From IMG/VR virus record IMGVR_UViG_2703718854_000005: a stretch of 21,181 nt of DNA; one strand, written 5' to 3'. The stretch comes from a virus. Lineage: Duplodnaviria; Heunggongvirae; Uroviricota; Caudoviricetes. Both the position numbers and the translations under genes were made by a program. How positions within the stretch are numbered: position 1 is the stretch's first letter; each line of letters begins with the position of its first letter. The notes under the pieces are model-generated. The model did no database searches. It had not been told where the DNA came from and worked only from the letters and a program-made list of their open reading frames with translations. Below are positions 1 through 21,181 of the stretch, in pieces.

Positions 1-19
1 CTATTTGATAAATATTAAA

Positions 20-1315
20 TTAATTTTTCATTGCTTCGTTATGGGGCATGGTTGGGGCAAACTCGCTTAACTGTGTATTTAACAAAGCTACCTGTGCATT
101 ATTGTTTTCAGACATCCATTTTCCGTATACCTGAAATACCATTTGCGCATCTGCATGGCCCATCTGGTTTGCTATAAATGCCGGGTTAGCACCAGCTGTC
201 AGCGACCAGCAGGCATAAGTATGTCTCGACTGATATGATTTTCGATGGCGGAGTCCGGCACGTTTTATCGCTGCGTCCCACATCTGCCTTATTGAGTCAA
301 CGGTAAAATGGTCACCATAATTTTTTACTCTCGCTGACACTTCAGGTTGAAAAACAAAGGTGCATTTTTGTTTTTCTGTTCTGCCATACTCTCTGAGGTG
401 AACATCAATGATATGCTCTTTGCTCAGTCTCGTTAATGTCATCTGACTCCGGAGAGCGTCGATTGCTGGCTTAATAAGATGAATGACCCGATTGGTTCCC
501 GCCTGTGTTTTTGGTACCGTGAAACGGTCTTTTGCTAAATTTCTCCTGATCATCATTGTTCCATTTTTCAGATCTATGTCCTCCCATCCAAGTGCACACA
601 GCTCACCAGGGCGAACTCCAGTATAAACAGAAACACACCATAAATTTTTTGCTTGCTGATTTCTGCACGCATCGATAAGACGGATAAATTCTTCCCGCGA
701 AAGAGGATCCGGAATGGTTCTTGATTCCTTTAATGGCGAGATCCCCTTAAACGGATTATCTGCCAGGTAACCGTTATCAACACCAAACTGGAACACGGCG
801 TTAAGATTTGTCATGTAATTATTTACAGTTACAGCCGATCTCCCTGGTTGTGTAACAATATAGTTACTTTTGGGGATCTGGTATCCAGTCAGTAACTCTT
901 TACGAACCTCCAGTAATTTTTCTTTATTAATCGATGAGGCAAGATTTTTTTCACCGATTATGCTCAGGATATTTTTGATGACGGCACGGTATGTGTTGAG
1001 TGATGTTTTGGCGACTTCAGTTTCTTTCAGTGCCAGAAATTTTTCAGCCAGTTCTTTTATGGTTAAATCTTGTCGGGCCTCACCAAATTTTTCCAGATTG
1101 CGTGAGGAGGGAAACTGTTTTGCATAGTCGAAAACACCAGTTTTTATTGCGTAACAAACAGAGGAGCGTAGTTCACCTGCAACGCGCCTGTTTTTTGCTG
1201 TGTCAGGAACCCCCAGATTTTCCCTGACTCTTACGTCTTTATAAACAAACCAGATACGTAATTTCCCTCCATGGTTTTCCACGCCTGTCGGATATTTCAT
1301 TTCAACTTCTCTCAT
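20..1315 (-). CDS. Phage integrase, tyrosine recombinase family
   Basis: 431-aa ORF at the prophage edge. C-terminal region has the R...HxxR...Y pattern typical of tyrosine recombinases (RHTYACW, then Y). Alternative start at the second Met (1300). Sits next to a small excisionase-like gene. Confidence 0.85.
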   Translation of the reverse strand: MREVEMKYPTGVENHGGKLRIWFVYKDVRVRENLGVPDTAKNRRVAGELRSSVCYAIKTGVFDYAKQFPSSRNLEKFGEARQDLTIKELAEKFLALKETEVAKTSLNTYRAVIKNILSIIGEKNLASSINKEKLLEVRKELLTGYQIPKSNYIVTQPGRSAVTVNNYMTNLNAVFQFGVDNGYLADNPFKGISPLKESRTIPDPLSREEFIRLIDACRNQQAKNLWCVSVYTGVRPGELCALGWEDIDLKNGTMMIRRNLAKDRFTVPKTQAGTNRVIHLIKPAIDALRSQMTLTRLSKEHIIDVHLREYGRTEKQKCTFVFQPEVSARVKNYGDHFTVDSIRQMWDAAIKRAGLRHRKSYQSRHTYACWSLTAGANPAFIANQMGHADAQMVFQVYGKWMSENNNAQVALLNTQLSEFAPTMPHNEAMKN

Positions 1316-1334
1316 TAGTTAGTGTGGCTTTTAG

Positions 1335-1586
1335 TCAAGTAAGATGACGTCTTGGTCTCGCTGATGCCTGGCGCTCAATCCAGCGATCAATTTCTTCCAG
1401 GTTGTAAAAGCATGGACTGTTATCCCATGGCATACCGTCATGAGCGACATGCTTATATTCCCTTCCTTCCATAAACGATTTTTCCCGGGCCTTTTTTAAC
1501 GTACCTTTTTTTATTCCTTTCAGCGCAATTAACTGCTCTTCGGATACCCATTTGCCGGGAGAGACAATCATGATTACTTCGCTCAT
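1335..1586 (-). CDS. Excisionase-like small protein
   Basis: 83-aa ORF immediately upstream of int on the same strand, with a purine-rich RBS. Assignment is by position and size; no motif checked. Confidence 0.55.
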   Translation of the reverse strand: MSEVIMIVSPGKWVSEEQLIALKGIKKGTLKKAREKSFMEGREYKHVAHDGMPWDNSPCFYNLEEIDRWIERQASARPRRHLT

Positions 1587-1658
1587 CGATTTCTTTATCT
1601 CTTACATCAGACGAGCGCCGGTTGCAGAATACCAGTCACAACCGGCGACAGTTGAACA

Positions 1659-4130
1659 TTAAGAATCAGCCTGACTCGGGATCAGTTTTTGCCAGATAAC
1701 TGAAACGTATTTTGCCTGGTAACGGGCGTCATCAAGTGCATTATGGCGCTCACCTTCGAATGGAATAGCCGTTCTGGCATCGAAGTCTATGGCTTTCCCC
1801 AGCTCAACGATTGTGCGTACATCGCGATCGTTGTAGTAACGCCACGGGCAGGGGATCCCCTGCCGTTCGTATGAACGGCGCAAAATCGTGTTGTCGAAGT
1901 TGGCTCCATTTCCCCAAACCTGAACAAAAAATTCACCGGAGTTTTCGTCGATAAATTCTCGCAATTGTAACAGTGCATCATCTAACGGGATTTCATCGGT
2001 CATAATGGCAGATTGCGCTTCGCGTGATTGCTTAAGCCACCATTTAATGGTGTCCCGATCAATGACTCCGCCAGCAGTTTCCAGATCGATAGTCTTACTA
2101 AATTCCGGTCCCATATCTCCGGTTTGCGGATCGAAAAATATTGCACCTATTGAGATGATCGGGGCATCAGGATTTTTTCCCATGGTTTCAAGGTCGATCA
2201 TTAGATGGTCACACGTCCTGCTGGTGGATGTGATTTCGTGATGACCGTTCACCTTAATTGGGTGATCTGCCGTCTCGCCAGTTTCATTATCGCTATTGTG
2301 ATGCTGATTGCCGCCAGTGTTCTCCTTGTGTGGATGTTCAGCGCCTTCCATTTCCTCCGGATCATCTTCCTGAACTTCAACCTGATACTCTTCATCGAAT
2401 GTTTCTTGGTATGTTGCGTCGCCCATCACCGCGCCACAATCAGGGCAGTTGCCGCCGCCGGTCTGACCGCAGGCGGTGCAGACTTTTTCCACTTCCTGTT
2501 GCGCTACTGGTTCAGGCTGTTTCGTTTCTGGCTCGTTTTGTAACGCATTTGGACTGTTTTGTTCCGCTTTTTGGTAGTTCCGTTCCGATTCATGCTGGTT
2601 CTGGTTCACAGAATCGCGGGTCTGGAGCCCCTTAACCCATTTCGGATCATTCGGGTCACTAATCCCTTCAACAAATTCACCACGTGATGCAGCAAGCAAC
2701 TTATCGGCGTCAGGCTGGCTGATATTGGCTGCCTGCATAATTTTGTTTACTTCGTCAGCGGTAACTTTTATCGGCTCTGGTTGTTCTGAATCTTCAGCGG
2801 TATCTACATTTTGCGGTAAGCCCGTGTATGTGCCATTTTTTCGGGCAAAATATTCTTCTTTTGTGATTTCAGTGGCGCCAGCAGCCAGTGCCTTATCCAG
2901 ACCAGAGAGTTTGTTTGCGCGACCGTATTTTTCTCCGTCCTTATCTGCGAAGAGGAAATAGAACGGCCCCTCACGCTCTACAGATGGTTCAGCTTCCGGC
3001 GCGGTTTCATTTTTTGGGATATCAGATACCTCAGTTTCCACTGCATCAGTTTGTGTTTCTGATGACTGGAGAACATCAACAGTGCCCAGGTCTGTTTCTT
3101 CATTCTCAAACACGCCCTTTGTCGTCAGGTATTCGCAGATATATTTGTTCAGTGCTACGGGATCTTTGTGAATGTCGATCGGACGCTCACGGACAAGGCC
3201 AAAAATAGTTTGGCGGTCGTAGCGAAGGGCATCAGGCTGTTTGCGCATTGATGCCGAGATACGCTTCCAGTCTTCGCGGTCGTTGTCGATAACTTCTTTT
3301 TTTGCCCAGCGATGGATGCTGCCGTCAATGTTTCCGGCATCCACATCACTAGGCCAGAGAGCGTAGGCCAGTTCGTCATCCAGTGTTTTCCATGTCTGCT
3401 TGTATTCGCGATGAATGGCAGCAATGACCGGGCTGATTTTTCCTGTTGAATTTTCAGTGTACTGTTGATTGGCTCTGGCGCGGGCGAGATCAACAACAGA
3501 CGTGTATTTTCCGGTTTCCTTGCGTTCACCTTCGCGACGTTTTTTCCAGATGCGCATCTCTGCCTGAATTTCGGGCCATTTAGCACCAGGAATACATTTA
3601 TGCTTAACCCACCCAATGGCGTGCAACTTAAGCTCCGGATACATGGCGTTAACTTCTGGCATTTTCATCAACGCTTCAACGATATGTCCGTCGAATGTTG
3701 CCATGTCTTCCTGCAACAATTCCTGTGCGCTAATAACCATATCAACGGTGATGTTTTCACATGTGTCGAACTTAACCATGACAGCGTTCTGTACTTCAGG
3801 GGCCAGCTTGTCAAAAGTGACGTTCATCGGATCGGATTCAGTCTCAACCGGGACAAAAGAAGCAGACTCCTCATCCCAGCGGTTTTCCTGCATATATTCA
3901 GCATCCCATGAATCGAGGGCAGGGCGGGGTATGCCAGGTTTATCCTCGCAGACAATAAATTTATAAGCGCAGTCCTGAGCAGCCGGATAATGTTCCAGGA
4001 ATTGCCAGTGAAATTTTGCTCGAGCACGGCGTTCGTCGCCAGCTTCAATGGCTGTGGCTACAGCCACAGCGCCTTCTTCCCTTGTTGCCAGTTCGTCAGG
4101 AATAGCGGCGCAAATAAAGACTTTACTCAT
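1659..4130 (-). CDS. Large phage exonuclease with C-terminal DnaQ-like (DEDDh) 3'-5' exonuclease domain
   Basis: Long ORF; the track start is 4166 but the ATG at 4130 (MSKVF...) has a GAGG RBS. C-terminal motifs: Exo I IDLETMG, Exo II WGNGANFD, Exo III HNALDDARY. Central CxxC...CxxC zinc-ribbon-like segment and acidic low-complexity linker. Confidence 0.8.
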   Translation of the reverse strand: MSKVFICAAIPDELATREEGAVAVATAIEAGDERRARAKFHWQFLEHYPAAQDCAYKFIVCEDKPGIPRPALDSWDAEYMQENRWDEESASFVPVETESDPMNVTFDKLAPEVQNAVMVKFDTCENITVDMVISAQELLQEDMATFDGHIVEALMKMPEVNAMYPELKLHAIGWVKHKCIPGAKWPEIQAEMRIWKKRREGERKETGKYTSVVDLARARANQQYTENSTGKISPVIAAIHREYKQTWKTLDDELAYALWPSDVDAGNIDGSIHRWAKKEVIDNDREDWKRISASMRKQPDALRYDRQTIFGLVRERPIDIHKDPVALNKYICEYLTTKGVFENEETDLGTVDVLQSSETQTDAVETEVSDIPKNETAPEAEPSVEREGPFYFLFADKDGEKYGRANKLSGLDKALAAGATEITKEEYFARKNGTYTGLPQNVDTAEDSEQPEPIKVTADEVNKIMQAANISQPDADKLLAASRGEFVEGISDPNDPKWVKGLQTRDSVNQNQHESERNYQKAEQNSPNALQNEPETKQPEPVAQQEVEKVCTACGQTGGGNCPDCGAVMGDATYQETFDEEYQVEVQEDDPEEMEGAEHPHKENTGGNQHHNSDNETGETADHPIKVNGHHEITSTSRTCDHLMIDLETMGKNPDAPIISIGAIFFDPQTGDMGPEFSKTIDLETAGGVIDRDTIKWWLKQSREAQSAIMTDEIPLDDALLQLREFIDENSGEFFVQVWGNGANFDNTILRRSYERQGIPCPWRYYNDRDVRTIVELGKAIDFDARTAIPFEGERHNALDDARYQAKYVSVIWQKLIPSQADS

Positions 4131-4364
4131 TTGTTTTAACCTCATGACAGATTTAAGGATGAACAAATCCCTGCCATTGCTGGCATATAAGAATGAAACC
4201 GGATATTTATTACGGAACTGTTTTAAAGACCTGCCGGGATTTCGATATTATCCTGGTGAATAACTTTATCGACCGGGTACAGAGAATCCACCCATAACAC
4301 TGTTTTTGGTTTTAACTGTTCCGCGTGCGCTCAGCCGCATTCACCACATCACAAAATTCACTTT

Positions 4365-4422
4365 AAAAAGGGCGGCAGAGCAGTCACGGAGTAAAACTGA
4401 TACCGCCAAACGTCACCAGAAA
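4365..4422 (-). ncRNA. dicF: DicF small RNA (ftsZ-targeting sRNA of Qin-type prophages) with its terminator hairpin and U-tail
   Basis: Minus-strand sequence TTTCTGGTGACGTTTGGCGGTATCAGTTTTACTCCGTGACTGCTCTGCCGCCC followed by TTTTT matches DicF as I remember it. Lies downstream of ydfA-ydfB-ydfC as in the dicB operon. Confidence 0.85.
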
Positions 4423-4762
4423 ATTGATAACAGAGGGCGTTGCAGCGGGGTTGTCACTTAAGCGTATGGTCAACCTGACAACCCGGTGTCCTCAACGGGG
4501 AAGGAATAACCCCGCCATACTTACCGCCGCGCCATTTCGCGGGTTGCCACAACCGGAAGCGCACGGTCGACGAAAATTTAACGACAGGCTATCTATGAAC
4601 CAGCTACCTCGCCGTGCGCTTTCGCGTTATGGTCTGACTTTTCAGGGAAATATCCTTTCAGTAAACTGTCAGTTCCGGATGCGCACCCGTGTCCGGCGCA
4701 CGCACTCCACCTCACCCGTGGAGAACTCCTTAATTACTAACCTTAGCTTTGTTGATTAGCTA

Positions 4763-4981
4763 CTAACGCGGGTATGTAATCATTCTGGCAATGCTTAATG
4801 CCGCTGCTTTTTCCAGATTGGTGATATCCTGCTCCAGAGCGGACAGATTTTCAGCCTGCTTAGCCCTGGCTTCATTAGCCCATTTCAGATCCTGCGCTGC
4901 ATTAATTTTCTGGCGCATCCACTCATAAAGTTCATCATCGGTATAGTCTGGCGCGATGATGACGGGTTCTCGTTTCTGCAT
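4763..4981 (-). CDS. ydfC: YdfC-like small protein (dicB-operon protein)
   Basis: 72-aa ORF with a GAGGAA RBS, in operon position ydfA-ydfB-ydfC-dicF. Confidence 0.7.
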   Translation of the reverse strand: MQKREPVIIAPDYTDDELYEWMRQKINAAQDLKWANEARAKQAENLSALEQDITNLEKAAALSIARMITYPR

Positions 4982-5010
4982 ACTGATTCCTCGCGGTGCT
5001 GTTTCGCTTA

Positions 5011-5139
5011 TCAGCCGTTAGATTTTGCCGAACTGGAAAGCGCCTGTTTAAACTCACTGAAGCTGAGAGCTTCTTCGCCTTCGGCAAGGCCTTCGAAGTA
5101 TTCTTCGTAAGCCTTTTCCATGATTGTGTCGAAATCCAT
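5011..5139 (-). CDS. ydfB: YdfB-like small acidic protein (42 aa)
   Basis: Not in the ORF track (below 60 aa). Manual translation of the minus strand gives MDFDTIMEKAYEEYFEGLAEGEEALSFSEFKQALSSSAKSNG. AGGTGA RBS overlaps the stop of the upstream gene. Size and position match ydfB. Confidence 0.6.
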   Translation of the reverse strand: MDFDTIMEKAYEEYFEGLAEGEEALSFSEFKQALSSSAKSNG

Positions 5140-5140
5140 A

Positions 5141-5296
5141 TCACTCACCTGAGTTTCTTTCCAGCCAGCGACGGGCACCATTTTCGGTTTTAAACGTTTT
5201 GCTTTTGGTATACGTCATTGCGGTGAACGTGCCGTCCTGGTTTGGAAACACGCCGTACACCAGAGATTCGTTGTTGCCAAGATCGATAGTATCCAT
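5141..5296 (-). CDS. ydfA: YdfA-like small protein (51 aa)
   Basis: The track ORF 5141..5374 begins at a TTG; the internal ATG at 5296 has a GAGG RBS and gives the 51-aa product MDTIDLGNNESLVYGVFPNQDGTFTAMTYTKSKTFKTENGARRWLERNSGE. First gene of the dicB-type operon. Confidence 0.6.
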   Translation of the reverse strand: MDTIDLGNNESLVYGVFPNQDGTFTAMTYTKSKTFKTENGARRWLERNSGE

Positions 5297-5462
5297 GCTG
5301 ACCTCATTTCCCCTTAACGCTGGGGTAGCGGAACTGTTTGCTGAGAACACCGTGCGGTGTGTTGATGCAAACAAGATTAGCCATGACTAACATATCGGTC
5401 AAGTGATTTTGTATGCTATAGCTAACATAATTGATGTGGTAAAAGATAACTCATTGATGATG
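5297..5462 (-). promoter_or_regulatory. Promoter/operator region of the ydfA-ydfB-ydfC-dicF operon (DicA-repressed in Qin)
   Basis: Intergenic between the dicA stop and ydfA start. Contains the inverted repeat GATAAC-N11-GTTATC and a TGTTAGCTATAGCA-like element. Exact promoter elements not resolved. Confidence 0.4.
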
Positions 5463-5870
5463 TTATCTTTTATTTGTCCGCTGACGGGCTTTTAGTAATT
5501 CTTCAAAGAGTTTATTGAAGTTTTTTACTCGAGCTCGCATTTCGGCGAGCTGGGTATCCTGTTCTGATTCTGGCAGTGCATTAAACAGCTCAAGGAGCTC
5601 TAGTTCTTTGGGGGATAAGGCAACTGGCTTCTCAACAGGTGGTGTTGGTTGCTTGTCTTCATCGCCAAATAGAATCCATGTTGGTGAGCATTGCAATACT
5701 TTGCTGAGGGCAAAAAGGTTCTTCCCTGTAGGTTCACTATCACCCCGTTCCCATTGTGATACAGACACATGGGAGATTTTCAGGGCTTTAGCAAGAGACC
5801 TTTGGGTGTGTTTGAGGTTTTTCCGACGATACCTGATGCGTTCGCCGATAGTTAAATTTTTTGTTTCCAT
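5463..5870 (-). CDS. dicA: DicA repressor (HTH, cI/C2-like)
   Basis: 135-aa ORF; sequence matches DicA as I remember it (METKNLTIGERIRYRRKNLKHTQRSLAKALKISHVSVSQWERGDSEPTGKNLF...). Divergent from dicC. Confidence 0.9.
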   Translation of the reverse strand: METKNLTIGERIRYRRKNLKHTQRSLAKALKISHVSVSQWERGDSEPTGKNLFALSKVLQCSPTWILFGDEDKQPTPPVEKPVALSPKELELLELFNALPESEQDTQLAEMRARVKNFNKLFEELLKARQRTNKR

Positions 5871-5953
5871 AGTTAGCTAATGCTAAATCGTATTGACTAT
5901 GTTTTTGTTAACATCTATCTTGTTAGTTATGACTAACAATAAAGGTGTTTTAA
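5871..5953. promoter_or_regulatory. Divergent dicA/dicC promoter-operator region
   Basis: Perfect inverted repeat TTGTTAGT-tatg-ACTAACAA at 5920..5939, plus palindromes TTAGCTAA (5873..5880) and TGTTAACA. Sits between divergent repressor genes. Confidence 0.6.
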
Positions 5954-6298
5954 ATGCTTAAAACTGACGCTCTTTTGTATTTCGGTTCAAAAACAAAACT
6001 TGCACAAGCAGCAGGTATTCGTTTGGCTTCGCTTTATAGCTGGAAAGGGGATTTAGTTCCCGAAGGTCGCGCGATGCGTCTAGCAGGGAGGATTTGGCGT
6101 GTGCGCAGTGGATCTGGGGGCGGATCGTGGGTCTCTACGAACAGGCAGCCAGTGATGATGGCGAGATCATGCGACCAAAAGAGCCTAACTGGACTGCCTG
6201 GGCCAATGACGTGCGCACAATGCGGATGCTGGATGGCAGAAGCCACAGACAAATTTGCGAAATGTTTGGTCGGGTTCAGCGAGATCCATTCTGGGTAA
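5954..6298 (+). CDS. dicC: DicC-like Cro-type repressor; 3' extent uncertain
   Basis: The first ~43 aa (MLKTDALLYFGSKTKLAQAAGIRLASLYSWKGDLVPEGRAMRL) match DicC as I remember it. The rest of the frame is G/S/W/C-rich and looks non-protein-like, and overlaps an alternative-frame ORF. The end coordinate is just the first stop in frame. Confidence 0.5.
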   Translation: MLKTDALLYFGSKTKLAQAAGIRLASLYSWKGDLVPEGRAMRLAGRIWRVRSGSGGGSWVSTNRQPVMMARSCDQKSLTGLPGPMTCAQCGCWMAEATDKFAKCLVGFSEIHSG

Positions 6299-6435
6299 AA
6301 AACATCATGAGCCCGTCAAAGCTCCGCGAAAAATGGGACGAACTGGTCATCCGCCTGGGACGTTCACCTGTACAGCGTTGTGTTAATCATATTTCTGAAC
6401 CGGATACAGAAATTCCGCCTGGTTTCAGAGGATAA
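6169..6435 (+). CDS. Hypothetical protein with HTH-like segment
   Basis: Frame 1 is open from 6040 and has protein-like composition (MRPKEPNWTAWANDVRTMRMLDGRSHRQICEMFGRVQRDPFW...). Possible starts are TTG 6094, GTG 6127 and ATG 6169. Overlaps the extended dicC frame. Confidence 0.35.
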   Translation: MRPKEPNWTAWANDVRTMRMLDGRSHRQICEMFGRVQRDPFWVKNIMSPSKLREKWDELVIRLGRSPVQRCVNHISEPDTEIPPGFRG

Positions 6436-6475
6436 GTGTTGATTTCAGGTCATGAGGTAATTTTAAGGGGGACTT

Positions 6476-6898
6476 GTGGCAAAAGTTTTTACACAAGAAG
6501 AGCGGGAAAAAATTAAATGGCAGGTGGTGGAACTCGTGCGCCAGAGCGGCCGTGAGACGTTACGGCAACTGGAAGCTAAAACAGGTGCGACTAGATATCT
6601 GATGAGCGTTCTTGCCAGAGAGCTGGTAGCCAGTGGCGATGTATACAACTCCGGCTACGGGTTATTCCCCTCTGAACAGGCGCGTAAGGACTGGCAAAAC
6701 GCCCGCAAAAAACTCTCGAGGGCAAAGGTGAAGAAACCTGCTGTGGTTGATCCGGACCTTATCTGGTCATCACCTGACGGAGAAATACGTCGCTACGACA
6801 GTCGCCTAAACATAATCTGTCGCGAGTGCCGGAAGAGCGAAGTTATGCAGCGCATACTGGCTTTCTATCAGGGTAATTTTCAGGACGTGGCGCAGTGA
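6476..6898 (+). CDS. Hypothetical phage early-region protein (140 aa)
   Basis: GTG start preceded by an AAGGGGG RBS. Stop overlaps the start of the next ORF (GTGA), indicating translational coupling. Confidence 0.6.
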   Translation: MAKVFTQEEREKIKWQVVELVRQSGRETLRQLEAKTGATRYLMSVLARELVASGDVYNSGYGLFPSEQARKDWQNARKKLSRAKVKKPAVVDPDLIWSSPDGEIRRYDSRLNIICRECRKSEVMQRILAFYQGNFQDVAQ

Positions 6899-7251
6899 GT
6901 GCACCGGCAACCATTCTTGATATGTGCTGTGGCAGCCGCATGTTCTGGTTCGATAAGTCTGACGAACGGGCGATATTCAGCGATATCAGAAAAGAAGGAT
7001 ACACATTACGCAATGGGAGACGCTTGATTATCAGCCCTGACATTATCGCAGATTTTCGTGCATTATCATTTGCAGACGCATCTTTTTCGATGGTTGTATT
7101 AGACCCTCCGCATCTTGAGAGTGTTGGTGATAACGCCTGGATGGGAAAGAAATATGGACGGCTGAATAAAGATGCCTGGCGTGATGATTCGCGACAGAGA
7201 TTTAAAGAAGCCTTTCGGGTGTTGAGGCCGCACGGCGTTCTGATTTTTTAA
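6895..7251 (+). pseudogene. SAM-dependent DNA methyltransferase-like fragment (C-terminally truncated)
   Basis: 118-aa ORF with ILDMCCGSR (motif I-like), VVLDPPH (DPPY-type motif IV) and RVLRPHGVLIF (RVLKPGG-like). Ends right after this motif and both other frames stop within a few codons. Too short for a complete methyltransferase. Confidence 0.45.
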
Positions 7252-7673
7252 TGGAATGAAACGCAAATACCGGTAAGCCAGATTCTGGCACTGACAGACA
7301 GAAAACCTGTTATCTGTCAACGAACAGGGAAAAAACGATAAAACCCACTGGATTATTTTTATGAAAGAGGCATCCAGTGAGTAGATTCGTAAGGCTACAG
7401 ATACGTATATCTGAATAATTAAATTCAGTTCTGTAAATAAAATTTAATCCTTAACCGGATGGATTTCTGCACCCTCAGAACATCAGGAGGCCGCCCGAAA
7501 GGGCGGTAGTGAAATGCGAAAGTTCAAAATTATTATTGAAACGGGAATAGCTGGTGGAGATTTTGAGGATGTATTCGAAGTGGACGATGACGCAACACCT
7601 GAGGAAATTCATGACGGAGCATAAGAAATTTTCTTTAACTACTGCAATTACTCATACCACGAAATAAAAGACG

Positions 7674-7865
7674 ATGAGGAAGAACAAAGTGGCTGATTTT
7701 TGTTCAGCTAAATATAACATCAGTTTTGAAGAGCGGGATGAACTATTAATGGACTATGGTGAGTTACGCGGTGGAAGTGCTGCTGATGTCGAATCCTAGC
7801 GTGATGACTATGAAGCGGGAAAAACTCCGGTCGAAGCATATTGTGATGAGTGGGGCGATGAATGA
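7674..7865 (+). pseudogene. Small ORF interrupted by an in-frame TAG (7797..7799)
   Basis: ATG 7674 gives 41 codons, then TAG, then 21 further sense codons (RDDYEAGKTPVEAYCDEWGDE) ending in a TGA that overlaps the next ATG (ATGA at 7862). Confidence 0.3.
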
Positions 7866-8149
7866 GCGAGATTAATTATCAGGAAGGGCATGAAACGGCG
7901 GGGCAAGCAAAACCAGTGGCATGGCGATATCGCTACGTGAAAAAAGGCGTTACGGACTTTCAGGGGAAGTAGTGGTCTGGTGACTGGAAATATGTACCGA
8001 AAAAAGAGGATTGTAACGACAGGCCGAACTATCAAATTCAGGCCTTATTCACTGCCTCACCAGTCCCAGTTACATCAGAAGAACTGGTTAAAGCTGTGCA
8101 CTTTTATGAACAACTAAAACGCGAAAATCCACCAACATCCGGCAACTAG
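7862..8149 (+). pseudogene. Small ORF (95 codons) interrupted by an in-frame TAG (7970..7972)
   Basis: ATG 7862 gives 36 codons, TAG, then 59 stop-free codons in the same frame to TAG 8147..8149. An open run that long in AT-rich sequence is unlikely by chance. Confidence 0.4.
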
Positions 8150-8403
8150 ATTAATGGATTAACTATGTCGGTTAAACGACCAGCCAACTGAAAAAGCGGA
8201 AACCTGATTACAGGTTGCCAGATAAGGCAATGAGCTACCTGGCGCGGAACGGACTGATAAGTATGGGGAATGTTTTACGATGAACCTTTAGACTAAAGAG
8301 TTTGTAACGCTATGTAAGTGATTTTTTCTGGTTTAGATATTTATATGTCCGGCCAAATTGAGGTGTGTTTAAATGTAATTGCACATTGATTGTAGGAGGA
8401 ATA

Positions 8404-8583
8404 ATGAAAAACGCATTGCAGTTTTTGTTTGTTGCGTTCTGGTTGTTCGCATCATGTATGCCCATCATCTTCACAGCAAGGTATATGGAAAAAGTTGATG
8501 TTTTGATATTAATATTTGGATATATAAATGCCCTTTTTTTAGGGGTGTTCATGGCGGTCATGTGCATTGAATACTGGCGGTAA
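8404..8583 (+). CDS. Small hydrophobic membrane protein (59 aa, two predicted TM helices)
   Basis: ATG 8404 preceded by a strong AGGAGG RBS. Product MKNALQFLFVAFWLFASCMPIIFTARYMEKVDVLILIFGYINALFLGVFMAVMCIEYWR. Lies in AT-rich DNA. Confidence 0.5.
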   Translation: MKNALQFLFVAFWLFASCMPIIFTARYMEKVDVLILIFGYINALFLGVFMAVMCIEYWR

Positions 8584-8889
8584 ATACAGCGAACTCCATT
8601 GGTTTAGTTGGATATTTACTGTGCTGGACAAAAACGGTTTGCGGGGAAATCTTAGTTAAGTAGAATGACTGCGGGTGCTTGAGGCTATCTGCCTCGGGCA
8701 TGGACACCAACGGCAGATAGAGAAAAGCCCCAGTTAACATTACGCGTCCTGCAAGACGCTTAACATTAATCTGAGGCCAATTTCATGCTAGACACATGTA
8801 GGTTAGCCTCTTACGTGCCGAAAGGCACGGAGAAGCAGGCTATTGTTAACACCAAGCTGTAATGTCCCCTTTGAACCATTCTAAAATGT

Positions 8890-8917
8890 CCCCAGACAAT
8901 TCTCTGGGGGATTTTTC
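8890..8917 (+). promoter_or_regulatory. Hairpin sequestering the transposase RBS, with terminator-like U-run
   Basis: Stem CCCCAGA (8890..8896) pairs with TCTGGGG (8903..8909), loop caattc. The GGGGGA Shine-Dalgarno (8906..8911) is in the 3' arm. TTTTT at 8912..8916 sits immediately before ATG 8918. Confidence 0.5.
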
Positions 8918-10231
8918 ATGATCAAAGAGACTGTTACGATGAGTCATAAGGAACTCCACCGACTTCAGATTATTCAGGAACAAGCTGCGGCACGCATTGG
9001 CATTTCTATTCGGCAGGTTAAACGTCTGGTGCAACGGTATAGAAATGAAGGGCCTTCTGGTCTGGTTTCCCACCGACGTGGAAAGCGTCCTAATAATTCC
9101 TTTTCTACTGAATTCAGAGCAACAGTAATTTCACTCCTCAAAGGCCGTTACGCTGATTTTGGACCTACGTTTGCGTGCGAAAAATTGCGCGAGATACACG
9201 GTTTATCTTTATCCGTTGAAACTCTCAGAAAGTGGATGATAGAAGAGGGGTTATGGCGTGAACGCCGTCGTAAAATTGCCCGTATATATCAACGCCGCAT
9301 GCGACGACCATCTTACGGTGAACTGATCCAGATTGATGGCTCACCTCATGACTGGTTTGAAAATCGAGGCCCCAGATGTACACTGATCGTATTCATTGAT
9401 GATGCCACCAGTGCGTTGATGGCGTTGCGTTTTGTGCCTGCTGAAACAACCCGGGCTTACATGGAAACCCTCCGGGGTTACCTTAATGATCATGGCGTAC
9501 CGCTCGCTCTCTACTCTGATAGACACAGTATATTCAGGGTAAATAACCCAGAGCGGGAAGGTGAGCTGACCCAGTTCACTCGTGCGATAAAGACACTGGG
9601 CATCGAGCCAATCCATGCCAACAGCCCGCAGGCAAAAGGGCGGGTAGAGCGCGCCAATCAGACACTACAGGACAGGCTGGTCAAAGAAATGCGGCTTCAG
9701 AATATCAGTGATATTGAAACAGCAAATGCATGGTTGCCGACCTTTATTGAAGCCTATAACAACCGGTTCGCTACGTCGCCTCGTACTACTGATAATGCTC
9801 ATCTTGATGTGCACCATTCTGAAGAGGAACTGGGTTATATCTTCAGCCTACAGGCGAAGCGCGTTCTGTCTAAAAATCTCACTTTCCAGTACAAAAGCAG
9901 TGCGTTTCAGGTACGCAGTGAGGGCCGGGGATATCGACTTAGGCATTCGGTTGTTACTGTATGCGAGAACTTTGACGGTGAAATTAACGTTCTGTATGAC
10001 GGGAAAGCGCTGGGCTGGGAAAAGTATGTTGATGGCCCGGAGCCTATACCACTGGATGATGAAAAGAGTGTCCATGAACGAGTGGATAATGCCCGTATTG
10101 ATTTACGCTCAAAATACTATGTTAAACCTAAAGCTGACCATCCCTGGCTTACGCGCCGAACGCAAAGTCATCAGCAAGTTAAGCCCCCGAAGTTACCTAA
10201 AAAGAAGCCTGATCCCGATAAAAAAGATTGA
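8918..10231 (+). CDS. DDE transposase with retroviral-integrase-like (rve) core and N-terminal HTH; IS481/ISNCY-like, family tentative
   Basis: 437-aa ORF. N-terminal HTH-like region (IGISIRQVKRLVQRY), rve-type motifs (IQIDGSPHDW ... YSDRHSIF ... HANSPQAKGRVERANQTLQDRL), K-rich C-terminal tail. No istB-like partner downstream. Confidence 0.85.
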   Translation: MIKETVTMSHKELHRLQIIQEQAAARIGISIRQVKRLVQRYRNEGPSGLVSHRRGKRPNNSFSTEFRATVISLLKGRYADFGPTFACEKLREIHGLSLSVETLRKWMIEEGLWRERRRKIARIYQRRMRRPSYGELIQIDGSPHDWFENRGPRCTLIVFIDDATSALMALRFVPAETTRAYMETLRGYLNDHGVPLALYSDRHSIFRVNNPEREGELTQFTRAIKTLGIEPIHANSPQAKGRVERANQTLQDRLVKEMRLQNISDIETANAWLPTFIEAYNNRFATSPRTTDNAHLDVHHSEEELGYIFSLQAKRVLSKNLTFQYKSSAFQVRSEGRGYRLRHSVVTVCENFDGEINVLYDGKALGWEKYVDGPEPIPLDDEKSVHERVDNARIDLRSKYYVKPKADHPWLTRRTQSHQQVKPPKLPKKKPDPDKKD

Positions 10232-10667
10232 AACCAAGATCGATTCGGTTGAGTGCATATCCATTCATAGGGTAGATTCTTAAGTCGCGTTTCTGGTGTT
10301 CATTTTCGGGTGGTTTGTTACTTGTTTTACCGGGGATATGCCAGAAACGCGCTGAGTCAGTCTGGGCGGTGCGCGTAATGAGGCGTTATGGTAAATAGCC
10401 TATGCTAATGTCCGCTAAGAGCAAGAAGCGGAAGTTGGCAGTTTTGTGGACTGTCCCCACAAAAGTGACTACAGAAATAGTTGCAATTCATAATTGATCA
10501 TGGGTTGTCAGTTAAACTCGTGGCGATTTAAATAGACTAATTGGGAGTGCGTCCATTACTTATATCTTGTAATGTTAACTATCAGAAATGATACAAAGAT
10601 AATATGTCTTTAAAGAAAAGGCTGATGGCGAAAAGTGGCCCGATGAGGGCCACAATACGGCTGTCAC

Positions 10668-11000
10668 TTAGACGTAAATATCAATGGTGCCAGCGGTATT
10701 TGTATCGTCTTTTTTCTCTTCTTTTTTATCAGGCTGAACTGTCGCGTCTTCATTCTTTTTCTCTGCCTGCTGCCTTAACAACTGCTCCAGTTGAGCCCAG
10801 AGGCTTTCAATTTGCTTCTGTACCAATGCAGCCATTTCTTTTTTCTGCTGTGTCGTCATCCCCTCTTCCGATGAGATTTTCCCAAGCTTTTCAGTCAGCA
10901 CCTGAATTTGTCTTGTGATTTTGGCTATTTCTGATGTTCCTTCCGGGGCGGAGTTGTTTGAAATAACGGTTGAGGTATTTCCCTGAATTGTGACAGACAT
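10668..11000 (-). CDS. flxA: FlxA (flagellar-regulon protein of Qin-type prophages)
   Basis: 110-aa ORF matching FlxA as I remember it. GGAGA RBS and a near-consensus sigma-28 promoter upstream. Confidence 0.85.
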   Translation of the reverse strand: MSVTIQGNTSTVISNNSAPEGTSEIAKITRQIQVLTEKLGKISSEEGMTTQQKKEMAALVQKQIESLWAQLEQLLRQQAEKKNEDATVQPDKKEEKKDDTNTAGTIDIYV

Positions 11001-11023
11001 AGATTTCTCCTTTTAAAAAAGCA

Positions 11024-11050
11024 CTATCGGCATGCACAAAAAAATCTTTA
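11024..11050 (-). promoter_or_regulatory. Sigma-28 (FliA) promoter of flxA
   Basis: On the minus strand: TAAAGATT (-35; consensus TAAAGTTT), 11-nt spacer, GCCGATAG (-10; consensus GCCGATAA), about 25 nt upstream of the flxA ATG. Confidence 0.7.
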
Positions 11051-11202
11051 ATCGTATTTCTTGTGTCATTAATTGTTTGATGTTCAGATTGTTTTCCTCG
11101 CGGGCTGGCGCGCCTCAGAAAGTAAAGCTTGTTGACAGGGGTAAACGTTCGGCAATAATTTTCTGCCGCATGCGGGTGTTGCATAAAACGTGTTACGTTC
11201 CT

Positions 11203-11508
11203 TTATCGACAGGTCAGGTCACCGCTCACCCGCCGACGAGAAAGCAACACTGACATGCTAAAGCAAAAAATAGATGAATAAGTTGAGTTGTGCATATGTA
11301 GCCTGACCGTCACAAAGTATATGGTGTCTGTACCAGTAAGATGATGGCCGGACTCTTTAAAAACGAGCTGACCTGCACAATACAGGATGGACTTAGCAAT
11401 GGCTGCTCCTGGCACAAAGCGGACAGTGATCACCGTTCTTACGACTACTTTCTGACTTCCTTCGTGACTTGCCCTAAGCATGTTGTAGTGCGATACTTGT
11501 AATGACAT
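11203..11508 (-). CDS. Dubious 101-aa ORF in the position where K-12 annotates ydfV
   Basis: Length and position between relB and flxA fit ydfV as I remember it. Composition is not convincingly protein-like and it is antisense to the relBE promoter region. Confidence 0.2.
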   Translation of the reverse strand: MSLQVSHYNMLRASHEGSQKVVVRTVITVRFVPGAAIAKSILYCAGQLVFKESGHHLTGTDTIYFVTVRLHMHNSTYSSIFCFSMSVLLSRRRVSGDLTCR

Positions 11509-11532
11509 TTGTAATTACAAGAGGTGTAAGAC
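11480..11532 (+). promoter_or_regulatory. relBE promoter/operator (relO-like)
   Basis: Palindromic TTGTAATGACATTTGTAATTACAAG element containing the perfect palindrome TGTAATTACA, immediately upstream of the relB RBS (GAGGTG). Confidence 0.55.
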
Positions 11533-11772
11533 ATGGGTAGCATTAACCTGCGTATTGACGATGAACTTAAAGCGCGTTCTTACGCCGCGCTTGAAAAAAT
11601 GGGTGTAACTCCTTCTGAAGCGCTTCGTCTCATGCTCGAGTATATCGCTGACAATGAACGCTTGCCGTTCAAACAGACACTCCTGAGTGATGAAGATGCT
11701 GAACTTGTGGAGATAGTGAAAGAACGGCTTCGTAATCCTAAGCCAGTACGTGTGACGCTGGATGAACTCTGA
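11533..11772 (+). CDS. relB: RelB antitoxin
   Basis: 79-aa ORF matching RelB as I remember it (MGSINLRIDDELKARSY...RVTLDEL). Stop overlaps the relE start. Confidence 0.9.
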   Translation: MGSINLRIDDELKARSYAALEKMGVTPSEALRLMLEYIADNERLPFKQTLLSDEDAELVEIVKERLRNPKPVRVTLDEL

Positions 11773-12059
11773 TGGCGTATTTTCTGGATTTTGACGAGCG
11801 GGCACTAAAGGAATGGCGAAAGCTGGGCTCGACGGTACGTGAACAGTTGAAAAAGAAGCTGGTTGAAGTACTTGAGTCACCCCGGATTGAAGCAAACAAG
11901 CTCCGTGGTATGCCTGATTGTTACAAGATTAAGCTCCGGTCTTCAGGCTATCGCCTTGTATACCAGGTTATAGACGAGAAAGTTGTCGTTTTCGTGATTT
12001 CTGTTGGGAAAAGAGAACGCTCGGAAGTATATAGCGAGGCGGTCAAACGCATTCTCTGA
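11772..12059 (+). CDS. relE: RelE mRNA interferase toxin
   Basis: 95-aa ORF matching RelE as I remember it (MAYFLDFDERALKEWRKLG...). Overlapping start/stop with relB. Confidence 0.9.
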   Translation: MAYFLDFDERALKEWRKLGSTVREQLKKKLVEVLESPRIEANKLRGMPDCYKIKLRSSGYRLVYQVIDEKVVVFVISVGKRERSEVYSEAVKRIL

Positions 12060-12130
12060 ACCAAAGCATGACATCTCTGTTTCGCACCGAAGGTGACACT
12101 TCTGCTTTGCGTTGACAGGAGAAGCAGGCT

Positions 12131-12286
12131 ATGAAGCAGCAAAAGGCGATGTTAATCGCCCTGATCGTCATCTGTTTAACCGTCATAGTGACGGCACTGG
12201 TAACGAGGAAAGACCTCTGCGAGGTACGAATCCGAACCGGCCAGACGGAGGTCGCTGTCTTCACAGCTTACGAACCTGAGGAGTAA
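12131..12286 (+). CDS. hokD: HokD (RelF) Hok-family membrane toxin
   Basis: Not in the ORF track (51 aa). Manual translation gives MKQQKAMLIALIVICLTVIVTALVTRKDLCEVRIRTGQTEVAVFTAYEPEE. Lies directly downstream of relE. Confidence 0.85.
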   Translation: MKQQKAMLIALIVICLTVIVTALVTRKDLCEVRIRTGQTEVAVFTAYEPEE

Positions 12287-12354
12287 GAGACCCGGCGGGG
12301 GAGAAATCCCTCGCCACCTCTGATGTGGCAGGCATCCTCAACGCACCCGCACTT

Positions 12355-12380
12355 AACCCGCTTCGGCGGGTTTTTGTTTT
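12355..12380 (+). terminator. Intrinsic terminator downstream of hokD
   Basis: Stem CCCGC (12357..12361), loop ttcg, GCGGG (12366..12370), followed by TTTTTGTTTTTATTTT. Confidence 0.6.
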
Positions 12381-12502
12381 TATTTTCAACGCGTTTGAAG
12401 TTCTGGACGGTGCCGGAATAGAATCAAAAATACTTAAGTAGCGCGCAGGGATAAGAGGGATGGTCCCTTAAAGGGGAGAGCTAATTATCCGGAAGGATTC
12501 TG

Positions 12503-12754
12503 ATGATGAACATCGAAGAACTGCGTAAAATTTTTTGTGAAGATGGCCTCTATGCTGTGTGCGTTGAAAATGGAAATCTTGTTAGTCATTACCGCATTAT
12601 GTGTTTGCGAAAGAATGGGGCTGCGTTAATTAATTTTGTGGATGCTCGGGTCACGGACGGATTTATCTTGCGCGAAGGTGAGTTTGTCACTTCATTACAG
12701 GCATTGAAAGAGATCGGAATAAAAGCTGGCTTTTCTGCTTTTTCAGGAGAATAA
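12503..12754 (+). CDS. rem: Rem-like protein (Qin prophage)
   Basis: 83-aa ORF; size and position between hokD and ydfU match rem. Confidence 0.7.
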   Translation: MMNIEELRKIFCEDGLYAVCVENGNLVSHYRIMCLRKNGAALINFVDARVTDGFILREGEFVTSLQALKEIGIKAGFSAFSGE

Positions 12755-12820
12755 ACTCATCTACAATCTTGCGCGGGGCTGAACTCCCGCTGAGTAACAC
12801 CGTGCCACCGGAGAAAACCG

Positions 12821-13099
12821 ATGGCACGCAACGCAAAATATTACAATTCTGATAATTCGCCCGTTCTTGCCTGCACGCACGGGCGGTATTCTCACGCATT
12901 CAAGTCTGAATGGTTCCAGCACCCTCCATGCACTGCAGAACAGGCCGAATGGCTGATTCATTCTTACCGCAGGCGCGGGTTCGAGGTTAAGAAAGCTCTC
13001 AGTCTCGACTATCGGCACTGGATAATCTCTGTCAGGCTGCCTTATTCCGAACGCCCACCACGTGCGTCCCGCACTTTCCAGCAACGGATCTGGAGGTAA
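12821..13099 (+). CDS. Hypothetical 92-aa protein coupled to ydfU
   Basis: ATG with a GGAGA RBS six nt upstream. Its 3' end contains the GGAGG RBS of the downstream ydfU GTG start. Confidence 0.4.
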   Translation: MARNAKYYNSDNSPVLACTHGRYSHAFKSEWFQHPPCTAEQAEWLIHSYRRRGFEVKKALSLDYRHWIISVRLPYSERPPRASRTFQQRIWR

Positions 13100-13100
13100 C

Positions 13101-14150
13101 GTGCGGGTATTACTTAGACCTGTTCTGGTGCCTGAGCTTGGGCTGGTGGTCCTTAAGCCGGGCCGTGAATCCATACAGATATTTCATAATCCTCGAGTGC
13201 TGGTGGAACCGGAACCAAAAAGCATGCGTAATCTGCCATCCGGAGTCGTTCCTGCCGTTCGCCAGCCGCTGGCGGAAGACAAAACATTGCTGCCGTTTTT
13301 TAGTAACGAACGGGTGATTCGTGCTGCTGGCGGCGTTGGCGCATTGTCCGACTGGCTATTACGTCATGTTACATCCTGCCAGTGGCCTAATGGCGATTAC
13401 CATCACACTGAAACAGTCATTCACCGTTATGGTACCGGCGCAATGGTGTTGTGCTGGCACTGCGACAACCAACTGCGTGACCAGACATCGGAATCACTGG
13501 AGCTGCTTGCTCAACAAAATCTGACAGCATGGGTGATTGACGTCATCCGTCACGCAATAAGCGGTACGCAGGAGCGGGAATTATCTTTGGCTGAATTATC
13601 CTGGTGGGCGGTCTGCAATCAGGTGGTGGATGCACTACCTGAGGCTGTATCGCGTCGTTCGCTGGGATTACCAGCGGAAAAAATCTGCTCGGTGTACCGC
13701 GAAAGCGACATCGTACCGGGAGAGCAGACCGCCACCAGCATATTGAAACAACGCACAAAAAATCTTGCACCGTTGCCTTACGCCCACCAGCAACAAAAAT
13801 CACCACAGGAAAAGACGGTGGTAAGCATCACCGTTGATCCAGAGTCTCCGGAATCTTTCATGAAGCTGCCTAAACGTCGCCGCTGGGTTAAGGAGAAATA
13901 CACACGTTGGGTTAAGACACAGCCGTGTGCTTGCTGCGGTATGCCAGCCGACGATCCGCATCATCTGATTGGTCACGGGCAGGGCGGAATGGGAACAAAA
14001 GCACATGATCTCTTTGTGTTGCCTTTGTGCAGAAAGCATCACAACGAGCTGCATACGGATACAGTGGCATTTGAAGATAAGTATGGCTCTCAACTGGAGC
14101 TGATATTTCGTTTTATCGATCGCGCGCTGGCAATTGGCGTACTGGCGTAA
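13101..14150 (+). CDS. ydfU: YdfU-like DUF968 protein with C-terminal HNH/zinc-finger-like motif
   Basis: GTG start at 13101 (GGAGG four nt upstream) gives 349 aa, the K-12 YdfU length as I recall. C-terminal CACCGMPADDPHHLIGHGQGGMGTKAHDLFVLPLCRKHHNELH is Cys/His-rich. Confidence 0.75.
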   Translation: MRVLLRPVLVPELGLVVLKPGRESIQIFHNPRVLVEPEPKSMRNLPSGVVPAVRQPLAEDKTLLPFFSNERVIRAAGGVGALSDWLLRHVTSCQWPNGDYHHTETVIHRYGTGAMVLCWHCDNQLRDQTSESLELLAQQNLTAWVIDVIRHAISGTQERELSLAELSWWAVCNQVVDALPEAVSRRSLGLPAEKICSVYRESDIVPGEQTATSILKQRTKNLAPLPYAHQQQKSPQEKTVVSITVDPESPESFMKLPKRRRWVKEKYTRWVKTQPCACCGMPADDPHHLIGHGQGGMGTKAHDLFVLPLCRKHHNELHTDTVAFEDKYGSQLELIFRFIDRALAIGVLA

Positions 14151-14163
14151 GTGGAGAACGAGC

Positions 14164-14916
14164 ATGAACCTTGAAGCCTTACCAAAATATTACTCCCCAA
14201 AATCTCCAAAATTGAGCGATGACGCTCCAGCGACAGGCACCGGTTGTTTAACAATTACGGATGTAATGGCAGCGCAGGGGATGGTGCAGTCGAAAGCACC
14301 ACTTGGGTTGGCCTTATTTCTGGCAAAAGTTGGTGTTCAGGACCCTCAGTTTGCGATTGAAGGCCTGCTAAATTACGCGATGGCACTGGATAACCCGACA
14401 TTGAACAAATTGAGTGAAGAAATCCGGTTACAGATTATTCCTTACCTCGTGAGTTTTGCCTTTGCTGATTACTCCAGGTCTGCGGCAAGTAAGGCTCGCT
14501 GTGAGCATTGTTCAGGTACGGGATTTTATAATGTATTGCGCGAAGTGGTGAAACACTACAGACGCGGGGAATCTGTAATCAAGGAAGAATGGGTGAAGGA
14601 ACTATGTCAGCATTGCCATGGTAAGGGCGAAGCCAGCACAGCGTGCAGAGGGTGTAAGGGTAAAGGGATTGTTCTGGATGAAAAAAGAACCCGGTTTCAT
14701 GGCGTACCGGTATATAAGATTTGTGGGCGTTGTAATGGAAACCGGTTTAGTCGTTTACCGACCACGCTGGCACGACGTCATGTCCAGAAGCTGGTACCAG
14801 ACCTGACCGATTATCAGTGGTATAAGGGGTATGCGGACGTCATTGGTAAACTGGTAACAAAGTGCTGGCAGGAAGAAGCATACGCGGAAGCGCAATTGAG
14901 GAAGGTGACGAGATAA
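14164..14916 (+). CDS. quuQ: Late-gene antiterminator Q (phage 82/21-type)
   Basis: ATG 14164 with a GGAG RBS gives 250 aa, the quuQ length as I recall. Cys-rich zinc-binding region (CEHCSGTG ... CQHCHGKG ... CRGCKGKG). Immediately followed by a promoter/terminator pair. Confidence 0.8.
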   Translation: MNLEALPKYYSPKSPKLSDDAPATGTGCLTITDVMAAQGMVQSKAPLGLALFLAKVGVQDPQFAIEGLLNYAMALDNPTLNKLSEEIRLQIIPYLVSFAFADYSRSAASKARCEHCSGTGFYNVLREVVKHYRRGESVIKEEWVKELCQHCHGKGEASTACRGCKGKGIVLDEKRTRFHGVPVYKICGRCNGNRFSRLPTTLARRHVQKLVPDLTDYQWYKGYADVIGKLVTKCWQEEAYAEAQLRKVTR

Positions 14917-14947
14917 ATGATTTTTGCTGAAGATGGCGACATGATGT

Positions 14948-14976
14948 TTGCATTTTTCAAAAAATATGGATAAAAT
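14948..14976 (+). promoter_or_regulatory. Candidate late promoter (PR'-like), just downstream of Q
   Basis: TTGCAT (-35, 14948..14953), 17-nt spacer, TAAAAT (-10, 14971..14976). Expected position for PR'/qut. Confidence 0.45.
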
Positions 14977-15021
14977 TTTTTCAACGATGGGCTTTGTATA
15001 CCCGACGTTAAGAAAAAGTAG

Positions 15022-15051
15022 AAAACCCGCTGATGAGCGGGTTTTGTGCTT
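15022..15051 (+). terminator. Intrinsic terminator (tR'-like) downstream of the candidate late promoter
   Basis: AAAACCCGC-tgatga-GCGGGTTTTGTGCTTT: GC-rich stem flanked by an A-run and a T-run, so potentially bidirectional. Confidence 0.6.
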
Positions 15052-15337
15052 TAAATGGGGCAATGGTAATGTTGAATCTCATCCCGGGACTCATGTCTGT
15101 TAACTTATTATTTAGCTGGTGACTTGGTTATTTGCCTGATGTTTAAAATGTTTTCTTCCAGTATAATGTCCCTAAACACAATGAGTCTGCTTATTATATT
15201 ATTAGCAGAGCTATTACGGCCAAAGTACAGCATAAGCTTTTAAAGCCAATCAACCAGTCATCAAGACAGACGGGGTTATTCATAAAAACTCTCCATGTGT
15301 GATCCGATGGGGCCTGAAATTAAAGCTTTAATATAGC

Positions 15338-15550
15338 TCATGAAAGGTAAACATTGGCAGCTGAAGGGCCACGCAGACCATTTATCCGGCAAAATTCCAC
15401 GCGTAATCCGGTGGTAATTTCTTCTGCATCGCGGAGATTGAGCGCTGAAACATGAAGCTGGACATCGATACGACCATCGGATGGGGTGATAAGACCCTTG
15501 CCGCTTTTGCCGTCAAAGGTTTTGACAATTCCTGTCATTTTACGGGACAA
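15338..15550 (-). CDS. cspF: Cold-shock-family protein CspF
   Basis: 70-aa [42 protein letters not shown]...[10 protein letters not shown] matches CspF as I remember it. Confidence 0.85.
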
Positions 15551-15850
15551 AAAAATTCCTTAATACTGATAACTTGGCGCACTATACACACGTTCCTGAA
15601 GAAAGCTATAGTTTTTTGATGGGGTTGAAGATGGCTGGATGTCTAAAATAAACATTGCTTCATATGTTCAACTATGCGTTAATGATTGCGTCGGTTTGAA
15701 GAACAGACGATATACGAAGTAGTTTACTAAAGCAGTTCTCATTTCAGGTGTTATTCACTTATTCCTTCTTTGAGTCTCTCCAATTAAGTACGAAGTCGTT
15801 TCTGTTATGCAAACCATTTATGCCGAAAGGCTCAAGTTAAGGAATGTAGA

Positions 15851-16066
15851 ATGTCAAATAAAATGACTGGTTTAGTAAAATGGTTTAACGCTGATAAAGG
15901 TTTCGGCTTTATTTCTCCTGTTGATGGTAGTAAAGATGTGTTTGTGCATTTTTCTGCGATTCAGAATGATAATTATCGAACCTTATTTGAAGGTCAAAAG
16001 GTTACCTTCTCTATAGAGAGTGGTGCTAAAGGTCCTGCAGCAGCAAATGTCATCATTACTGATTAA
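15851..16066 (+). CDS. cspB: Cold-shock protein CspB
   Basis: 71-aa ORF with the CspA-family RNP motifs (KGFGFI, VFVHF). Matches CspB as I remember it; preceded by a long AT-rich 5' leader. Confidence 0.85.
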
Positions 16067-16177
16067 AATTCATCGCTCGTCTGTATACGATAACGAAGAA
16101 GGCTGATGCCTGAGTAGAGATACGGACAGAGTAGTGAATATTGGATCTCTTTAATAAAAAGTAAGGAGGTCCAATAC

Positions 16178-16213
16178 ATGAAACAATGGCTAGCATATTT
16201 GGCAAAATCTTAA
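16178..16213 (+). other. 11-codon mini-ORF (MKQWLAYLAKS) with a consensus Shine-Dalgarno
   Basis: TAAGGAGGT at 16162..16170, seven nt before ATG 16178. Followed by a CAGCAG/CTGCTG hairpin and an intrinsic terminator. Confidence 0.3.
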
Positions 16214-16347
16214 TCAGGAAAAGTATGCTAACCATTGTGGTGAAGTGCAGGTTTGCTGCATGAATAGTTTTACAGCAGAAGCTAACTGCTGGCATGGCAA
16301 AACAAAGTGCGTAAGTGGATGACTCCCACAAAAAGCACCACAATCTC

Positions 16348-16373
16348 AAACCCGCTCAGGCGGGTTTTTTATT
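16348..16373 (+). terminator. Intrinsic terminator
   Basis: CCCGC-tcag-GCGGG stem followed by TTTTTTATT. Confidence 0.6.
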
Positions 16374-16429
16374 ATCTGCTTTAAATATATTATTAAAATA
16401 TAAAAAATACTTGTTACTAATAAAATCAA

Positions 16430-16600
16430 TCAGGCTACAGCTTTAAGATTTGTCTGGAATACTTTGTTGCAATGAGGGCAGATCAAAAGGGCACCTTTTT
16501 GTACTCTTGAAAAACTGTGTTCTGACTCTTGGGTGCAGTTTGGGCAGGAACATTTAACGAGATAATTACGGCGTGATTTTGAGTTTTTACGTTCTGACAT
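16430..16600 (-). CDS. Small zinc-ribbon protein (CxxC...CxxC), about 56 aa
   Basis: Track ORF 16430..16651; the internal ATG at 16600 has an AGGAAA RBS. Product MSERKNSKSRRNYLVKCSCPNCTQESEHSFSRVQKGALLICPHCNKVFQTNLKAVA has four Cys in two CxxC pairs. Confidence 0.45.
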   Translation of the reverse strand: MSERKNSKSRRNYLVKCSCPNCTQESEHSFSRVQKGALLICPHCNKVFQTNLKAVA

Positions 16601-16819
16601 AGGCTTTTCCTGTATAAATGGCCGTATACAGTACACTAAATATGAAAACATTTCTCGTATTATTATTTTATATATGACTTTCTTTCAAAATAATTACCCA
16701 CATTTTTAATGTGTATGTTTTTTTAGCGCCGTTGAGAACAACGTGTGCTGTCAAAACTACCCCGTAGACTCCGATCTTTTCAAACATATTGCACCATCCG
16801 TGTACATCGGGGTGAGGAT

Positions 16820-17035
16820 ATGAAATCAATGGATAAGTTAACAACAGGTGTTGCCTATGGCACATCGGCGGGTAATGCTGGTTTCTGGGCATTGCAGTTA
16901 CTCGATAAAGTAACTCCGTCACAGTGGGCTGCAATCGGTGTGCTGGGTAGCCTGGTTTTTGGCCTGCTGACGTATCTGACAAATCTTTATTTCAAGATTA
17001 AAGAAGACAGGCGTAAGGCTGCGAGAGGAGAGTAA
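16820..17035 (+). CDS. essQ: Class II holin/pinholin (S21-like)
   Basis: 71 aa from ATG 16820 (GGTGAGGA RBS). Dual-start Met-Lys-Ser-Met motif, TM segment, charged C-terminus RRKAARGE. Confidence 0.85.
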
Positions 17036-17039
17036 TCCA

Positions 17040-17347
17040 ATGACTCAAGACTATGAACTGGTTGTGAAAGGAGTCCGTAATTTTGAGAATAAAGTTACGG
17101 TAACTGTAGCCTTACAGGACAAAGAACGCTTTGACGGTGAAATTTTTGACCTGGATGTCGCCATGGACCGTGTTGAAGGAGCTGCGCTGGAGTTTTATGA
17201 GGCAGCAGCCAGAAGGAGCGTCCGGCAAGTCTTCCTGGAAGTAGCAGAAAAATTGTCAGAAAAAGTTGAGTCTTATCTGCAGCATCAGTACTCCTTTAAG
17301 ATTGAAAATCCTGCCAATAAGCACGAGCGTCCTCATCATAAATATCT

Positions 17348-17351
<4 letters not shown>
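17040..17351 (+). CDS. ydfR: YdfR-like protein between holin and endolysin
   Basis: 103-aa ORF; length and position match ydfR. Stop overlaps the endolysin start (ATGA). Confidence 0.75.
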
Positions 17352-18375
<1,024 letters not shown>

Positions 18376-18737
18376 GGTAATATTAAATCGGAACATTTAC
18401 ATCGCGGAATGTAAAATTTAAATAAAAAGGACTCTTCCATGAGCCAAAATTCCTGAAATCTTAAGGGTAAGATAAAAGGTCTTAATCAGAATGACACGTT
18501 TTATTAATAAATAAAGCTATTCTTTCATTGCTGTGTTTTTCTTTACAAAAGTAATCCTTGCTATGGGTGGTTAATCATGCGTTAATGGTGTTCTGGTTTG
18601 TTACAAATTTATCTGAAGCAGTCATTGTTATAATTTTATTATTTGTACCTCTTGAGATTTCCTTGTTGGTTTTTCTCTCTGATATTTTTTTTCGGACCAT
18701 TCTGCCCAAGGGCTAATTTCTTCAAAAGGTAATAATT

Positions 18738-18950
18738 ATGTCTAACAAAATGACTGGTTTAGTGAAATGGTTTAACCCTGAAAAAGGTTTTGGTTTCATC
18801 ACGCCGAAAGATGGCAGCAAAGATGTGTTTGTCCATTTCTCAGCAATTCAGAGCAACGATTTCAAAACATTAACTGAGAATCAGGAAGTTGAATTTGGTA
18901 TTGAGAACGGACCTAAAGGTCCTGCCGCTGTTCATGTAGTGGCGCTTTGA
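18738..18950 (+). CDS. cspI: Cold-shock protein CspI
   Basis: 70-aa [73 protein letters not shown] matches CspI as I remember it. Confidence 0.85.
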
Positions 18951-19154
18951 GGTAGACAATATTACAAACCATATTCACTTTAGATGCCCGTGTTGTCATG
19001 GTTCCCAGTATAGAACATCATCTTTTGATGTTTCTGACATGAATCCTTTCGGGGCAAAATGTATCTTTTGTAAATCAATGATGATTACATTTGATAATAT
19101 TTCACAATACTTAAATGCCAGCCGTCTGTCGTTGGATTTAAAAAAGTGAAAATG

Positions 19155-19178
19155 AAGGCTCCTTCGGGAGCTTTTTTG
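19155..19178 (+). terminator. Intrinsic terminator
   Basis: GCTCC-ttcg-GGAGC stem followed by TTTTTT. Confidence 0.55.
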
Positions 19179-19221
19179 CTTGGTGTCTATTCGATGGATA
19201 CTCACATACTACGGTAACATC

Positions 19222-19452
19222 ATGAAAAAAATCATAGTTTTTTTTAACTCTGAACCAGCAGTGATAGTGCCAGCGATGACTGGAGTTAACACCATCATGC
19301 GTGAATATCCAAATGGCGAAAAAACACACCTTACTGTAATGGCCGCAGGGTTTCCATCTCTGACCGGAGATCATAAAGTCATTTATGTAGCCGCGGATCG
19401 ACATGTTACTTCAGAAGAAATTCTGGAAGCAGCAATAAGGCTCTTGAGTTGA
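19222..19452 (+). CDS. Hypothetical 76-aa protein
   Basis: Track ORF 19180..19452 with internal ATG at 19222 (MKKIIVFFNSEPAVIVPAMTG...). Weak RBS. No family recognised. Confidence 0.4.
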   Translation: MKKIIVFFNSEPAVIVPAMTGVNTIMREYPNGEKTHLTVMAAGFPSLTGDHKVIYVAADRHVTSEEILEAAIRLLS

Positions 19453-19620
19453 TTTGATGCTATTGCATTGATAATTCAGGAAAATTCTCTTTGTCTGTTT
19501 GTGTAAAATTTAGACTATCGTATGTTGATTATTGCGATGTTTCATCTTATCTTTTACACGTTTGCACCATATAATCGACTTACTGTGTAACTGGAAAGTC
19601 ATAACAGACTAAAAGAGGAA

Positions 19621-19796
19621 ATGATGAATATTGAAAACTTAAAAACAAAAGCAGAAGCAGATATTTCTGAATATATAACAAAAAAAATTATTGAACTTAA
19701 GAAAAAGACCGGGAAAGAAGTTACCAGTATTCAGTTTACCGCACGGGAAAAATGACGGGTCTTGAAAGCTATGATGTCAAGATTAATTTAATCTGA
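19621..19796 (+). pseudogene. gnsB: GnsA/GnsB-family gene disrupted by a -1 frameshift in an A5 run
   Basis: ATG 19621 (AGAGGAA RBS) gives MMNIENLKTKAEADISEYITKKIIELKKKTGKEVTSIQFTAREK, then stop. The +1 frame continues MTGLESYDVKINLI. GnsA/B as I recall reads ...FTAREKMTGLESYDVKI... continuously, so one A is missing in the run at 19748..19752. Confidence 0.6.
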
Positions 19797-19947
19797 TGTA
19801 TTCAATAATAAAATTTATCCATAAACCTCGTTTTTACGGGGTTTTGTTATATTTGAATGGTTCCGAATATCTAAATCACAATTGTTGATGGTTTTTATTA
19901 AACCAATGCAGTCCGGCTCAGGAGTGAGAGAAGCCGGACGTTATGGT

Positions 19948-20358
19948 TTAGCGTGGTAAGATCTGTGTAGTTTTCTGGATGCTTTCAGTAAATAGTAATG
20001 AATTATCAAAGGTATAGTAATATCTTTTTTGTTCGTGGATATTTGTAACCCACCGAAAAACTCCTGCTTTAGCAAGGTTTCTTCTGTATTCCTGAAATGT
20101 GATCTCTCTGGATTTCAGCTTATTAGAGGTCGTTTCTATAAGATGCCTATCCTTTGAAAATTTGACAGACACAATGTTTTTTAGGCCCTTTAATAACACT
20201 GTATTATCATTTTTTAATACAATATGAACATTCTCTGTGGCTAAATAGTAAATGTAATGTGAGACATTGTGACGTTTTAGCTCAGAATAAAACCATTGAT
20301 AGTTTAAATCGTTTCGAACTTTATCAAATATTTGTTTAAAAATGACTACCTGATCCAT
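19948..20358 (-). CDS. ydfO: YdfO-like protein (DUF1398-type)
   Basis: Track ORF extends to 20373; the ATG at 20358 has a GGAAGG RBS and gives 136 aa. Position between gnsB and nohA matches ydfO. Confidence 0.7.
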
Positions 20359-20415
20359 AGATAAACCTTCCATGTGATATGAGGGGGCGTAGTCTGCACG
20401 ATTATCTAAATTGCT

Positions 20416-20649
20416 TCAATCTGGTCTGACCTGTTTTCTGAGCAATTCAGTAATGTCACTCTTTTCTTTGTTTGCTTCAGAAGAAACTCTTTTTTCTGAG
20501 CACAGTCTCCGGCGGCAGGCTTCAATGACCCAGGCTGAGAAATTCCCGGACCCTTTTTGCTCAAGAGCGATGTTAATTTGTTCAATCATTTGGTTAGGAA
20601 AGCGGATGTTGCGGGTTGTTGTTCTGCGGGTTCTGTTCTTCGTTGACAT
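20416..20649 (-). CDS. Small basic protein with ribbon-helix-helix-like segment (77 aa)
   Basis: N-terminal Arg/Thr-rich tail, then IRFPNQMIEQINIALEQKGSGNFSAWVIEACRRRL, which resembles an RHH DNA-binding fold. Upstream of ydfO on the same strand. Confidence 0.5.
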   Translation of the reverse strand: MSTKNRTRRTTTRNIRFPNQMIEQINIALEQKGSGNFSAWVIEACRRRLCSEKRVSSEANKEKSDITELLRKQVRPD

Positions 20650-20699
20650 GAGGTTGCCCCGTATTCAGTGTCGCTGATTTGTATTGTCTGAAGTTGTTT

Positions 20700-21037
20700 T
20701 TACGTTAAGTTGATGCAGATCAATTAATACGATACCTGCGTCATAATTGATTATTTGACGTGGTTTGATGGCCTCCACGCACGTTGTGATATGTAAATGA
20801 TAATCATTATCACTTTACGGGTCCTTTCCGGTGATCCGACAGGTTACGGGGCGGCGACCTCGCGGGTTTTCGCTATTTATGAAAATTTTCCGGTTTAAGG
20901 TGTTTCCGTTCTTCTTCGTCGTAACTTAATGTTTTTATTTAAAATACCCCCTGAAAAGAAAGGAAACGACAGGTGCTGAAAGCGGGCTTTTTGGCCTTTG
21001 TCGTTTCCTTTCTCTGTTTTTGTCCGTGGAATGAACA
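20700..21037 (+). other. Lambda-type cos region (cosQ, cosN, cosB); cosN 12-nt cohesive-end sequence at 20849..20860
   Basis: GGGCGGCGACCT at 20849..20860 preceded by ...GACAGGTTACG and followed by CGCGGGTTTTCGCTATTTATGAAAATTTTCCGGTTTAAGG..., which matches the lambda genome ends as I remember them. Sits directly upstream of the Nu1 start. Confidence 0.85.
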
Positions 21038-21181
21038 ATGGAAGTCAACAAAAAGCAGCTGGCTGACATTTTCGGTGCGAGTATCCGTACCATTCAGAAC
21101 TGGCAGGAACAGGGAATGCCCGTTCTGCGAGGCGGTGGCAAGGGTAATGAGGTGCTTTATGATTCTGCCGCCGTCATAAAA
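21038..21181 (+). CDS. nohA: Terminase small subunit (lambda Nu1 homolog), 5' partial, runs off the window
   Basis: Manual translation from ATG 21038 gives MEVNKKQLADIFGASIRTIQNWQEQGMPVLRGGGKGNEVLYDSAAVIK, the Nu1 N-terminal winged-HTH as I remember it. The track ORF at 20973 is a different frame. Confidence 0.9.
   Translation, partial: MEVNKKQLADIFGASIRTIQNWQEQGMPVLRGGGKGNEVLYDSAAVIK

What the first reader, a model, noticed from the sequence alone, without database searches (positions are those of the whole stretch)
4170..4422. DicF sRNA retained but no dicB/ydfD downstream
In K-12 Qin as I recall it, dicF is followed immediately by the cell-division inhibitor gene dicB. Here the roughly 190 bp after the DicF terminator contains no ORF longer than about 24 codons and leads straight into the exonuclease gene. 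DicF would then be the only division-inhibitory product of this operon in this prophage variant.
Basis: partly seen in the sequence, partly recalled or inferred. Interest (0 to 1): 0.55.

Follow-up and report, generated by a model that had tools for sequence, protein, structure and literature searches.

The report
Qin prophage keeps DicF, lost dicB
This is an ordinary defective Qin-type prophage of E. coli in which a private 404-bp deletion removed the toxic genes dicB and most of ydfD but left the DicF small RNA untouched; the one unusual point is that the deletion ends at a spot where many independent deletions in related prophages also end.

Summary
DicF lies at 4370-4422 on the minus strand (Rfam 76.7 bits) and is identical to K-12 DicF. 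The next 239 nt run straight to the exonuclease start (4130) and hold no dicB.

Alignment to K-12 and to a 99.9%-identical Qin-type prophage shows a clean 404-bp deletion. The junction is a shared TA at 4278-4279. The deletion removed 82 nt of spacer, all of dicB, and ydfD codons 1-45. Eighteen ydfD codons remain. No DicB or Kil homologue occurs anywhere in the 21-kb window.

dicA, the dicBp region and ydfA, ydfB and ydfC encode proteins identical to K-12, so DicF is the only known division inhibitor left in this operon. A second, 1200-bp deletion truncates the Cro-like dicC. K-12 data suggest this would lower induction.

The junction is absent from 5,426 complete E. coli genomes and from three other collections. 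Orphan DicF is not unique, though. Eighteen genomes have a different deletion (dicB through rspA) that starts at the same TA, and other prophages carry kil in place of dicB.

At least 14 distinct deletion junctions share this breakpoint. It is a deletion hot spot of unknown cause. The finding is a minor new variant of a well-known locus.

The parts
4370..4422 (-). DicF sRNA (53 nt), identical to K-12 DicF
   Evidence: Rfam RF00039, 76.7 bits, full length. Exact match in the K-12 locus L144 at 3015.
4365..4407 (-). DicF intrinsic terminator: hairpin 4371-4407 plus U-run 4365-4369
   Evidence: RNA fold -15.9 kcal/mol, z -2.2. PMC5069750 states that Rho-independent termination gives the 53-nt 3' end.
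4423..4762 (-). ydfC-dicF untranslated leader. In K-12 it holds the RNase III site (5' end of the 190-nt species) and the RNase E site (5' end of the 53-nt species).
   Evidence: One SNP against K-12 (4614) across 4280-4762. Processing sites are from PMC10448788.
4280..4369 (-). The 90 nt of the dicF-dicB spacer that are retained
   Evidence: 100% identical to L002 and K-12.
4342..4361 (-). Orphaned 5' arm (GTGAATTTTGTGATGTGGTG) of a 20-bp long-range stem. Its 3' arm, just before the dicB ribosome-binding site, is deleted.
   Evidence: The stem is predicted in the intact reference as DNA and as RNA (z -3.8 and -4.65). The right arm is absent from the window. The window's own spacer fold is not significant (z -0.6).
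4278..4279 (.). Junction of the 404-bp deletion: a TA shared by both parent sites. Operon strand reads ...GGATTCTCTG TA CCCGGTCGATAAAG...
   Evidence: The deleted DNA is K-12 locus 3160-3563, equal to L002 4780-5183.
4223..4279 (-). ydfD remnant: codons 46-63 plus the stop codon (YPVDKVIHQDNIEIPAGL*). It has no start codon of its own.
   Evidence: Intact YdfD is needed for lysis (PMC8835842).
4131..4222 (-). Native ydfD-exonuclease spacer
   Evidence: 100% identical to K-12.
1659..4130 (-). Exonuclease gene (823 aa; YdfE_N, YdfE_C and Rv2179c-like domains), now 239 nt downstream of DicF
4763..4981 (-). ydfC
   Evidence: Protein identical to K-12.
5011..5139 (-). ydfB
   Evidence: Protein identical to K-12.
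5141..5296 (-). ydfA, first gene of the operon
   Evidence: Protein identical to K-12.
5297..5462 (-). dicA-ydfA intergenic region that holds dicBp in K-12
   Evidence: No difference from K-12 in this stretch. The promoter assignment comes from PMC10448788, not from a test here.
5463..5870 (-). dicA, repressor of dicBp, intact
   Evidence: Protein identical to K-12; one synonymous SNP at 5703.
5954..6298 (+). dicC' : DicC codons 1-43 (5954-6082) run out of frame into the remains of the next gene
   Evidence: The exact 114-aa product is encoded on one public contig, Logan SRR36113055.
6081..6082 (.). Junction (shared TA) of a second, 1200-bp deletion. It removed the dicC 3' end, ydaT and about 206 codons of the replication-region gene.
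12503..12754 (+). rem, the antirepressor that relieves DicA repression in K-12, retained
   Evidence: The ORF corresponds to rem in L002. Function is from PMC10448788.

Best explanation
The window is the immunity and early-left region of a Qin-type defective lambdoid prophage of E. coli. The prophage is integrated next to rspB.

Its dicBF operon normally reads dicBp, ydfA, ydfB, ydfC, dicF, dicB, ydfD, exonuclease. Here it has suffered a 404-bp deletion between two sites that share a TA plus imperfect flanking homology (CTGTA-TCCGG against CTGTTA-CCCGG). The deletion removed the last 82 nt of the dicF-dicB spacer, all of dicB, and ydfD codons 1-45.

DicF, its terminator, its 5' processing region, the promoter region and the repressor gene dicA are unchanged.

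Shown here:
- the anatomy of the locus;
- the identity to K-12;
- the absence of DicB and Kil from the window.

Inferred from K-12 work:
- When DicA repression is lifted (Rem, stress, stationary phase), the operon still yields DicF. DicF represses ftsZ, xylR and pykA mRNAs by Hfq-dependent pairing.
- It no longer yields the more toxic MinC-activating DicB, with its ManYZ-linked lambda resistance, or the YdfD lysis protein.
- Read-through past the DicF terminator now enters the exonuclease gene directly.
- The RNase III stem thought to give the 72-nt DicF 3' end cannot form.
- Because dicC is also truncated, induction is probably rarer than in K-12.

The deletion most likely arose by microhomology-mediated illegitimate recombination, for example template switching. 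It happened at a spot in the spacer that is a recurrent deletion endpoint.
For: - DicF: Rfam; identity to K-12, terminator fold.
- Deletion anatomy. The flanks are 100% identical to L002. The window equals L002 minus 404 bp and minus 1200 bp, plus 14 SNPs and one 1-nt indel.
- ydfD remnant and absence of DicB. Absence of Kil.
- The canonical arrangement is the norm. DicF occurs in 3,975 and dicB in 4,198 of 5,426 complete genomes, with similar copy counts of 6,701 and 7,025. All 10 contexts shown for the exact exonuclease protein have DicB and DUF1482/YdfD upstream. 3,779 genomes carry the whole dicF-dicB-ydfD block.
- DicA, YdfA, YdfB and YdfC are identical to K-12.
- Functional predictions: PMC5069750 (an induced operon with dicF but without dicB is far less toxic; 53-nt and 72-nt forms), PMC10448788 (RNase III and RNase E processing, Rem, the role of DicC), PMC6832061 (DicB gives lambda resistance), PMC8835842 (intact YdfD is required for lysis).
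- Long-range stem.
- Recurrent breakpoint.
Against: - The junction was found in no other sequence: 5,426 complete E. coli genomes, GTDB species representatives, JGI metagenomes and IMG/VR. It rests on this one assembly, and no reads were available to check it.
- Only the second deletion has independent support, from the Logan contig.
- No expression data exist for this strain.
- The rest of the genome is unseen, so dicB may be present in another prophage.
- The RNase III role of the long stem is my inference from the predicted structure and the reported 72-nt end. It is not a mapped site.
Confidence: 0.85

Rival explanations
1. The missing 404 bp is an assembly or sequencing artefact, or a change that arose in laboratory culture, and not a feature of a natural population.
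For: The junction is unique among all collections searched. The closest relatives are 99.9% identical and all carry dicB.
Against: - There is no repeat that an assembler would collapse. Only a TA and imperfect homology flank the gap.
- The second private deletion of the same window is seen independently in a public read-set assembly.
- The junction has the same form as 14 other natural deletions at this site.
Confidence: 0.06
2. The prophage never had dicB. It is an alternative module arrangement in which dicF is natively followed by something else, as in prophages that carry kil.
For: Such arrangements exist. Phage Evi and UPEC 26-1 have DicF followed by (rha and) kil and then the exonuclease.
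Against: - The window retains the last 18 codons of ydfD in their native context.
- Both flanks are 100% identical to dicB-carrying relatives right up to the TA.
- No replacement DNA is present.
Confidence: 0.02
3. The loss was selected, not neutral decay. It removed the two most toxic products (DicB, YdfD) and disabled the DicC half of the switch, detoxifying the element while keeping the regulatory sRNA.
For: - dicB accounts for most of the operon's toxicity, and operons with dicF but without dicB are tolerated (PMC5069750).
- YdfD causes lysis (PMC8835842).
- Two independent private deletions in one 2-kb immunity region both hit switch or toxin genes.
Against: - dicB is retained in about 77% of complete genomes, often in several copies, so it is not generally counter-selected.
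- Deletions that keep dicB and lose dicF are much commoner at the same breakpoint. This points to mutational bias more than to selection for loss of dicB.
- A single isolate gives no frequency information.
Confidence: 0.3
4. The deletion was started by a site-specific event at the spacer TA, such as a nick, a replication stall at a folded structure or an enzyme-made break, and not by random slippage. The event is shared with all other deletions that end there.
For: - At least 14 distinct partner sequences are joined at the same 2-3 nt, in both directions.
- In a sample of 80 loci chosen only for encoding DicB, all 12 internal homology breaks within about 300 nt upstream of dicB fall at this site.
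- Several partners share only 2-4 nt with the site, too little for microhomology alone to fix the endpoint.
- The site lies inside a strongly structured spacer.
Against: - No nuclease, IS end, att-like core or terminal inverted repeat could be matched to the site (and inspection).
- Many partners do have extended imperfect homology to TATCCGGCGTTAA.
- Events may be fewer than junction types if some arose stepwise.
Confidence: 0.35

Closest known systems
dicBF operon of the Qin cryptic prophage, E. coli K-12 (dicA/dicC, ydfABC, dicF, dicB, ydfD, ydfE)
   Same: Same gene order and near-identical sequence. There are 2 SNPs in 1,805 nt from the spacer to dicC codon 43. DicF, DicA, YdfA, YdfB and YdfC are identical.
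   Different: - It lacks 404 bp: the spacer 3' end, dicB, and ydfD codons 1-45.
- dicC is truncated at codon 43.
- The exonuclease, xis and int genes are intact here, whereas K-12 has ydfE and intQ fragments interrupted by IS2.
Laboratory Plac-dicBF delta-dicB strains (the dicF-positive, dicB-negative construct of Balasubramanian et al. 2016; PR165 of Ragunathan and Vanderpool 2019)
   Same: The operon makes DicF but not DicB. Expected phenotype: much reduced toxicity and no lambda resistance (PMC5069750, PMC6832061).
   Different: - The laboratory alleles are precise ORF replacements that leave an FRT scar and keep ydfD and the spacer.
- The window's allele is scarless, also removes ydfD function and the 3' arm of the spacer stem, and sits behind the native DicA-repressed promoter.
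Natural dicF-positive deletion from dicB to rspA in E. coli D7 and 17 other complete genomes
   Same: DicF and ydfABC are kept and dicB is lost. The deletion starts at exactly the same spacer TA.
   Different: It is a much larger deletion that also removes ydfD, the exonuclease, xis, int, rspB and part of rspA. The partner site and the junction sequence are different.
Prophages and phages with DicF followed by Kil (phage Evi LR597642, UPEC 26-1)
   Same: DicF is present without DicB, upstream of the same type of exonuclease gene.
   Different: Those elements carry another FtsZ-directed division inhibitor (Kil, 73 aa) in the dicB slot. The window has no Kil homologue.

Membership tests
DicF sRNA (Rfam RF00039) | Covariance-model match at or above the gathering score over the full model | tested here: met
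   76.7 bits against 48, model positions 1-52/52, window 4370-4421 minus strand.
DicF sRNA (Rfam RF00039) | Sequence of the experimentally characterised K-12 DicF, including the 3' region that pairs with ftsZ and pykA and the 5' region that pairs with xylR | tested here: met
   The 53-nt sequence is found exactly in the K-12 BW25113 locus. The pairing regions are defined in PMC5069750.
DicF sRNA (Rfam RF00039) | Rho-independent terminator forming the 3' end | tested here: met
   G+C-rich hairpin plus U-run, -15.9 kcal/mol. It was missed by the simple terminator scan because of its large loop.
DicF sRNA (Rfam RF00039) | [quoted passage not shown] | not testable with these tools
   This needs RNA data from the source strain. 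The upstream leader and promoter region are sequence-identical to K-12 apart from one SNP.
Qin-type dicBF operon | DicA repressor gene and the dicBp region upstream of ydfA | tested here: met
   DicA is identical to K-12. The intergenic region 5297-5462 shows no difference from K-12.
Qin-type dicBF operon | ydfA-ydfB-ydfC upstream of dicF | tested here: met
   All three proteins are identical to K-12.
Qin-type dicBF operon | dicB (Pfam PF05358) downstream of dicF | tested here: not met
   tblastn with DicB against the whole window gives a best E of 0.92. The gene lies wholly inside the 404-bp gap.
Qin-type dicBF operon | Intact ydfD (DUF1482) overlapping the dicB stop codon | tested here: not met
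   Only codons 46-63 remain, and there is no start codon.
Qin-type dicBF operon | Intact Cro-like dicC divergent from dicA | tested here: not met
   DicC residues 1-43 of 76 remain, then the frame shifts into foreign sequence.
Kil-type division inhibitor in the dicB slot | A Kil homologue between dicF and the exonuclease, or elsewhere in the window | tested here: not met
   tblastn with two Kil proteins (UPEC 26-1, phage Evi) gives a best E of 0.48.

The most novel reading that the evidence does not exclude
The TA lies 90 nt downstream of DicF and 82 nt upstream of dicB (window 4278-4279). It may be a true fragile site, meaning a place of site-specific nicking or replication stalling inside the highly structured dicF-dicB spacer.

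On this reading the site repeatedly seeds one-ended deletions in either direction. It would be the main route by which Qin-type prophages uncouple dicF from dicB. The window would be the rare outcome that keeps dicF. Two further recurrent TA breakpoints, in dicC and in the replication-region gene, would belong to the same process.
Probability: 0.35. Interest if true: 0.55.

Novelty: new variant of a known kind. Interest (0 to 1): 0.3.

Why it matters
As it stands the finding matters little. DicF, DicB and YdfD are well studied, and operons with dicF but without dicB have been built and characterised in the laboratory. A private deletion in a cryptic prophage is normal decay.

It has two modest uses:
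- It is a natural, scarless allele behind the native DicA-controlled promoter that keeps dicF but lacks dicB and ydfD. It would let one ask what DicF alone contributes (ftsZ, xylR and pykA control) in a wild background. It would also test whether the spacer stem matters for DicF 3'-end formation.
- The breakpoint is shared by at least 14 different deletions. This points to an unrecognised hot spot that shapes which of the two division inhibitors a prophage keeps. If a defined cause were found (structure, nick or enzyme), it would interest people who work on illegitimate recombination and prophage domestication.

Tried and rejected
- **Junction searches.** I searched for junction-spanning 44-mers of both deletions in 5,426 complete E. 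coli genomes and found no match. I searched for the 38-mer of junction 1 in GTDB representatives and in JGI metagenomes, with none found. The pattern 'left flank followed by any base but T' gave none in IMG/VR, the metagenomes or GTDB. The source strain therefore could not be identified.
- **Exact-protein look-ups.** The 34-aa plus-strand ORF that spans junction 1 is not on record. The sense-strand junction ORF is too short to look up.
- **Replacement module or hidden DicB.** Six-frame searches with DicB and with Kil were negative.
- **Antisense ORFs at 4048-4263, 4193-4297 and 4306-4461 (plus strand).** They showed no similarity to DicB, and I treated them as chance ORFs.
- **Causes considered for the hot spot.**
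  - Similarity to the region between rspB and int that should hold the att core gave only 14-15 matches of 26, which is chance level.
  - The IS5 target YTAR does not fit GTAT.
  - I considered a mobile 404-bp cassette with TA duplication. Its ends show no terminal inverted repeats, and one end lies inside the conserved ydfD reading frame.
  - I considered integron-type GTTRRRY sites. The crossovers are not at GTT.
  - I considered REP-like sequence. Only an 8-nt resemblance (GCCGGATA) is present.
  - None of these was supported.
- **Promoter and terminator scan.** The scan of 4000-6100 gave counts no higher than shuffled sequence and missed the DicF terminator, so I did not use it as evidence.
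- **Literature.** No paper in the searchable library combines dicB, deletion and microhomology.

Full report
**What is in the sequence**

Rfam finds one DicF copy at window 4370-4421 on the minus strand. The match is full length and scores 76.7 bits against a gathering score of 48. The 53-nt sequence (4422..4370) occurs exactly in the K-12 BW25113 Qin locus. It ends in a G+C-rich hairpin and a U-run.

Reading on along the minus strand, 239 nt separate the DicF 3' end from the ATG (4130) of an 823-aa exonuclease gene. The longest sense ORFs in between are 25, 24 and 22 codons. tblastn with DicB finds nothing anywhere in the 21-kb window. YdfD matches only through its C-terminus.

**What the locus is**

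The whole window matches many E. coli chromosomes at 99.9% identity, but always in three or four pieces. In O55:H7 USDA5905 (locus L002) the region is annotated as follows:
- rspB | int, xis, exonuclease, ydfD, dicB, [dicF], ydfC, ydfB, ydfA, dicA | dicC, ydaT, a replication-region gene;
- then relBE, hokD, rem, ydfU, ydfT, cspB/F/I and the lysis genes.

This is a Qin-type lambdoid prophage.

A sequence made from L002 by removing 404 bp (L002 4780-5183) and 1200 bp (L002 6987-8186) reproduces the window with 14 SNPs and one 1-nt indel. Against K-12, window 4278-6082 differs at two positions (4614 and 5703). Window 3364-4279 is 100% identical to the K-12 ydfD tail and ydfE. DicA, YdfA, YdfB and YdfC are identical to the K-12 proteins.

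**The 404-bp deletion**

On the operon strand the intact sequence reads ...GGATTCTCTGTA|TCCGGCGTTAATTG... at a point 90 nt after DicF and 82 nt before the dicB ATG. Inside ydfD it reads ...GGTAACTGTTA|CCCGGTCGATAAAG.... The window reads ...GGATTCTCTGTA|CCCGGTCGATAAAG....

The crossover is in a shared TA (window 4278-4279), with imperfect homology around it. The lost DNA holds the last 82 nt of the spacer, all of dicB, and ydfD codons 1-45. Codons 46-63 remain without a start codon. Intact YdfD is needed for lysis (PMC8835842).

No foreign DNA, scar or repeat is present at the junction. That argues against engineering, module replacement or a collapsed repeat.

**How unusual it is**

The canonical arrangement is the rule:
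- DicF occurs in 3,975 of 5,426 complete E. coli genomes, at 6,701 places.
- dicB occurs in 4,198 genomes, at 7,025 places.
- 3,779 genomes carry the contiguous dicF-dicB-ydfD block.
- All ten contexts shown for the exact exonuclease protein have DicB and DUF1482/YdfD immediately upstream.

Junction-specific probes found the window's junction in none of these:
- the complete genomes;
- the GTDB species representatives;
- the JGI metagenome contigs;
- IMG/VR.

The allele is private to the source strain as far as these collections go.

Orphan DicF itself is not unique. Eighteen complete genomes, including E. coli D7, have a larger deletion that runs from the same spacer TA into rspA. Phage Evi and UPEC 26-1 carry kil in place of dicB downstream of DicF. 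Balasubramanian et al. already noted that parts of the dicBF locus occur in different prophage contexts (PMC5069750).

**Expected function (inferred from K-12 work, not tested here)**

dicBp is repressed by DicA. DicF accumulates in stationary phase. It is cut out of the polycistronic transcript by RNase III (5' end of a 190-nt species) and RNase E (53-nt species). Rem relieves the repression. DicC is needed for spontaneous switching and for strong stress induction (PMC10448788).

All upstream elements and rem (12503-12754) are retained in the window, so DicF should still be made when the operon is induced. The consequences of induction should differ in four ways:
- In K-12, deleting dicB largely relieves the growth inhibition caused by the induced operon (PMC5069750).
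- dicB is the main determinant of the ManYZ-linked resistance to lambda (PMC6832061).
- YdfD lysis is lost as well.
- The window has no Kil homologue, so DicF is the only known division inhibitor this operon can still produce.

**The spacer structure**

In intact relatives the ydfC-dicB spacer is strongly structured (RNA z -4.65; DNA z -3.8). A 20-bp long-range stem pairs GTGAAUUUUGUGAUGUGGUG, which starts 8 nt after the DicF hairpin, with CACUGCAUCACAAAAUUCA just before the dicB ribosome-binding site.

The reported 72-nt DicF, whose 3' end is made by RNase III (PMC5069750), would end inside the left arm. I therefore infer that this stem is the RNase III substrate.

The window keeps the left arm (4342-4361) and has lost the right arm. 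Its own spacer shows no significant fold (z -0.6). The 3'-extended isoform and any coupling of this stem to dicB translation should be gone. Read-through transcripts now run directly into the exonuclease gene.

**The second deletion**

At 6081-6082, again a shared TA, 1200 bp are missing. These comprise the dicC 3' end from codon 44, all of ydaT, and about 206 codons of the next gene. The resulting 114-aa DicC' fusion ORF is encoded, residue for residue, on one contig of a public read-set assembly, Logan SRR36113055. This shows that the allele exists outside this window. Loss of DicC should make dicBp induction rarer, by analogy with K-12 delta-dicC.

**A recurrent breakpoint**

While looking for other dicB-less copies I found that unrelated rearrangements end at the same spacer TA.

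Two deletions keep the dicF side:
- the window, whose partner is ydfD;
- the D7 type, whose partner is rspA.

Deletions that keep the dicB side have these partners:
- the ydaT interior (DJH_183sputum and IMG/VR loci);
- a site just downstream of dicA (GCA_022396765.1, L196, L264);
- the replication-region gene (MRE162, and L145/L282);
- at least seven further sequences.

In all there are 14 distinct partners.

In a sample of 80 IMG/VR loci chosen only because they encode DicB, 12 lose homology to K-12 at K-12-locus positions 3156-3158. No other internal break lies between position 2939 and dicB. Several partners share only TA or TATC with the site, so microhomology alone does not explain the fixed endpoint.

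Three further observations bear on local instability:
- A common allele differs by a 6-nt indel at the same spot.
- The window's second deletion joins two sites that are each used in another, independent deletion. The dicC site is used in L018, and the replication-gene site in L145.
- Deletions that keep dicB are much more frequent than those that keep dicF. None of the latter occurs in IMG/VR.

I could not identify a cause. The att region, IS targets, terminal repeats and integron-type sites do not fit (and inspection). A one-ended event at a fixed point would fit the pattern. Examples are template switching from a stall, or fork collapse at a nick within the folded spacer. This is conjecture.

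**Verdict**

The feature is a small, apparently private deletion derivative of one of the best-known prophage loci of E. coli. Laboratory equivalents have already been characterised. It rates low to moderate interest. The shared breakpoint is the only part that may repay further work.

Noticed in passing
window 4278-4279 (= K-12 locus L144 3158-3159; L002 5182-5183): This TA in the dicF-dicB spacer is a deletion hot spot. At least 14 different partner sequences are joined there, in both directions, in E. coli genomes and IMG/VR contigs. All 12 internal homology breaks near dicB in an unbiased 80-locus sample fall here. The cause is unknown.
   Followed up: partly
window 6081-6082, with ORF 5954-6298 (+): A second private deletion of 1200 bp truncates the Cro-like dicC at codon 43 and removes ydaT and about 206 codons of the replication-region gene. 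The exact 114-aa fusion product is encoded on Logan contig SRR36113055_375.
   Followed up: yes
window 6081-6084; L018 (rc) about 7826; L145/L282: Both parent sites of the second deletion are reused in independent deletions. The dicC TA is joined to the ISNCY transposase interior (window 9009) in GCA_000498235.1. The replication-gene TA is joined to the spacer hot spot in IMGVR_UViG_2875722834_000004.
   Followed up: partly
L002 5100-5270 (operon strand); left arm = window 4342-4361: A predicted 20-bp long-range stem brackets the dicF-dicB spacer in intact prophages. It lies next to the dicB ribosome-binding site and is a likely RNase III substrate for the 72-nt DicF 3' end. I know of no description of it in the papers read.
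   Followed up: partly
IMG/VR loci L145-L253 (e.g. L221, L238): A common allele reads GGATTA|TCCG instead of GGATTCTCTGTA|TCCG. This is a 6-nt indel exactly at the hot-spot position, present in about 75 of 109 loci returned by one pattern.
   Followed up: no
L003 2926-3147 (phage Evi); L006 3645-3866 (UPEC 26-1): In some phages and prophages DicF is followed by kil (73 aa, with or without rha) instead of dicB-ydfD, upstream of the same exonuclease. The slot holds alternative FtsZ inhibitors.
   Followed up: partly
L143 (E. coli LCP22S3_I2) 181-1543: An IS3-family element abuts ydfD, and only the last 43 nt of dicB are left. This is an IS-associated route to dicB loss, which here also removes dicF.
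   Followed up: no
window 8673-8844 (+): There is a strong Rfam sok/hok-leader match (104 bits) immediately upstream of the ISNCY transposase pseudogene (8918-10231). It lies in a stretch with no annotated hok gene in the closest relative and is possibly a hok/sok locus disrupted by the insertion.
   Followed up: no
window 15690-16082 (+) and 18592-18977 (+): Two cspA-type thermoregulator 5' leaders (159 and 113 bits) belong to the prophage cold-shock genes cspB and cspI.
   Followed up: no
window 19748: A single-nucleotide deletion relative to O55:H7 USDA5905 is the only indel besides the two large deletions. Its effect on the local ORFs was not examined.
   Followed up: no

What the first reader, a model, noticed from the sequence alone, without database searches (positions are those of the whole stretch)
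6895..7251. Orphan DNA methyltransferase-like gene truncated after the RVLKPGG-like motif
The ORF carries motif I-like and DPPH motif IV-like sequences but stops at 118 aa, and neither alternative frame continues. It is translationally coupled (GTGA) to the upstream 140-aa gene. It may be a remnant of a phage anti-restriction methylase whose 3' part was replaced by the AT-rich segment starting at about 7252.
Basis: partly seen in the sequence, partly recalled or inferred. Interest (0 to 1): 0.45.

Follow-up and report, generated by a model that had tools for sequence, protein, structure and literature searches.

The report
Dead phage methyltransferase gene in Qin prophage
The 118-codon reading frame is the front part of a small phage methyltransferase gene, killed by one stop-codon mutation and one extra base inside a decaying E. 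coli prophage; the rest of the gene still lies just downstream, so this is an ordinary pseudogene.

Summary
The ORF 6895..7251 (+, GTG start, 118 aa) is real. So are its motif I-like (ILDMCCGS), DPPH and RVLRPHG motifs and its GTGA overlap with the upstream DUF977/Ren-like gene. The 3' part of the gene was not replaced.

- The stop at 7249-7251 is a point nonsense mutation (AAA Lys119 to TAA).
- The same frame then continues with the conserved sequence WNETQIPVSQILALTDRKPV...
- A one-base insertion (GGG 7327-7329 instead of GG) shifts the frame.
- The ancestral stop is at 7382-7384.
- Repairing both lesions gives a 162-aa protein that is 83-88% identical to intact E. coli prophage proteins of 157-162 aa.

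The family is a large phage group of about 155-residue class I SAM methyltransferases (phrog_954 and the PADLOC MTase_II/orphan MTase models). It has an invariant DPPH and conserved residues in the lost C-terminus, including Lys119 itself.

The locus lies in a Qin-like (DicA/DicC/DicF) defective prophage, next to other pseudogenes and an IS element. An identical allele is present in hundreds of complete E. coli genomes. RefSeq calls it a 118-aa protein in some of them and a "frameshifted; internal stop" pseudogene in others. It is already known and of low interest.

The parts
6476..6898 (+). Upstream gene (140 aa, DUF977 / Ren-like exclusion protein family). Its TGA stop overlaps the methyltransferase GTG start as GTGA.
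   Evidence: Pfam DUF977 E=5e-29; phrog_142 'Ren-like exclusion protein' E=2e-47; the GTGA overlap is conserved in all four aligned alleles.
6895..7384 (+). Whole methyltransferase pseudogene. It has 162 ancestral codons plus the stop, disrupted by one nonsense mutation and one +1 insertion.
   Evidence: Six-frame reading; DNA alignment to the intact allele of E. coli 2014C-3655; the repaired translation is full length; tblastn finds full-length phage homologs.
6895..7251 (+). The open part of the pseudogene: the 118-aa N-terminal fragment (strands 1 to most of 5 of the Rossmann fold).
   Evidence: The exact protein is in databases on at least 1000 contigs as WP_001310834.1-type 'class I SAM-dependent methyltransferase'.
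6913..6936 (+). Motif I-like SAM-binding loop ILDMCCGS (residues 7-14).
   Evidence: L8, D9, C12 and G13 are at least 90% conserved in the 90-sequence alignment.
7102..7113 (+). Motif IV catalytic tetrapeptide DPPH (residues 70-73).
   Evidence: Invariant in the 90-sequence alignment; it follows strand 64-69 in the model.
7216..7236 (+). RVLRPHG motif (residues 108-114), at the end of the long helix and the start of strand 5.
   Evidence: R108 is invariant; V109, L110 and G114 are at least 90% conserved; helix 95-109 and strand 110-121 in the model.
7249..7251 (+). Premature stop TAA. T at 7249 replaces the A of an AAA Lys119 codon.
   Evidence: Alignment column 371 reads T in the window and 13E0767 alleles and A in the intact 2014C-3655 and the O157 alleles. 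K119 is at least 90% conserved in the family.
7252..7326 (+). Retained, still in-frame codons 120-144 (WNETQIPVSQILALTDRKPVICQRT) of the ancestral gene.
   Evidence: W120 and P138 are at least 90% conserved.
7327..7329 (+). GGG run carrying a +1 G insertion (intact alleles have GG). This is the frameshift.
   Evidence: Alignment column 449 is a gap in the intact 2014C-3655 and the O157 alleles.
7330..7384 (+). Last ancestral codons, now in the +1 frame (KNDKTHWIIFMKEASSE), ending at the ancestral stop TAG 7382-7384.
   Evidence: T150, F155 and K157 are at least 90% conserved in the family.

Best explanation
The feature is a pseudogene of a small phage-borne class I SAM-dependent methyltransferase. 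The intact family is about 155-162 aa, has a DPPH catalytic motif and is labelled DNA or orphan methyltransferase in phage and defence databases. The gene sits in the early-right (replication/nin-like) operon of a Qin-like defective lambdoid prophage of E. coli.

Two small lesions inactivated the ancestral 162-codon gene:
- an A-to-T transversion at 7249 that turns the conserved Lys119 codon AAA into TAA;
- a +1 G insertion in a GG run at 7327-7329.

The rest of the coding sequence is still in place up to the old stop at 7382-7384. What can still be translated, coupled to the upstream DUF977 gene through the GTGA overlap, is a 118-aa fragment. This fragment lacks the end of strand 5, the following helix and strands 6 and 7 of the seven-stranded Rossmann sheet.

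Shown: the lesions, the homology, the fold of an intact relative and the prophage context. Inferred: that the fragment cannot methylate, that the ancestral target was DNA, and that the ancestral role was protecting phage DNA from host restriction.
For: 1. Lesions. DNA alignment with the intact allele WP_001275735.1 of E. coli 2014C-3655 shows exactly one nonsense change and one 1-bp insertion, and is otherwise collinear over 6895-7384.
2. Full-length relatives. tblastn of the repaired protein finds 244 phage records covering at least 80% of it, for example Stx2c phages at 84% over 162 aa, and Klebsiella, Salmonella, Erwinia and Pectobacterium phages. The 120 closest proteins in the 5.8-billion set are almost all 155-255 aa. 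Nearly all of the 150 listed representatives (of 2,030 found) align through residue 155-160.
3. The lost part is conserved: K119, W120, P138, T150, F155 and K157 are at least 90% conserved.
5. Family labels: phrog_954 E=7e-80, PADLOC MTase_II E=2e-71 and oMTase E=1e-47.
6. Decay signature.
   - The window allele departs from at least 90% consensus residues at 8 positions within the open 118 codons: H36Y, C39R, D40N, P58S, F69L, R76S, T94A, G102R.
   - Its branch carries 12 non-synonymous to 6 synonymous changes, against 7:12 on the intact sister branch (p=0.10) and 32:93 between two intact genes (p=0.0009).
7. Context.
   - DicA, DicC, ydfABC, DicF and relBE place the locus in a Qin-like defective prophage.
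   - The next two genes downstream are also pseudogenes, followed by an IS element.
   - RefSeq flags the 98.8%-identical allele of strain 13E0767 as 'frameshifted; internal stop'.
   - A paralogous copy in O157:H7 has an independent W95 stop.
Against: - The exact 118-aa product is very widespread: at least 1000 contigs, a 385-member cluster that is almost all 118 aa, and 382 complete-genome records at 99% or higher identity. RefSeq annotates it as a normal protein in many genomes, so retention of the short ORF by selection cannot be formally excluded.
- The N:S excess on the window branch is not significant against its sister branch alone (p=0.10).
- No experimental data on the activity or target of any family member were found. 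Structural neighbours are generic class I methyltransferases, including RNA and small-molecule enzymes, so 'DNA' rests on database labels and the DPPH motif.
Confidence: 0.93

Rival explanations
1. The 118-aa fragment is a functional, selectively retained short protein. It could for example bind SAM, act as a dominant-negative or regulatory polypeptide, or be one half of a split enzyme.
For: The exact sequence occurs on at least 1000 contigs, and its 90% cluster is almost uniformly 118 aa. The start stays translationally coupled to DUF977. The SAM-binding motifs and DPPH are retained.
Against: - All carriers share 99% or higher DNA identity, so the spread is by descent within one cryptic prophage, not convergent conservation.
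- Eight substitutions hit at least 90% conserved positions, and the branch N:S is 12:6.
- Two strands of the core sheet and conserved C-terminal residues are missing.
- The downstream remainder has no start codon and carries its own frameshift, so a split enzyme is unlikely.
- The neighbouring genes are pseudogenes too.
Confidence: 0.04
2. One reading: a recombination or insertion event replaced the 3' part of the gene with unrelated AT-rich DNA starting at about 7252.
For: GC falls slightly after 7252 (46.5% to 40.9%), and the ORF ends there.
Against: Bases 7252-7384 align base for base with the 3' ends of intact alleles. They encode the conserved WNETQIP...KTHW..F.K residues. The difference at the ORF end is a single A-to-T change.
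Confidence: 0.01
3. The stop and frameshift are sequencing or assembly errors in this window, and the real gene is intact.
For: Both lesions lie in or next to homopolymer runs (TTTTTT-AA at 7244-7251; GGG-AAAAAA at 7327-7335), where some platforms make errors.
Against: The same sequence is 100% identical over 6400-7500 in at least 30 independently sequenced complete genomes listed (ATCC 8739, W, IAI39, 042 and others), and 382 records are at 99% or higher identity. The nonsense change is a substitution, not an indel.
Confidence: 0.01
4. Programmed recoding (stop-codon readthrough plus a -1/+1 frameshift) still yields a full-length enzyme.
For: Both lesions lie at slippery-looking homopolymer runs.
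Against: Intact relatives need no recoding. There is no known efficient UAA readthrough in E. coli (established knowledge). No Rfam element lies in the region. Two independent recoding events would be required. The decay signature argues for loss of function.
Confidence: 0.01

Closest known systems
Intact E. coli prophage alleles of the same gene (e.g. WP_001275735.1, 157 aa, strain 2014C-3655; P0001/P0002, 162 aa)
   Same: They occupy the same position after a DUF977 gene with the same GTGA overlap. DNA identity is about 90% and protein identity 83-88% to the repaired window sequence, and all motifs are the same.
   Different: They have AAA at codon 119 and GG instead of GGG, so they are open to residue 157-162. 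They keep the consensus residues H36, C39, D40, P58, F69, R76 and G102, which the window allele has lost.
phrog_954 / PADLOC MTase_II (PDLC03288) and oMTase (PDLC03730): small phage 'DNA methyltransferase' family
   Same: Strong profile matches over the whole repaired protein (E=7e-80, 2e-71, 1e-47). The family has an invariant DPPH, and its genes lie in the early regions of temperate phages of many hosts.
   Different: The window copy is a disrupted member. The database names are annotations; I found no experimentally characterised member, target base or recognition sequence.
Qin (Kim) cryptic prophage of E. coli K-12 and its relatives
   Same: dicA, dicC, ydfA/B/C, DicF, dicB, relBE, hokD, ydfU/T and cspB/F appear in the same order as in ATCC 8739.
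   Different: This window additionally lacks about 1.2 kb between dicC and the O-like gene and carries an intact ISNCY transposase ORF. That the K-12 Qin itself lacks this DUF977-methyltransferase module is my recollection and was not tested.
Amino-group (N6-A / N4-C / N2-G) methyltransferases with a (D/N/S)PP(Y/F/W/H) motif, e.g. Trm11, TrmN6/TrmM, CamA
   Different: Only 13-24% identity, and no better than generic small-molecule methyltransferases. There is no Pfam N6_N4_Mtase, MT-A70 or Dam match. The phage protein has no separate target-recognition domain, and few helices are predicted in its N-terminal half.
YfdM, the 'putative methyltransferase' of K-12 prophage CPS-53
   Same: It is also a short prophage ORF annotated as a methyltransferase remnant, discussed in bioRxiv 10.1101/413146.
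   Different: No sequence similarity to this family (BLASTP E=9.3). It is unrelated.

Membership tests
Small phage class I SAM methyltransferase family (phrog_954 / PADLOC PDLC03288) | Significant profile match | tested here: met
   phrog_954 E=6.7e-80 over residues 5-161 of the repaired protein. PADLOC MTase_II E=2.4e-71 for the intact relative P0001. The 118-aa fragment alone just passes Pfam Methyltransf_11 (21.6 bits against a cut-off of 21.2).
Small phage class I SAM methyltransferase family (phrog_954 / PADLOC PDLC03288) | Conserved catalytic and SAM-binding residues (D9, C12-G13, D30, D53, DPPH 70-73, R108) | tested here: met
   All are present in the window ORF. However, 8 other positions with at least 90% consensus are substituted.
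Small phage class I SAM methyltransferase family (phrog_954 / PADLOC PDLC03288) | Complete catalytic domain of about 155 aa, including strands 6-7 and conserved K119, W120, P138, T150, F155, K157 | tested here: not met
   The ORF stops at codon 119 (TAA 7249-7251), and the remainder is frameshifted. Family coverage runs through residue about 157. Strands lie at 140-144 and 150-156 in the model. It is therefore a pseudogene of the family, not a functional member.
Small phage class I SAM methyltransferase family (phrog_954 / PADLOC PDLC03288) | Class I (Rossmann) methyltransferase fold | tested here: met
Small phage class I SAM methyltransferase family (phrog_954 / PADLOC PDLC03288) | DNA methylation activity and a recognition sequence | not testable with these tools
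   No characterised member was found in the literature searches. The structural neighbours do not discriminate DNA from RNA or small-molecule targets.
Canonical DNA amino-methyltransferase families (Pfam N6_N4_Mtase, MT-A70, Dam/MethyltransfD12) | Match to the family profile | tested here: not met
   A Pfam scan at E up to 1 returned only Methyltransf_11 and Methyltransf_25. NCBIfam gave only sub-threshold hits. No PDB sequence relative was found.
Type II restriction-modification system | Cognate restriction endonuclease gene adjacent | tested here: not met
   The neighbours are DUF977 upstream and a DUF7167 pseudogene downstream. In intact phages the neighbours are small hypothetical early genes. 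The gene is orphan by context.
YfdM (CPS-53) putative methyltransferase | Sequence similarity | tested here: not met
   BLASTP E=9.3.

The most novel reading that the evidence does not exclude
The 118-aa N-terminal fragment, still translationally coupled to the DUF977 gene and carried unchanged by over a thousand E. coli assemblies, is not junk. It would be a domesticated short protein, for example a SAM-binding or interfering polypeptide acting on incoming phages that encode the intact enzyme. Separately, the intact roughly 155-aa DPPH family, which has no target-recognition domain and an unusually helix-poor fold, may be a biochemically uncharacterised kind of minimal phage nucleic-acid methyltransferase.
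Probability: 0.04. Interest if true: 0.4.

Novelty: already known. Interest (0 to 1): 0.08.

Why it matters
It matters little biologically. This is one more decayed gene in a defective lambdoid prophage that is fixed in many E. coli lineages.

Its practical value is for annotation. RefSeq gives the same allele two different treatments: a 118-aa 'class I SAM-dependent methyltransferase' in some genomes and a 'frameshifted; internal stop' pseudogene in others. Methylome or R-M surveys that count it as a methyltransferase will overcount.

The intact family (2,030 50%-identity clusters, found in phages of Proteobacteria, Firmicutes and Actinobacteria) appears to be uncharacterised. It might deserve a test of activity, but that concerns the family, not this locus.

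Tried and rejected
1. K-12 YfdM as a relative. It is annotated 'putative methyltransferase' and discussed in bioRxiv 10.1101/413146. There is no similarity, and YfdN is likewise unrelated to the DUF977 gene.
2. Identifying the source genome through the unique dicC/O-like deletion junction. It has no full match among 5,426 complete E. coli genomes and no exact match in GTDB species representatives. The source strain stays unknown.
3. Sequence search of the PDB: only 1ve3 at E=1. NCBIfam: only sub-threshold hits.
4. Fold searches to decide DNA versus RNA target. The hits are generic class I methyltransferases with no specific nearest family.
5. Literature searches for a characterised member (DPPH motif, DUF977 plus methyltransferase, Qin prophage methyltransferase, orphan prophage methyltransferases, M.EcoGI/GIX) found nothing relevant. 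M.EcoGIX is a plasmid ssDNA methyltransferase and is not this family.
6. A promoter/terminator scan of 5800-8000 gave only consensus-level hits. The 'terminator' at 7217-7240 lies inside the coding sequence and is also present in intact alleles, so it is not informative.
7. An Rfam scan found no RNA element in 6895-7514.

Full report
**What is at the coordinates**

The window has an ORF at 6895..7251 on the + strand, with a GTG start and 118 codons. Its GTG overlaps the TGA stop of the preceding 140-aa ORF (6476..6898) as GTGA. That overlap is identical in four aligned alleles from different prophages.

The product carries three motifs:
- ILDMCCGS, motif I-like, at 6913-6936;
- DPPH, motif IV, at 7102-7113;
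- RVLRPHG at 7216-7236.

In a 90-sequence alignment of the family, D70-P71-P72-H73, D30, P48 and R108 are invariant. L8, D9, C12, G13, V109, L110 and G114 are at least 90% conserved. The descriptive part of the finding is therefore correct.

**How the gene is truncated**

Reading the three forward frames past the stop shows that the frame of the ORF itself continues after TAA 7249-7251 with WNETQIPVSQILALTDRKPVICQRTGKKR*. The +1 frame then reads KNDKTHWIIFMKEASSE*, ending at 7382-7384.

I aligned 6880-7400 with three other E. coli alleles. Relative to the intact gene of strain 2014C-3655 (WP_001275735.1, 157 aa), the window differs by point substitutions plus two disabling changes:
- T instead of A at 7249, which turns AAA Lys119 into TAA;
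- an extra G in a GG run, giving GGG at 7327-7329.

Reverting both gives an uninterrupted 162-codon gene. The 3' part was therefore not replaced. GC falls only from 46.5% to 40.9% after 7252, and that stretch is homologous to the 3' ends of intact genes.

**What family it is**

- The repaired protein matches phrog_954 'DNA methyltransferase' at E=7e-80.
- The intact relative P0001 matches the PADLOC models MTase_II (E=2e-71) and orphan MTase (E=1e-47).
- Pfam gives only a borderline Methyltransf_11 hit for the fragment.
- NCBIfam and a PDB sequence search give nothing significant.
- tblastn against phage genomes finds 254 records, 244 of which cover at least 80% of the 162 residues. They include Stx2c phages (84%), Klebsiella, Salmonella, Erwinia and Pectobacterium phages, and more distant Gordonia, Streptococcus, Vibrio and Listeria phages.
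- The 120 nearest proteins in the large protein set are nearly all 155-255 aa.
- An exhaustive HMMER scan of 1.84 billion representatives finds 2,030 clusters, and nearly all of the 150 listed align through residue 155-160.
- The residues lost or scrambled in the window include K119, W120, P138, T150, F155 and K157, all at least 90% conserved.

**Fold**

The 118-aa fragment therefore lacks the end of strand 5, the following helix and strands 6 and 7 of the core sheet. That it cannot fold or act is an inference from this. That the target is DNA rests on database labels and the DPPH motif, not on an experiment I could find.

**Context**

The window is a Qin-like defective lambdoid prophage of E. 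coli. From left to right it contains:
- integrase, excisionase, exonuclease, ydfD, dicB and DicF RNA (4370-4421, minus strand);
- ydfC/B/A and dicA (5463-5870, minus strand);
- then, on the + strand, dicC, an O-like remnant, DUF977 and the methyltransferase;
- two further pseudogenes, a sok RNA and an ISNCY transposase;
- flxA, relBE, hokD, ydfU/T, cspB/F and lysis genes.

In intact phages the methyltransferase lies in the same early-right operon, after the replication genes and often after a DUF977 gene. No restriction enzyme gene is adjacent, so 'orphan' holds by context.

**Distribution**

- Bases 6400-7500 are 100% identical in at least 30 complete genomes listed, including ATCC 8739, W, IAI39, 042 and UMNK88.
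- The gene region is found in 901 of 5,426 genomes. Of the matching records, 382 are at 99% or higher identity, 98 at 95-99% and about 400 at 80-90%.
- The exact 118-aa protein is on at least 1000 contigs. Its 90% cluster has 385 members, of which nearly all those listed are 118 aa.
- RefSeq treats the allele inconsistently. It is a normal 118-aa protein in ATCC 8739. The 98.8%-identical 13E0767 allele, which has the same two lesions, is a 'frameshifted; internal stop' pseudogene.
- A paralogous copy in O157:H7 strain 4276 has an independent TGG-to-TAG stop at W95. This gene is therefore repeatedly lost in resident prophages.

**Evidence of decay**

Within the open 118 codons, the window allele departs from residues that are at least 90% conserved among the 120 closest homologs at eight positions: H36Y, C39R, D40N, P58S, F69L, R76S, T94A and G102R.

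I used a Klebsiella phage gene as outgroup. The window branch carries 12 non-synonymous and 6 synonymous changes, against 7 and 12 on the intact sister branch (Fisher p=0.10) and 32 and 93 between the two intact genes (p=0.0009). This is suggestive of relaxed constraint but not conclusive on its own.

**Verdict**

The proposed cause, replacement of the 3' end, is wrong. The gene is an ordinary pseudogene with one nonsense mutation and one frameshift, in a decaying prophage, and it is already present and in part already flagged as such in public annotation.

The rival explanations are a functional short protein, a sequencing error and programmed recoding. Each is unlikely for the reasons listed in the rival-explanations section.

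The only mildly interesting residue is that the intact family seems biochemically uncharacterised. It is a very small DPPH methyltransferase without a recognisable target-recognition domain.

Noticed in passing
window 5954-6435 (junction at 6080/6081): About 1.2 kb is deleted between dicC and the O-like replication gene, at a short imperfect repeat (GTCTACAGGAGGCATCTGGCG / GGGTAGCAGGGAGGATTTGGCG in ATCC 8739). This removes the YdaT/cII-like gene and about two thirds of the O-like gene. It creates a chimeric 114-aa ORF whose first ~43 residues are DicC and whose remainder is out-of-frame sequence. The junction is absent from 5,426 complete E. coli genomes and from GTDB species representatives, so the source strain is not in those sets (phrog_391 match of ORF 6094-6435).
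   Followed up: partly
window 7515-7697 and about 7863-8284: The two genes after the methyltransferase are also pseudogenes. One is DUF7167 with in-frame stops (MRKFKIIIETG...GA*EIF...). The other is a hypothetical gene with a frameshift and a stop, as RefSeq marks them in ATCC 8739 and 13E0767. The whole module is decaying.
   Followed up: partly
window 8673-8844 (+) and 8918-10231 (+): There is a sok antitoxin RNA match (Rfam RF01794, 104 bits). It lies immediately upstream of an intact 437-aa ISNCY-type transposase ORF. The corresponding transposase is truncated in ATCC 8739. I did not look for a hok toxin ORF.
   Followed up: no
window 4370-4421 (-): DicF small RNA (Rfam RF00039, 76.7 bits). 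It confirms the Qin/dic identity of the prophage.
   Followed up: no
window 15690-16082 (+) and 18592-18977 (+): Two cspA-type thermoregulator 5' leaders (RF01766), presumably those of the prophage cold-shock genes (cspB and another csp).
   Followed up: no
L004 1501-1974 (E. coli O157:H7 strain 4276, CPS-53-like element after yfdR): A paralogous copy of the same methyltransferase gene (88% identity) carries an independent nonsense mutation W95* (TGG to TAG). It is widespread in O157:H7 genomes.
   Followed up: partly
P0006 (ENA metagenome protein, 133 aa): This is the window allele (including S76 and S100) but with GAA (Glu) at codon 119 instead of TAA, and with the same +1 G frameshift. It is either a secondary change of the stop codon or a read error, and only 2 member sequences carry it.
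   Followed up: no
family alignment A2 / model mb3ff9c11df68 (intact relative P0001): The intact family is unusually minimal, about 155 aa. No helices are predicted between strands 1 and 4, there is a small beta-hairpin at 34-46, and there is no separate target-recognition domain. A second length class of about 248 aa has a C-terminal extension, and many distant members have N-terminal extensions of 50-80 aa.
   Followed up: partly
RefSeq annotation of the same allele (L001 9496-9852 vs L002 1546-1990): PGAP annotates the disrupted gene as a bona fide 118-aa protein (WP_001310834.1) in some genomes and as a 'frameshifted; internal stop' pseudogene in others.
   Followed up: yes

What the first reader, a model, noticed from the sequence alone, without database searches (positions are those of the whole stretch)
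7514..8149. Three coupled small ORFs each broken by an in-frame stop codon (TAA 7622, TAG 7797, TAG 7970)
ORF 7862..8149 has 36 codons, a TAG, then 59 stop-free codons in the same frame; ORF 7674..7865 has a TAG followed by 21 sense codons and an ATGA overlap with the next gene. Either these are recent nonsense mutations in a decaying moron cassette, or the element was maintained under amber suppression.
Basis: seen in the sequence. Interest (0 to 1): 0.5.

Follow-up and report, generated by a model that had tools for sequence, protein, structure and literature searches.

The report
Nonsense-mutated pseudogenes in Qin-type prophage
The three small genes with internal stop codons are ordinary dead genes (pseudogenes) in a decaying Qin-type cryptic prophage of E. 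coli; related phages carry intact copies, and nothing points to stop-codon suppression.

Summary
In detail: TAA 7622, TAG 7797 and TAG 7970 each interrupt a small, translationally coupled ORF. Base-call error is excluded, because the 901-bp stretch is 100% identical in the 30 listed complete E. coli genomes and at least 99% identical in 507 records. The window is a Qin-type cryptic prophage (dicA/dicC, DicF, relBE, hokD, cspB/F).

About 99 related IMG/VR phage copies of other haplotypes have sense codons at these positions: AAA (Lys), TGG (Trp) and CAG/CCG (Gln/Pro). The read-through products match phage families across the stops (DUF7167/phrog_1997, phrog_519, phrog_660).

The damage is wider than reported:
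- The methyltransferase upstream has its own in-frame TAA (7249) plus a frameshift.
- The "natural" orf3 stop at 8147 is another CAG>TAG.
- orf3 also has a 90-bp deletion and a 4-bp deletion, and its remnant runs to 8283.
- The orf2 start is ATG>GTG.

Two nonsense codons among about 24 lineage-specific substitutions is what neutral drift gives (P=0.25). Amber suppression is not supported: two of the five stops are ochre, one relative has TAG>TAA, the window has no tRNA, and frameshifts accompany the stops. NCBI's PGAP pipeline already marks two of these genes as pseudogenes.

One oddity remains. All three stops are codon 37 of their ORF (post hoc P about 3e-4). I read this as coincidence.

The parts
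6895..7369 (+). Class I SAM-dependent methyltransferase pseudogene. It has an in-frame TAA at 7249-7251 (Lys119, AAA, in intact homologs) and a 1-nt G insertion near 7329 that shifts the frame. The intact homolog is 157 aa. The 3' end given here is approximate, read from the alignment with the intact gene.
   Evidence: alignment with the intact WP_001275735.1 gene in L127. PGAP marks it 'frameshifted; internal stop' in strain H1 and NZ_CM194533.
7490..7507 (+). GC-rich hairpin (GCCGCCC-GAAA-GGGCGGU) 6 nt upstream of the orf1 start. Its 3' arm through the ATG (7500-7516) is conserved in related phages. Function unknown.
7514..7696 (+). orf1, a DUF7167-family pseudogene: 36 codons, TAA at 7622-7624 (AAA/Lys in 98 other copies), then 23 codons to TGA 7694-7696. 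The intact form is 60 aa.
   Evidence: PGAP: 'DUF7167 family protein, internal stop'.
7689..7865 (+). orf2, a phrog_519-family pseudogene. The start is GTG (ATG in 98 other copies). After 36 codons comes TAG at 7797-7799 (TGG/Trp in 97 of 98 others), then 21 codons to TGA 7863-7865. The intact form is 58 aa. It overlaps the end of orf1 by 8 nt and the start of orf3 by ATGA.
7862..8283 (+). orf3, a phrog_660-family pseudogene with at least four lesions relative to the intact 171-aa form: CAG>TAG at 7970-7972; a 90-bp in-frame deletion between ENPP/DNPP repeats at 8125/8126; CAG>TAG at 8147-8149; and a 4-bp deletion near 8180.
   Evidence: PGAP: 'hypothetical protein; frameshifted; internal stop'.

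Best explanation
The window is a Qin-type cryptic lambdoid prophage of E. coli. The stretch 6895-8283 holds four consecutive early-region accessory genes that are now pseudogenes: a small SAM-dependent methyltransferase, a DUF7167 gene, a 58-aa gene and a 171-aa gene.

In functional relatives the last three form a tightly overlapping, translationally coupled set of 60, 58 and 119 or 171 codons. In the Qin lineage each gene took ordinary point mutations to a stop:
- AAA>TAA at 7249 and 7622
- TGG>TAG at 7797
- CAG>TAG at 7970 and 8147

These sit alongside a start-codon change, frameshifts and deletions.

Shown here: the ancestral sense codons, the homology across the stops, the additional lesions, and the fixation of the haplotype in hundreds of genomes.

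Inferred: the genes stopped being useful once the prophage was grounded, selection on them relaxed, and neutral mutation did the rest. The orf3 TAG allele is shared with other phage backgrounds, so it probably arose separately and spread by recombination.
For: - Identity of the element. Synteny with dicA/dicC/ydfABC/relBE/hokD/rem/ydfU/cspF/cspB, DicF RNA and cspA elements.
- Sense codons elsewhere. In 121 aligned copies, the other haplotypes have AAA at 7622 (98 of 99), TGG at 7797 (97 of 99) and CCG/CAG/TTG/ATG/CTG/TGG at 7970. The triple-stop haplotype forms a separate group of 22.
- Intact lengths. Full-length orf1 occurs in 94 of 99 and orf2 in 95 of 99 copies of other haplotypes. Intact trios of 183, 177 and 516 bp are annotated in E. 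coli 3CM and in phages.
- Homology across the stops. DUF7167 E=1e-13, phrog_1997 E=2e-29, phrog_519 E=2e-13, phrog_660 E=6e-29, each spanning the stop.
- More lesions in the same block. Methyltransferase TAA plus frameshift; orf3 second TAG, 90-bp and 4-bp deletions; orf2 ATG>GTG. Within the haplotype there are further indels and a TAG>TAA change.
- Decay around the block. There are a 1182-bp and a 387-bp deletion upstream relative to another Qin copy. An ISNCY transposase ORF lies downstream; PGAP calls it incomplete in another copy.
- Relaxed constraint. Against the nearest intact haplotype (L022) there are 10 synonymous, 12 nonsynonymous and 2 nonsense changes. The replacements hit residues invariant in 98 copies (D30, E35, N59; W16, H17, A24). 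The crude omega is about 0.3, against 0.11-0.12 among intact copies. The odds ratio against common polymorphism is 2.6-4.0, p=0.08-0.016.
- Neutral expectation. 24 random substitutions give a mean of 0.96 stops, P(2 or more)=0.25.
- Existing annotation. PGAP already flags these genes as pseudogenes.
Against: - Statistical support for relaxed selection is modest. If all rare variants in the intact copies are counted, the N:S ratio does not differ from the Qin branch (p=0.5-0.8).
- Omega on the Qin branch is about 0.3, not 1, so much of the divergence predates inactivation.
- Downstream of the orf2 stop there are only two changes, both synonymous, in 21 codons. A recombination junction near 7815 would explain this equally well.
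- All three stops fall at codon 37, which neutral decay does not predict.
- The identical haplotype occurs in a record deposited as a complete phage genome (PhiR42_1), so the element may not be immobile in every host.
- Expression of the locus was not examined.
Confidence: 0.9

Rival explanations
1. Suppression or programmed read-through. The stops are decoded as sense codons by an amber suppressor tRNA or by context-dependent read-through, so the full-length proteins are still made.
For: The frames stay open for 21-58 codons after the stops. Only two changes, both synonymous, lie downstream of the orf2 stop.
Against: - orf1 and the methyltransferase are stopped by TAA, not TAG.
- One relative has TAG>TAA at the orf2 stop.
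- There is no tRNA gene in the window.
- orf3 and the methyltransferase also carry frameshifts and deletions that read-through cannot repair.
- Six of 22 copies of the haplotype have a further 1-nt deletion in orf3.
- Replacements hit invariant residues.
- The base after the stop differs at every site (T, G, C, T, A), so there is no shared context.
- The haplotype is spread through hundreds of natural isolates.
Confidence: 0.02
2. Selected inactivation, or truncated products that still function. The stops were favoured because the full-length early proteins harm a lysogen, or because the 36-residue N-terminal peptides are useful. This would account for the stops falling at the same codon index.
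For: - All three stops are codon 37 (post hoc P about 2.6e-4).
- Independent nonsense alleles recur: TAG at the same orf2 codon in phage 606R7 on a different local haplotype, and TGG>TAG at codon 95 of the O157:H7 methyltransferase homolog.
- orf3 is disrupted in many otherwise intact phages.
- PGAP names the 36-aa orf1 product as a protein in one record.
Against: - The three stops arose by different mutation types (A>T, G>A, C>T) with no shared sequence motif.
- Their population distributions differ: the orf3 TAG is widespread on its own, while the other two occur only in the Qin haplotype.
- The retained N-terminal parts carry replacements at invariant residues and orf2 has a weakened start, which does not look like preservation of the peptides.
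- The number of stops fits neutrality.
- About 5% of other copies are disrupted at other positions.
- No toxicity data exist.
Confidence: 0.06
3. Sequencing or assembly artefact.
For: None found.
Against: The sequence is identical in independently sequenced complete genomes and in IMG/VR contigs.
Confidence: 0

Closest known systems
Pseudogenes of E. coli cryptic prophages (Qin, Rac, DLP12, e14), as flagged by NCBI PGAP and described for 'grounded' prophages (PMC6379469; Bobay, Touchon & Rocha 2014 PNAS, from own knowledge)
   Same: It is a defective lambdoid prophage present in a large share of E. coli genomes. PMC6379469 reports Qin in 48% of 638 strains. Genes are inactivated by point nonsense mutations, frameshifts, deletions and IS insertion. 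PGAP notes 'internal stop' and 'frameshifted; internal stop' on these very genes.
   Different: Nothing essential. orf2 is not annotated at all in the records examined. The methyltransferase and the 36-aa orf1 fragment are annotated inconsistently, as a CDS in some records and a pseudogene in others.
Intact orf1-orf2-orf3 cassette of lambdoid phages and prophages (vB_EcoS-640R1, vB_Apl-pPE4, ArgO145 gp15/gp14/gp13, Rac of strain 442/2 HP1-HP3, E. coli 3CM)
   Same: The gene order is the same, with the same 8-nt and 4-nt start/stop overlaps. Nucleotide identity is 86-93%.
   Different: Those copies have sense codons at the three positions and encode 60-, 58- and 119/171-aa proteins, or an Ead/Ea22-like protein in the third slot. 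The function of all of them is unknown.
Amber-mutant phage genes kept in suppressor hosts (laboratory sus/am mutants)
   Same: In-frame TAG codons in phage genes.
   Different: The stops here are a mix of TAA and TAG, the hosts are natural isolates, there is no suppressor tRNA in the window, and other lesions accompany the stops.

Membership tests
Pseudogene by nonsense mutation | Homologs encode a longer protein that reads through the stop position with a sense codon | tested here: met
   AAA in 98 of 99, TGG in 97 of 99, and CCG/CAG and other sense codons at the three sites. Full-length orf1 in 94 of 99 and orf2 in 95 of 99 other copies. The 171-aa orf3 form was found in 31 loci.
Pseudogene by nonsense mutation | Sequence downstream of the stop is still recognisably homologous to the family | tested here: met
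   DUF7167, phrog_1997, phrog_519 and phrog_660 matches span the stops.
Pseudogene by nonsense mutation | The stop is real, not a base-call error | tested here: met
   100% identity in all 30 listed complete genomes, and 478-507 records at 99% or more.
Pseudogene by nonsense mutation | Relaxed selective constraint on the lineage | tested here: inconclusive
   12 nonsynonymous and 2 nonsense against 10 synonymous changes, with replacements at invariant residues. Against common polymorphism the odds ratio is 2.6-4.0, p=0.08-0.016. Against all variants there is no difference.
Suppressor-dependent or programmed read-through genes | All interrupting stops are of one type that a single suppressor or recoding signal can decode | tested here: not met
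   TAA at 7249 and 7622; TAG at 7797, 7970 and 8147. A TAG>TAA variant exists in a relative.
Suppressor-dependent or programmed read-through genes | A cognate suppressor tRNA is encoded by the element | tested here: not met
   ARAGORN finds no tRNA in the 21-kb window. The rest of the host genome was not available.
Suppressor-dependent or programmed read-through genes | The reading frame is otherwise intact | tested here: not met
   orf3 has a 4-bp deletion and the methyltransferase a 1-nt insertion.
Suppressor-dependent or programmed read-through genes | The full-length product is detectable | not testable with these tools
   Needs proteomics or ribosome profiling.
Qin-type cryptic prophage of E. 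coli | Synteny of int-xis-exo, dicB region, DicF, ydfABC, dicA/dicC, relBE, hokD, rem, ydfU, Q, cspF/cspB and lysis genes | tested here: met
   Window 1010-16300 aligns in three blocks at 99.6-99.9% identity with a locus annotated with these genes. DicF and cspA elements were found by Rfam.
DUF7167 (PF23768), orf1 only | Score above the Pfam gathering threshold over the whole domain | tested here: met
   51.6 bits against a cutoff of 24.4, profile positions 1-60 of 60, with the stop replaced by Lys.
Moron | An independent transcription unit (own promoter and terminator) with composition different from its surroundings | tested here: not met
   There is one weak promoter-like site, at the rate seen in shuffled sequence, and no terminator after the cassette. 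GC is 0.43 against 0.45 for the window. The genes overlap their neighbours in intact phages. The pattern scans are weak evidence.

The most novel reading that the evidence does not exclude
The identical position of the three stops (36 sense codons in each of three consecutive coupled ORFs) is not a coincidence. It would reflect selection, either for a set of 36-residue N-terminal micro-proteins or for silencing of a cassette that harms lysogens, making this a small case of prophage gene domestication by convergent truncation.
Probability: 0.04. Interest if true: 0.45.

Novelty: already known. Interest (0 to 1): 0.1.

Why it matters
It matters little biologically. It is a clear example of gene decay in a widespread cryptic prophage, with the ancestral codon recovered for each stop. 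The practical value is for annotation:
- orf2 (7689-7865) is an unannotated pseudogene.
- The 118-aa methyltransferase and the 36-aa 'DUF7167 protein' that some RefSeq records list as proteins are truncation products.
- The 84/85-aa 'hypothetical protein' annotated in some phages is an out-of-frame reading of a frameshifted orf3.

Tried and rejected
- Tandem duplication or a periodic repeat, as an explanation for the 175/173-nt spacing of the stops: no such repeats were found, and the three ORFs belong to different protein families.
- A shared mutational motif or hotspot at the stops: the flanks differ and the mutation types differ.
- Suppressor tRNA in the element: none found.
- Programmed frameshifting at the A-run 7941-7946 of orf3. 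Alleles with 6, 7 or 8 A's, or a deleted G, exist. The +1 frame is open for 41-56 codons in all haplotypes, so its openness is a property of the sequence. Its product is unlike the family, so I read this as slippage-prone drift in a dead gene.
- Function of the intact genes: Pfam gives only DUF7167, NCBIfam gives nothing, PHROGs lists 'unknown function', and no paper mentions DUF7167.
- A simple McDonald-Kreitman-style count against all variants in intact copies gave no signal. The signal appears only against common polymorphism.
- The large protein-database searches and structure prediction were not used, because the local loci already answered the question.

Full report
**1. Observation**

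- orf1 (7514-7696) has 36 codons, TAA, then 23 codons to TGA.
- orf2 has TAG followed by 21 codons, and ends in the ATGA overlap with orf3 at 7862-7865.
- orf3 has 36 codons, TAG, then 58 sense codons (not 59) to TAG 8147-8149.

The stops are not sequencing errors. The 901-bp stretch 7400-8300 is 100% identical in all 30 listed complete E. coli genomes (ATCC 8739, W, IAI39, 042, CE10, UMNK88 and others), and 507 records are at least 99% identical. It is 99.9% identical in the GenBank record Escherichia phage PhiR42_1 from ECOR13.

**2. Where this is**

The window aligns at 99.6-99.9% with a locus annotated int, xis, exonuclease, ydfD, dicB, ydfC/B/A, dicA, dicC, a YdaT-family gene, an O-like gene, a DUF977 gene, a methyltransferase, [the three ORFs], an ISNCY transposase, ydfW, flxA, ydfV, relBE, hokD, rem, ydfU, an antiterminator, and cspF/cspB. 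Rfam finds DicF (4370-4421, minus strand), a sok-like RNA (8673-8844) and two cspA thermoregulators. This is the Qin-type cryptic prophage. Qin is reported in 48% of 638 Escherichia/Shigella genomes, with very variable size and content (PMC6379469).

NCBI's PGAP pipeline already annotates 7514-7696 as 'DUF7167 family protein; internal stop' and 7862-8283 as 'hypothetical protein; frameshifted; internal stop'. orf2 is not annotated in those records.

**3. What the ORFs were**

With the stops replaced by sense residues, each product matches a phage family across the stop position:
- orf1 matches Pfam DUF7167 (51.6 bits, cutoff 24.4, whole profile) and phrog_1997 (E=1.6e-29).
- orf2 matches phrog_519 (E=1.6e-13).
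- orf3 matches phrog_660 (E=5.7e-29).

All are of unknown function. NCBIfam gives nothing, and no paper in the library mentions DUF7167.

Intact copies are annotated in phages vB_EcoS-640R1, vB_Apl-pPE4, vB_EcoM-606R7, ArgO145 and Rac of strain 442/2, and in E. coli 3CM. There they are overlapping genes of 183 and 177 bp, followed by a third gene of 360 or 516 bp or by an Ead/Ea22-like gene. The alignment shows that the true orf2 start is at 7689, 8 nt inside orf1. It is ATG in homologs and GTG in the window.

**4. Ancestral codons**

An exact-match scan of IMG/VR with a 31-nt anchor at the orf2/orf3 junction returned 120 contigs. In 121 aligned copies:
- The triple-stop haplotype TAA/TAG/TAG, with the GTG start, occurs in 21 copies. 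One more copy has TAA/TAA/TAG.
- The other 99 copies have AAA (Lys; 98 of 99) at 7622 and TGG (Trp; 97 of 99) at 7797.
- At 7970 they have a variable codon: CCG 31, CAG 24, TAG 23, TTG 9, ATG 6, CTG 3, TGG 2, CGA 1.

The mutations are therefore AAA>TAA, TGG>TAG and most simply CAG>TAG. orf1 is full-length in 94 of 99 and orf2 in 95 of 99 copies of other haplotypes. The only homologs that end at these positions are the Qin haplotype itself and one phage, 606R7, which has TAG at the same orf2 codon on a different local haplotype.

**5. The damage is wider than reported**

- The methyltransferase upstream (6895-7251, 118 aa) is also cut by an in-frame TAA at 7249. The intact 157-aa homolog (WP_001275735.1) has AAA there. 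The window copy also has a 1-nt insertion near 7329. The O157:H7 homolog carries its own, different TGG>TAG.
- Against an intact 171-aa orf3 (L084), the window copy has CAG>TAG at 7970, a 90-bp in-frame deletion between ENPP/DNPP repeats at 8125/8126, a second CAG>TAG at 8147-8149, and a 4-bp deletion near 8180. The remnant runs to 8283.
- Within the Qin haplotype, 6 of 22 copies have a further 1-nt deletion at 7946 and one has two extra A's in the A-run.
- Relative to another Qin copy, the window has lost 1182 bp (the dicC 3' end, the ydaT-like gene and most of the O-like gene) and 387 bp (ydfD/dicB). An ISNCY transposase ORF lies just downstream; PGAP calls it incomplete in another Qin copy.

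**6. Is it more than chance, and is selection relaxed?**

Against the nearest intact haplotype (L022), 7500-7865 differs at 25 positions: 1 intergenic, 10 synonymous, 12 nonsynonymous (one of which is also the ATG>GTG start change) and 2 nonsense. The replacements hit residues invariant in 98 other copies: D30, E35 and N59 in orf1, and W16, H17 and A24 in orf2.

Pairwise dN/dS among intact copies is 0.11-0.12. The Qin-branch counts give roughly 0.3. A contingency test against common polymorphism in intact copies gives an odds ratio of 2.6-4.0 (p=0.08 to 0.016). Against all variants, including singletons, there is no difference. Relaxed constraint is therefore suggested but not proven by substitution counts. 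The independent lesions in section 5 are the stronger evidence.

Simulating 24 random substitutions in the ancestral orf1+orf2 gives a mean of 0.96 stops and P(2 or more)=0.25. The number of stops needs no special explanation.

The identity distribution of the orf1-orf2 segment in 5426 E. coli genomes is bimodal: 478 records at 99% or more, 21 at 95-99%, 560 at 90-95% and 849 at 80-90%. No intermediate haplotype was seen in IMG/VR, so 'recent' is not supported.

**7. Amber suppression**

This reading is rejected, for these reasons:
- Two of the five stops in the block are ochre.
- A relative has TAG>TAA at the orf2 stop.
- There is no tRNA gene in the window.
- The base after the stop differs at each site.
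- Frameshifts and deletions accompany the stops.
- The haplotype sits in hundreds of natural isolates.

**8. An unexplained detail**

With the correct orf2 start, each of the three stops is codon 37 of its ORF. Given one single-step nonsense mutation per ORF, weighted by which codons can mutate to a stop, the probability that all three share a codon index is about 2.6e-4. This is a post hoc calculation. Several points argue against a common cause:
- The mutation types differ (A>T, G>A, C>T).
- There is no shared flanking motif.
- There is no repeat structure, and the ORFs belong to different families.
- The population histories differ. The orf3 TAG occurs in 23 contigs whose orf1 and orf2 carry sense codons at the stop positions, usually together with A-run length changes.

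I treat it as coincidence. I give a small probability to selected truncation or silencing.

**9. Verdict**

These are ordinary pseudogenes in a decaying region of a Qin-type cryptic prophage, already partly flagged by PGAP. The amber-suppression alternative is not supported.

Noticed in passing
window 6895-7369: The adjacent methyltransferase gene, listed as a 118-aa protein in several RefSeq records, is itself truncated by an in-frame TAA at 7249 (AAA in the intact 157-aa homolog) and has a 1-nt insertion near 7329. The O157:H7 homolog has an independent TGG>TAG at codon 95.
   Followed up: yes
window 8125-8283: The apparent natural stop of orf3 (TAG 8147) is a CAG>TAG mutation. A 90-bp deletion between ENPP/DNPP repeats and a 4-bp deletion also disrupt the gene, whose remnant ends at 8283.
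   Followed up: yes
window 7622, 7797, 7970: With the homolog-supported orf2 start (7689), all three stops are codon 37 of their ORF. The post hoc probability is about 2.6e-4, and no mechanistic link was found.
   Followed up: partly
window 7941-7946; L003 and other IMG/VR loci: The orf3 TAG allele occurs with A-runs of 6, 7 or 8 A's, or with a deleted G. The +2 and -1 variants create an 84/85-aa out-of-frame ORF that is annotated as a hypothetical protein in phage vB_EcoS-640R1.
   Followed up: partly
window 4266-4282 and about 6081-6099: Relative to another Qin copy (L001), the window lacks 387 bp (most of ydfD and all of dicB) and 1182 bp (the dicC 3' end, the ydaT-like gene and most of the O-like gene). 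The blocks flanking each deletion overlap by 17 nt and 19 nt in the window, which suggests deletion between short direct repeats. The 114-aa ORF at 5954-6298 begins with a DicC-like N-terminus.
   Followed up: partly
window 8673-8844 (+): A sok-like antitoxin RNA (Rfam RF01794, 104 bits) lies between the orf3 remnant and the ISNCY transposase ORF (8918-10231). Related phages have a hok gene at the corresponding place. Whether a hok ORF survives here was not checked.
   Followed up: no
window 7490-7507: A GC-rich hairpin with a GAAA loop lies 6 nt upstream of the orf1 ATG. Its 3' arm through the ATG (7500-7516) is nearly invariant in four phages. The 51-nt stretch 7470-7520 folds at -17.4 kcal/mol (z = -2.1).
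   Followed up: partly
L131 (NZ_CM194533) against L001 (NZ_CP026085): PGAP is inconsistent for the same sequence. The 36-aa orf1 fragment is a named protein (WP_001224658.1) in one record and a pseudogene in the other. orf2 is annotated in neither.
   Followed up: partly
L094 (IMG/VR contig), orf3 codons 37-40: In one phage the first 39 residues of orf3 (ending GKQWV) are fused to an unrelated C-terminal module. Codon 37 is also the most variable codon of the gene (P/Q/L/M/W/stop), which suggests a module junction there.
   Followed up: no

Follow-up and report, generated by a model that had tools for sequence, protein, structure and literature searches.

We found that the gene-poor segment in the early region of this prophage is, with high probability, an eroded accessory block whose hok/sok locus was cut by an apparently hok-seeking relBE transposon, and that no island was inserted there. 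By its gene content (dicA, dicC, flxA, relBE, hokD, and the DicF RNA), the window, i.e., the whole 21,181-nt stretch of DNA analyzed, is a Qin (DicA/DicF) lambdoid prophage of E. coli. We also lean toward a broader reading in which ISEsa1 would be the left arm of a group of 2.3 to 7.7 kb transposons with relBE as the invariable right arm. They would home to the interval between the ribosome-binding site and the start codon of hok on plasmids and prophages, guided by leader/sok-promoter DNA at a fixed distance. Such an insertion would turn a type I into a type II module and place Hok under relBE control, which would be the origin of relBEF in K-12, and a second, unrelated IS apparently at the same spot (loci L055 and L075) would make the hok start a general landing pad. 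The decay of the segment is ordinary, while the hok-homing relBE transposon seems undescribed.

The preliminary description had outlined an AT-rich, low-coding segment running from the end of a methyltransferase-like fragment at 7251 to about 8900. E. coli ATCC 8739 and the ECOR13 phage PhiR42_1 are 100% identical to this segment, and it is 100% conserved in several hundred genomes, which we attribute to recent shared ancestry of one prophage lineage. In a GC profile, positions 7252-8900 had a GC content of 0.420 compared with 0.446 for the whole window, 0.494 for the left flank (5954-7251), and 0.464 for the right flank, which is transposon. While the dip against the adjacent flanks is real, it is small and within the ordinary range of the window: 20% of the 1,649-bp intervals in this sequence were at least as AT-rich, and the late region fell to 0.31-0.35. 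A dip this weak makes composition uninformative for either reading of the segment, resident or inserted. The low coding content was borne out, the longest ORFs in the segment being 72-85 aa, and for an identical copy RefSeq marks pseudogenes with internal stops at matching places. Both boundaries had to be moved. Position 7251 is the last base of an in-frame TAA within a pseudogene that continues to 7384, and the true right edge is the left end of the transposon, at 8843/8844. Directly before that edge lies a hok/sok leader (8673-8843; Rfam RF01794) that was absent from the earlier account.

Upon analysis of the left part of the segment, we found premature stops in all four successive genes, each on the plus strand and in a frame that is open in intact relatives. 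The DNA methyltransferase pseudogene (6895-7384) is interrupted by the in-frame TAA (7249-7251) and by a single additional A within the A-run at 7330-7335. With both lesions read through, it matched PHROG 954 ("DNA methyltransferase") over residues 5-161 (E 7e-80), and tblastn showed it to be collinear with intact homologues of Stx2c and Klebsiella phages; RefSeq annotates its first 118 codons only. A T-run frameshift at 7246-7251 was excluded by tblastn, which gave the in-frame TAA at this place and the extra A at 7330-7335 as the sole frameshift. The DUF7167 pseudogene (7514-7696; Pfam PF23768, 51.6 bits; PHROG 1997) has TAA in place of AAA at 7622-7624. Only with readthrough of this codon did the DUF7167/PHROG 1997 model match at full length, and RefSeq remarks on an "internal stop"; in loci L003 and L004 the gene is open for 60 codons with a pN/pS of 0.07. 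The decayed PHROG-519-like small gene (7689-7865; PHROG 519, E 2e-13) has lost its start (ATG to GTG at 7689) and has TAG for TGG at 7797-7799, and it aligned with an intact 58-codon counterpart in phage 640R1. Lastly, the decayed PHROG-660-like gene (7862-8149; PHROG 660, E 9e-29) has a TAG at 7970-7972 and a replaced 3′ end. Phage 606R7 has an intact 119-codon version, and the RefSeq remark reads "frameshifted; internal stop."

By a rough estimate, the number of stops is about that expected under unconstrained drift at the observed divergence of 7-8%. The whole segment is deleted in 16 loci, from 6836 to 8820, at GTGCCG(G/A)AAGG microhomology, and K-12 is missing all DNA from ydfX to the interior of the transposase gene. 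The four nonsense-bearing genes and the frequency of whole-segment deletions in other strains agree with the description of the segment as partly decayed. Neither a tRNA scan nor a permissive search with Rfam found anything in the segment beyond the hok/sok leader. A consensus scan for promoters and terminators over 7200-8950 gave fewer promoter-like sites than shuffled sequences and missed the hok and sok promoters.

The single membrane protein noted earlier corresponds to an intact, conserved 59-codon gene (8404-8583, plus strand) with an AGGAGG ribosome-binding site, predicted to encode a two-helix protein. It is unannotated in RefSeq, and annotation pipelines omit it or call the wrong strand. 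The ORF matched no family in Pfam, PHROGs, or NCBIfam, and a word-index protein search returned near-identical or truncated copies only. An exhaustive HMMER search found a diverged homologue of equal length (41% identity) in a cdt prophage contig. Compared with this homologue, the ORF is free of indels, whereas the flanks contain them; pN was 0.34 and pS 0.71, and in the homologue the antisense frame is not open. Among 60 DNA copies of the ORF, with two substitutions in total, there was no selection signal. The AlphaFold2 model (pLDDT 82.6) placed helices at residues 3-24 and 31-58. As judged from the alignment, the gene has the substitution pattern of coding sequence.

How the segment came to lie here can be read in other ways. 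The preliminary description proposed an AT-rich island that was acquired horizontally, inserted in the early region, and is now decaying, possibly with an unknown system inside. The GC content below that of the immediate flanks fits such an origin, as do the mosaic left part, where phage 640R1 has another gene in place of the methyltransferase module, and the one gene with no family in any library searched. We nevertheless consider an island improbable. The segment is syntenic with the block from the DUF977 gene to hok in the intact relatives vB_EcoS-640R1 and vB_EcoM-606R7; we found no bounding direct repeats, att-like ends, tRNA, or integrase at its edges; and the GC dip is ordinary for this window. 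Furthermore, four of the five protein-coding genes could be assigned to known phage protein families (three of them with unknown function), and none of these four is intact. Relatives with a clean empty site, in which DUF977 is joined to hok, were not found, the absence of the block from relatives being microhomology deletion. The alignment to relatives that had been suggested for locating insertion boundaries showed a collinear block, and the inserted DNA turned out to be the right neighbor at 8844-12117. "Cargo" is apt only in the general sense of a mosaic accessory (moron-type) lambdoid region, and the expectation of something undescribed held for the right edge and the one small gene but not for the rest of the segment. 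It is very improbable that the small ORFs work in their present state, as short peptides or by readthrough, and that the segment is an active locus. The perfect conservation over several hundred genomes would suit this idea, but it stems from one prophage lineage with a recent common ancestor. Purifying selection acts over the full length of intact homologues (pN/pS 0.07), whereas the window copy is under relaxed constraint, and many strains lack the whole segment.

We favor an eroded accessory block of Qin/Rac-type prophages, spanning 7252-8843 between replication-region genes (DUF977/Ren-like) and hok/sok, that would no longer serve the prophage, the membrane protein possibly excepted. It resembles the accessory ("moron," nin/ea-type) regions of lambdoid phages, which are mosaics of small genes of unknown function that lie between the replication genes and Q and vary between relatives. 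Unlike those regions, this copy has four of its five protein-coding genes as pseudogenes.

At the right edge of the block we found the 5′ half of a hok mRNA (8673-8843, plus strand), a leader that comprises the 5′ translational-activator sequence and the Sok target together with the start of mok and the Shine-Dalgarno sequence of hok. It scored 104.1 bits against RF01794 (gathering threshold 59) over the full model (1-157, at 8673-8844) and is collinear with L003, where the hok locus is intact. A putative hok promoter (8639-8666, plus strand; TTGCGG, 16 nt, TAGAAT), read by eye and not called by the consensus scan, lies 7 nt upstream of where the Rfam match starts and does not differ from that of L003. 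On the minus strand, a putative sok antisense gene (8716-8828) would yield an RNA of ∼75 nt with a hairpin and U-run at its end. Its candidate −35 (GTGCCT, 8828-8823) and −10 (TAACCT, 8805-8800) hexamers, with a 17-nt spacer, were read by eye and by analogy to hok/sok and were likewise uncalled by the consensus scan. The −35 is TTGCCT in 640R1 and many other copies, and the putative Sok RNA folded with a z-score of −3, without clear-cut structure. The mok frame, which in L003 overlaps hok as a 70-codon ORF with the annotation "host killer protein," is truncated here to 25 codons (8785-8862, plus strand) with its stop inside the left inverted repeat of the transposon, and the overlap with hok is gone. 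Directly 3′ of the leader there is no Hok-family frame; the transposon end lies there, and hokD follows 3,274 bp further.

The toxin half of the locus, hokD (relF; 12131-12286, plus strand), is followed by 3′ fold-back sequence and a terminator to about 12375. The region is 100% identical to the K-12 hokD region, the gene matches NCBIfam Hok-family models at scores below their curated cut-offs, and upstream only the duplicated ribosome-binding site and start codon remain. Upon in silico removal of 8844-12132, the two halves formed a locus that aligned collinearly with intact hok (95.8% over 495 bp) and had a gap-free joint. Judged by sequence, the hok/sok locus of the window is a split, inactivated member of its family, and the transposon cut hok between the Shine-Dalgarno/ribosome-binding site and the ATG. 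As in hok/sok (parB) of plasmid R1 and the chromosomal hok loci, hokD/relF included, the leader fits the Rfam model in full, and hokD in the window is the known K-12 gene. Unlike K-12, the source of the original description of hokD, in which the 5′ half of hokD/relF is deleted, the window keeps both halves and the cause of the split is visible. According to Pedersen and Gerdes 1999, as cited in PMC7232551, chromosomal hok loci have reportedly lost activity through IS elements, point mutation, or rearrangement.

The inserted element (8844-12117; 3,274 bp) contains an ISEsa1/IS1202-family transposase gene, flxA, ydfV, and relBE. Using a repeat search, we found its 15-bp target-site duplication, GGAGAAGCAGGCTAT, in two exact copies 3,289 bp apart (8829-8843 and 12118-12132). 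Immediately inside are the left terminal inverted repeat TGTTAACACCAAGCTGTAATGTCCCC (8844-8869, plus strand), with a second subterminal copy at 8875-8893, and the right terminal inverted repeat GGTGACACTTCTGCTTTGCGTTGACA (12092-12117, plus strand), whose reverse complement matches the left end at 19 of 26 positions (P about 4e-7). The element ends in TGT...ACA, and a second subterminal site on the right was seen by eye only. The transposase (8918-10231, plus strand; 437 aa) scored 456 bits against NCBIfam NF033594 (cut-off 250), contains Pfam helix-turn-helix and rve_3 domains, and is named "IS1202-like element ISEsa1 family transposase" in RefSeq. Relative to a 446-aa form, present for example in a 3,301-bp copy on the Salmonella IncI plasmid NZ_CP030003, it has a 27-bp in-frame deletion near 8974-8980 that removes nine residues of the N-terminal helix-turn-helix region, and given this deletion the transposase of the window copy may be inactive. 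The last 49 codons of the transposase are ydfW of K-12.

The homology between units breaks off near unit position 1590 and returns about 715 bp short of the right end. In this copy the interval between the conserved modules (10437-11404) contains flxA (10668-11000, minus strand) and part of ydfV; in other copies it contains different genes. The right module (11405-12091, plus strand), with the relBE promoter, relB (11533-11772), and relE (11772-12059), is 93-99.7% identical in all units regardless of cargo, and relB/relE are annotated. ISEsa1 itself has been tabulated as a single-ORF IS of 1,609 bp for which neither a duplication nor a target was identified (PMC10132070). We observed no 1,609-bp unit with its own inverted repeats: the left module ends at about 1,590 bp, where cargo begins, and neither the repeat search nor the flank check found an internal right end near 1.6 kb, as a self-contained ISEsa1 would have. 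The flank recurred at about 1.6 kb in 0 of 105 loci and did so only after the right inverted repeat. Units of 2,261 bp and 2,575 bp were considered as minimal transposase-plus-relBE elements and rejected as deletion derivatives.

Outside the prophage, plasmids of Enterobacter, Salmonella, and E. coli contain the whole unit at 99.8% identity, and the matches stop exactly at both ends. The left end is identical against differing flanks in 164 loci, and unit lengths range from 2.3 to 7.7 kb. In every complete unit the right inverted repeat is directly followed by a repeat of the left flank, and in all complete hok-site units this duplication is 13-16 bp, mostly 15-16, matching within each locus and differing between loci (e.g., GGAGAAGAAGGCCAT, TGGAGGGGCTATGAT, and GATGTTAGCCATG). 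These lengths fit the "15-17 bp" and ">15 bp" duplication classes of the IS1202-family literature (including PMC10132070). The 164 flanks form 39 clusters, 26 of them at a hok-type site, counts that overstate independent events since the scans required the exact 26-nt left end and included redundant metagenome contigs. The other 13 clusters are at non-hok sites, most without a visible right end, and imply that targeting is a preference or that those copies were rearranged. For 29 of 36 distinct flanks, the junction was 40-41 nt from the TAGCC motif. Counting by distinct hok leaders and duplications, we found that at least 12 different hok loci contain the element, with variable cargo, at this same place, and that each locus has a matching duplication of its own.

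If hok had been split by an illegitimate rearrangement, as in the older reading of a "major genetic rearrangement" of hokD, the IS and relBE would be unrelated neighbors and not one mobile unit. The ISfinder definition of ISEsa1 as a 1.6-kb IS (table in PMC10132070) favors this, as does K-12, which by itself has only a fragment of the transposase gene. However, the inverted repeats form the very ends of the 3,274-bp unit with the duplication flanking them, unrelated plasmids contain the complete unit between other duplications, and a duplication around the 1.6-kb part was never seen among the 105 loci, leaving a rearrangement highly unlikely. A transposase without target specificity deserves more weight, though we still find it doubtful. 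The hok-site copies would then be one ancestral insertion spread by recombination, or the result of selection for hok inactivation. The hok loci are alike enough for recombination, inactivation of a toxin is harmless, and in one locus (L170) the flanks are mismatched, as expected from recombination between two copies. Other IS elements, too, reportedly lie near hok genes in K-12. Recombination nonetheless cannot yield duplications that match within loci and differ between them, and selection alone would permit sites anywhere in mok/hok, whereas the junction varies by only about 2 nt around a fixed position. In L028-type loci, the apparent end of another IS follows GGAG and the insertion still keeps its distance from the leader. 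In a further locus (L095), a second insertion occurred in tandem in the regenerated target.

These observations are better accommodated by a transposon that seeks hok. Its transposase would recognize conserved DNA of the hok leader and sok promoter and insert at a fixed distance from the leader motif, 40-41 nt from TAGCC. Co-transcription of relBEF is documented (PMC3598666), and hokD would probably now depend on the relBE promoter for its transcription. From the orphaned left half, a Sok-like RNA (8793 to 8716, minus strand) may still be made, its promoter presumably weakened by the −35 change, as may a truncated hok leader with no toxin to control, which might end at a hairpin at 8889-8910. 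Searches of the literature turned up no prior description of the relBE transposon, the ISEsa1 target, or the hokD rearrangement.

Members of the IS1202 family have TGT...ACA ends, imperfect inverted repeats of 24-26 bp, an extra subterminal site, and a transposase with likeness to TnsB (PMC10132070), and some have passenger genes or oriented, site-specific insertion beside a conserved sequence (including PMC10132070). The window element shares the transposase family, which includes the ISAjo2/ISAba32 group and the ISEsa1 subgroup, the TGT...ACA ends with imperfect inverted repeats and a second subterminal site, and the characteristic length of target duplication. It differs in its unit, which in the various copies is 2.3-7.7 kb long with a fixed relBE module at the right end. 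Whereas the ISAjo2/ISAba32 group targets dif/pdif (XerC/D sites) with a 5-bp duplication, the target here is the hok translation-initiation region and the duplication in this element's family is 13-16 bp. Tn7 at attTn7 also inserts at a fixed distance from a recognized conserved sequence and in a preferred orientation, as the window element would. However, Tn7 makes a 5-bp rather than a 13-16 bp duplication, the window element is without TnsC/TnsD-like genes, and its target is itself on mobile elements (plasmids and prophages). Some Tn3-family transposons have toxin-antitoxin passenger genes, comparable in that the type II pair is constant and beside one end. The transposase family and mechanism differ, and the window element destroys a resident type I locus and puts its toxin gene downstream of relBE.

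The decayed segment is of minor import, a record of cryptic-prophage erosion plus one overlooked gene for a small membrane protein. The junction at its right edge reveals the fate of the missing regulatory half of hokD. It also shows that relBE, the textbook type II toxin-antitoxin system, is a transposon passenger in K-12, and it provides the ISEsa1 subgroup with a target and a target duplication, neither of which was found in the 2023 survey of the family (PMC10132070). Furthermore, it points to a site-specific transposon that lands at toxin-antitoxin loci of plasmids and phages, which bears on competition between addiction modules and on the evolution of plasmid leading regions.

The window is a lambdoid prophage of the Qin (Kim) type whose host is Escherichia coli. 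It carries dicA (5463-5870, minus strand), the DicF RNA (4370-4421, minus strand; Rfam 76.7 bits), dicC, flxA, relB, relE, hokD, rem and ydfU, as well as two cspA-type thermoregulator leaders (15690-16082 and 18592-18977; Rfam 158.8 and 112.8 bits) that precede prophage cold-shock genes and fall in its most AT-rich part (GC 0.31-0.40). Positions 6850-8920 are 100% identical in E. coli ATCC 8739, many more strains and the ECOR13 prophage PhiR42_1, and at least 80% of this interval is present in 371 complete genomes. To the left of the segment studied here, the window lacks 1,182 bp at 6081-6099 relative to ATCC 8739 and phage PhiR42_1, namely the 3' end of dicC, a ydaT-like gene and the 5' part of an O-like gene; the joint is a 19-bp overlap and the product a 114-codon dicC fusion ORF (5954-6298).

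The preliminary description had singled out 7252-8900 as an AT-rich cargo island, horizontally inserted and partly decayed. The segment is indeed AT-richer than its flanks, with a GC of 0.420 against 0.494 to the left, 0.464 in the rightward DNA and 0.446 for the whole window, yet the dip is unremarkable because 20% of same-size windows of this sequence are equally or more AT-rich and the late region has a far lower GC. Long ORFs are absent, as had been noticed, and in RefSeq an identical copy carries two annotated pseudogenes. We used the intact relatives vB_EcoS-640R1 (L003) and vB_EcoM-606R7 (L004) as rulers for alignment. The order of the segment, comprising five features, is collinear in both phages with the block running from a DUF977/Ren-like gene to hok, which speaks against an inserted island. 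Decay, on the other hand, is borne out by premature stops in four genes that are open in intact relatives. The supposed end of a methyltransferase-like fragment at 7251 is an in-frame TAA past which homology continues, and the frame is then shifted by a surplus A at 7330-7335. Reading through both lesions gives a product of 162 residues, of which 5-161 align with PHROG 954 (E 7e-80), and intact homologues in phages are collinear with it. The DUF7167 gene (7514-7696) has AAA changed to TAA at 7622; the PHROG-519 gene (7689-7865) now starts with GTG and has TGG changed to TAG at 7797; and the PHROG-660 gene (7862-8149) is interrupted by TAG at 7970, its 3' end having been replaced. A stretch of 57 bp at 8140-8196, absent from 640R1 and not conserved in relatives, forms one half of a terminator-like hairpin on the minus strand (8216-8201), which leads into a T-run. 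For DUF7167, pN/pS is 0.07 between the intact genes of the two phages and 0.44 between the window copy and 606R7; the counts are small, and their direction suggests relaxed constraint. By our own estimate, drift without selection would, at 7-8% divergence, produce roughly such a handful of nonsense codons.

The segment is also missing altogether from sixteen loci, where the DUF977 gene (~6836) is joined to the hok leader (~8820) at a GTGCCG(G/A)AAGG microhomology, a deletion different from that in K-12. In many E. coli strains, further IS elements (IS1, IS3, IS4, IS5, IS66, IS150 and IS903) break the 2-kb segment, consistent with neutral DNA collecting insertions. The segment is an ordinary accessory block in decay rather than an inserted island. 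The preliminary description is thus partly confirmed in what it observed and partly supported in how it read it. Its expectation of something undescribed fails for most of the block but holds for the right junction above all, and then for an unannotated membrane gene.

This gene, the one membrane protein noted before, is an intact ORF of 59 codons (8404-8583) with an AGGAGG site upstream, and the sole intact gene of the segment. It belongs to no family in Pfam, PHROGs or NCBIfam, RefSeq annotates neither strand, and copies that are nearly identical are confined to E. coli and Shigella. An exhaustive HMMER search yielded a homologue, 41% identical and exactly 59 residues long, in a cytolethal-distending-toxin prophage contig (L174). 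The alignment is free of indels while the flanks of both need gaps, and pN is 0.34 against a pS of 0.71 (differences by codon position 25/17/31). An antisense ORF (8310-8567, minus strand), annotated in two phage records and named 'hornerin' in one, is closed in the homologue. AlphaFold2 models the protein as a two-helix hairpin (pLDDT 82.6). Together, the absence of indels, pN below pS, the closed antisense frame and the predicted fold argue that 8404-8583 is a genuine small membrane-protein gene; our guess is that it encodes a prophage accessory (moron-type) product that acts at the inner membrane. In L174, the homologue (4001-4180) lies ~1.4 kb downstream of an integrase fragment and of three ORFs that we read as putative cdtA-cdtB-cdtC (326-2563). 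It therefore moves as an accessory gene, being present in at least two prophage settings that are unrelated.

At the right junction, 8673-8844 gives a full match to the Rfam hok/sok model (104 bits; threshold 59), running in the hok mRNA sense and ending where the hok ATG stands. In 640R1 the Hok reading frame comes directly after this leader. In the window, hok homology breaks off at 8843 after GGAGAAGCAGGCTAT, and these 15 bp are repeated at 12118-12132, directly before hokD. Removing 8844-12132 in silico leaves a locus collinear with intact hok (95.8% over 495 bp, joint gap-free), so 8673-8843 is the regulatory half and hokD (relF) the toxin half of one locus. The insertion would cut hok off from its own promoter, mok coupling and Sok target, leaving hokD with only the duplicated ribosome-binding site and ATG. 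hokD begins 58 nt behind relE with no terminator in between, which fits the documented relBEF transcript (PMC3598666). The left half would keep a plausible hok promoter (TTGCGG, 16 nt, TAGAAT) and, just inside the duplication, a putative sok promoter region, where the -35 of this lineage reads GTGCCT, altered from TTGCCT. Transcription running on from hok is probably stopped by a terminator-like hairpin (8889-8910) that immediately precedes the transposase ATG. K-12, the strain in which hokD was characterised, lacks everything between ydfX and the middle of the transposase gene, which explains the report of hokD inactivation by rearrangement there; the hok loci of K-12 are stated to owe their inactivation to IS elements, point mutations or rearrangement (Pedersen and Gerdes 1999, as quoted in PMC7232551). 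The K-12 protein 'YdfW' (49 aa) is the transposase C-terminal fragment left by that deletion (window 10082-10231), and it is still annotated separately in strains with the full gene.

The inserted element (8844-12117) is 3,274 bp long, starts with TGTTAACACC and ends with GCGTTGACA; its terminal 26-mers match as inverted repeats at 19 positions (P ~4e-7). The transposase belongs to the ISNCY/IS1202 family (NF033594, 456 bits) and is named ISEsa1 family in RefSeq. IncF and IncI plasmids of Enterobacter, Salmonella and E. coli carry the full 3,274/3,301-bp unit (99.8% identity), and the matches stop exactly at the element's two ends. Units range from 2.3 to 7.7 kb, with variable cargo between a common left module of ~1,590 bp and a common right module of ~715 bp (relBE promoter, relB, relE and right repeat). 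The flank recurred at ~1.6 kb in none of the 105 loci with enough sequence. The annotated ydfV ORF (11203-11508, minus strand) straddles the boundary of cargo and relBE module at ~11405 and is doubtful as a gene for that reason. At 8974-8980, 27 bp between short direct repeats have been lost in frame, which costs the transposase nine residues (ESINRHITQ) of its N-terminal helix-turn-helix region, and the window copy may be inactive. Among other genomes, this Qin site can hold either version, of 3,274 or of 3,301 bp; at the position of the deletion, ATCC 8739 shows another indel (~25 bp), and RefSeq calls that strain's transposase gene an incomplete pseudogene.

We searched three collections, one of species-representative genomes, one of metagenomes and one of viral contigs, for exact copies of the left end; with the plasmid loci added, 164 flanks fell into 39 clusters. 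Of these clusters, 21 have a hok leader as their left flank, and in five more the flank ends in a hok-type Shine-Dalgarno sequence (a deletion derivative, L095, L020 and two loci beside another IS). In every locus whose contig reaches the right end, that end is the same repeat, and behind it stands a copy, 13-16 bp long, of the left flank of the locus itself, such as GGAGAAGAAGGCCAT, TGGAGGGGCTATGAT or GATGTTAGCCATG. Since these duplications match within a locus and differ between loci, recombination cannot make them; distinct hok leaders and duplications point to at least 12 independent insertions. Of 36 distinct flanks, 29 place the junction 40-41 nt from a conserved TAGCC motif. In L028-type loci, where the apparent end of another IS follows GGAG, the insertion point keeps the same distance from the leader. 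We infer from this fixed spacing that the transposase recognises upstream hok leader or sok promoter DNA. Three loci act as natural controls: in L095 the order right repeat, 15 bp, left repeat marks a second insertion, in tandem, at the target that had been regenerated; in L170 two copies have recombined, so that the left flank is of pnd type and the right one is that of hokD; and L020 carries the element at the same hok site in opposite orientation. A second, different IS, with a 376-aa rve-type transposase and ends resembling TGTGTAAGTTCACACAGATATTGCAAT, abuts the same hok GGAG site in L055 and L075 (in both upstream of the left inverted repeat) and in L028 and L091, and in some loci the relBE transposon lies 12 bp inside its apparent end. 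The hok start site may thus attract more than one element.

In a 2023 survey of the IS1202 family (PMC10132070), ISEsa1 is entered with a length of 1,609 bp and no detected duplication, and its subgroup could not be assigned a target; a parallel preprint mentions none of ISEsa1, hok and relE. In the literature that we searched, no description of a relBE transposon or of hok targeting turned up. What the junction brings to light is a member of the IS1202 family that carries relBE and appears to home to hok, and its insertion would be the origin of the relBEF arrangement.

Follow-up and report, generated by a model that had tools for sequence, protein, structure and literature searches.

The locus and its genes

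The window, by which we mean the whole stretch of 21,181 nucleotides (nt) that was analyzed, is a Qin-type lambdoid Escherichia coli prophage inserted next to rspB. Matches at 100% are found in many complete genomes, including that of ATCC 8739 and a record labelled DH5alpha, and the prophage is fuller than the Qin prophage of MG1655, in which the segment with the ORF described herein is deleted between ydfX and ydfW. The genes on the plus strand are, in order, dicC (cro-like), a YdaT-like gene, an O-like gene, DUF977 (LygF), a SAM methyltransferase, decayed small ORFs, the ORF itself, a hok leader, an ISNCY-family transposase ORF (8918–10231), ydfW, flxA, ydfV, relBE, hokD, rem, ydfU, and a Q-like antiterminator. 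The ORF is thus located in the variable "nin-like" region, which runs from the replication genes to the hok/Q region, and is on the same strand as the early-right region.

The ORF occupies positions 8404–8583 (+), consists of 59 codons followed by TAA, and encodes the protein MKNALQFLFVAFWLFASCMPIIFTARYMEKVDVLILIFGYINALFLGVFMAVMCIEYWR. A Shine-Dalgarno sequence, AGGAGG, is found at 8394–8399 (+), four bases 5' of the ATG. Both the coordinates and the strong ribosome binding site are exactly as proposed by an earlier first-pass annotation of this DNA. The arrangement AGGAGG-N4-ATG occurs once in the 21-kb window, against 0.06 expected, although 7 of the 29 haplotypes collected have AGGGGG instead of AGGAGG. 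The AT-rich setting described in the same annotation was also confirmed, as the G+C content is 37% in the ORF and 36% between 8270 and 8626, compared with 45% for the window. Likewise, the ORFs upstream are indeed decayed, being listed in RefSeq as pseudogenes with internal stops or frameshifts, and the IS-like element placed downstream corresponds to the ISNCY-family transposase ORF. The ORF is not alone in this segment, however, as had been stated, since a hok/mok/sok leader (Rfam RF01794) begins 90 nt past its stop codon.

Conservation of the reading frame

The window contains 83 ORFs of at least 60 aa, so the length of the ORF by itself is no better than chance. Its close copies are at least 95% identical and hence little informative, and for this reason gene status was decided by a second lineage. 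This lineage encodes a 59-aa paralog, 41% identical over the full length and with no gaps, which was recovered as protein P0039 by phmmer (1.84 billion cluster representatives) and as P0044 by a profile search (5.8 billion proteins). As judged from the alignment, a paralog conserved to this degree is far beyond chance expectation. The nucleotide identity of the two ORFs is 59%, and the identity at codon positions 1, 2, and 3 is 58%, 70%, and 48%, respectively, a pattern that reads as a coding signature. By the NG86 method, dN was 0.47 and dS 1.98, with a ratio of ∼0.24. The aligned translations scored 145 (BLOSUM62) in frame +1 and at most 56 in the other five frames; none of 20,000 simulations with the same number of random substitutions attained 145, and the frame stayed open in just 7.5% of them. 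In the flanks of the window ORF and the paralog, the alignment needs gaps and the identity drops to near-random values.

The paralog also helped to define the start codon. Some annotations choose a GTG start, giving a protein of 72 aa, but in the paralog this upstream extension is closed by an in-frame stop codon, located five codons 5' of the ATG. The ATG is common to both subfamilies and is, by this comparison, the true start. An antisense ORF of 85 aa (8310–8567, −) was also considered. It is annotated in two phage GenBank records, one of which calls the product "hornerin" and the other hypothetical. This candidate was rejected as a spurious shadow ORF because its frame is interrupted by two stops in the paralog and its product is hydrophilic; its BLOSUM62 score was 55, and it had no PHROG match.

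The first-pass annotation had held that an absence of conservation, with the frame destroyed in related prophages, would speak against a gene. As to conservation, the paralog is full-length and under long-term constraint. As to the frame, 153 of the 154 full-length copies of the window type, from phage, virome, metagenome, and genome collections, are intact, as are all 11 paralog copies collected, although within each subfamily the copies are ≥95% identical and intactness alone has little power. A single diverged copy (L008) is broken by at least three frame-breaking changes next to an intact hok, and at least eight independent truncated, IS-disrupted, or frameshifted versions are present at low frequency in the protein database.

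Among the 29 haplotypes, 2.8% of the positions in the ORF are variable, with no indels, compared with 17.5% in the hok leader, 9.0% in the spacer, and 8.7% (9 positions) in the 104 nt upstream (8300–8403). Within the subfamilies, 10 changes are nonsynonymous and 1 is synonymous, so that present-day purifying selection is not demonstrable from them. The amino acid variants are A16V, V31I, I37M, Y40H, L44I, M53T, and Y57C in the window type, and V6M, A31V, and R33I in the paralog. All of these polymorphisms are conservative, and I37M, Y40H, and Y57C are exactly the residues of the paralog at those sites.

Taken together, frame-specific conservation, a dN/dS below 1, and the conserved length and start indicate that the ORF is a genuine, conserved gene of Qin/Rac-type E. 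coli prophages and encodes a small membrane protein. We are highly confident in its reality as a gene, its membrane character, and its nature as a cassette (described below), taken together.

Distribution and annotation

Among 5426 complete E. coli genomes, 1568 (29%) have the window type and 1045 (19%) the paralog; ST131, CFT073, Nissle-type strains, ATCC 8739, and Shigella are among the carriers of the two subfamilies. The phages vB_EcoS-640R1 and PhiR42_1 also carry the ORF. Both lineages are confined to Escherichia/Shigella, also when DNA motif scans are included. No third subfamily was found by the phmmer and profile searches mentioned above, or by scanning GTDB genomes, metagenomes, and IMG/VR for sequence patterns, among them motif-anchored DNA patterns independent of gene calling. 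Despite this frequency, RefSeq/PGAP has no annotation under the ORF in any of the 90 rows listed for the two subfamilies, and the phage records name the wrong strand. The peptide strings were found in no paper of the literature searched, and the papers on Hok diversity and hokW do not mention an ORF upstream of hok. The main value of these results would be an annotation correction for a large share of E. coli genomes, together with a tractable candidate for testing. MG1655 and BL21 naturally do not carry the ORF, which makes them ready-made test backgrounds, and start-site ribosome-profiling data reportedly exist for BL21.

The paralog is located between ttcA and uspF in CFT073-like strains, in the remnant of a Rac-type prophage; in the record NZ_CP058222.1 it is on the minus strand at about 2,736,44x–2,736,62x. 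The gene ttcA adjoins intR in K-12, and we take the ttcA–uspF interval to be the Rac attachment region. Fragments of an integrase and of DUF1627/LygF-YdaW are found in the interval together with ∼650 nt of AT-rich DNA; these are followed by the intact ORF and by what is left of hok, whose leader and first half are deleted. All features annotated in the prophage remnant are pseudogenes, a repressor gene is not among them, and the paralog is its sole intact ORF.

These observations bear on whether the ORF still has a function. It could once have been coding and now be drifting neutrally in cryptic prophages, or never be expressed; the excess of nonsynonymous changes within subfamilies, the decayed copy L008, the lack of PGAP annotation in the rows listed, and the failure to find a promoter (see below) would all agree with this. 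We nonetheless consider such a loss of function very unlikely, since the long-term dN/dS of ∼0.24 is accompanied by exact conservation of length, the ORF varies less than the flanking DNA, its polymorphisms are conservative with several toggling between the residues of the two subfamilies, and it is the only ORF left intact in a heavily deleted remnant.

The predicted membrane protein

The first-pass annotation described the product as a hydrophobic protein with two transmembrane (TM) segments, and this description is well supported. In Kyte-Doolittle plots (19-residue windows) there are two peaks, of 2.1 and 2.4, and the GRAVY is 1.27. By hydropathy, helix 1 spans residues ∼4–25 (8413–8478, +) and helix 2 residues ∼31–55 (8494–8568, +). 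AlphaFold2 modelled a helical hairpin, with helices at residues 2–24 and 30–58 (pLDDT 72). The paralog has R2K3 at its N terminus and an acidic loop (E26, E30), which by the positive-inside rule would place both termini in the cytoplasm (N-in/C-in) with a short periplasmic loop. We infer that the 59-aa product inserts in the cytoplasmic membrane as such a hairpin.

The residues conserved between the two lineages include W13 and three regions, namely S17-C18-x-P20-I21-I22-x-T24, F38-G39-x-x-N42-A43-L44-x-x-G47-V48-F49, and I55-E56-x-W58-R59, the last of which was recognized by inspecting the two full-length sequences. The first probably introduces a kink in helix 1 (S17-C18-x-P20-I-I-x-T24), which can also be read as a lipobox. 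In the second, G39, A43, and G47 together with N42 would form the small-residue/polar face typical of helix-helix association (G39-x-x-N42-A43-x-x-x-G47). Given the conservation of this face of helix 2, the protein probably forms an oligomer or docks on a host or phage membrane protein.

Because of the lipobox-like string, the protein might instead be a small lipoprotein. Residues 1–17 would then be a signal peptide with the lipobox L-F-A-S|C18 (I-V-I-S|C18 in the paralog), and Lgt and LspA would convert the precursor into a 42-residue protein with a lipidated periplasmic N terminus, held in the inner membrane by its single C-terminal helix. Lipoproteins are found among the known phage exclusion factors, with Cor, Llp, and TraT-like proteins as examples, and by manual inspection both subfamilies agree with a rule of the PROSITE PS51257 type: K/R within the first three residues, an uncharged h-region, [LIVF][AVI]S at −3 to −1, and Cys18. 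S17 and C18 are invariant, and the variant A16V preserves the motif. However, the residues after the Cys are hydrophobic (MPIIFTA and VPIILTS), unlike typical mature lipoprotein N termini, and appear to argue for a plain TM helix. The segment is moreover a continuous stretch of 22 residues that AlphaFold2 modelled as a single helix, and lipobox-like strings in TM helices are often false positives. Lipid modification is regarded here as a rather improbable form of the protein; it concerns the form and not the function, and is compatible with exclusion or another role.

A profile search, which the first-pass annotation had suggested as a check, was run against family libraries. The window protein had no match in Pfam (hmmscan, E up to 10), NCBIfam, PHROGs, or PADLOC. 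For the paralog there was only sub-threshold noise in these libraries, namely DUF4212 (13.9 bits, cutoff 30) and phrog_6298 (E 0.12). A profile search of the PDB gave 0 matches, and a Foldseek search of the AlphaFold2 model against viral models (BFVD) returned generic hairpins, all with E >0.9.

The cassette and the split hok locus

Downstream of the ORF is an orphan hok mRNA leader with sok (8673–8843, +; RF01794, 104 bits at 8673–8844), together with a truncated mok (8785–8862, +). The leader is not part of the gene and is interrupted where hok would start. Its identity was confirmed by aligning it with the hok locus of phage vB_EcoS-640R1, which is intact. In this phage and in 44 collected loci, the intact hok starts 257–259 nt after the ORF stop, while in the window and in 41 collected loci the homology is lost precisely at the ATG of hok and an insert is present. 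A direct repeat of 15 bp, GGAGAAGCAGGCTAT, is found at 8829–8843 (+), and its right copy is located at 12118–12132, immediately 5' of hokD; this 15-mer has two exact matches in the window, against 0 expected. The repeats bracket an insert of 3.27 kb with the ISNCY-type transposase, ydfW, flxA, ydfV, and relBE. As the two copies are at the junctions of the insert, the 3.27-kb segment is considered to have split one hok locus, placing hokD behind relBE, and hokD reads as the other half of that locus. This suggests an origin for the relBE–hokD arrangement of Qin, in which a repeat-flanked segment of 3.3 kb split hok/sok at the start codon.

The borders of the segment that carries the ORF could be defined by two comparisons. 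On the left, homology with the paralog locus (MAFFT alignment with the copy L089) starts at ∼8270, and the upstream leader (8270–8403, +) is weakly conserved. This leader contains a 13-bp palindrome, CTTTAGACTAAAG (8286–8298), which in the paralog is CTTCAGTCTGAAG, with a compensatory change of T:A to C:G. On the right, homology with the paralog extends ∼35 nt past the ORF stop, to ∼8620, and the hok loci of phages that do not carry the ORF (933W, 689R5, Tritos, and others) start matching at the equivalent of ∼8627–8654; upstream of the hok module, 933W, 689R5, and Tritos have different genes. The 3' tail (8584–8626, +) thus ends at a mosaic junction with the hok module. The border of the hok module and the extent of the paralog homology (∼8270 to ∼8620) together delimit an AT-rich cassette of ∼355 bp. 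The hok module itself appears to be an independent mosaic unit, with its own border ∼43 nt past the ORF stop. At the paralog locus, one end of the deletion that destroyed hok falls within ∼15 nt of the right border of the cassette.

In vB_EcoS-689R5, Tritos, and the Qin prophage of BL21(DE3), the cassette is precisely absent from the same position and the gene order is kept; in BL21(DE3), DUF977 is directly followed by the hok leader, leaving no room for the ORF. Where it is present, in both subfamilies, it is found in the same slot, after the DUF977/LygF-YdaW genes of the replication region and directly before hok. The designation as a moron, made in the first-pass annotation, is in agreement with the deviant base composition of the cassette and its presence or absence between conserved flanks, but no convincing promoter or terminator of its own, as expected of a moron in the strict sense, was found. 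By comparison of these prophages, the ORF is an accessory, moron-like cassette of the lambdoid (Qin/Rac-type) group.

Transcription, translation, and antisense partners

No convincing sigma-70 promoter was found for the ORF by a consensus scan and a position weight matrix (PWM). The PWM candidates were weak and were at positions not homologous between the two subfamilies. No terminator was found between the ORF stop and the hok promoter. The simplest reading would be that the ORF is cotranscribed with the early-right operon, under a DicA-type repressor. The mRNA showed no unusual structure, with folding z-scores of −1.1 for the plus strand and +0.8 for the minus strand, and the Shine-Dalgarno sequence was unpaired in the predicted minimum free energy (MFE) fold; translation would be efficient from the exposed AGGAGG.

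The first-pass annotation had reported neither an antitoxin nor an antisense RNA. For the ORF this is supported, as a search for RNA families (Rfam) detected sok alone, outside the ORF, and no strong minus-strand promoter was found. It does not hold for the neighborhood, where there is one antisense RNA gene, sok, which is part of the hok system and has no overlap with the ORF. With no described antisense RNA overlapping the ORF and no Shine-Dalgarno sequence hidden in the predicted fold, the locus appears to differ from a type I toxin-antitoxin system. A terminator-like hairpin on the minus strand (8201–8216), considered as the end of an antisense RNA, was treated as chance because it is not conserved in phage 640R1, where its stem is mutated and the T-run is deleted.

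Possible functions

The first-pass annotation offered a small toxin and a superinfection-exclusion protein as candidate functions. A toxin in this position could be a membrane-damaging or lysis-type effector, like GhoT/OrtT, a pinholin, or YdfD. It would be silenced by the repressor and, on induction, would oligomerize via helix 2 and dissipate the membrane potential. The protein is small, very hydrophobic, and predicted to have two TM helices, of which the second bears the conserved small-xxx-small/Asn face, and occasional copies are knocked out by IS elements or frameshifts. The region is also rich in small toxic genes (dicB, ydfD, hok, and relE), and the ORF is directly beside hok in both subfamilies. 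Nevertheless, the Pfam models of Hok_Gef, GhoT/OrtT, and holins had no match at E values up to 10, neither an antitoxin gene nor an antisense RNA was found, the Shine-Dalgarno sequence is accessible in the predicted fold, and the mRNA has no unusual structure. The protein also does not have the charged C-terminal tail of holins and is encoded 8 kb from the lysis cassette. Finally, ∼19% of E. coli genomes have an intact paralog in a remnant with no annotated repressor gene. A toxin is rather unlikely on these grounds.

Most characterized E. coli small membrane proteins act as regulatory subunits, and the protein could, like AcrZ, MgtS, or MgrB, bind and modulate a specific membrane protein of the host or of the phage, perhaps coupled to Hok. 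The conserved helix-packing face would suit this role, as would the synteny with hok, which is shared by two lineages whose nucleotide identity is now 59%. The connection with hok, though, is loose in both directions. The ORF outlasts hok in the CFT073 remnant, where hok is destroyed, and persists in the window, where it is split, while hok is widespread without the ORF in other phages and prophages (933W, 689R5, Tritos, and BL21). Since no partner could be identified from the gene context either, a regulatory role is doubtful.

Our preferred reading, although a tentative one, is that the product is a nonlethal inner-membrane factor that acts through helix-helix association and helps the lysogen, most plausibly by superinfection exclusion at the step of DNA entry or at the membrane, and it is favored over the toxin. 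A benefit for the host would be consistent with the cassette-like distribution, with variation that is conservative and mostly nonsynonymous, and with the retention of the intact paralog in a remnant with no annotated repressor, in ∼19% of genomes. On the other hand, none of the family and structure searches gave a match that would indicate a function, and exclusion requires expression in the lysogen, yet no promoter of its own was found. In sequence, the protein matches none of the known exclusion and defense families compared (T4 Imm, YebO/gp15, SieB, and the PADLOC systems).

A more speculative extension is that the two 59-aa proteins form a new Escherichia-restricted prophage family, possibly lipid-anchored and host-protective, and that the copy in the Rac remnant was domesticated; as a whole this is not probable. 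If true, protection could consist, for example, in preventing the DNA of superinfecting phages from entering the cell, and selection would have preserved the copy of the CFT073/Nissle type as the remainder of the prophage, hok included, was deleted around it. More generally, the protein may bear on phage resistance, membrane physiology, or prophage induction.

Comparison with known systems

In size and architecture the protein resembles GhoT/OrtT (57 aa, two TM, PF10753), which likewise have two hydrophobic helices and almost no soluble part, and OrtT, too, has no cognate antitoxin. There is, however, no sequence relationship (PF10753 had no match), and instead of a ghoS-like neighbor the ORF, located in a prophage cassette, has decayed phage ORFs upstream and the hok leader downstream. 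Hok/Gef proteins of the hokD/hokW type, which always adjoin the ORF, are like its product in being small, hydrophobic, and prophage-encoded. In Hok, a single TM helix is joined to a periplasmic Cys tail, and its highly structured mRNA is paired with the antisense RNA Sok, whereas the product of the ORF has two helices, its mRNA is unstructured, no antisense partner was found, and PF01848 (∼50 aa, single TM, Cys tail) was unmatched.

Class II holins and pinholins (S21) share with the protein two TM helices, a predicted N-in/C-in topology, and a glycine/small-residue face. The protein differs from them in having neither a basic C-terminal tail, its C terminus being only E-Y-W-R, nor a dual-start motif, and it has no holin match in Pfam or PHROGs. 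It is also encoded outside the lysis cassette (essD-ydfR-rrrQ-rzpQ), which is found at ∼16.7–18.4 kb of the window, 8 kb downstream. Bacterial lipoproteins are a further point of comparison, as the lipobox pattern fits both subfamilies by inspection (LFAS-C18 and IVIS-C18), yet the segment was modelled as a continuous helix.

As small phage inner-membrane accessory proteins that are kept in lysogens or remnants, T4 Imm, the HK97 gp15/YebO family, and P22 SieA are similar in kind, but there is no sequence or profile match with any of them, and the position of the ORF is the nin-like region. A comparable set of genes comes from CFT073 itself, which carries the paralog. A Ribo-seq preprint on this strain lists 15 intergenic small membrane ORFs ("smemORFs"; bioRxiv 10.64898/2026.09.28.754932), which are likewise unannotated, strain-variable small ORFs of AT-rich islands with TM helices. 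The coordinates given there for two of them, SMP3 and SMP7, correspond to loci other than the paralog (bioRxiv 10.64898/2026.09.28.754932). Seen against all of these systems, the protein appears to be a new, uncharacterized member of the already familiar class of small prophage membrane proteins, distinct in sequence from every family with which it was compared.

Organization of the hok locus

The hok locus of the window is split. Positions 8673–8862 hold an orphan hok leader, accompanied by sok and a truncated mok, and hokD is found 3.3 kb downstream, with the hokD-side part of the locus at 12118–12286. The segment in between, which carries an ISNCY-type transposase, ydfW, flxA, ydfV, and relBE, is flanked by copies of an exact 15-bp direct repeat, GGAGAAGCAGGCTAT, one of which is at 8829–8843, and in phages without this insert the hok locus is contiguous. 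Together, the orphan leader and the exact repeats suggest that the relBE-hokD arrangement arose by insertion of the repeat-flanked segment at the hok start codon. The transposase ORF of the ISNCY family is continuous over 437 codons (8918–10231), and PGAP labels its upstream portion as an incomplete transposase pseudogene. Because the final 49 codons (10082–10231) match the RefSeq "protein YdfW" identically and in the same frame, YdfW is the tail of this transposase ORF.

In the Qin prophage of BL21(DE3) (L173, NC_012971.2, 1068–1844), a DUF977 gene is followed by 260 nt and then by hokD. Neither the ORF cassette nor the relBE insert is present, making this strain a natural null background.

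The small membrane protein gene and its paralog

Across the 90 inspected genome rows, RefSeq/PGAP had no feature at the site of the 59-aa ORF (8404–8583, plus strand). The phage GenBank records PV340562.1 and ON470612.1 annotate an antisense ORF ("hornerin" or hypothetical protein; 8310–8567, minus strand, in the window) and not the plus-strand gene; we rejected the antisense frame as a shadow ORF, the true gene being on the plus strand. About 105 nt 5′ of the ATG is a 13-bp palindrome, CTTTAGACTAAAG (8286–8298), kept as CTTCAGTCTGAAG in the locus of the 41%-identical paralog (L089, about 702–714). The two differ by a compensatory change, T:A to C:G, and the palindrome may serve as an operator or form a small hairpin. 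Further upstream, the minus strand contains a terminator-like hairpin (8201–8216). This is probably due to chance, since phage vB_EcoS-640R1 does not conserve it: the stem carries mutations there and the T-run has been lost by deletion.

CP178302.1 (L008, 3986–4180) carries a diverged ORF copy in which the SD is weakened and three or more changes break the frame; the hok beside it is perfectly intact. This copy may be a true pseudogene or else an assembly error, the latter considered because the indels are located in homopolymer runs. At the Rac site of CFT073 (L090, NZ_CP058222.1, 7100–8700), the remnant between ttcA and uspF is reduced to fragments (integrase, DUF1627, hok, and a frameshifted ABC permease), and only the 59-aa paralog, which is unannotated, is still intact. 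This remnant is present in 1045 of 5426 complete genomes.

Other RNA elements

Searches against Rfam at the gathering score matched the sRNA DicF (4370–4421, minus strand) and two thermoregulator leaders of the cspA type, one cspB-like and one cspI-like (15690–16082 and 18592–18977, both plus strand). Such elements are expected in Qin.

Follow-up and report, generated by a model that had tools for sequence, protein, structure and literature searches.

The window (the whole 21,181-nt stretch of viral DNA analysed) contains a hok/sok locus whose two halves, a leader with the sok/mok region and a Hok/Gef coding sequence, lie on either side of a transposase gene, flxA, ydfV, relB and relE (Table 1). 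The transposase is encoded by an uninterrupted ORF of 437 aa, which matches NCBIfam ISNCY_2 (NF033594; 456 bits, cutoff 250) and also Pfam HTH_28, HTH_29 and HTH_32. An earlier note on this DNA had called it an rve transposase; the call of a transposase is borne out by the ISNCY_2 match, and Pfam rve_3 itself reached only 24.4 bits, under the model cutoff of 26.5. A PDB sequence search with the transposase as query returned just one marginal match, to a retroviral integrase (E = 0.0098). The catalytic DDE residues (D140, D201 and E244) are invariant in relatives down to 41 % identity. RelB and RelE of the window share their protein accessions with K-12-type RelB and RelE (NCBI PGAP annotation).

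The window allele of the transposase lacks 9 aa of its N-terminal DNA-binding domain through a 27-nt in-frame deletion at about 8974–8980, between TCAGGA repeats. These nine residues are kept in 7/7 diverse relatives, and HTH_28 aligns with the 446-aa form over positions 1–52 of 52 (46.8 bits) and with the 437-aa form over 16–52 only (32.4 bits). PGAP marks the allele as a pseudogene and annotates an 'ISNCY family transposase, incomplete' and 'ydfW' in what is a single continuous ORF in the window. K-12 ydfW corresponds to the last 49 codons of the transposase (window 10082–10231), which identifies K-12 YdfW as a transposase tail; ydfW was formerly labelled intK, an integrase fragment. The suggestion that the gene might be the intact form of a K-12 remnant was correct as to ydfW; the gene nevertheless lies in a real transposon and is not a fixed phage gene.

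Rfam RF01794 ('sok') matches 8673–8844 at 104 bits (gathering score 59) over model positions 1–157 of 157, and the model terminates at the hok AUG, which is exactly the junction with the inserted DNA. The leader shares 93 % identity with hokW/sokW of Stx phages and aligns colinearly with hok of phage vB_EcoS-640R1, which is intact and to which the window's hokD is nearly identical. hokD now follows relE directly, without an intervening terminator, the next terminator-like site in a terminator scan being at 12355–12372.

Table 1. Features of the split hok/sok locus and of the DNA inserted in it (window coordinates)
Feature	Position	Strand	Remarks
hok mRNA leader with sok/mok region (5′ half of split hok/sok)	8673–8843	+	Rfam RF01794
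Target-site duplication GGAGAAGCAGGCTAT, left copy	8829–8843	+	Holds hok SD and 'AT' of hok ATG; single copy in empty-site phage
Left terminal inverted repeat TGTTAACACCAAGCTGTAATGTCCCCTT	8844–8871	+	Conserved as far as Hahella relatives
Outer transposase-site-like repeat TAATGTCCCC	8860–8869	+	Within left terminal inverted repeat
Inner repeat AAATGTCCCC	8884–8893	+	Overlaps RBS-sequestering hairpin
Inner repeat AAATGTCCCC, RBS-sequestering hairpin and U-tract	8884–8916	+	Hairpin 8889–8910, U-tract 8912–8916
Transposase gene, ISEsa1 type, 437 aa	8918–10231	+	IS1202 family, listed under ISNCY
Conserved non-coding tail of transposase module	10232–10436	+	Contains TAATGTCCGC at 10406–10415; 87–99 % identity, all enterobacterial relatives
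Variable cargo segment: flxA and most of ydfV	10437–11404	−	Unrelated DNA in other family members; Pfam FlxA match
flxA	10668–11000	−	Pfam FlxA
ydfV	11203–11508	−	Mostly in cargo segment
Conserved right module: relB, relE and right terminal inverted repeat ...CACTTCTGCTTTGCGTTGACA ending at 12117	11405–12117	+	83–99 % identity, 11 other elements
relB	11533–11772	+	PF04221, 112 bits
relE	11772–12059	+	PF05016 (ParE_toxin), 51 bits
Target-site duplication GGAGAAGCAGGCTAT, right copy	12118–12132	+	Identical to 8829–8843
hokD coding sequence (3′ half of split hok/sok)	12131–12286	+	Pfam HOK_GEF PF01848, 82.9 bits

Ends, duplication and empty site

The earlier note had placed an IS-like element at 8584–10603, and its model of a roughly 1.85–2-kb IS took the TTAACATTA/AGTTAACATTAC inverted match (8732–8743 and 10569–10580) as a possible mark of the ends. 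The match itself is confirmed: the 12-mer AGTTAACATTAC occurs exactly at 8732–8743 (+) and 10569–10580 (−), with 0 expected in shuffles, and a further, second subterminal copy of TTAACATTA is present at 8760–8768. As ends, however, these motifs fail. The left copies (8734–8742 and 8760–8768) are stem arms inside the hok leader, and the 8732–8768 stretch is conserved without the transposase in Stx phages and in the hok locus of phage 640R1. The right 12-mer is isolated in passenger DNA, the match does not extend past 12 bp, no inverted repeat lies at the proposed ends and no duplication flanks them. Around 10569–10580 there is only the bare 12-mer, with no Rfam match, and hence no second hok/sok remnant. 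We also considered 10273–10437 as such a remnant, many plasmids having no annotated gene there; these proved to be IS26-truncated tails of the same transposase.

An ungapped inverted-repeat search of 8780–8930 against 10330–10620 gave at most 14/22 matches, and the right end was therefore sought further downstream. Comparison with more than 20 other contexts delimits a transposon of 3,274 bp at 8844–12117. At its left end (TGTTAAC... at 8844), five contexts with differing left flanks turn identical. At its right end (...GTTGACA at 12117), the window, an IncF plasmid (L004) and an IncI plasmid (L005), which are identical across flxA-ydfV-relBE as far as GTTGACA, diverge immediately beyond it. 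The only ORFs within these ends are the transposase gene and the passengers flxA, ydfV, relB and relE. The termini are imperfect inverted repeats, matching at 21/28 positions (left end versus reverse complement of right) and at 16/22 of the first 22. Each end also carries two subterminal repeats of AATGTC type, with the inner repeat at an equal distance from either end: the right-end repeats, read as reverse complement, are AAGTGTCACC and AGATGTCATG, and their distances mirror those of TAATGTCCCC and AAATGTCCCC on the left. A conserved right-end motif, CA(C/T)TTCT..TTTGCGTTGACA, located 3′ of relE, is common to distant compact relatives.

The subterminal end repeats, AATGTCCCC, are putative transposase-binding sites.

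A perfect 15-bp duplication, GGAGAAGCAGGCTAT, lies on both sides of the transposon (8829–8843 and 12118–12132), and each context has a perfect 15-bp direct repeat of its own (GGAGAAGCAGGCTAT, GGAGAAGAAGGCCAT and TGGAGGGGCTATGAT in the window, L004 and L005, respectively). The empty site that the earlier note had proposed looking for in related prophages was found in the hok of vB_EcoS-640R1: once 8844–12132 is removed, the window is colinear with this intact phage hok (93.4 % identity over 515 columns), which carries the 15-mer once. Since identity between contexts begins only at 8844, and given this empty site and the 15-bp duplications, different in each context, at 8844 and 12117, an IS bounded by the 12-mers is extremely unlikely.

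The best explanation, in which we place considerable confidence, is that 8584–10603 is not a self-contained IS. It opens with the final 260 bp of the hok/sok leader, has the true left end inside it, stops 1.5 kb short of the true right end and otherwise takes in the left module of the 3,274-bp transposon, so that the identification of a mobile-element transposase was sound and its extent was not. This reading as a whole draws on comparative sequence. The transposon has a three-part layout, with a conserved transposase module on the left, a replaceable cargo slot and a conserved relBE module adjoining the right end. Homology past the transposase stops at 10422–10437 in every context. The approximately 335 bp of non-coding DNA that the earlier note placed after the transposase is composite: 10232–10436 is conserved in all relatives, and 10437–10667 is variable cargo downstream of flxA.

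A compact ISEsa1 of 1.6 kb (about 8844 to 10425–10436, without duplication), sitting beside prophage genes and leaving flxA, ydfV and relBE outside, would account for the end of homology among many plasmid copies at 10422–10437. It would also fit the catalogued length, as 8844 to 10425, together with the 27 nt missing from the window allele, amounts to 1,609 bp (PMC10132070), and the distant relatives, which are compact ISs of 1.36–1.45 kb. However, no inverted repeat was detected at 10400–10440 (best ungapped match 14/22, no better than at unrelated positions), nor is there a duplication at about 10425–10436; the ends are 3.3 kb apart. The conserved right-end motif lies 3′ of relE, and this 3.3-kb unit occurs in three different hok genes, each time with its own duplication. 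The break near 10436 coincides with the cargo-slot boundary and, in pK29-type copies, with the junction to an inserted ISEsa2. For the window we consider the compact form quite unlikely; a genuine compact ISEsa1 may exist besides the 3.3-kb transposon.

Under the transposon reading, the element entered by a 15-bp staggered cut in the Shine-Dalgarno/start-codon region of the prophage hok, and its insertion lies exactly at the hok start codon. The hok coding sequence was thereby cut off from its promoter, leader and sok and came to lie, with the duplicated Shine-Dalgarno, directly 3′ of relE, which gave rise to the relB-relE-hokD ('relBEF') arrangement of K-12.

Relatives, cargo and insertion into hok genes

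At least 10 different hok genes have a related element, of 3.3–12.8 kb, inserted at this position, and every insertion is flanked by a 13–16-bp duplication of its own. These genes were struck within about 2 nt of the ATG and in one orientation throughout, with the insertion in a hokE-like gene lying 8 nt further in than in the others. Among loci taken from one genome per species, at least 16 elements are flanked by perfect 13–16-bp duplications, and ten compact copies in Hahella have duplications of 15–17 bp; in phage contig L121, the flanking repeat is only 6 bp. Because several insertions lie elsewhere (L015, L023, L024, L029, L043 and L083), hok is a hotspot and not an obligate site. The pattern would suggest active target choice at hok, although selection, or a sample containing related plasmids, could make this preference look stronger than it is.

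The distribution in E. coli might instead point to a prophage gene that has become fixed or domesticated or is decaying, is no longer usefully mobile, and reached other hok loci by homologous recombination between them. About 15 % of genomes have the transposase region, at a single locus (802/5,426; median one copy, maximum three), nearly all 60 IMG/VR contigs share the hokD insertion, the allele has the HTH deletion and PGAP pseudogene status described above, and a contig with mixed flanks (L150) indicates that recombination between copies happens. Yet the duplications vary by hok context and match the local hok on both sides, which weakens the recombination reading because recombination through flanking homology would carry the donor's repeats. 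In addition, insertions outside hok have perfect 14–16-bp repeats, and a 3,301-bp form with an intact transposase occurs at 99 % identity on IncF and IncI plasmids and in Shigella. A fixed gene is thus very unlikely. The window copy, which retains intact ends and the duplication, was probably immobilised recently, since its transposase lacks nine residues of the first HTH and the element is single-copy in E. coli.

Other family members fill the cargo slot (1 to 10.5 kb) with unrelated DNA, in some cases with genes for resistance to nickel and chromate. One relative, of 12,843 bp and carrying ncr and chr, shares the ends of the window element and is flanked by a duplication of its own, GGAGAAGTCAGCTAT. 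In 11 elements relBE lies beside the right end; two diverged ones have tacA-tacT there instead. We infer that relBE serves the transposon as an addiction module.

More tentatively, we propose that ISEsa1-type elements may form a hok-seeking transposon family characterized by approximately 15-bp duplications, a single orientation, relBE or tacAT at the right end and shuttled cargo. If this is true, every insertion would disable hok/sok addiction, substitute the element's own toxin-antitoxin module and bring the hok coding sequence under relBE control; relBEF, flxA, ydfV and ydfW of K-12 would all be relics of one transposition, and the catalogued ISEsa1 would be an incompletely delimited entry.

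A hairpin at the transposase ribosome-binding site

The hairpin reported by the earlier note as a terminator-like structure sequestering the transposase RBS is real and recurs in relatives. It consists of 8 pairs and a 6-nt loop and takes in the likely Shine-Dalgarno GGGGGA (8906–8911); AUUUUUC separates it from the ATG. The predicted fold has an energy of −14.5 kcal/mol (z = −2.47; 1/200 shuffles folds equally well), and the structure was also flagged in the terminator scan. Equivalent hairpins with other stem sequences are present in Leclercia, Scandinavium, Hahella and Chromatiales relatives; these were compared by individual folds, as the register of the 3′ arm differs by lineage and column covariation counts would mislead.

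No sigma-70 promoter for the transposase passed the promoter scan. TTGAAC (8871–8876) and GACAAT (8895–8900), separated by an 18-nt spacer, make a speculative candidate with only 8/12 matches.

Insertion at hok would place the transposase gene directly 3′ of the hok promoter in the same orientation. In the hairpin, the inner transposase-site repeat would pair with the transposase Shine-Dalgarno ahead of the U-tract, and because of this pairing and the U-tract, it most likely stops transcription that reads in from outside and blocks translation of such transcripts, as the earlier note suspected. In IS10 and IS50, a fold-back hairpin sequesters the transposase RBS, and read-through transcripts are left untranslated; the near-end hairpin of the window, predicted to pair the Shine-Dalgarno, appears analogous. 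It differs from them in that the inner transposase-site repeat also serves as its 5′ arm and in the terminator-like U-tract of the enterobacterial copies. As the 5′ arm doubles as a putative transposase-binding repeat, conservation of the hairpin may reflect DNA binding and not RNA structure.

Relationship to known elements

In ISfinder, as tabulated by Harmer, Pong and Hall 2023 (PMC10132070), ISEsa1 has 1,609 bp, a 15/22 terminal repeat, no duplication, no target and a 439-aa product. The window's transposase gene is 98–99 % identical at the nucleotide level to plasmid genes named 'IS1202-like element ISEsa1 family transposase' by PGAP, and the ISEsa1 assignment is read from these product names only. 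Translated from their first ATG, the plasmid genes give 446 aa; from the second they give 439 aa, the catalogued length. The element here differs from ISEsa1 in its size (3,274 bp, or 3,301 bp without the deletion), its passengers, its 15-bp duplication and its strong hok hotspot, and neither an inverted repeat nor a duplication is found at the catalogued 1,609-bp point (window 10425). No copy was found in the first 50 kb of plasmid pESA3 of C. sakazakii, the ISEsa1 type host. The possibility, allowed for in the earlier note, of a named IS with different termini is realized in part, the gene being of ISEsa1 type.

IS1202-family elements have 5′-TGT ... ACA-3′ ends with imperfect terminal inverted repeats of about 22–29 bp and an extra subterminal copy of the inner inverted-repeat part by each end; their transposases, related to TnpAjo2/Tnp1202, have N-terminal HTH domains and a DDE RNase H fold (PMC10132070). 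The transposon shares the transposase domains, TGT/ACA ends, imperfect inverted repeats and putative subterminal repeats. The family's duplications fall into classes of 3–5 bp, more than 15 bp and none, those of the long class being 16–28 bp (Table 7 of PMC10132070); the duplications of 15 bp here and 13–16 bp in relatives are nearest the long class and contradict the 'none' given for ISEsa1. Simple ISs of the family are 1.3–1.75 kb with the transposase gene alone (PMC10132070), whereas the window element has 3,274 bp and carries flxA, ydfV, relB and relE. The segment 8844–12117 is better called a transporter IS or small transposon of the IS1202 family.

Within this family, the transposon is reminiscent of the ISAjo2 group, which targets dif/pdif sites: both have a single TnsB-like DDE transposase, TGT...ACA ends and subterminal repeats, and insert in a specific orientation at a fixed distance from a conserved sequence without helper proteins. 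The ISAjo2 group, however, uses XerC/D sites and makes a 5-bp duplication, whereas here the target is the hok translation-initiation region, the duplication is approximately 15 bp and the element carries cargo and a toxin-antitoxin module. The transporter ISs tISKpn21, tISKpn65 and tISRel10 also belong to the IS1202 family and likewise have additional ORFs between transposase and right end, but with one unknown ORF each, in contrast to a right-end toxin-antitoxin module and a cargo slot of 1 to 10.5 kb. Lima-Mendez et al. 2020 reportedly described Tn3-family transposons with integral type II toxin-antitoxin pairs beside the transposition functions. There, as here, such a pair is a conserved part of the transposon; the transposase families are unrelated, the window transposon has no resolvase or res site, and its toxin-antitoxin module adjoins the terminal repeat on the right, reading out of the element into the target gene. 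Resemblance to Tn7-like transposons is limited to the TGT/ACA ends and repeated end sites, with no TnsA, TnsC or target selector (TnsD/E, CRISPR) among the transposon's ORFs.

For the one IS1202-family subgroup reported without duplication or target, these comparisons provide the ends, the length of the duplication and a preferred target, and hok translation-initiation regions would join a short list of specific targets of single-transposase elements. Correct delimitation matters for mobile-element annotation because nickel and chromate resistance genes are also borne by this vehicle on clinical Klebsiella, Enterobacter and Phytobacter plasmids.

Our search of the literature, incomplete in its coverage, found no description of a relBE/hok/ISEsa1 transposon with its ends, 15-bp duplication, transposase and flxA/ydfV co-passengers. 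A passage in PMC6379469, citing Gotfredsen and Gerdes 1998 and Ramisetty and Santhosh 2016, states that relBE was integrated into hokD, probably from plasmids. The relBEF/hokD locus of the E. coli K-12 Qin prophage has the same genes as the window, and the transposon would provide a concrete route by which relBE, flxA and ydfV entered Qin and became fused to hokD.

Ends of the transposon and its empty site

The uninterrupted 437-aa ORF at 8918-10231, taken for a transposase in the earlier note, scored 456 bits against the NCBIfam 'ISNCY family transposase' model NF033594 (cutoff 250), upholding that reading, and a domain search returned HTH domains at the N-terminus and a weak rve_3 core. Its DNA is 98–99 % identical to plasmid genes of Enterobacter, Klebsiella, Phytobacter and Salmonella that the NCBI annotation pipeline (PGAP) names 'IS1202-like element ISEsa1 family transposase'; the pipeline divides the ORF into 'partial ISNCY transposase' and 'ydfW'. 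The window is a Qin-type lambdoid prophage of E. coli (99.9 % identity to the deposited phage PhiR42_1) with the gene order rspB, int, xis ... transposase, flxA, ydfV, relBE, hokD, rem, ydfU, Q.

The left end was set from an alignment of the window and four plasmid contexts: identity across all five begins at TGTTAACACC (8844), and upstream, where each carries a hok/sok leader, the similarity is only loose. The Rfam 'sok' model, which really describes the hok mRNA leader and terminates at the hok AUG, matched in full length at 8673-8844 (104 bits), placing the left junction within the hok start codon. In many plasmid copies, homology to the window stops at 10422-10437, and no inverted repeat was found at this point. 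The window, L004 and L005 (an IncF and an IncI plasmid, respectively) remain identical through flxA, ydfV, relB and relE to CTTTGCGTTGACA at 12117, beyond which they part into three different hok coding sequences. A perfect 15-bp direct repeat, with its own sequence in each of these three contexts, lies directly outside both ends. The termini are TGT...ACA (21/28 positions matching), and a second AATGTC-type repeat stands at equal distance from each end. Phage vB_EcoS-640R1 provides the empty site that the earlier note had proposed looking for: the window minus 8844-12132 is colinear with its uninterrupted hok/sok (93.4 % over 515 columns), and the 15-mer occurs once in this phage. Given the shared identity up to 12117, the context-specific duplications and the empty site, the mobile unit in the window is 8844-12117 (3,274 bp), rather than 8584-10603 as first proposed.

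The motifs previously suggested to mark the ends are present, namely the 12-mer AGTTAACATTAC at 8732-8743 (+) and 10569-10580 (−) and a further copy, TTAACATTA, at 8760-8768. However, both left-hand TTAACATTA motifs are stem arms inside the hok leader and are unchanged in phages having hok without the transposase; hence, they are target DNA and not element ends. The right-hand 12-mer copy (GTAATGTTAACT) looks like TGTAATGT fused to TGTTAAC, two left-end words, and may have come from the end of some other element or have arisen by chance.

The last six bases of the right terminus (12112-12117) form a perfect outward-facing −35 hexamer, TTGACA, and the left end has TGTAAT at 8859-8864, 15 nt inside the tip; both hexamers are kept in distant relatives. 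We speculate that ends abutted 2–3 bp apart would create a strong promoter across their junction, as copy-out/paste-in ISs do.

Features of the element and its relatives
Feature	Context	Coordinates	Sequence or content
Conserved left module	Window	8844 to about 10436	
Variable middle	Window		flxA, ydfV
Variable middle	Phytobacter IncF plasmid		ncrYCBA, chrBA, other genes; element 12,843 bp, duplication GGAGAAGTCAGCTAT
Variable middle	pK29-type plasmids		ISEsa2, cytochrome b, cation-diffusion transporter
Conserved right module	Window	about 11405 to 12117	relB, relE, right end
tacA-tacT locus	Scandinavium, L029	16952-17697	TacA (DUF1778) and GNAT-toxin pair
tacA-tacT locus	Scandinavium, L043	13275-14020	TacA (DUF1778) and GNAT-toxin pair
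Duplication	Window	8829-8843 and 12118-12132	GGAGAAGCAGGCTAT
Duplication	L004 (IncF plasmid)		GGAGAAGAAGGCCAT
Duplication	L005 (IncI plasmid)		TGGAGGGGCTATGAT
Hairpin stem	Window		CCCCAGA/TCTGGGG
Hairpin stem	Two Escherichia-like genomes		CCCCG/CGGGG
Hairpin stem	Scandinavium		CACCCA/TGGTGGG
Hairpin stem	Hahella and Chromatiales		CCCCTTTTG/CAGGAGGGG

The transposase leader hairpin

The hairpin reported upstream of the transposase gene was found at 8889-8910 (8 pairs, 6-nt loop; −14.5 kcal/mol, z = −2.47). It is picked out by a terminator scan and includes the probable SD, GGGGGA; AUUUUUC and then the ATG come after the hairpin. Folded individually, relatives with differing stems all pair an inner AAATGTC(C/A)CC repeat with the G-rich SD, while the U-tract after the hairpin is confined to enterobacterial copies. 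No native transposase promoter was detected in the promoter scan. As insertion at the preferred hok target leaves the transposase gene a short way behind the hok promoter and reading in its direction, a transcript-stopping hairpin makes functional sense: it would halt and silence transcripts entering from outside, and we infer from the sequence that it protects the transposase gene from them.

hok genes as targets

At least ten different hok genes have been struck, in one orientation, including Qin hokD and R1-like, pnd-like and hokE-like genes. For most of them, no more than about 2 nt separate the left end from the hok ATG, and the hokE-like gene was entered 8 nt past its ATG. A single hok start site in Leclercia carries two different family members head-to-tail (L027, 6627-11560), and Hahella carries two identical copies in tandem with one duplication between them (L032, 9929-11395), resembling the reuse of a site by site-specific transposons. 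About six to nine insertions lie outside hok, and across these and the Hahella sites there is a soft preference for CAA or GGCAA directly 5′ of the duplication, which hok leaders also have. Selection for hok inactivation would leave this positional precision unaccounted for, and recombination between homologous hok sequences would not yield flanking repeats specific to each context at both ends. As neither fits, we favour an active choice of the hok target by the element.

In an IMG/VR contig (L150, 712-4011), the left repeat is of pnd-type hok (GGAGGGGCTATGATG) and the right repeat is of Qin hokD, and this element is probably a recombinant between two insertions. In Citrobacter portucalensis (L026, about 9850-9927), the left end directly adjoins a hok SD and coding sequence in reverse complement (ATGGCCTTCTTCTCC/TGTTAAC, the slash marking the junction) and no right end was found within 10 kb, suggesting an inversion or an intramolecular transposition product. 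A 3,301-bp flxA-type element at a non-hok site in another IMG/VR contig (L121, 1345-4645) has a flanking repeat of only 6 bp (CGCCTT), the one clear exception to the 13–16-bp duplication rule. In the window, the truncated mok reading frame of the hok leader (8786-8863) continues past the junction and terminates inside the transposon at TAA (8861-8863). A sub-threshold Rfam isrK-like match at 12295-12376 (25 bits, E = 0.017), spanning the hokD 3′ UTR and terminator (12355-12372), most likely reflects the terminator hairpin only.

Family, cargo and the state of the window copy

The family was surveyed with a motif scan and a protein-guided scan that took one genome per species. Elements with the same two ends range from 3.3 to 12.8 kb, and at least 16 independent contexts have perfect flanking repeats of 13–16 bp. 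Hahella (10 copies, with repeats of 15–17 bp) and Chromatiales have compact relatives of 1.36–1.45 kb (50–63 % amino-acid identity). Rhabdochlamydiaceae and Castellaniella relatives retain the right-end motif CA(C/T)TTCT..TTTGCGTTGACA slightly more than 100 nt past the transposase match, which points to these being compact elements too.

Enterobacterial elements comprise a conserved left module, a variable middle and a conserved right module. In two diverged Scandinavium elements, whose transposases are ~80 % identical at the protein level, tacA-tacT adjoins the right end in place of relBE; hence, the lineage appears to maintain a type II toxin-antitoxin module at this end. The 205-bp non-coding tail following the transposase stop (10232-10436) shows 87–99 % conservation across every enterobacterial element and is missing in the distant, compact relatives; it holds TAATGTCCGC, oriented like the left-end repeats, and stops exactly at the cargo slot.

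Harmer, Pong and Hall (PMC10132070) give ISEsa1 a length of 1,609 bp, a terminal repeat of 15/22 and no duplication. In pK29-type copies, the ISEsa2 insertion point lies 1,609–1,610 bp from 8844, so the catalogued right end may, from these lengths, be the ISEsa2 junction; against this, the catalogued repeat is closer to the true right end (16/22). Integration of relBE into hokD has been noted previously (Ramisetty and Santhosh 2016, as cited in PMC6379469), and in the searchable literature we found neither the transposon itself described nor its ends, duplication or preference for hok. The stretch 8584-10603 contains the left module of an IS1202-family transposon that carries cargo and has inserted into hok; the earlier note was right about a transposase with a probably protective leader hairpin and wrong about the boundaries and the role of the motifs.

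Of 5,426 complete E. coli genomes, 802 have the transposase region (median one copy, maximum three), and 3,274-bp and 3,301-bp forms of the element both occur. The window copy has intact ends and duplication, and D140, D201 and E244 are present. Its ORF lacks 27 nt between TCAGGA repeats, a loss of 9 residues that are kept in 7/7 compared relatives, and the HTH_28 match shrinks from 1-52 of 52 (46.8 bits) in the full form to 16-52 (32.4 bits); this copy is probably immobile. K-12 MG1655 lacks the 3.9-kb stretch 6100-10046 and, with it, phage replication genes, the hok leader, the left end of the transposon and the greater part of the transposase gene. What is annotated in K-12 as YdfW (49 aa, from a GTG at window 10082) corresponds to the last 49 codons of the transposase ORF, read in the same frame, and is thus its C-terminal tail.

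Follow-up and report, generated by a model that had tools for sequence, protein, structure and literature searches.

The window (the whole 21,181-nt stretch of DNA analysed) carries a gene for a Q antiterminator, followed by a predicted late promoter with a putative pause element, a terminator, four small genes, and the first gene of the lysis block. The features of this region and the evidence for each are as follows:

14164–14916, plus strand: Q antiterminator gene ydfT/quuQ, 250 aa, lambda-Q family (Pfam, structure alignment).
14948–14953, plus strand: -35 hexamer TTGCAT of the predicted promoter pR' (sequence; invariant in six aligned relatives).
14954–14970, plus strand: 17-nt spacer TTTTCAAAAAATATGGA, candidate Q-binding element (conservation, analogy with lambda and phi80).
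14971–14976, plus strand: -10 hexamer TAAAAT of the predicted pR' (TAAGAT in SfV-type relatives).
14983–14991, plus strand: predicted sigma70-dependent pause element, AACGAT plus GGG (9-mer match to lambda pR').
15022–15052, bidirectional: intrinsic terminator tR', stem 15022–15045 followed by GTGCTTT (scan, folds, Term-seq).
15046–16807, no strand: variable cargo slot from tR' to the ribosome-binding site of the holin (blastn homology boundaries).
15194–15283, minus strand: ynfS, small-protein gene, 29 aa (K-12 annotation b4750 via identical sequence).
15338–15574, minus strand: cspF, CDS 15338–15550, start site of its own at 15574 (CSD domain; Kim et al. 2012).
15690–16066, plus strand: cspB, start site 15690, 161-nt cspA-type leader, CDS 15851–16066 (Rfam; Kim et al. 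2012).
16134–16179, plus strand: stem-loop in the cspB 3'UTR (fold of -18.4 kcal/mol; Term-seq).
16348–16373, no strand: hairpin terminator common to cspB (plus) and ynfU (minus), stem 16348–16367 (scan).
16430–16600, minus strand: ynfU, zinc-ribbon small protein (PF23499, E = 6.4e-31; annotation).
16820–17035, plus strand: holin gene essQ, first lysis gene of the late operon (PF04971, E = 4.4e-34).

Downstream of essQ follow ydfR, rrrQ, and rzpQ. The reading of the whole window as K-12 MG1655 DNA was rejected, since the two are collinear only over 11405–20405 (99.92%); within this part, 14100–17100 is identical. In strain cq9, the same prophage runs on into terminase, capsid, and tail genes. 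The window is a fuller Qin-type E. coli prophage.

The Q protein matched Pfam family PF03589 (E = 3.6e-54; cut-off 26.7 bits), which has been equated with the lambda-Q family (PMC9388147), and also matched DnaJ_CXXCXGXG. It aligned over its full length to the solved lambda Q chain 7ubm_Q (E = 4.6e-36). Compared with lambda Q, to which it is 33% identical, it contains an insertion of about 40 aa that brings the number of CxxC motifs to four, whereas lambda has two. On the basis of these alignments, Q is assigned to the lambda-Q family as a member with an extra CxxC pair. The Q protein of phage PhiR42_1 is 100% identical to that of the window, and those of mEp460 and of the Stx2c/Stx2k phages are 93–94% identical.

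The original prediction had placed a near-consensus promoter (TTGCAT-17-TAAAAT) and a strong terminator right after Q, and cspF, cspB with its own leader, and the holin beyond them; each of these elements lies where it had been placed. The -35 hexamer is found 31 nt downstream of the Q stop codon. The description as near-consensus is generous: the -10 hexamer has five of six matches, but in the -35 hexamer only three of six positions agree with TTGACA. The annotated -35 hexamer of phi80 pR' is the identical TTGCAT. A promoter scan of 3.5 kb detected 10 promoter-like sites, compared to 7.8 ± 2.9 in shuffled sequences, and the bare TTGCAT-17-TAAAAT match is not above chance. When the composite promoter was written as a loose regular expression, 29% of shuffled windows matched, which is too permissive for a statistic. 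We nevertheless take the match as non-random, because the 9-mer AACGATGGG follows at lambda spacing and because the block is conserved across phages. This 9-mer begins 6 nt past the -10 hexamer, with the same sequence and the same spacing as in lambda pR', and it is present in a single copy in the whole window (0.15 expected in 21 kb). In lambda, AACGAT represents positions +1 to +6, the GGG is discriminator-like, and the polymerase pauses at +16 (PMC4005639). For the window, we predict the start site at A14983 and a pause near +16, at approximately 14998. In MG1655, the predicted start corresponds to position 1642422 of NC_000913.3, on the minus strand.

In both lambda and phi80, the Q site is located between the -35 and -10 hexamers. 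The corresponding spacer of the window (14954–14970) is invariant in Qin, 2H10, SfV, mEp460, Stx2k, and Ayreon, whose Q genes are 89–100% related, while the flanking positions vary. By analogy, Q may bind to this spacer, the sequence of which is unlike those of lambda and phi80. A genome-wide sigma70-pause dataset has no entry for the pR' locus, and the start-site table of Kim et al. (2012) lists starts for cspB, for cspF, and upstream of ydfU, and none at pR'. Libraries of this type readily lose very short RNAs. Searches of the literature on quuQ/ydfT, on csp genes together with Qin and antitermination, and on cold-shock morons found nothing on the pR' promoter.

Among the six relatives, the DNA from the -35 hexamer to +17 is nearly invariant, and the flanks and the downstream DNA diverge. 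The composite, defined as a -35 hexamer, 16–18 nt, a -10 hexamer, 5–8 nt, an AACGAT-like and a GGG-like motif, and then an intrinsic terminator, was found 5–42 nt past the Q stop codon in Qin, 2H10, SfV, Stx2k, lambda, P22, phi80, SF6, HK225, and Stx2a_EH1910. The block of promoter, pause element, and terminator travels with this Q into phages with quite different downstream cargo. In SfV, mEp460, Ayreon, and Stx2c/Stx2k, Q is part of a block of 89–90% identical DNA that extends through the pause element. As measured by blastn, homology to SfV, mEp460, Stx2k, and Ayreon spans 13833–15045 and ends exactly at the hairpin; in mEp460 and Ayreon it resumes at 16808, 12 nt before the holin gene. The break at 15045 and the resumption at 16808 therefore delimit 15046–16807 as a swappable cargo slot. 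In the window this slot is occupied by ynfS, cspF, cspB, and ynfU, whereas the relatives carry small open reading frames (ORFs) and a DNA methylase, or tRNAs and stx2AB. Phage 2H10 is collinear with the window across 15046–16807 at 94%, and PhiR42_1 matches 14900–15110 at 100%.

The csp cassette was found between this Q and the holin in the isolated phages 2H10, PhiR42_1, PhiR63_1, HannyBb, and Tritos, and, within the phage collection, only with this type of Q. As the order Q-cspF-cspB-holin occurs in isolated phages, it appears to be compatible with lytic growth. The 136-nt stretch from promoter to terminator recurs in 1246 E. coli records with an identity of 99% or more, and it is present in 1628 of the 5426 complete E. 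coli genomes (approximately 30%), including K-12. In the RefSeq records examined, no late promoter, pause element, or terminator was annotated under the 136-nt match.

The tR' hairpin (15022–15045) has the sequence AAAACCCGCT-GATG-AGCGGGTTTT. Its U-tract on the plus strand is short (UUUUGUGC), and CTACTTTTTC comes after the stem in the minus-strand direction. The leader 14983–15053 folds with -30.4 kcal/mol (z = -6.5 compared to shuffled sequences), and the SfV and Ayreon records list the homologous hairpin as a terminator. Published Term-seq data for the identical K-12 sequence, obtained from uninduced cells, revealed a dominant plus-strand 3' end at 15049. This end was present in all three conditions, LB at OD 0.4, LB at OD 2.0, and M63, with scores of 103591, 55368, and 123305, respectively. 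No minus-strand 3' end was recorded near the hairpin. Termination at tR' thus takes place in vivo, and on the strand that had been predicted. Some or all of the RNAs ending at 15049 could originate in the ydfU-Q operon, for which a start was mapped at 12775 (460 reads; Kim et al. 2012). A further plus-strand 3' end is found at 15217 in one Term-seq list; together with the weak -35 hexamer (3/6) and the short U-tract, it makes some Q-independent leak possible. A search of 14900–15350 against Rfam detected no family above threshold. The sub-threshold matches (attenuator leaders, and isrK with 16.6 bits against a threshold of 50) were rejected as generic terminator matches.

The original prediction had also described the gap between the terminator and the holin as carrying cspF and cspB. 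Both are there, but the description was incomplete, as ynfS and ynfU also lie in the gap. Late transcription must indeed cross one sense csp gene and several antisense genes, as had been proposed from the gene layout: ynfS, cspF, and ynfU are all antisense to it. CspF contains a CSD domain (E = 5.6e-22, Pfam). The start sites of cspB and cspF were taken from the supplementary table of Kim et al. (2012) and converted to window coordinates. For cspB, the claim of a leader and a terminator of its own was confirmed. The leader, a thermoregulator of the cspA type, matched Rfam family RF01766 at 15690–16082 with 158.8 bits (gathering score 78), and the cspB start site in Kim et al. (2012) is the first position of this match. 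A second copy of RF01766 is located at 18592–18977 (112.8 bits). The terminator at 16348–16367 has eight pairs followed by TTTTATTA, and a minus-strand Term-seq 3' end was found at 16345. The Term-seq 3' ends with the highest read counts of the locus, 16179 and 16181, lie at the base of the stem-loop in the cspB 3'UTR. A possible ribosome-binding site of an 11-codon ORF (TAAGGAGGT-N7-ATG at 16162–16180) was considered and rejected, because the TAAGGAGGT region is the 3' arm of this stem-loop at the dominant cspB 3' end.

With promoters and terminators of their own, the csp genes constitute autonomous cargo, or 'morons'. The moron concept reportedly goes back to the comparison of the HK97 and HK022 genomes, and lambda bor is an example of an antisense moron within the late operon. 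Here, the junctions at 15045 and 16808 are precise, the starts at 15690 and 15574 belong to the cargo itself, and terminators are present at 16348–16367 and 15022–15045. Like other phage morons, the csp cassette is missing from homologous phages at exactly the same junction, and antisense genes are included. Unlike them, it consists of four genes in both orientations rather than of a single gene.

Taken together, the region very probably represents a late regulatory cassette that depends on Q, belongs to a lambdoid prophage of the Qin type, and is lambda-like in its build. We use the definition of such a cassette given previously: Q, pR', pause element, Q-binding element, terminator, and read-through (PMC9388147). 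The original reading of the promoter and terminator as pR' and tR' is supported by the lambda-family Q, the lambda-spaced pause element, the block conserved across the family with its sharp mosaic boundaries, and the 3' end at 15049. That late transcription depends on Q is suggested by homology. According to this model, sigma70 RNA polymerase would initiate at pR' (-35 at 14948, -10 at 14971), most likely at A14983. Sigma70 would then re-bind, within the initially transcribed bases, to the -10-like AACGAT plus GGG, causing the polymerase to pause near +16. Without Q, the polymerase would stop at tR' and release an RNA of approximately 67 nt with its 3' end at 15049. If present, Q would bind to the promoter spacer and load onto the paused polymerase, which would become terminator-resistant, traverse tR' and the 1.76-kb cargo cassette, including the attenuating leader, 3' hairpin, and terminator of cspB, and reach the genes for holin, endolysin, and spanin; where the prophage is more complete, late transcription would extend to the head and tail genes. 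Thanks to the csp terminators, the csp genes could be expressed while the prophage is silent, and the cold-induced cspB promoter would not drive the holin; during lytic growth, the Q-modified polymerase would override these terminators. Q-modified polymerase is known to ignore terminators across thousands of base pairs (PMC9388147).

As in lambda, a Q of the same Pfam family lies directly upstream of a -35 hexamer, a 17-nt spacer, a -10 hexamer, and AACGATGGG at the same spacing, and an intrinsic terminator precedes lysis genes on the same strand. In contrast to lambda, the spacer differs, and so presumably does the Q site, no TTGACT-like element is found just ahead of the pause element, and the terminator is bidirectional. 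The terminated RNA would be approximately 67 nt long, compared to 194 nt (6S RNA) in lambda, and the gap from Q to S spans 1.9 kb with four cargo genes, compared to about 0.68 kb with orf-64. In phi80 (JX871397), TTGCAT, a 17-nt spacer ending in TGGA, AACGCT GGG, and a terminator approximately 50–80 nt downstream are arranged alike, and in the GenBank record the corresponding elements carry the labels pR', Q site, and terminator. P22 likewise has AACGAT GGA and a terminator at approximately +35 to +65. Both differ from the window in the sequence of the Q site, and neither has annotated genes from terminator to holin. The SfV-type hairpin is effectively unidirectional, since it carries a tract of seven T and lacks an A-tract upstream. 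Stx phages resemble the window in carrying cargo between pR'/tR' and the lysis genes and in the short terminated RNA of the lysogen (PMC7547250). However, stx is transcribed from pR' at lytic induction (PMC7547250), whereas cspB and cspF rely on promoters and terminators of their own.

Since Stx phages make a regulatory small RNA (sRNA) from pR' to tR', and similar short RNAs come from lambda, 21, phi80, 82, and P22 (Sy et al., PMC7547250), we considered whether the RNA of approximately 67 nt (14983–15049) could be a stable trans-acting sRNA, made constitutively from the silent prophage and similar to StxS. Such a function would be in line with the tR' 3' end being one of approximately 1000 dominant ends under three growth conditions and with the presence of the module in 1628 of 5426 complete genomes. 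We consider it unlikely: the 3' tail UUUUGUGC would offer Hfq a poor site, the region from approximately +28 to the hairpin is divergent between versions of the csp type and the SfV type, and Rfam yielded only generic terminator matches below threshold. If it were true, the pR'-tR' RNA would be a functional regulator and not a mere by-product of antitermination control. As a weaker possibility, the phage Csp RNA chaperones, whose genes directly follow tR', may at low temperature lower the efficiency of tR' or of the cspB terminator and cause a leak into the lysis genes; this effect, if true, would couple temperature to that leak.

The hairpin could also merely serve as the 3' terminator of ydfU-Q on the plus strand and of cspF-ynfS on the minus strand, next to a promoter-like relic, decayed or silent in a cryptic prophage, from which no late transcription would start. 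T-tracts flank the hairpin on either side, the scan flagged the minus strand alone, and plus-strand RNA from the mapped start at 12775 could reach the hairpin without pR'. Moreover, no pR' start is listed by Kim et al. (2012), and the Qin prophage of K-12 is defective. Nevertheless, a relic is very unlikely. The promoter-pause block is intact and the promoter invariant across relatives; the 136-nt stretch is conserved at 99% or more in the 1246 E. coli records, and PhiR42_1 is identical over 14900–15110. In addition, no minus-strand 3' end is listed near the hairpin, and a role as terminator of the neighbouring units is compatible with one as tR'. Finally, a chance promoter match in AT-rich intergenic DNA with a coincidental likeness to pR' would fit the number of hexamer pairs and the frequent composite matches in shuffled sequences, but it is highly implausible and appears effectively refuted by the comparative data, given that AACGATGGG stands at lambda spacing after a lambda-family Q and that the composite recurs past Q in nine other phages and is nearly invariant across diverged relatives.

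We therefore retain the reading as a Q-dependent late cassette. The question raised originally, how host cold-shock control and phage late control interact at this locus, loses most of its weight, because self-contained cargo between Q and S, antisense genes included, is common in relatives and because Q-modified polymerase ignores terminators. The arrangement is real but ordinary, as the csp genes are self-contained cargo of a kind often met at this spot. It leaves the current understanding unchallenged, in which cargo between Q and S and processive antitermination by Q already account for the layout. The cassette itself is undescribed, but its kind is well known. Its main value is in annotation, since it provides a late promoter, a pause element, and a terminator for Qin-type prophages. 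The defined tR' explains an 'orphan' Term-seq 3' end, and boundaries are now fixed for the swappable slot that carries stx2 in other phages. Furthermore, the locus offers a clean system in K-12 for studying a Q of the lambda family whose zinc motif is doubled and whose binding site is presumably different.

The original prediction placed a Q-dependent late promoter/terminator pair directly after the antiterminator gene Q (ydfT/quuQ, 14164-14916, plus strand), with about 1.8 kb carrying cspF and cspB before the lysis genes. All named elements (promoter, hairpin, cspF, cspB, leader, terminator and holin) were found where they had been proposed.

Features between Q and the holin gene (window coordinates)
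14948-14953, plus strand: -35 hexamer TTGCAT of the candidate late promoter pR' (sequence)
14971-14976, plus strand: -10 hexamer TAAAAT of pR', 17-nt spacer to the -35 (sequence)
15022-15045: hairpin of the terminator tR', AAAACCCGCT/AGCGGGTTTT (sequence)
15338-15550, minus strand: cspF, between tR' and holin
15690-16082, plus strand: cspA-thermoregulator leader (Rfam, 158.8 bits; threshold 78)
15851-16066, plus strand: cspB, between tR' and holin
16348-16367: cspB terminator hairpin (scan)
16820: start of the P21-type holin gene (profile match)

The description of pR' as near-consensus was overstated for the -35 hexamer, in which only three of six positions match. A plain scan for hexamer pairs returned 10 promoter-like sites compared to 7.8 ± 2.9 in shuffled sequences, i.e. 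not above chance. At 14983-14991, 6 nt beyond the -10, lies AACGATGGG, the sole copy within the window (0.15 expected). The lambda pR' reads TTGACT-17-TAAATT-TGACTC-AACGATGGG, and the Qin-type site thus has the same element at the same distance. It was previously shown that in lambda AACGAT covers +1 to +6, resembles a -10 element and is re-bound by σ70, which gives rise to the +16 pause required by Q, and that the GGG following it is discriminator-like (PMC4005639). Because of this homology, we predict that transcription starts at A14983 and pauses near 14998.

The composite consists of a -35 and a -10 separated by 16-18 nt, then, after another 5-8 nt, an AACGAT-like hexamer with a GGG-like triplet behind it. 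Together with an intrinsic terminator, it is present 5-42 nt past the stop codon of Q in lambda, P22, phi80, SF6, HK225, an Stx2a phage and close Qin relatives. In the GenBank record of phi80, the equivalents are labelled pR', Q-binding site and terminator, and the -35 hexamer is also TTGCAT. Judged by sequence, pR'/tR' qualifies as a lambda-type Q cassette.

The Q gene product falls in Pfam PF03589, which has been equated with the lambda-Q family (PMC9388147), and aligned over its full length with the structure of lambda Q (7ubm, E = 4.6e-36). Unlike lambda Q, it carries an insertion of about 40 residues that doubles the CxxC zinc motif, resulting in four CxxCxGxG motifs. Around these motifs (14524-14760, Q residues ~121-199), this Q also matches the DnaJ central zinc-finger domain (E = 1.3e-08). 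Together, these features suggest that the zinc 'arm' is doubled and that the DNA site of this Q is probably longer than, or different from, the 13-bp Q-binding element of lambda.

Over 14100-17100, the sequence matches the Qin cryptic prophage of E. coli K-12 MG1655 at 100% identity, as it does many other strains; of 5426 complete E. coli genomes, 1608 contain at least 80% of this stretch. Published K-12 data are therefore valid for the pR'/tR' locus; inside the identical stretch, K-12 coordinates (minus strand) were obtained as g = 1657405 - w, where w is the window position. Collinearity with K-12 is confined to 11405-20405 (99.92% identity), and the complete window is not K-12 sequence. Over its full length it is best matched by fuller Qin-type prophages adjoining rspB, e.g. 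in strain cq9, where genes for terminase, portal, capsid and tail follow in the prophage. In a segment missing from K-12, Rfam reported a match to sok, the hok/sok antitoxin RNA (8673-8844, plus strand, 104 bits), adjoining an intact ISNCY-family transposase ORF (8918-10231) and 3.3 kb from the annotated hokD (12131-12286); the same search reported no sok at hokD itself.

The leader 14983-15053 folds with -30.4 kcal/mol (z = -6.5). Term-seq of MG1655 by Adams et al. (2021, Supplementary file 1) places an 'orphan' 3' end, classed as dominant, at K-12 1642356, minus strand, corresponding to w 15049. It was present in all three conditions (LB OD 0.4, LB OD 2.0 and M63; scores 103591, 55368 and 123305), indicating that tR' is functional in vivo in uninduced cells, and on the strand that was predicted. 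Such an end is expected for tR' and for short RNAs like lambda 6S or StxS. The pR'/tR' interpretation is thus supported by AACGATGGG at lambda spacing, a lambda-family Q, recurrence of the composite after Q and use of the terminator in vivo. It is improbable that the abundant 67-nt pR'-tR' RNA acts in trans like StxS.

The Q operon itself could contribute part of the RNA with its 3' end at 15049, since a start site ahead of orf-ydfU-Q was mapped at 12775 (460 reads, -10 TACAAT; Kim 2012); the same start-site table has no entry at pR'. In Term-seq, a dominant plus-strand 3' end lies at 12833, 58 nt past the 12775 start, in three conditions, directly after a hairpin that includes the ATG of the first ORF. 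The region 12762-12833 (plus strand) may be an attenuation point through which Q is kept off while the prophage is silent.

The tR' hairpin is bidirectional. Its minus-strand side is followed by CTACTTTTTC, which would suit termination of the convergent cspF-ynfS unit; the Term-seq lists contain no minus-strand 3' end at this hairpin. In contrast to the csp-type tR', the SfV-type hairpin lacks the upstream A-tract, suggesting that tR' was adapted to this convergent unit. Beyond tR', a perfect TATAAT (15162-15167, plus strand) and a small hairpin (15186-15209, plus strand) precede a Term-seq 3' end at 15217 found in one condition. This signal could reflect leakage past tR', or else a tiny transcript of its own that runs antisense to ynfS.

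When compared by blastn with SfV, mEp460, Ayreon and an Stx2k phage, the window shares one block of about 89-90% identity, from 13833 (within ydfU) to 15045. The block spans Q, the promoter and the pause element, is almost invariant from -35 to +17, and its last base is the end of the hairpin. In mEp460 and Ayreon, homology restarts at 16808, 12 nt ahead of the holin start codon; 15046-16807 is therefore a cargo slot. It holds small ORFs and a methylase in SfV, mEp460 and Ayreon (with extra terminators annotated in SfV and Ayreon), and ORFs, three tRNAs and stx2AB in the Stx2k phage. SF6, HK225 and Erwinia phage 59 likewise have antisense ORFs immediately past tR'.

The cspF-cspB cassette is also carried by phages 2H10, PhiR42_1, PhiR63_1 and HannyBb. 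As deposited, isolated phages have the same layout, it seems compatible with lytic growth. Phage Tritos carries the cassette with a clean deletion of 258 bp (window 15090-15347), by which ynfS and the 3' end of cspF are lost while cspB is kept, indicating that cspF and ynfS are dispensable for Tritos. In HannyBb (positions 1750-3700) and PhiR63_1, the last ~58 nt of Q plus pR' to +17 are duplicated on either side of a 1.55-kb insert, giving two tandem late-promoter copies with tR' only after the second. The insert is mainly non-coding, with one antisense 94-aa ORF bearing a C-terminal membrane anchor.

Antisense cspF, and sense cspB with its own leader and terminator, lie before the holin gene as anticipated; the gap contains two additional antisense genes, ynfS and ynfU. 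Start sites were mapped at 15690 for cspB and 15574 for cspF (Kim 2012). Term-seq revealed a plus-strand 3' end inside the cspB leader (15771), BCM-sensitive according to the authors' table. The most abundant 3' ends of the locus, at w 16179/16181 (K-12 1641226/1641224; scores up to 2.46 million), lie 113-115 nt past the cspB stop codon at the base of an 18-bp 3'UTR stem-loop (16134-16181 region) without a U-tract. They resemble the end of a cspB mRNA that has been processed and is protected by the hairpin, far ahead of the 16348 terminator. The perfect TAAGGAGGT with an ATG behind it was rejected as an obvious ribosome-binding site: it is the 3' arm of this stem. The downstream hairpin at 16348-16367 is bidirectional (16345-16373) and common to cspB (plus strand) and ynfU (minus strand), whose 3' end lies at w 16345. 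[quoted passage not shown]

Given their own starts, 3' ends and hairpins, this anatomy implies that the csp genes are expressed autonomously in the silent prophage, and two or three barriers would shield the holin gene against the cspB promoter, which is cold-inducible. Q-modified polymerase disregards pause and termination sites across thousands of base pairs (PMC9388147) and should therefore traverse the whole cargo cassette. It would collide head-on with transcription of cspF, ynfS and ynfU, so that interference is to be expected. Our literature search found no paper on the pR' promoter of Qin, and the RefSeq records examined carry no annotation beneath it; the Qin-type pR' cassette is hence an undescribed example of a textbook arrangement. 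The coexistence of csp and late control needs no new mechanism.

What the first reader, a model, noticed from the sequence alone, without database searches (positions are those of the whole stretch)
19621..19796. GnsA/GnsB-family gene split by a -1 frameshift in a homopolymeric A run
The two halves reconstitute a GnsA/B-like protein if the A5 run at 19748..19752 is read as A6. This is either a pseudogene, a sequencing error, or a slippage-prone site that could give phase-variable expression.
Basis: partly seen in the sequence, partly recalled or inferred. Interest (0 to 1): 0.45.

Follow-up and report, generated by a model that had tools for sequence, protein, structure and literature searches.

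The report
Frameshifted gnsB pseudogene in Qin prophage
A small prophage gene of E. coli (gnsB) has lost one A from a run of six, which cuts the protein from 57 to 43 residues; the deletion is real and inherited in one bacterial lineage, and it is an ordinary gene-inactivating mutation rather than a switch or a sequencing mistake.

Summary
The window is a Qin-type cryptic prophage of E. coli. The last 14 codons sit intact in the -1 frame and end at 19796.

A6 is the normal state: 1501 of 1502 RefSeq complete E. coli records, 118/118 IMG/VR contigs, 54/54 metagenome contigs and 4/4 GTDB representatives.

A5 is still not a sequencing error. Using a private SNP of the window (YnfN V15I) as a marker, I found an NCBI assembly identical to the window over 11,960 bases. 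I also found four separately assembled SRA runs with 0 differences, all with A5. A5 also recurs on at least 8 other haplotypes, so it is a recurrent slippage deletion.

The lost segment is nearly invariant in the family and forms the second strand of the beta-hairpin, so the product is very probably inactive. There is no frameshift signal. The population frequencies do not fit phase variation.

Verdict: a genuine, recent lineage pseudogene of a known gene. Low interest.

The parts
19624..19755 (+). Truncated gnsB reading frame: 43 codons plus TGA. An alternative upstream ATG at 19621 would give 44 aa.
   Evidence: Pfam PF08178 positions 1-43 of 54, 88.4 bits.
19748..19752 (+). A5 run. It is A6 in wild-type gnsB, so this is the site of the 1-bp deletion.
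   Evidence: single gap against K-12, O55:H7. A6 in 1501/1502 RefSeq records, 118/118 viral, 54/54 metagenome and 4/4 GTDB loci.
19752..19796 (+). Orphaned 3' part of gnsB in the -1 frame: MTGLESYDVKINLI plus TGA. It has no substitutions relative to K-12.
   Evidence: This segment is nearly invariant in the family and forms beta-strand 2 (residues 46-56) in the model, which matches the GnsA crystal structures.
19615..19619 (+). Shine-Dalgarno-like GAGGA, 4 nt before the ATG at 19624.
   Evidence: Read from the sequence. Inference.
19673..19680 (+). Second, longer poly-A tract (A8) inside gnsB. It is intact here but is A7 or A9 in about 10 of about 172 unselected loci, and A7 in a same-haplotype relative (L197).
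19823..19844 (+). Terminator-like hairpin followed by a T-rich tail, downstream of gnsB.
   Evidence: 1 found against 0.2 expected in shuffles.
19222..19452 (+). ynfN, the upstream neighbour. It carries the private SNP 19264A (V15I), used as the lineage marker to trace the allele.

Best explanation
This is gnsB of a Qin-type cryptic lambdoid prophage of E. coli, inactivated by a genuine, heritable 1-bp deletion (A6 to A5). The deletion most probably arose by replication slippage in the short homopolymer. Translation from ATG 19624 ends at the new TGA (19753-19755) and gives a 43-residue fragment. That fragment keeps the N-terminal helix and the first beta-strand but lacks the conserved second strand of the hairpin, so it is very probably non-functional (inferred). 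The allele is fixed in one lineage. The same deletion has arisen independently on other haplotypes, as expected for a slippage-prone but otherwise ordinary site in a dispensable prophage gene. Shown here: the lesion, its rarity, its reproducibility across independent data sets, its recurrence, and the loss of a conserved structural element. Inferred: the slippage mechanism, the loss of function and the absence of selection.
For: Gene identity and synteny: cspI-ynfQ-ynfR-ynfN-gnsB-ydfO-ynfO-nohA, as in K-12 and O55:H7.
Lesion: a single gap in the A-run and no other difference in the gene.
A6 is ancestral: 1501/1502 RefSeq complete records, 118/118 IMG/VR, 54/54 metagenome and 4/4 GTDB loci.
The allele is real and inherited. 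L190 (GCA_054792755.1) is identical to window 9222-21181. Logan contigs from SRR35114290, ERR10227655, SRR36113055 and SRR23696854 are identical to the window, including A5 and the private SNPs. L195 carries A5 plus 19264A with further SNPs. L192 carries 19264A with an intact A6, which is the likely ancestral state.
The assembly is not error-prone: across about 150 aligned loci, this is the only indel at which the window departs from the majority.
Recurrence: A5 sits on at least 8 haplotypes, and 4 of these have A6 members with identical flanks.
Loss of function: the C-terminal 14 residues are at least 90% conserved across Escherichia, Citrobacter and Hafnia homologues, which are all about 57 aa. 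The AlphaFold model gives helix 3-29 and strands 33-43 and 46-56, and matches GnsA 4xo1/4xo2 with TM 0.82 and rmsd 1.6 A.
Annotation: PGAP labels the same lesion in NZ_CP044403.1 as a 'frameshifted' pseudogene.
Context: the prophage is decaying in other ways too, with dicB and ydaT-like genes absent and dicC truncated.
Against: No read data could be inspected directly. Some of the Logan runs may be the reads of the same strain as the assembly, so the number of truly independent isolates is uncertain (at least two, judged from accession series and dates). Loss of function is inferred from conservation and a structural model, not measured. A closely related contig (L197) carries a different frameshift (A7 in the A8 tract, with A6 here). 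This could hint at selection for inactivation, or at higher mutability than 'ordinary'.
Confidence: 0.85

Rival explanations
1. Sequencing or assembly error: the true genome has A6, and the A5 is a homopolymer miscall of a long-read assembly.
For: The source-like record is a 4.84-Mb contig, so it is probably long-read based. Several other A5 carriers are PacBio-era NCTC assemblies, and one of them (L006) is full of homopolymer deletions. The only RefSeq complete genome with A5 also has a T5-to-T4 change 80 bp away.
Against: Four SRA runs assembled independently by Logan give the identical sequence with A5 and the same private SNPs, with 0 differences. The window has no other majority-discordant indel across about 12 kb with good comparison depth. 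A divergent relative (L195) also carries A5 together with the marker SNP.
Confidence: 0.03
2. Contingency locus or phase variation: the poly-A tracts of gnsB (A8 at 19673-19680, A6 at 19748-19753 in wild type) switch the gene off and on at an appreciable rate, giving heterogeneous expression of a toxic or membrane-modifying protein.
For: A5 has arisen repeatedly on different haplotypes. The A8 tract varies (A7 or A9) in about 10 of about 172 unselected loci. Within the window's own haplotype there are two different frameshift alleles (A8/A5, and A7/A6 in L197), plus an intact near relative, L192.
Against: A tract of 5-6 A is short. A5 is 1/1502 in complete genomes and 0/176 in unselected viral, metagenome and GTDB loci. 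A locus that switches often should show both states commonly. Within the lineage, A5 is stably inherited with linked SNPs. Variation elsewhere in the window is concentrated in runs of at least 8 nt, as expected for neutral slippage or sequencing noise. Many of the A8 variants come from older draft assemblies and could be errors.
Confidence: 0.05
3. Translational rescue: -1 ribosomal slippage of tRNA-Lys on A_AAA before the UGA (or transcriptional slippage) restores the frame and yields exact wild-type GnsB at a useful level, so the gene is still expressed.
For: Read from the sequence: a -1 shift of P-site tRNA-Lys from AAA (19750-19752) to AAA (19749-19751) is fully cognate and would place AUG in the A site, giving the exact wild-type sequence. 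The stop codon is UGA followed by C, which I recall as a weak termination context (own knowledge).
Against: Z_ZZ.N tetramers without a stimulator give about 0.15% against 0.11% background in E. coli, and A_AA.A is the weakest of the six responsive motifs even with a strong pseudoknot (PMC4066793). No structure lies downstream (MFE -6.6 kcal/mol, z +0.87). The arrangement is not conserved, since homologues and 99.9% of alleles are single in-frame ORFs. A5 is too short for efficient transcriptional slippage (own knowledge).
Confidence: 0.04
4. The 43-residue fragment is itself functional, either as a shortened GnsB or as a dominant-negative partner of GnsA.
For: The fragment keeps the helix and the first strand, and it still scores 88 bits against PF08178. 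It is stably inherited.
Against: No natural homologue ends there; lengths are 57 aa. The missing 14 residues are the most conserved stretch between GnsA and GnsB and form half of the hairpin. The untranslated remainder shows no sign of a new function.
Confidence: 0.03

Closest known systems
GnsB (ydfY) of the E. coli K-12 Qin prophage, 57 aa (WP_001019606.1)
   Same: Same locus and synteny (cspI-ynfQ-ynfR-ynfN-gnsB-ydfO-ynfO). The nucleotide sequence of the gene is identical apart from one missing A. According to Sugai et al. 2001, as cited in PMC10607373 and bioRxiv 10.1101/2024.03.27.586906, overexpressed gnsA/gnsB raise unsaturated fatty acids and suppress fabA6(Ts) and secG-null cold sensitivity.
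   Different: Here the reading frame ends after residue 43, so the conserved C-terminal strand is not translated.
GnsA (yccL), crystal structures 4XO1 and 4XO2; proposed toxin of a YmcE-GnsA pair
   Same: Paralogue. Phmmer E = 5e-20 over residues 1-56, and the C-terminal MTGLESYDVKI is identical. The model of GnsB superposes with TM 0.82.
   Different: GnsA is chromosomal (cspG-ymcF-ymcE-gnsA) and full length. Whether GnsB has an antitoxin partner was not tested here.
gnsB pseudogene of E. coli NMBU-W10C18 (NZ_CP044403.1, F7O57_RS12955, 'frameshifted')
   Same: Same A6-to-A5 lesion, annotated by PGAP as a frameshifted pseudogene.
   Different: Different haplotype: it lacks 19264A, 17961T and 20796A and has a T-run deletion at window position 19831. 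It is an independent event, or an assembly error in that record.

Membership tests
GnsA/GnsB family (Pfam PF08178) | Significant match to the family profile | tested here: met
   88.4 bits against a cut-off of 27 for the 43-aa product; 120.3 bits after restoring one A.
GnsA/GnsB family (Pfam PF08178) | Complete protein of about 57 aa that covers the whole profile, including the conserved C-terminal MTGLESYD[IV]KI | tested here: not met
   The encoded product covers profile positions 1-43 of 54 only. Homologues are 57 aa with a nearly invariant C-terminus. The gene is therefore a disrupted member (pseudogene), not an intact one.
GnsA/GnsB family (Pfam PF08178) | Fold of one helix plus a beta-hairpin, as in GnsA 4XO1/4XO2 | tested here: met
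   Tested on the full-length close homologue P0003 (95% identical to the window's 43 encoded residues): H3-29, E33-43, E46-56, pLDDT 78; TM 0.82 and rmsd 1.6 A to 4xo1. The window's product would lack E46-56.
GnsB orthologue of the Qin prophage | Conserved position between ynfN and ydfO in a Qin-type prophage | tested here: met
   99.9% identity to Qin-type prophages over 21 kb, with the same gene order.
GnsB orthologue of the Qin prophage | Overexpression increases unsaturated fatty acids and suppresses secG-null and fabA6 | not testable with these tools
   Known only from the literature for the intact gene.
Phase-variable (contingency) locus | Both tract lengths common among related strains | tested here: not met
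   A5 in 1/1502 RefSeq complete records. 0/118 viral, 0/54 metagenome and 0/4 GTDB loci.
Phase-variable (contingency) locus | Long repeat tract (typically at least 8 nt for homopolymers) with a high measured switching rate | tested here: inconclusive
   The tract here is only 5-6 nt. A separate A8 tract in the gene does vary in about 6% of unselected loci, but sequencing error cannot be excluded. Switching rates are not measurable here.
Programmed -1 ribosomal frameshift | Frameshift arrangement conserved among homologues, with a slippery heptamer and a stimulator | tested here: not met
   Homologues are single ORFs. There is no canonical X_XXZ_ZZN motif (the sequence is G_GAA_AAA). There is no downstream structure. 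Tetramer efficiency is about background (PMC4066793).
Type II toxin-antitoxin toxin (as the family is named in RefSeq and Pfam) | Adjacent cognate antitoxin gene and demonstrated toxicity | not tested
   The literature proposes only YmcE-GnsA. No YmcE comparison was done for the neighbours of gnsB.

The most novel reading that the evidence does not exclude
gnsB could be a low-rate contingency gene of Qin-type prophages. Its two poly-A tracts (A8 and A6) would be repeatedly hit, and inactivation would be favoured in some lineages because the product is toxic or perturbs membrane lipid composition. That would explain recurrent A5 alleles on at least 8 haplotypes and two different frameshifts within one haplotype.
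Probability: 0.06. Interest if true: 0.35.

Novelty: already known. Interest (0 to 1): 0.1.

Why it matters
It matters mainly for annotation. The gene should be labelled a frameshifted gnsB pseudogene in this lineage, not a 43/44-aa protein and not an assembly error. It also shows that a homopolymer indel in a long-read assembly can be checked without reads. A linked private SNP can be used to find independent assemblies of the same lineage. Biologically it is one more step in the decay of a cryptic prophage, and a chromosomal paralogue, gnsA, is known in E. coli K-12 (not checked for this strain).

Tried and rejected
The denominator came instead from RefSeq, IMG/VR, metagenome and GTDB pattern counts.
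- The contig count for the exact 43-aa product (169) was not used as a frequency.
- Sugai et al. 2001 (PMC95442) is not held, so its findings are cited second-hand.
- The 81-bp search around the A8 tract in RefSeq could not separate tract-length variants from SNP alleles, so it was not used quantitatively.
- An initial suspicion that the window's private SNPs (9391, 15164, 19264, 20796) meant a poor assembly was dropped once independent runs reproduced those in the region they cover (19264A; 20796A only in L190).
- Ribosomal and transcriptional rescue were considered and rejected as significant.
- No sigma-70 consensus promoter was found at 19400-20000, so nothing can be said about transcription of the gene from these scans.

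Full report
**What is there.** The window is a Qin-type cryptic lambdoid prophage of Escherichia coli. It is 99.9% identical over its full 21 kb to the corresponding region of many complete genomes. The gene order at its right end is essD-ydfR-rrrQ-rzpQ-cspI-ynfQ-ynfR-ynfN-gnsB-ydfO-ynfO-nohA, as annotated in K-12 MG1655 and O55:H7 USDA5905.

The finding lies on gnsB. The sequence reads CGG GAA AAA TGA, with five A at 19748-19752 and a stop at 19753-19755. The mechanical ORF is 19621..19755, 44 aa. The RefSeq start maps to the second ATG, 19624, which also has the better spacing to GAGGA at 19615-19619, so the product is 43 aa.

The rest of the gene, ATG ACG GGT ... ATC TGA (19752-19796), encodes MTGLESYDVKINLI in the -1 frame and has no substitutions. 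Against K-12 and O55:H7 the gene differs by exactly one missing A. Pfam PF08178 matches positions 1-43 of 54 for the encoded product, and 1-54 of 54 once one A is restored. The restored protein aligns with GnsA of PDB entries 4XO1 and 4XO2 at E = 5e-20.

**How common each state is.** An 81-bp query centred on the run discriminates the two alleles by identity band.
- RefSeq complete E. coli: 1 of 1502 matching records is identical (A5), and 1501 carry the extra A.
- The single A5 record, NMBU-W10C18, is annotated by PGAP as a 'frameshifted' gnsB pseudogene. It lies on a different haplotype and has a second homopolymer deletion 80 bp away.
- A pattern that accepts either run length found A6 in 118 of 118 IMG/VR contigs, 54 of 54 metagenome contigs and 4 of 4 GTDB species representatives.
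- Homologues in Escherichia, Citrobacter and Hafnia are 57 aa. None of the best 120 cluster representatives ends at residue 43 or 44.

A6 is therefore the ancestral and nearly universal state.

**Error or real.** The window carries four substitutions that none of the roughly 190 fetched loci has (9391, 15164, 19264, 20796). The allele 19264A is absent from 1564 complete genomes. It changes YnfN Val15 to Ile, which let me search for that exact protein.

The search returned an NCBI assembly, GCA_054792755.1 (contig JBTWUC010000001.1), which is identical to window 9222-21181 with no difference at all. This is the source or a clone-mate. It also returned contigs that Logan assembled independently from SRA runs SRR35114290, ERR10227655, SRR36113055 and SRR23696854. 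These are identical to the window over 1.3-2.6 kb, including A5 and the linked private SNPs. A further contig (L195) has A5 and 19264A with additional SNPs. L192 has 19264A with an intact A6, which is the likely ancestral state of the clade.

Across about 150 aligned loci, the A-run is the only indel at which the window departs from the majority, so the assembly is not generally prone to homopolymer errors. I conclude that the deletion is real and inherited. One caveat remains: some of the runs may be reads of the same strain, so the number of independent isolates is at least two rather than five.

**Recurrence.** A look-up of the exact 43-aa product found long contigs in NCBI, ENA and Logan data. 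All ten fetched loci carry A5. In a haplotype analysis of 18600-20400 they fall on at least eight haplotypes, and four of these also contain A6 members with identical flanks. The same deletion has thus arisen repeatedly. In the three PacBio-era NCTC assemblies it may have been miscalled repeatedly instead, and one of those is full of homopolymer deletions. This is the behaviour expected of a short homopolymer.

**Consequence for the protein.** The 14 missing residues are at least 90% conserved in 22 homologues and are the most conserved stretch between GnsA and GnsB. An AlphaFold model of a full-length close homologue gives helix 3-29 and a hairpin of strands 33-43 and 46-56 (pLDDT 78). It superposes on the GnsA crystal structures with TM 0.82 and rmsd 1.6 A. 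The truncation removes the whole second strand. Loss of function is therefore likely, but it is inferred, not measured.

According to the literature, overexpressed gnsA or gnsB raises the unsaturated fatty-acid content and suppresses fabA6(Ts), secG-null cold sensitivity and related defects, by an unknown mechanism. GnsA has been proposed as the toxin of a YmcE-GnsA pair.

**Rivals.**
- Phase variation is not supported. The tract is short, the off state is about 0.07% in complete genomes and absent from 176 unselected loci, and within the lineage A5 is stably linked to marker SNPs. There is a weak hint in its favour: gnsB contains a longer A8 tract (19673-19680) that is A7 or A9 in about 10 of about 172 unselected loci. 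Also, a contig with the window's own haplotype (L197) has A7 there together with A6 at the second run, which is a different frameshift. Sequencing noise cannot be excluded for these.
- Translational rescue is formally possible, because a -1 slip of tRNA-Lys on A_AAA before UGA would give the exact wild-type protein. However, such tetramers work at about background level without a stimulator (PMC4066793). There is no downstream structure (z = +0.87), and the arrangement is not conserved.

**Context and verdict.** The prophage is decaying elsewhere too. Relative to the best-matching genomes it lacks dicB and a ydaT-like gene, dicC is cut at residue 43, and the next gene lacks its first 206 codons. 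The DicF RNA is retained.

The finding is a correctly read, genuine, recent frameshift pseudogene of a known accessory gene. It is fixed in one E. coli lineage and recurrent elsewhere. It is ordinary and already covered by standard annotation practice. Interest is low.

Noticed in passing
window 4266-4282 and 6081-6099 (deletion junctions): Relative to O55:H7 USDA5905 and all best RefSeq hits, the window lacks about 390 bp that contain dicB. It also lacks about 1.18 kb that contain a ydaT-like gene, the 3' part of dicC (cut at residue 43 of 76) and the first 206 codons of the next gene. No complete genome in the collection matched the window in fewer than three aligned pieces.
   Followed up: partly
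window 4370-4421 (-): DicF sRNA (Rfam RF00039, 76.7 bits) is retained although its operon partner dicB is gone.
   Followed up: no
window 19673-19680; L197 (SRR19777192): An A8 tract inside gnsB is A7 or A9 in about 10 of about 172 unselected viral and metagenome loci. L197, which is otherwise identical to the window over 17692-19854, has A7 here together with A6 at the second run. This is an independent gnsB frameshift in the same haplotype.
   Followed up: partly
window 19238-19245: A T8 run near the start of ynfN is T7 in K-12 MG1655 (PGAP: ynfN 'frameshifted') and in 28 of about 157 loci. The window has the intact T8 form.
   Followed up: partly
window 9391, 15164, 19264, 20796: Four substitutions are private to the window's lineage among the loci first compared (about 190 fetched up). 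19264A (YnfN V15I) is absent from 1564 RefSeq complete genomes and served as the lineage marker.
   Followed up: yes
window 8673-8844 (+): An Rfam sok antitoxin RNA hit (104 bits) lies just upstream of an intact 437-aa ISNCY-family transposase ORF (8918-10231). It is separate from the hokD locus further right and may be a remnant of a second hok/sok locus.
   Followed up: no
window 15690-16082 and 18592-18977 (+): Two cspA-type thermoregulator 5' UTRs (Rfam RF01766) lie ahead of cspB and cspI. gnsB sits in a cluster of cold-shock genes, as gnsA does next to cspG.
   Followed up: no
L133 (JAGZPX010000007.1): A GTDB representative labelled as a Veillonella parvula MAG carries an E. coli gnsB-containing scaffold. 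This is probably binning contamination.
   Followed up: no
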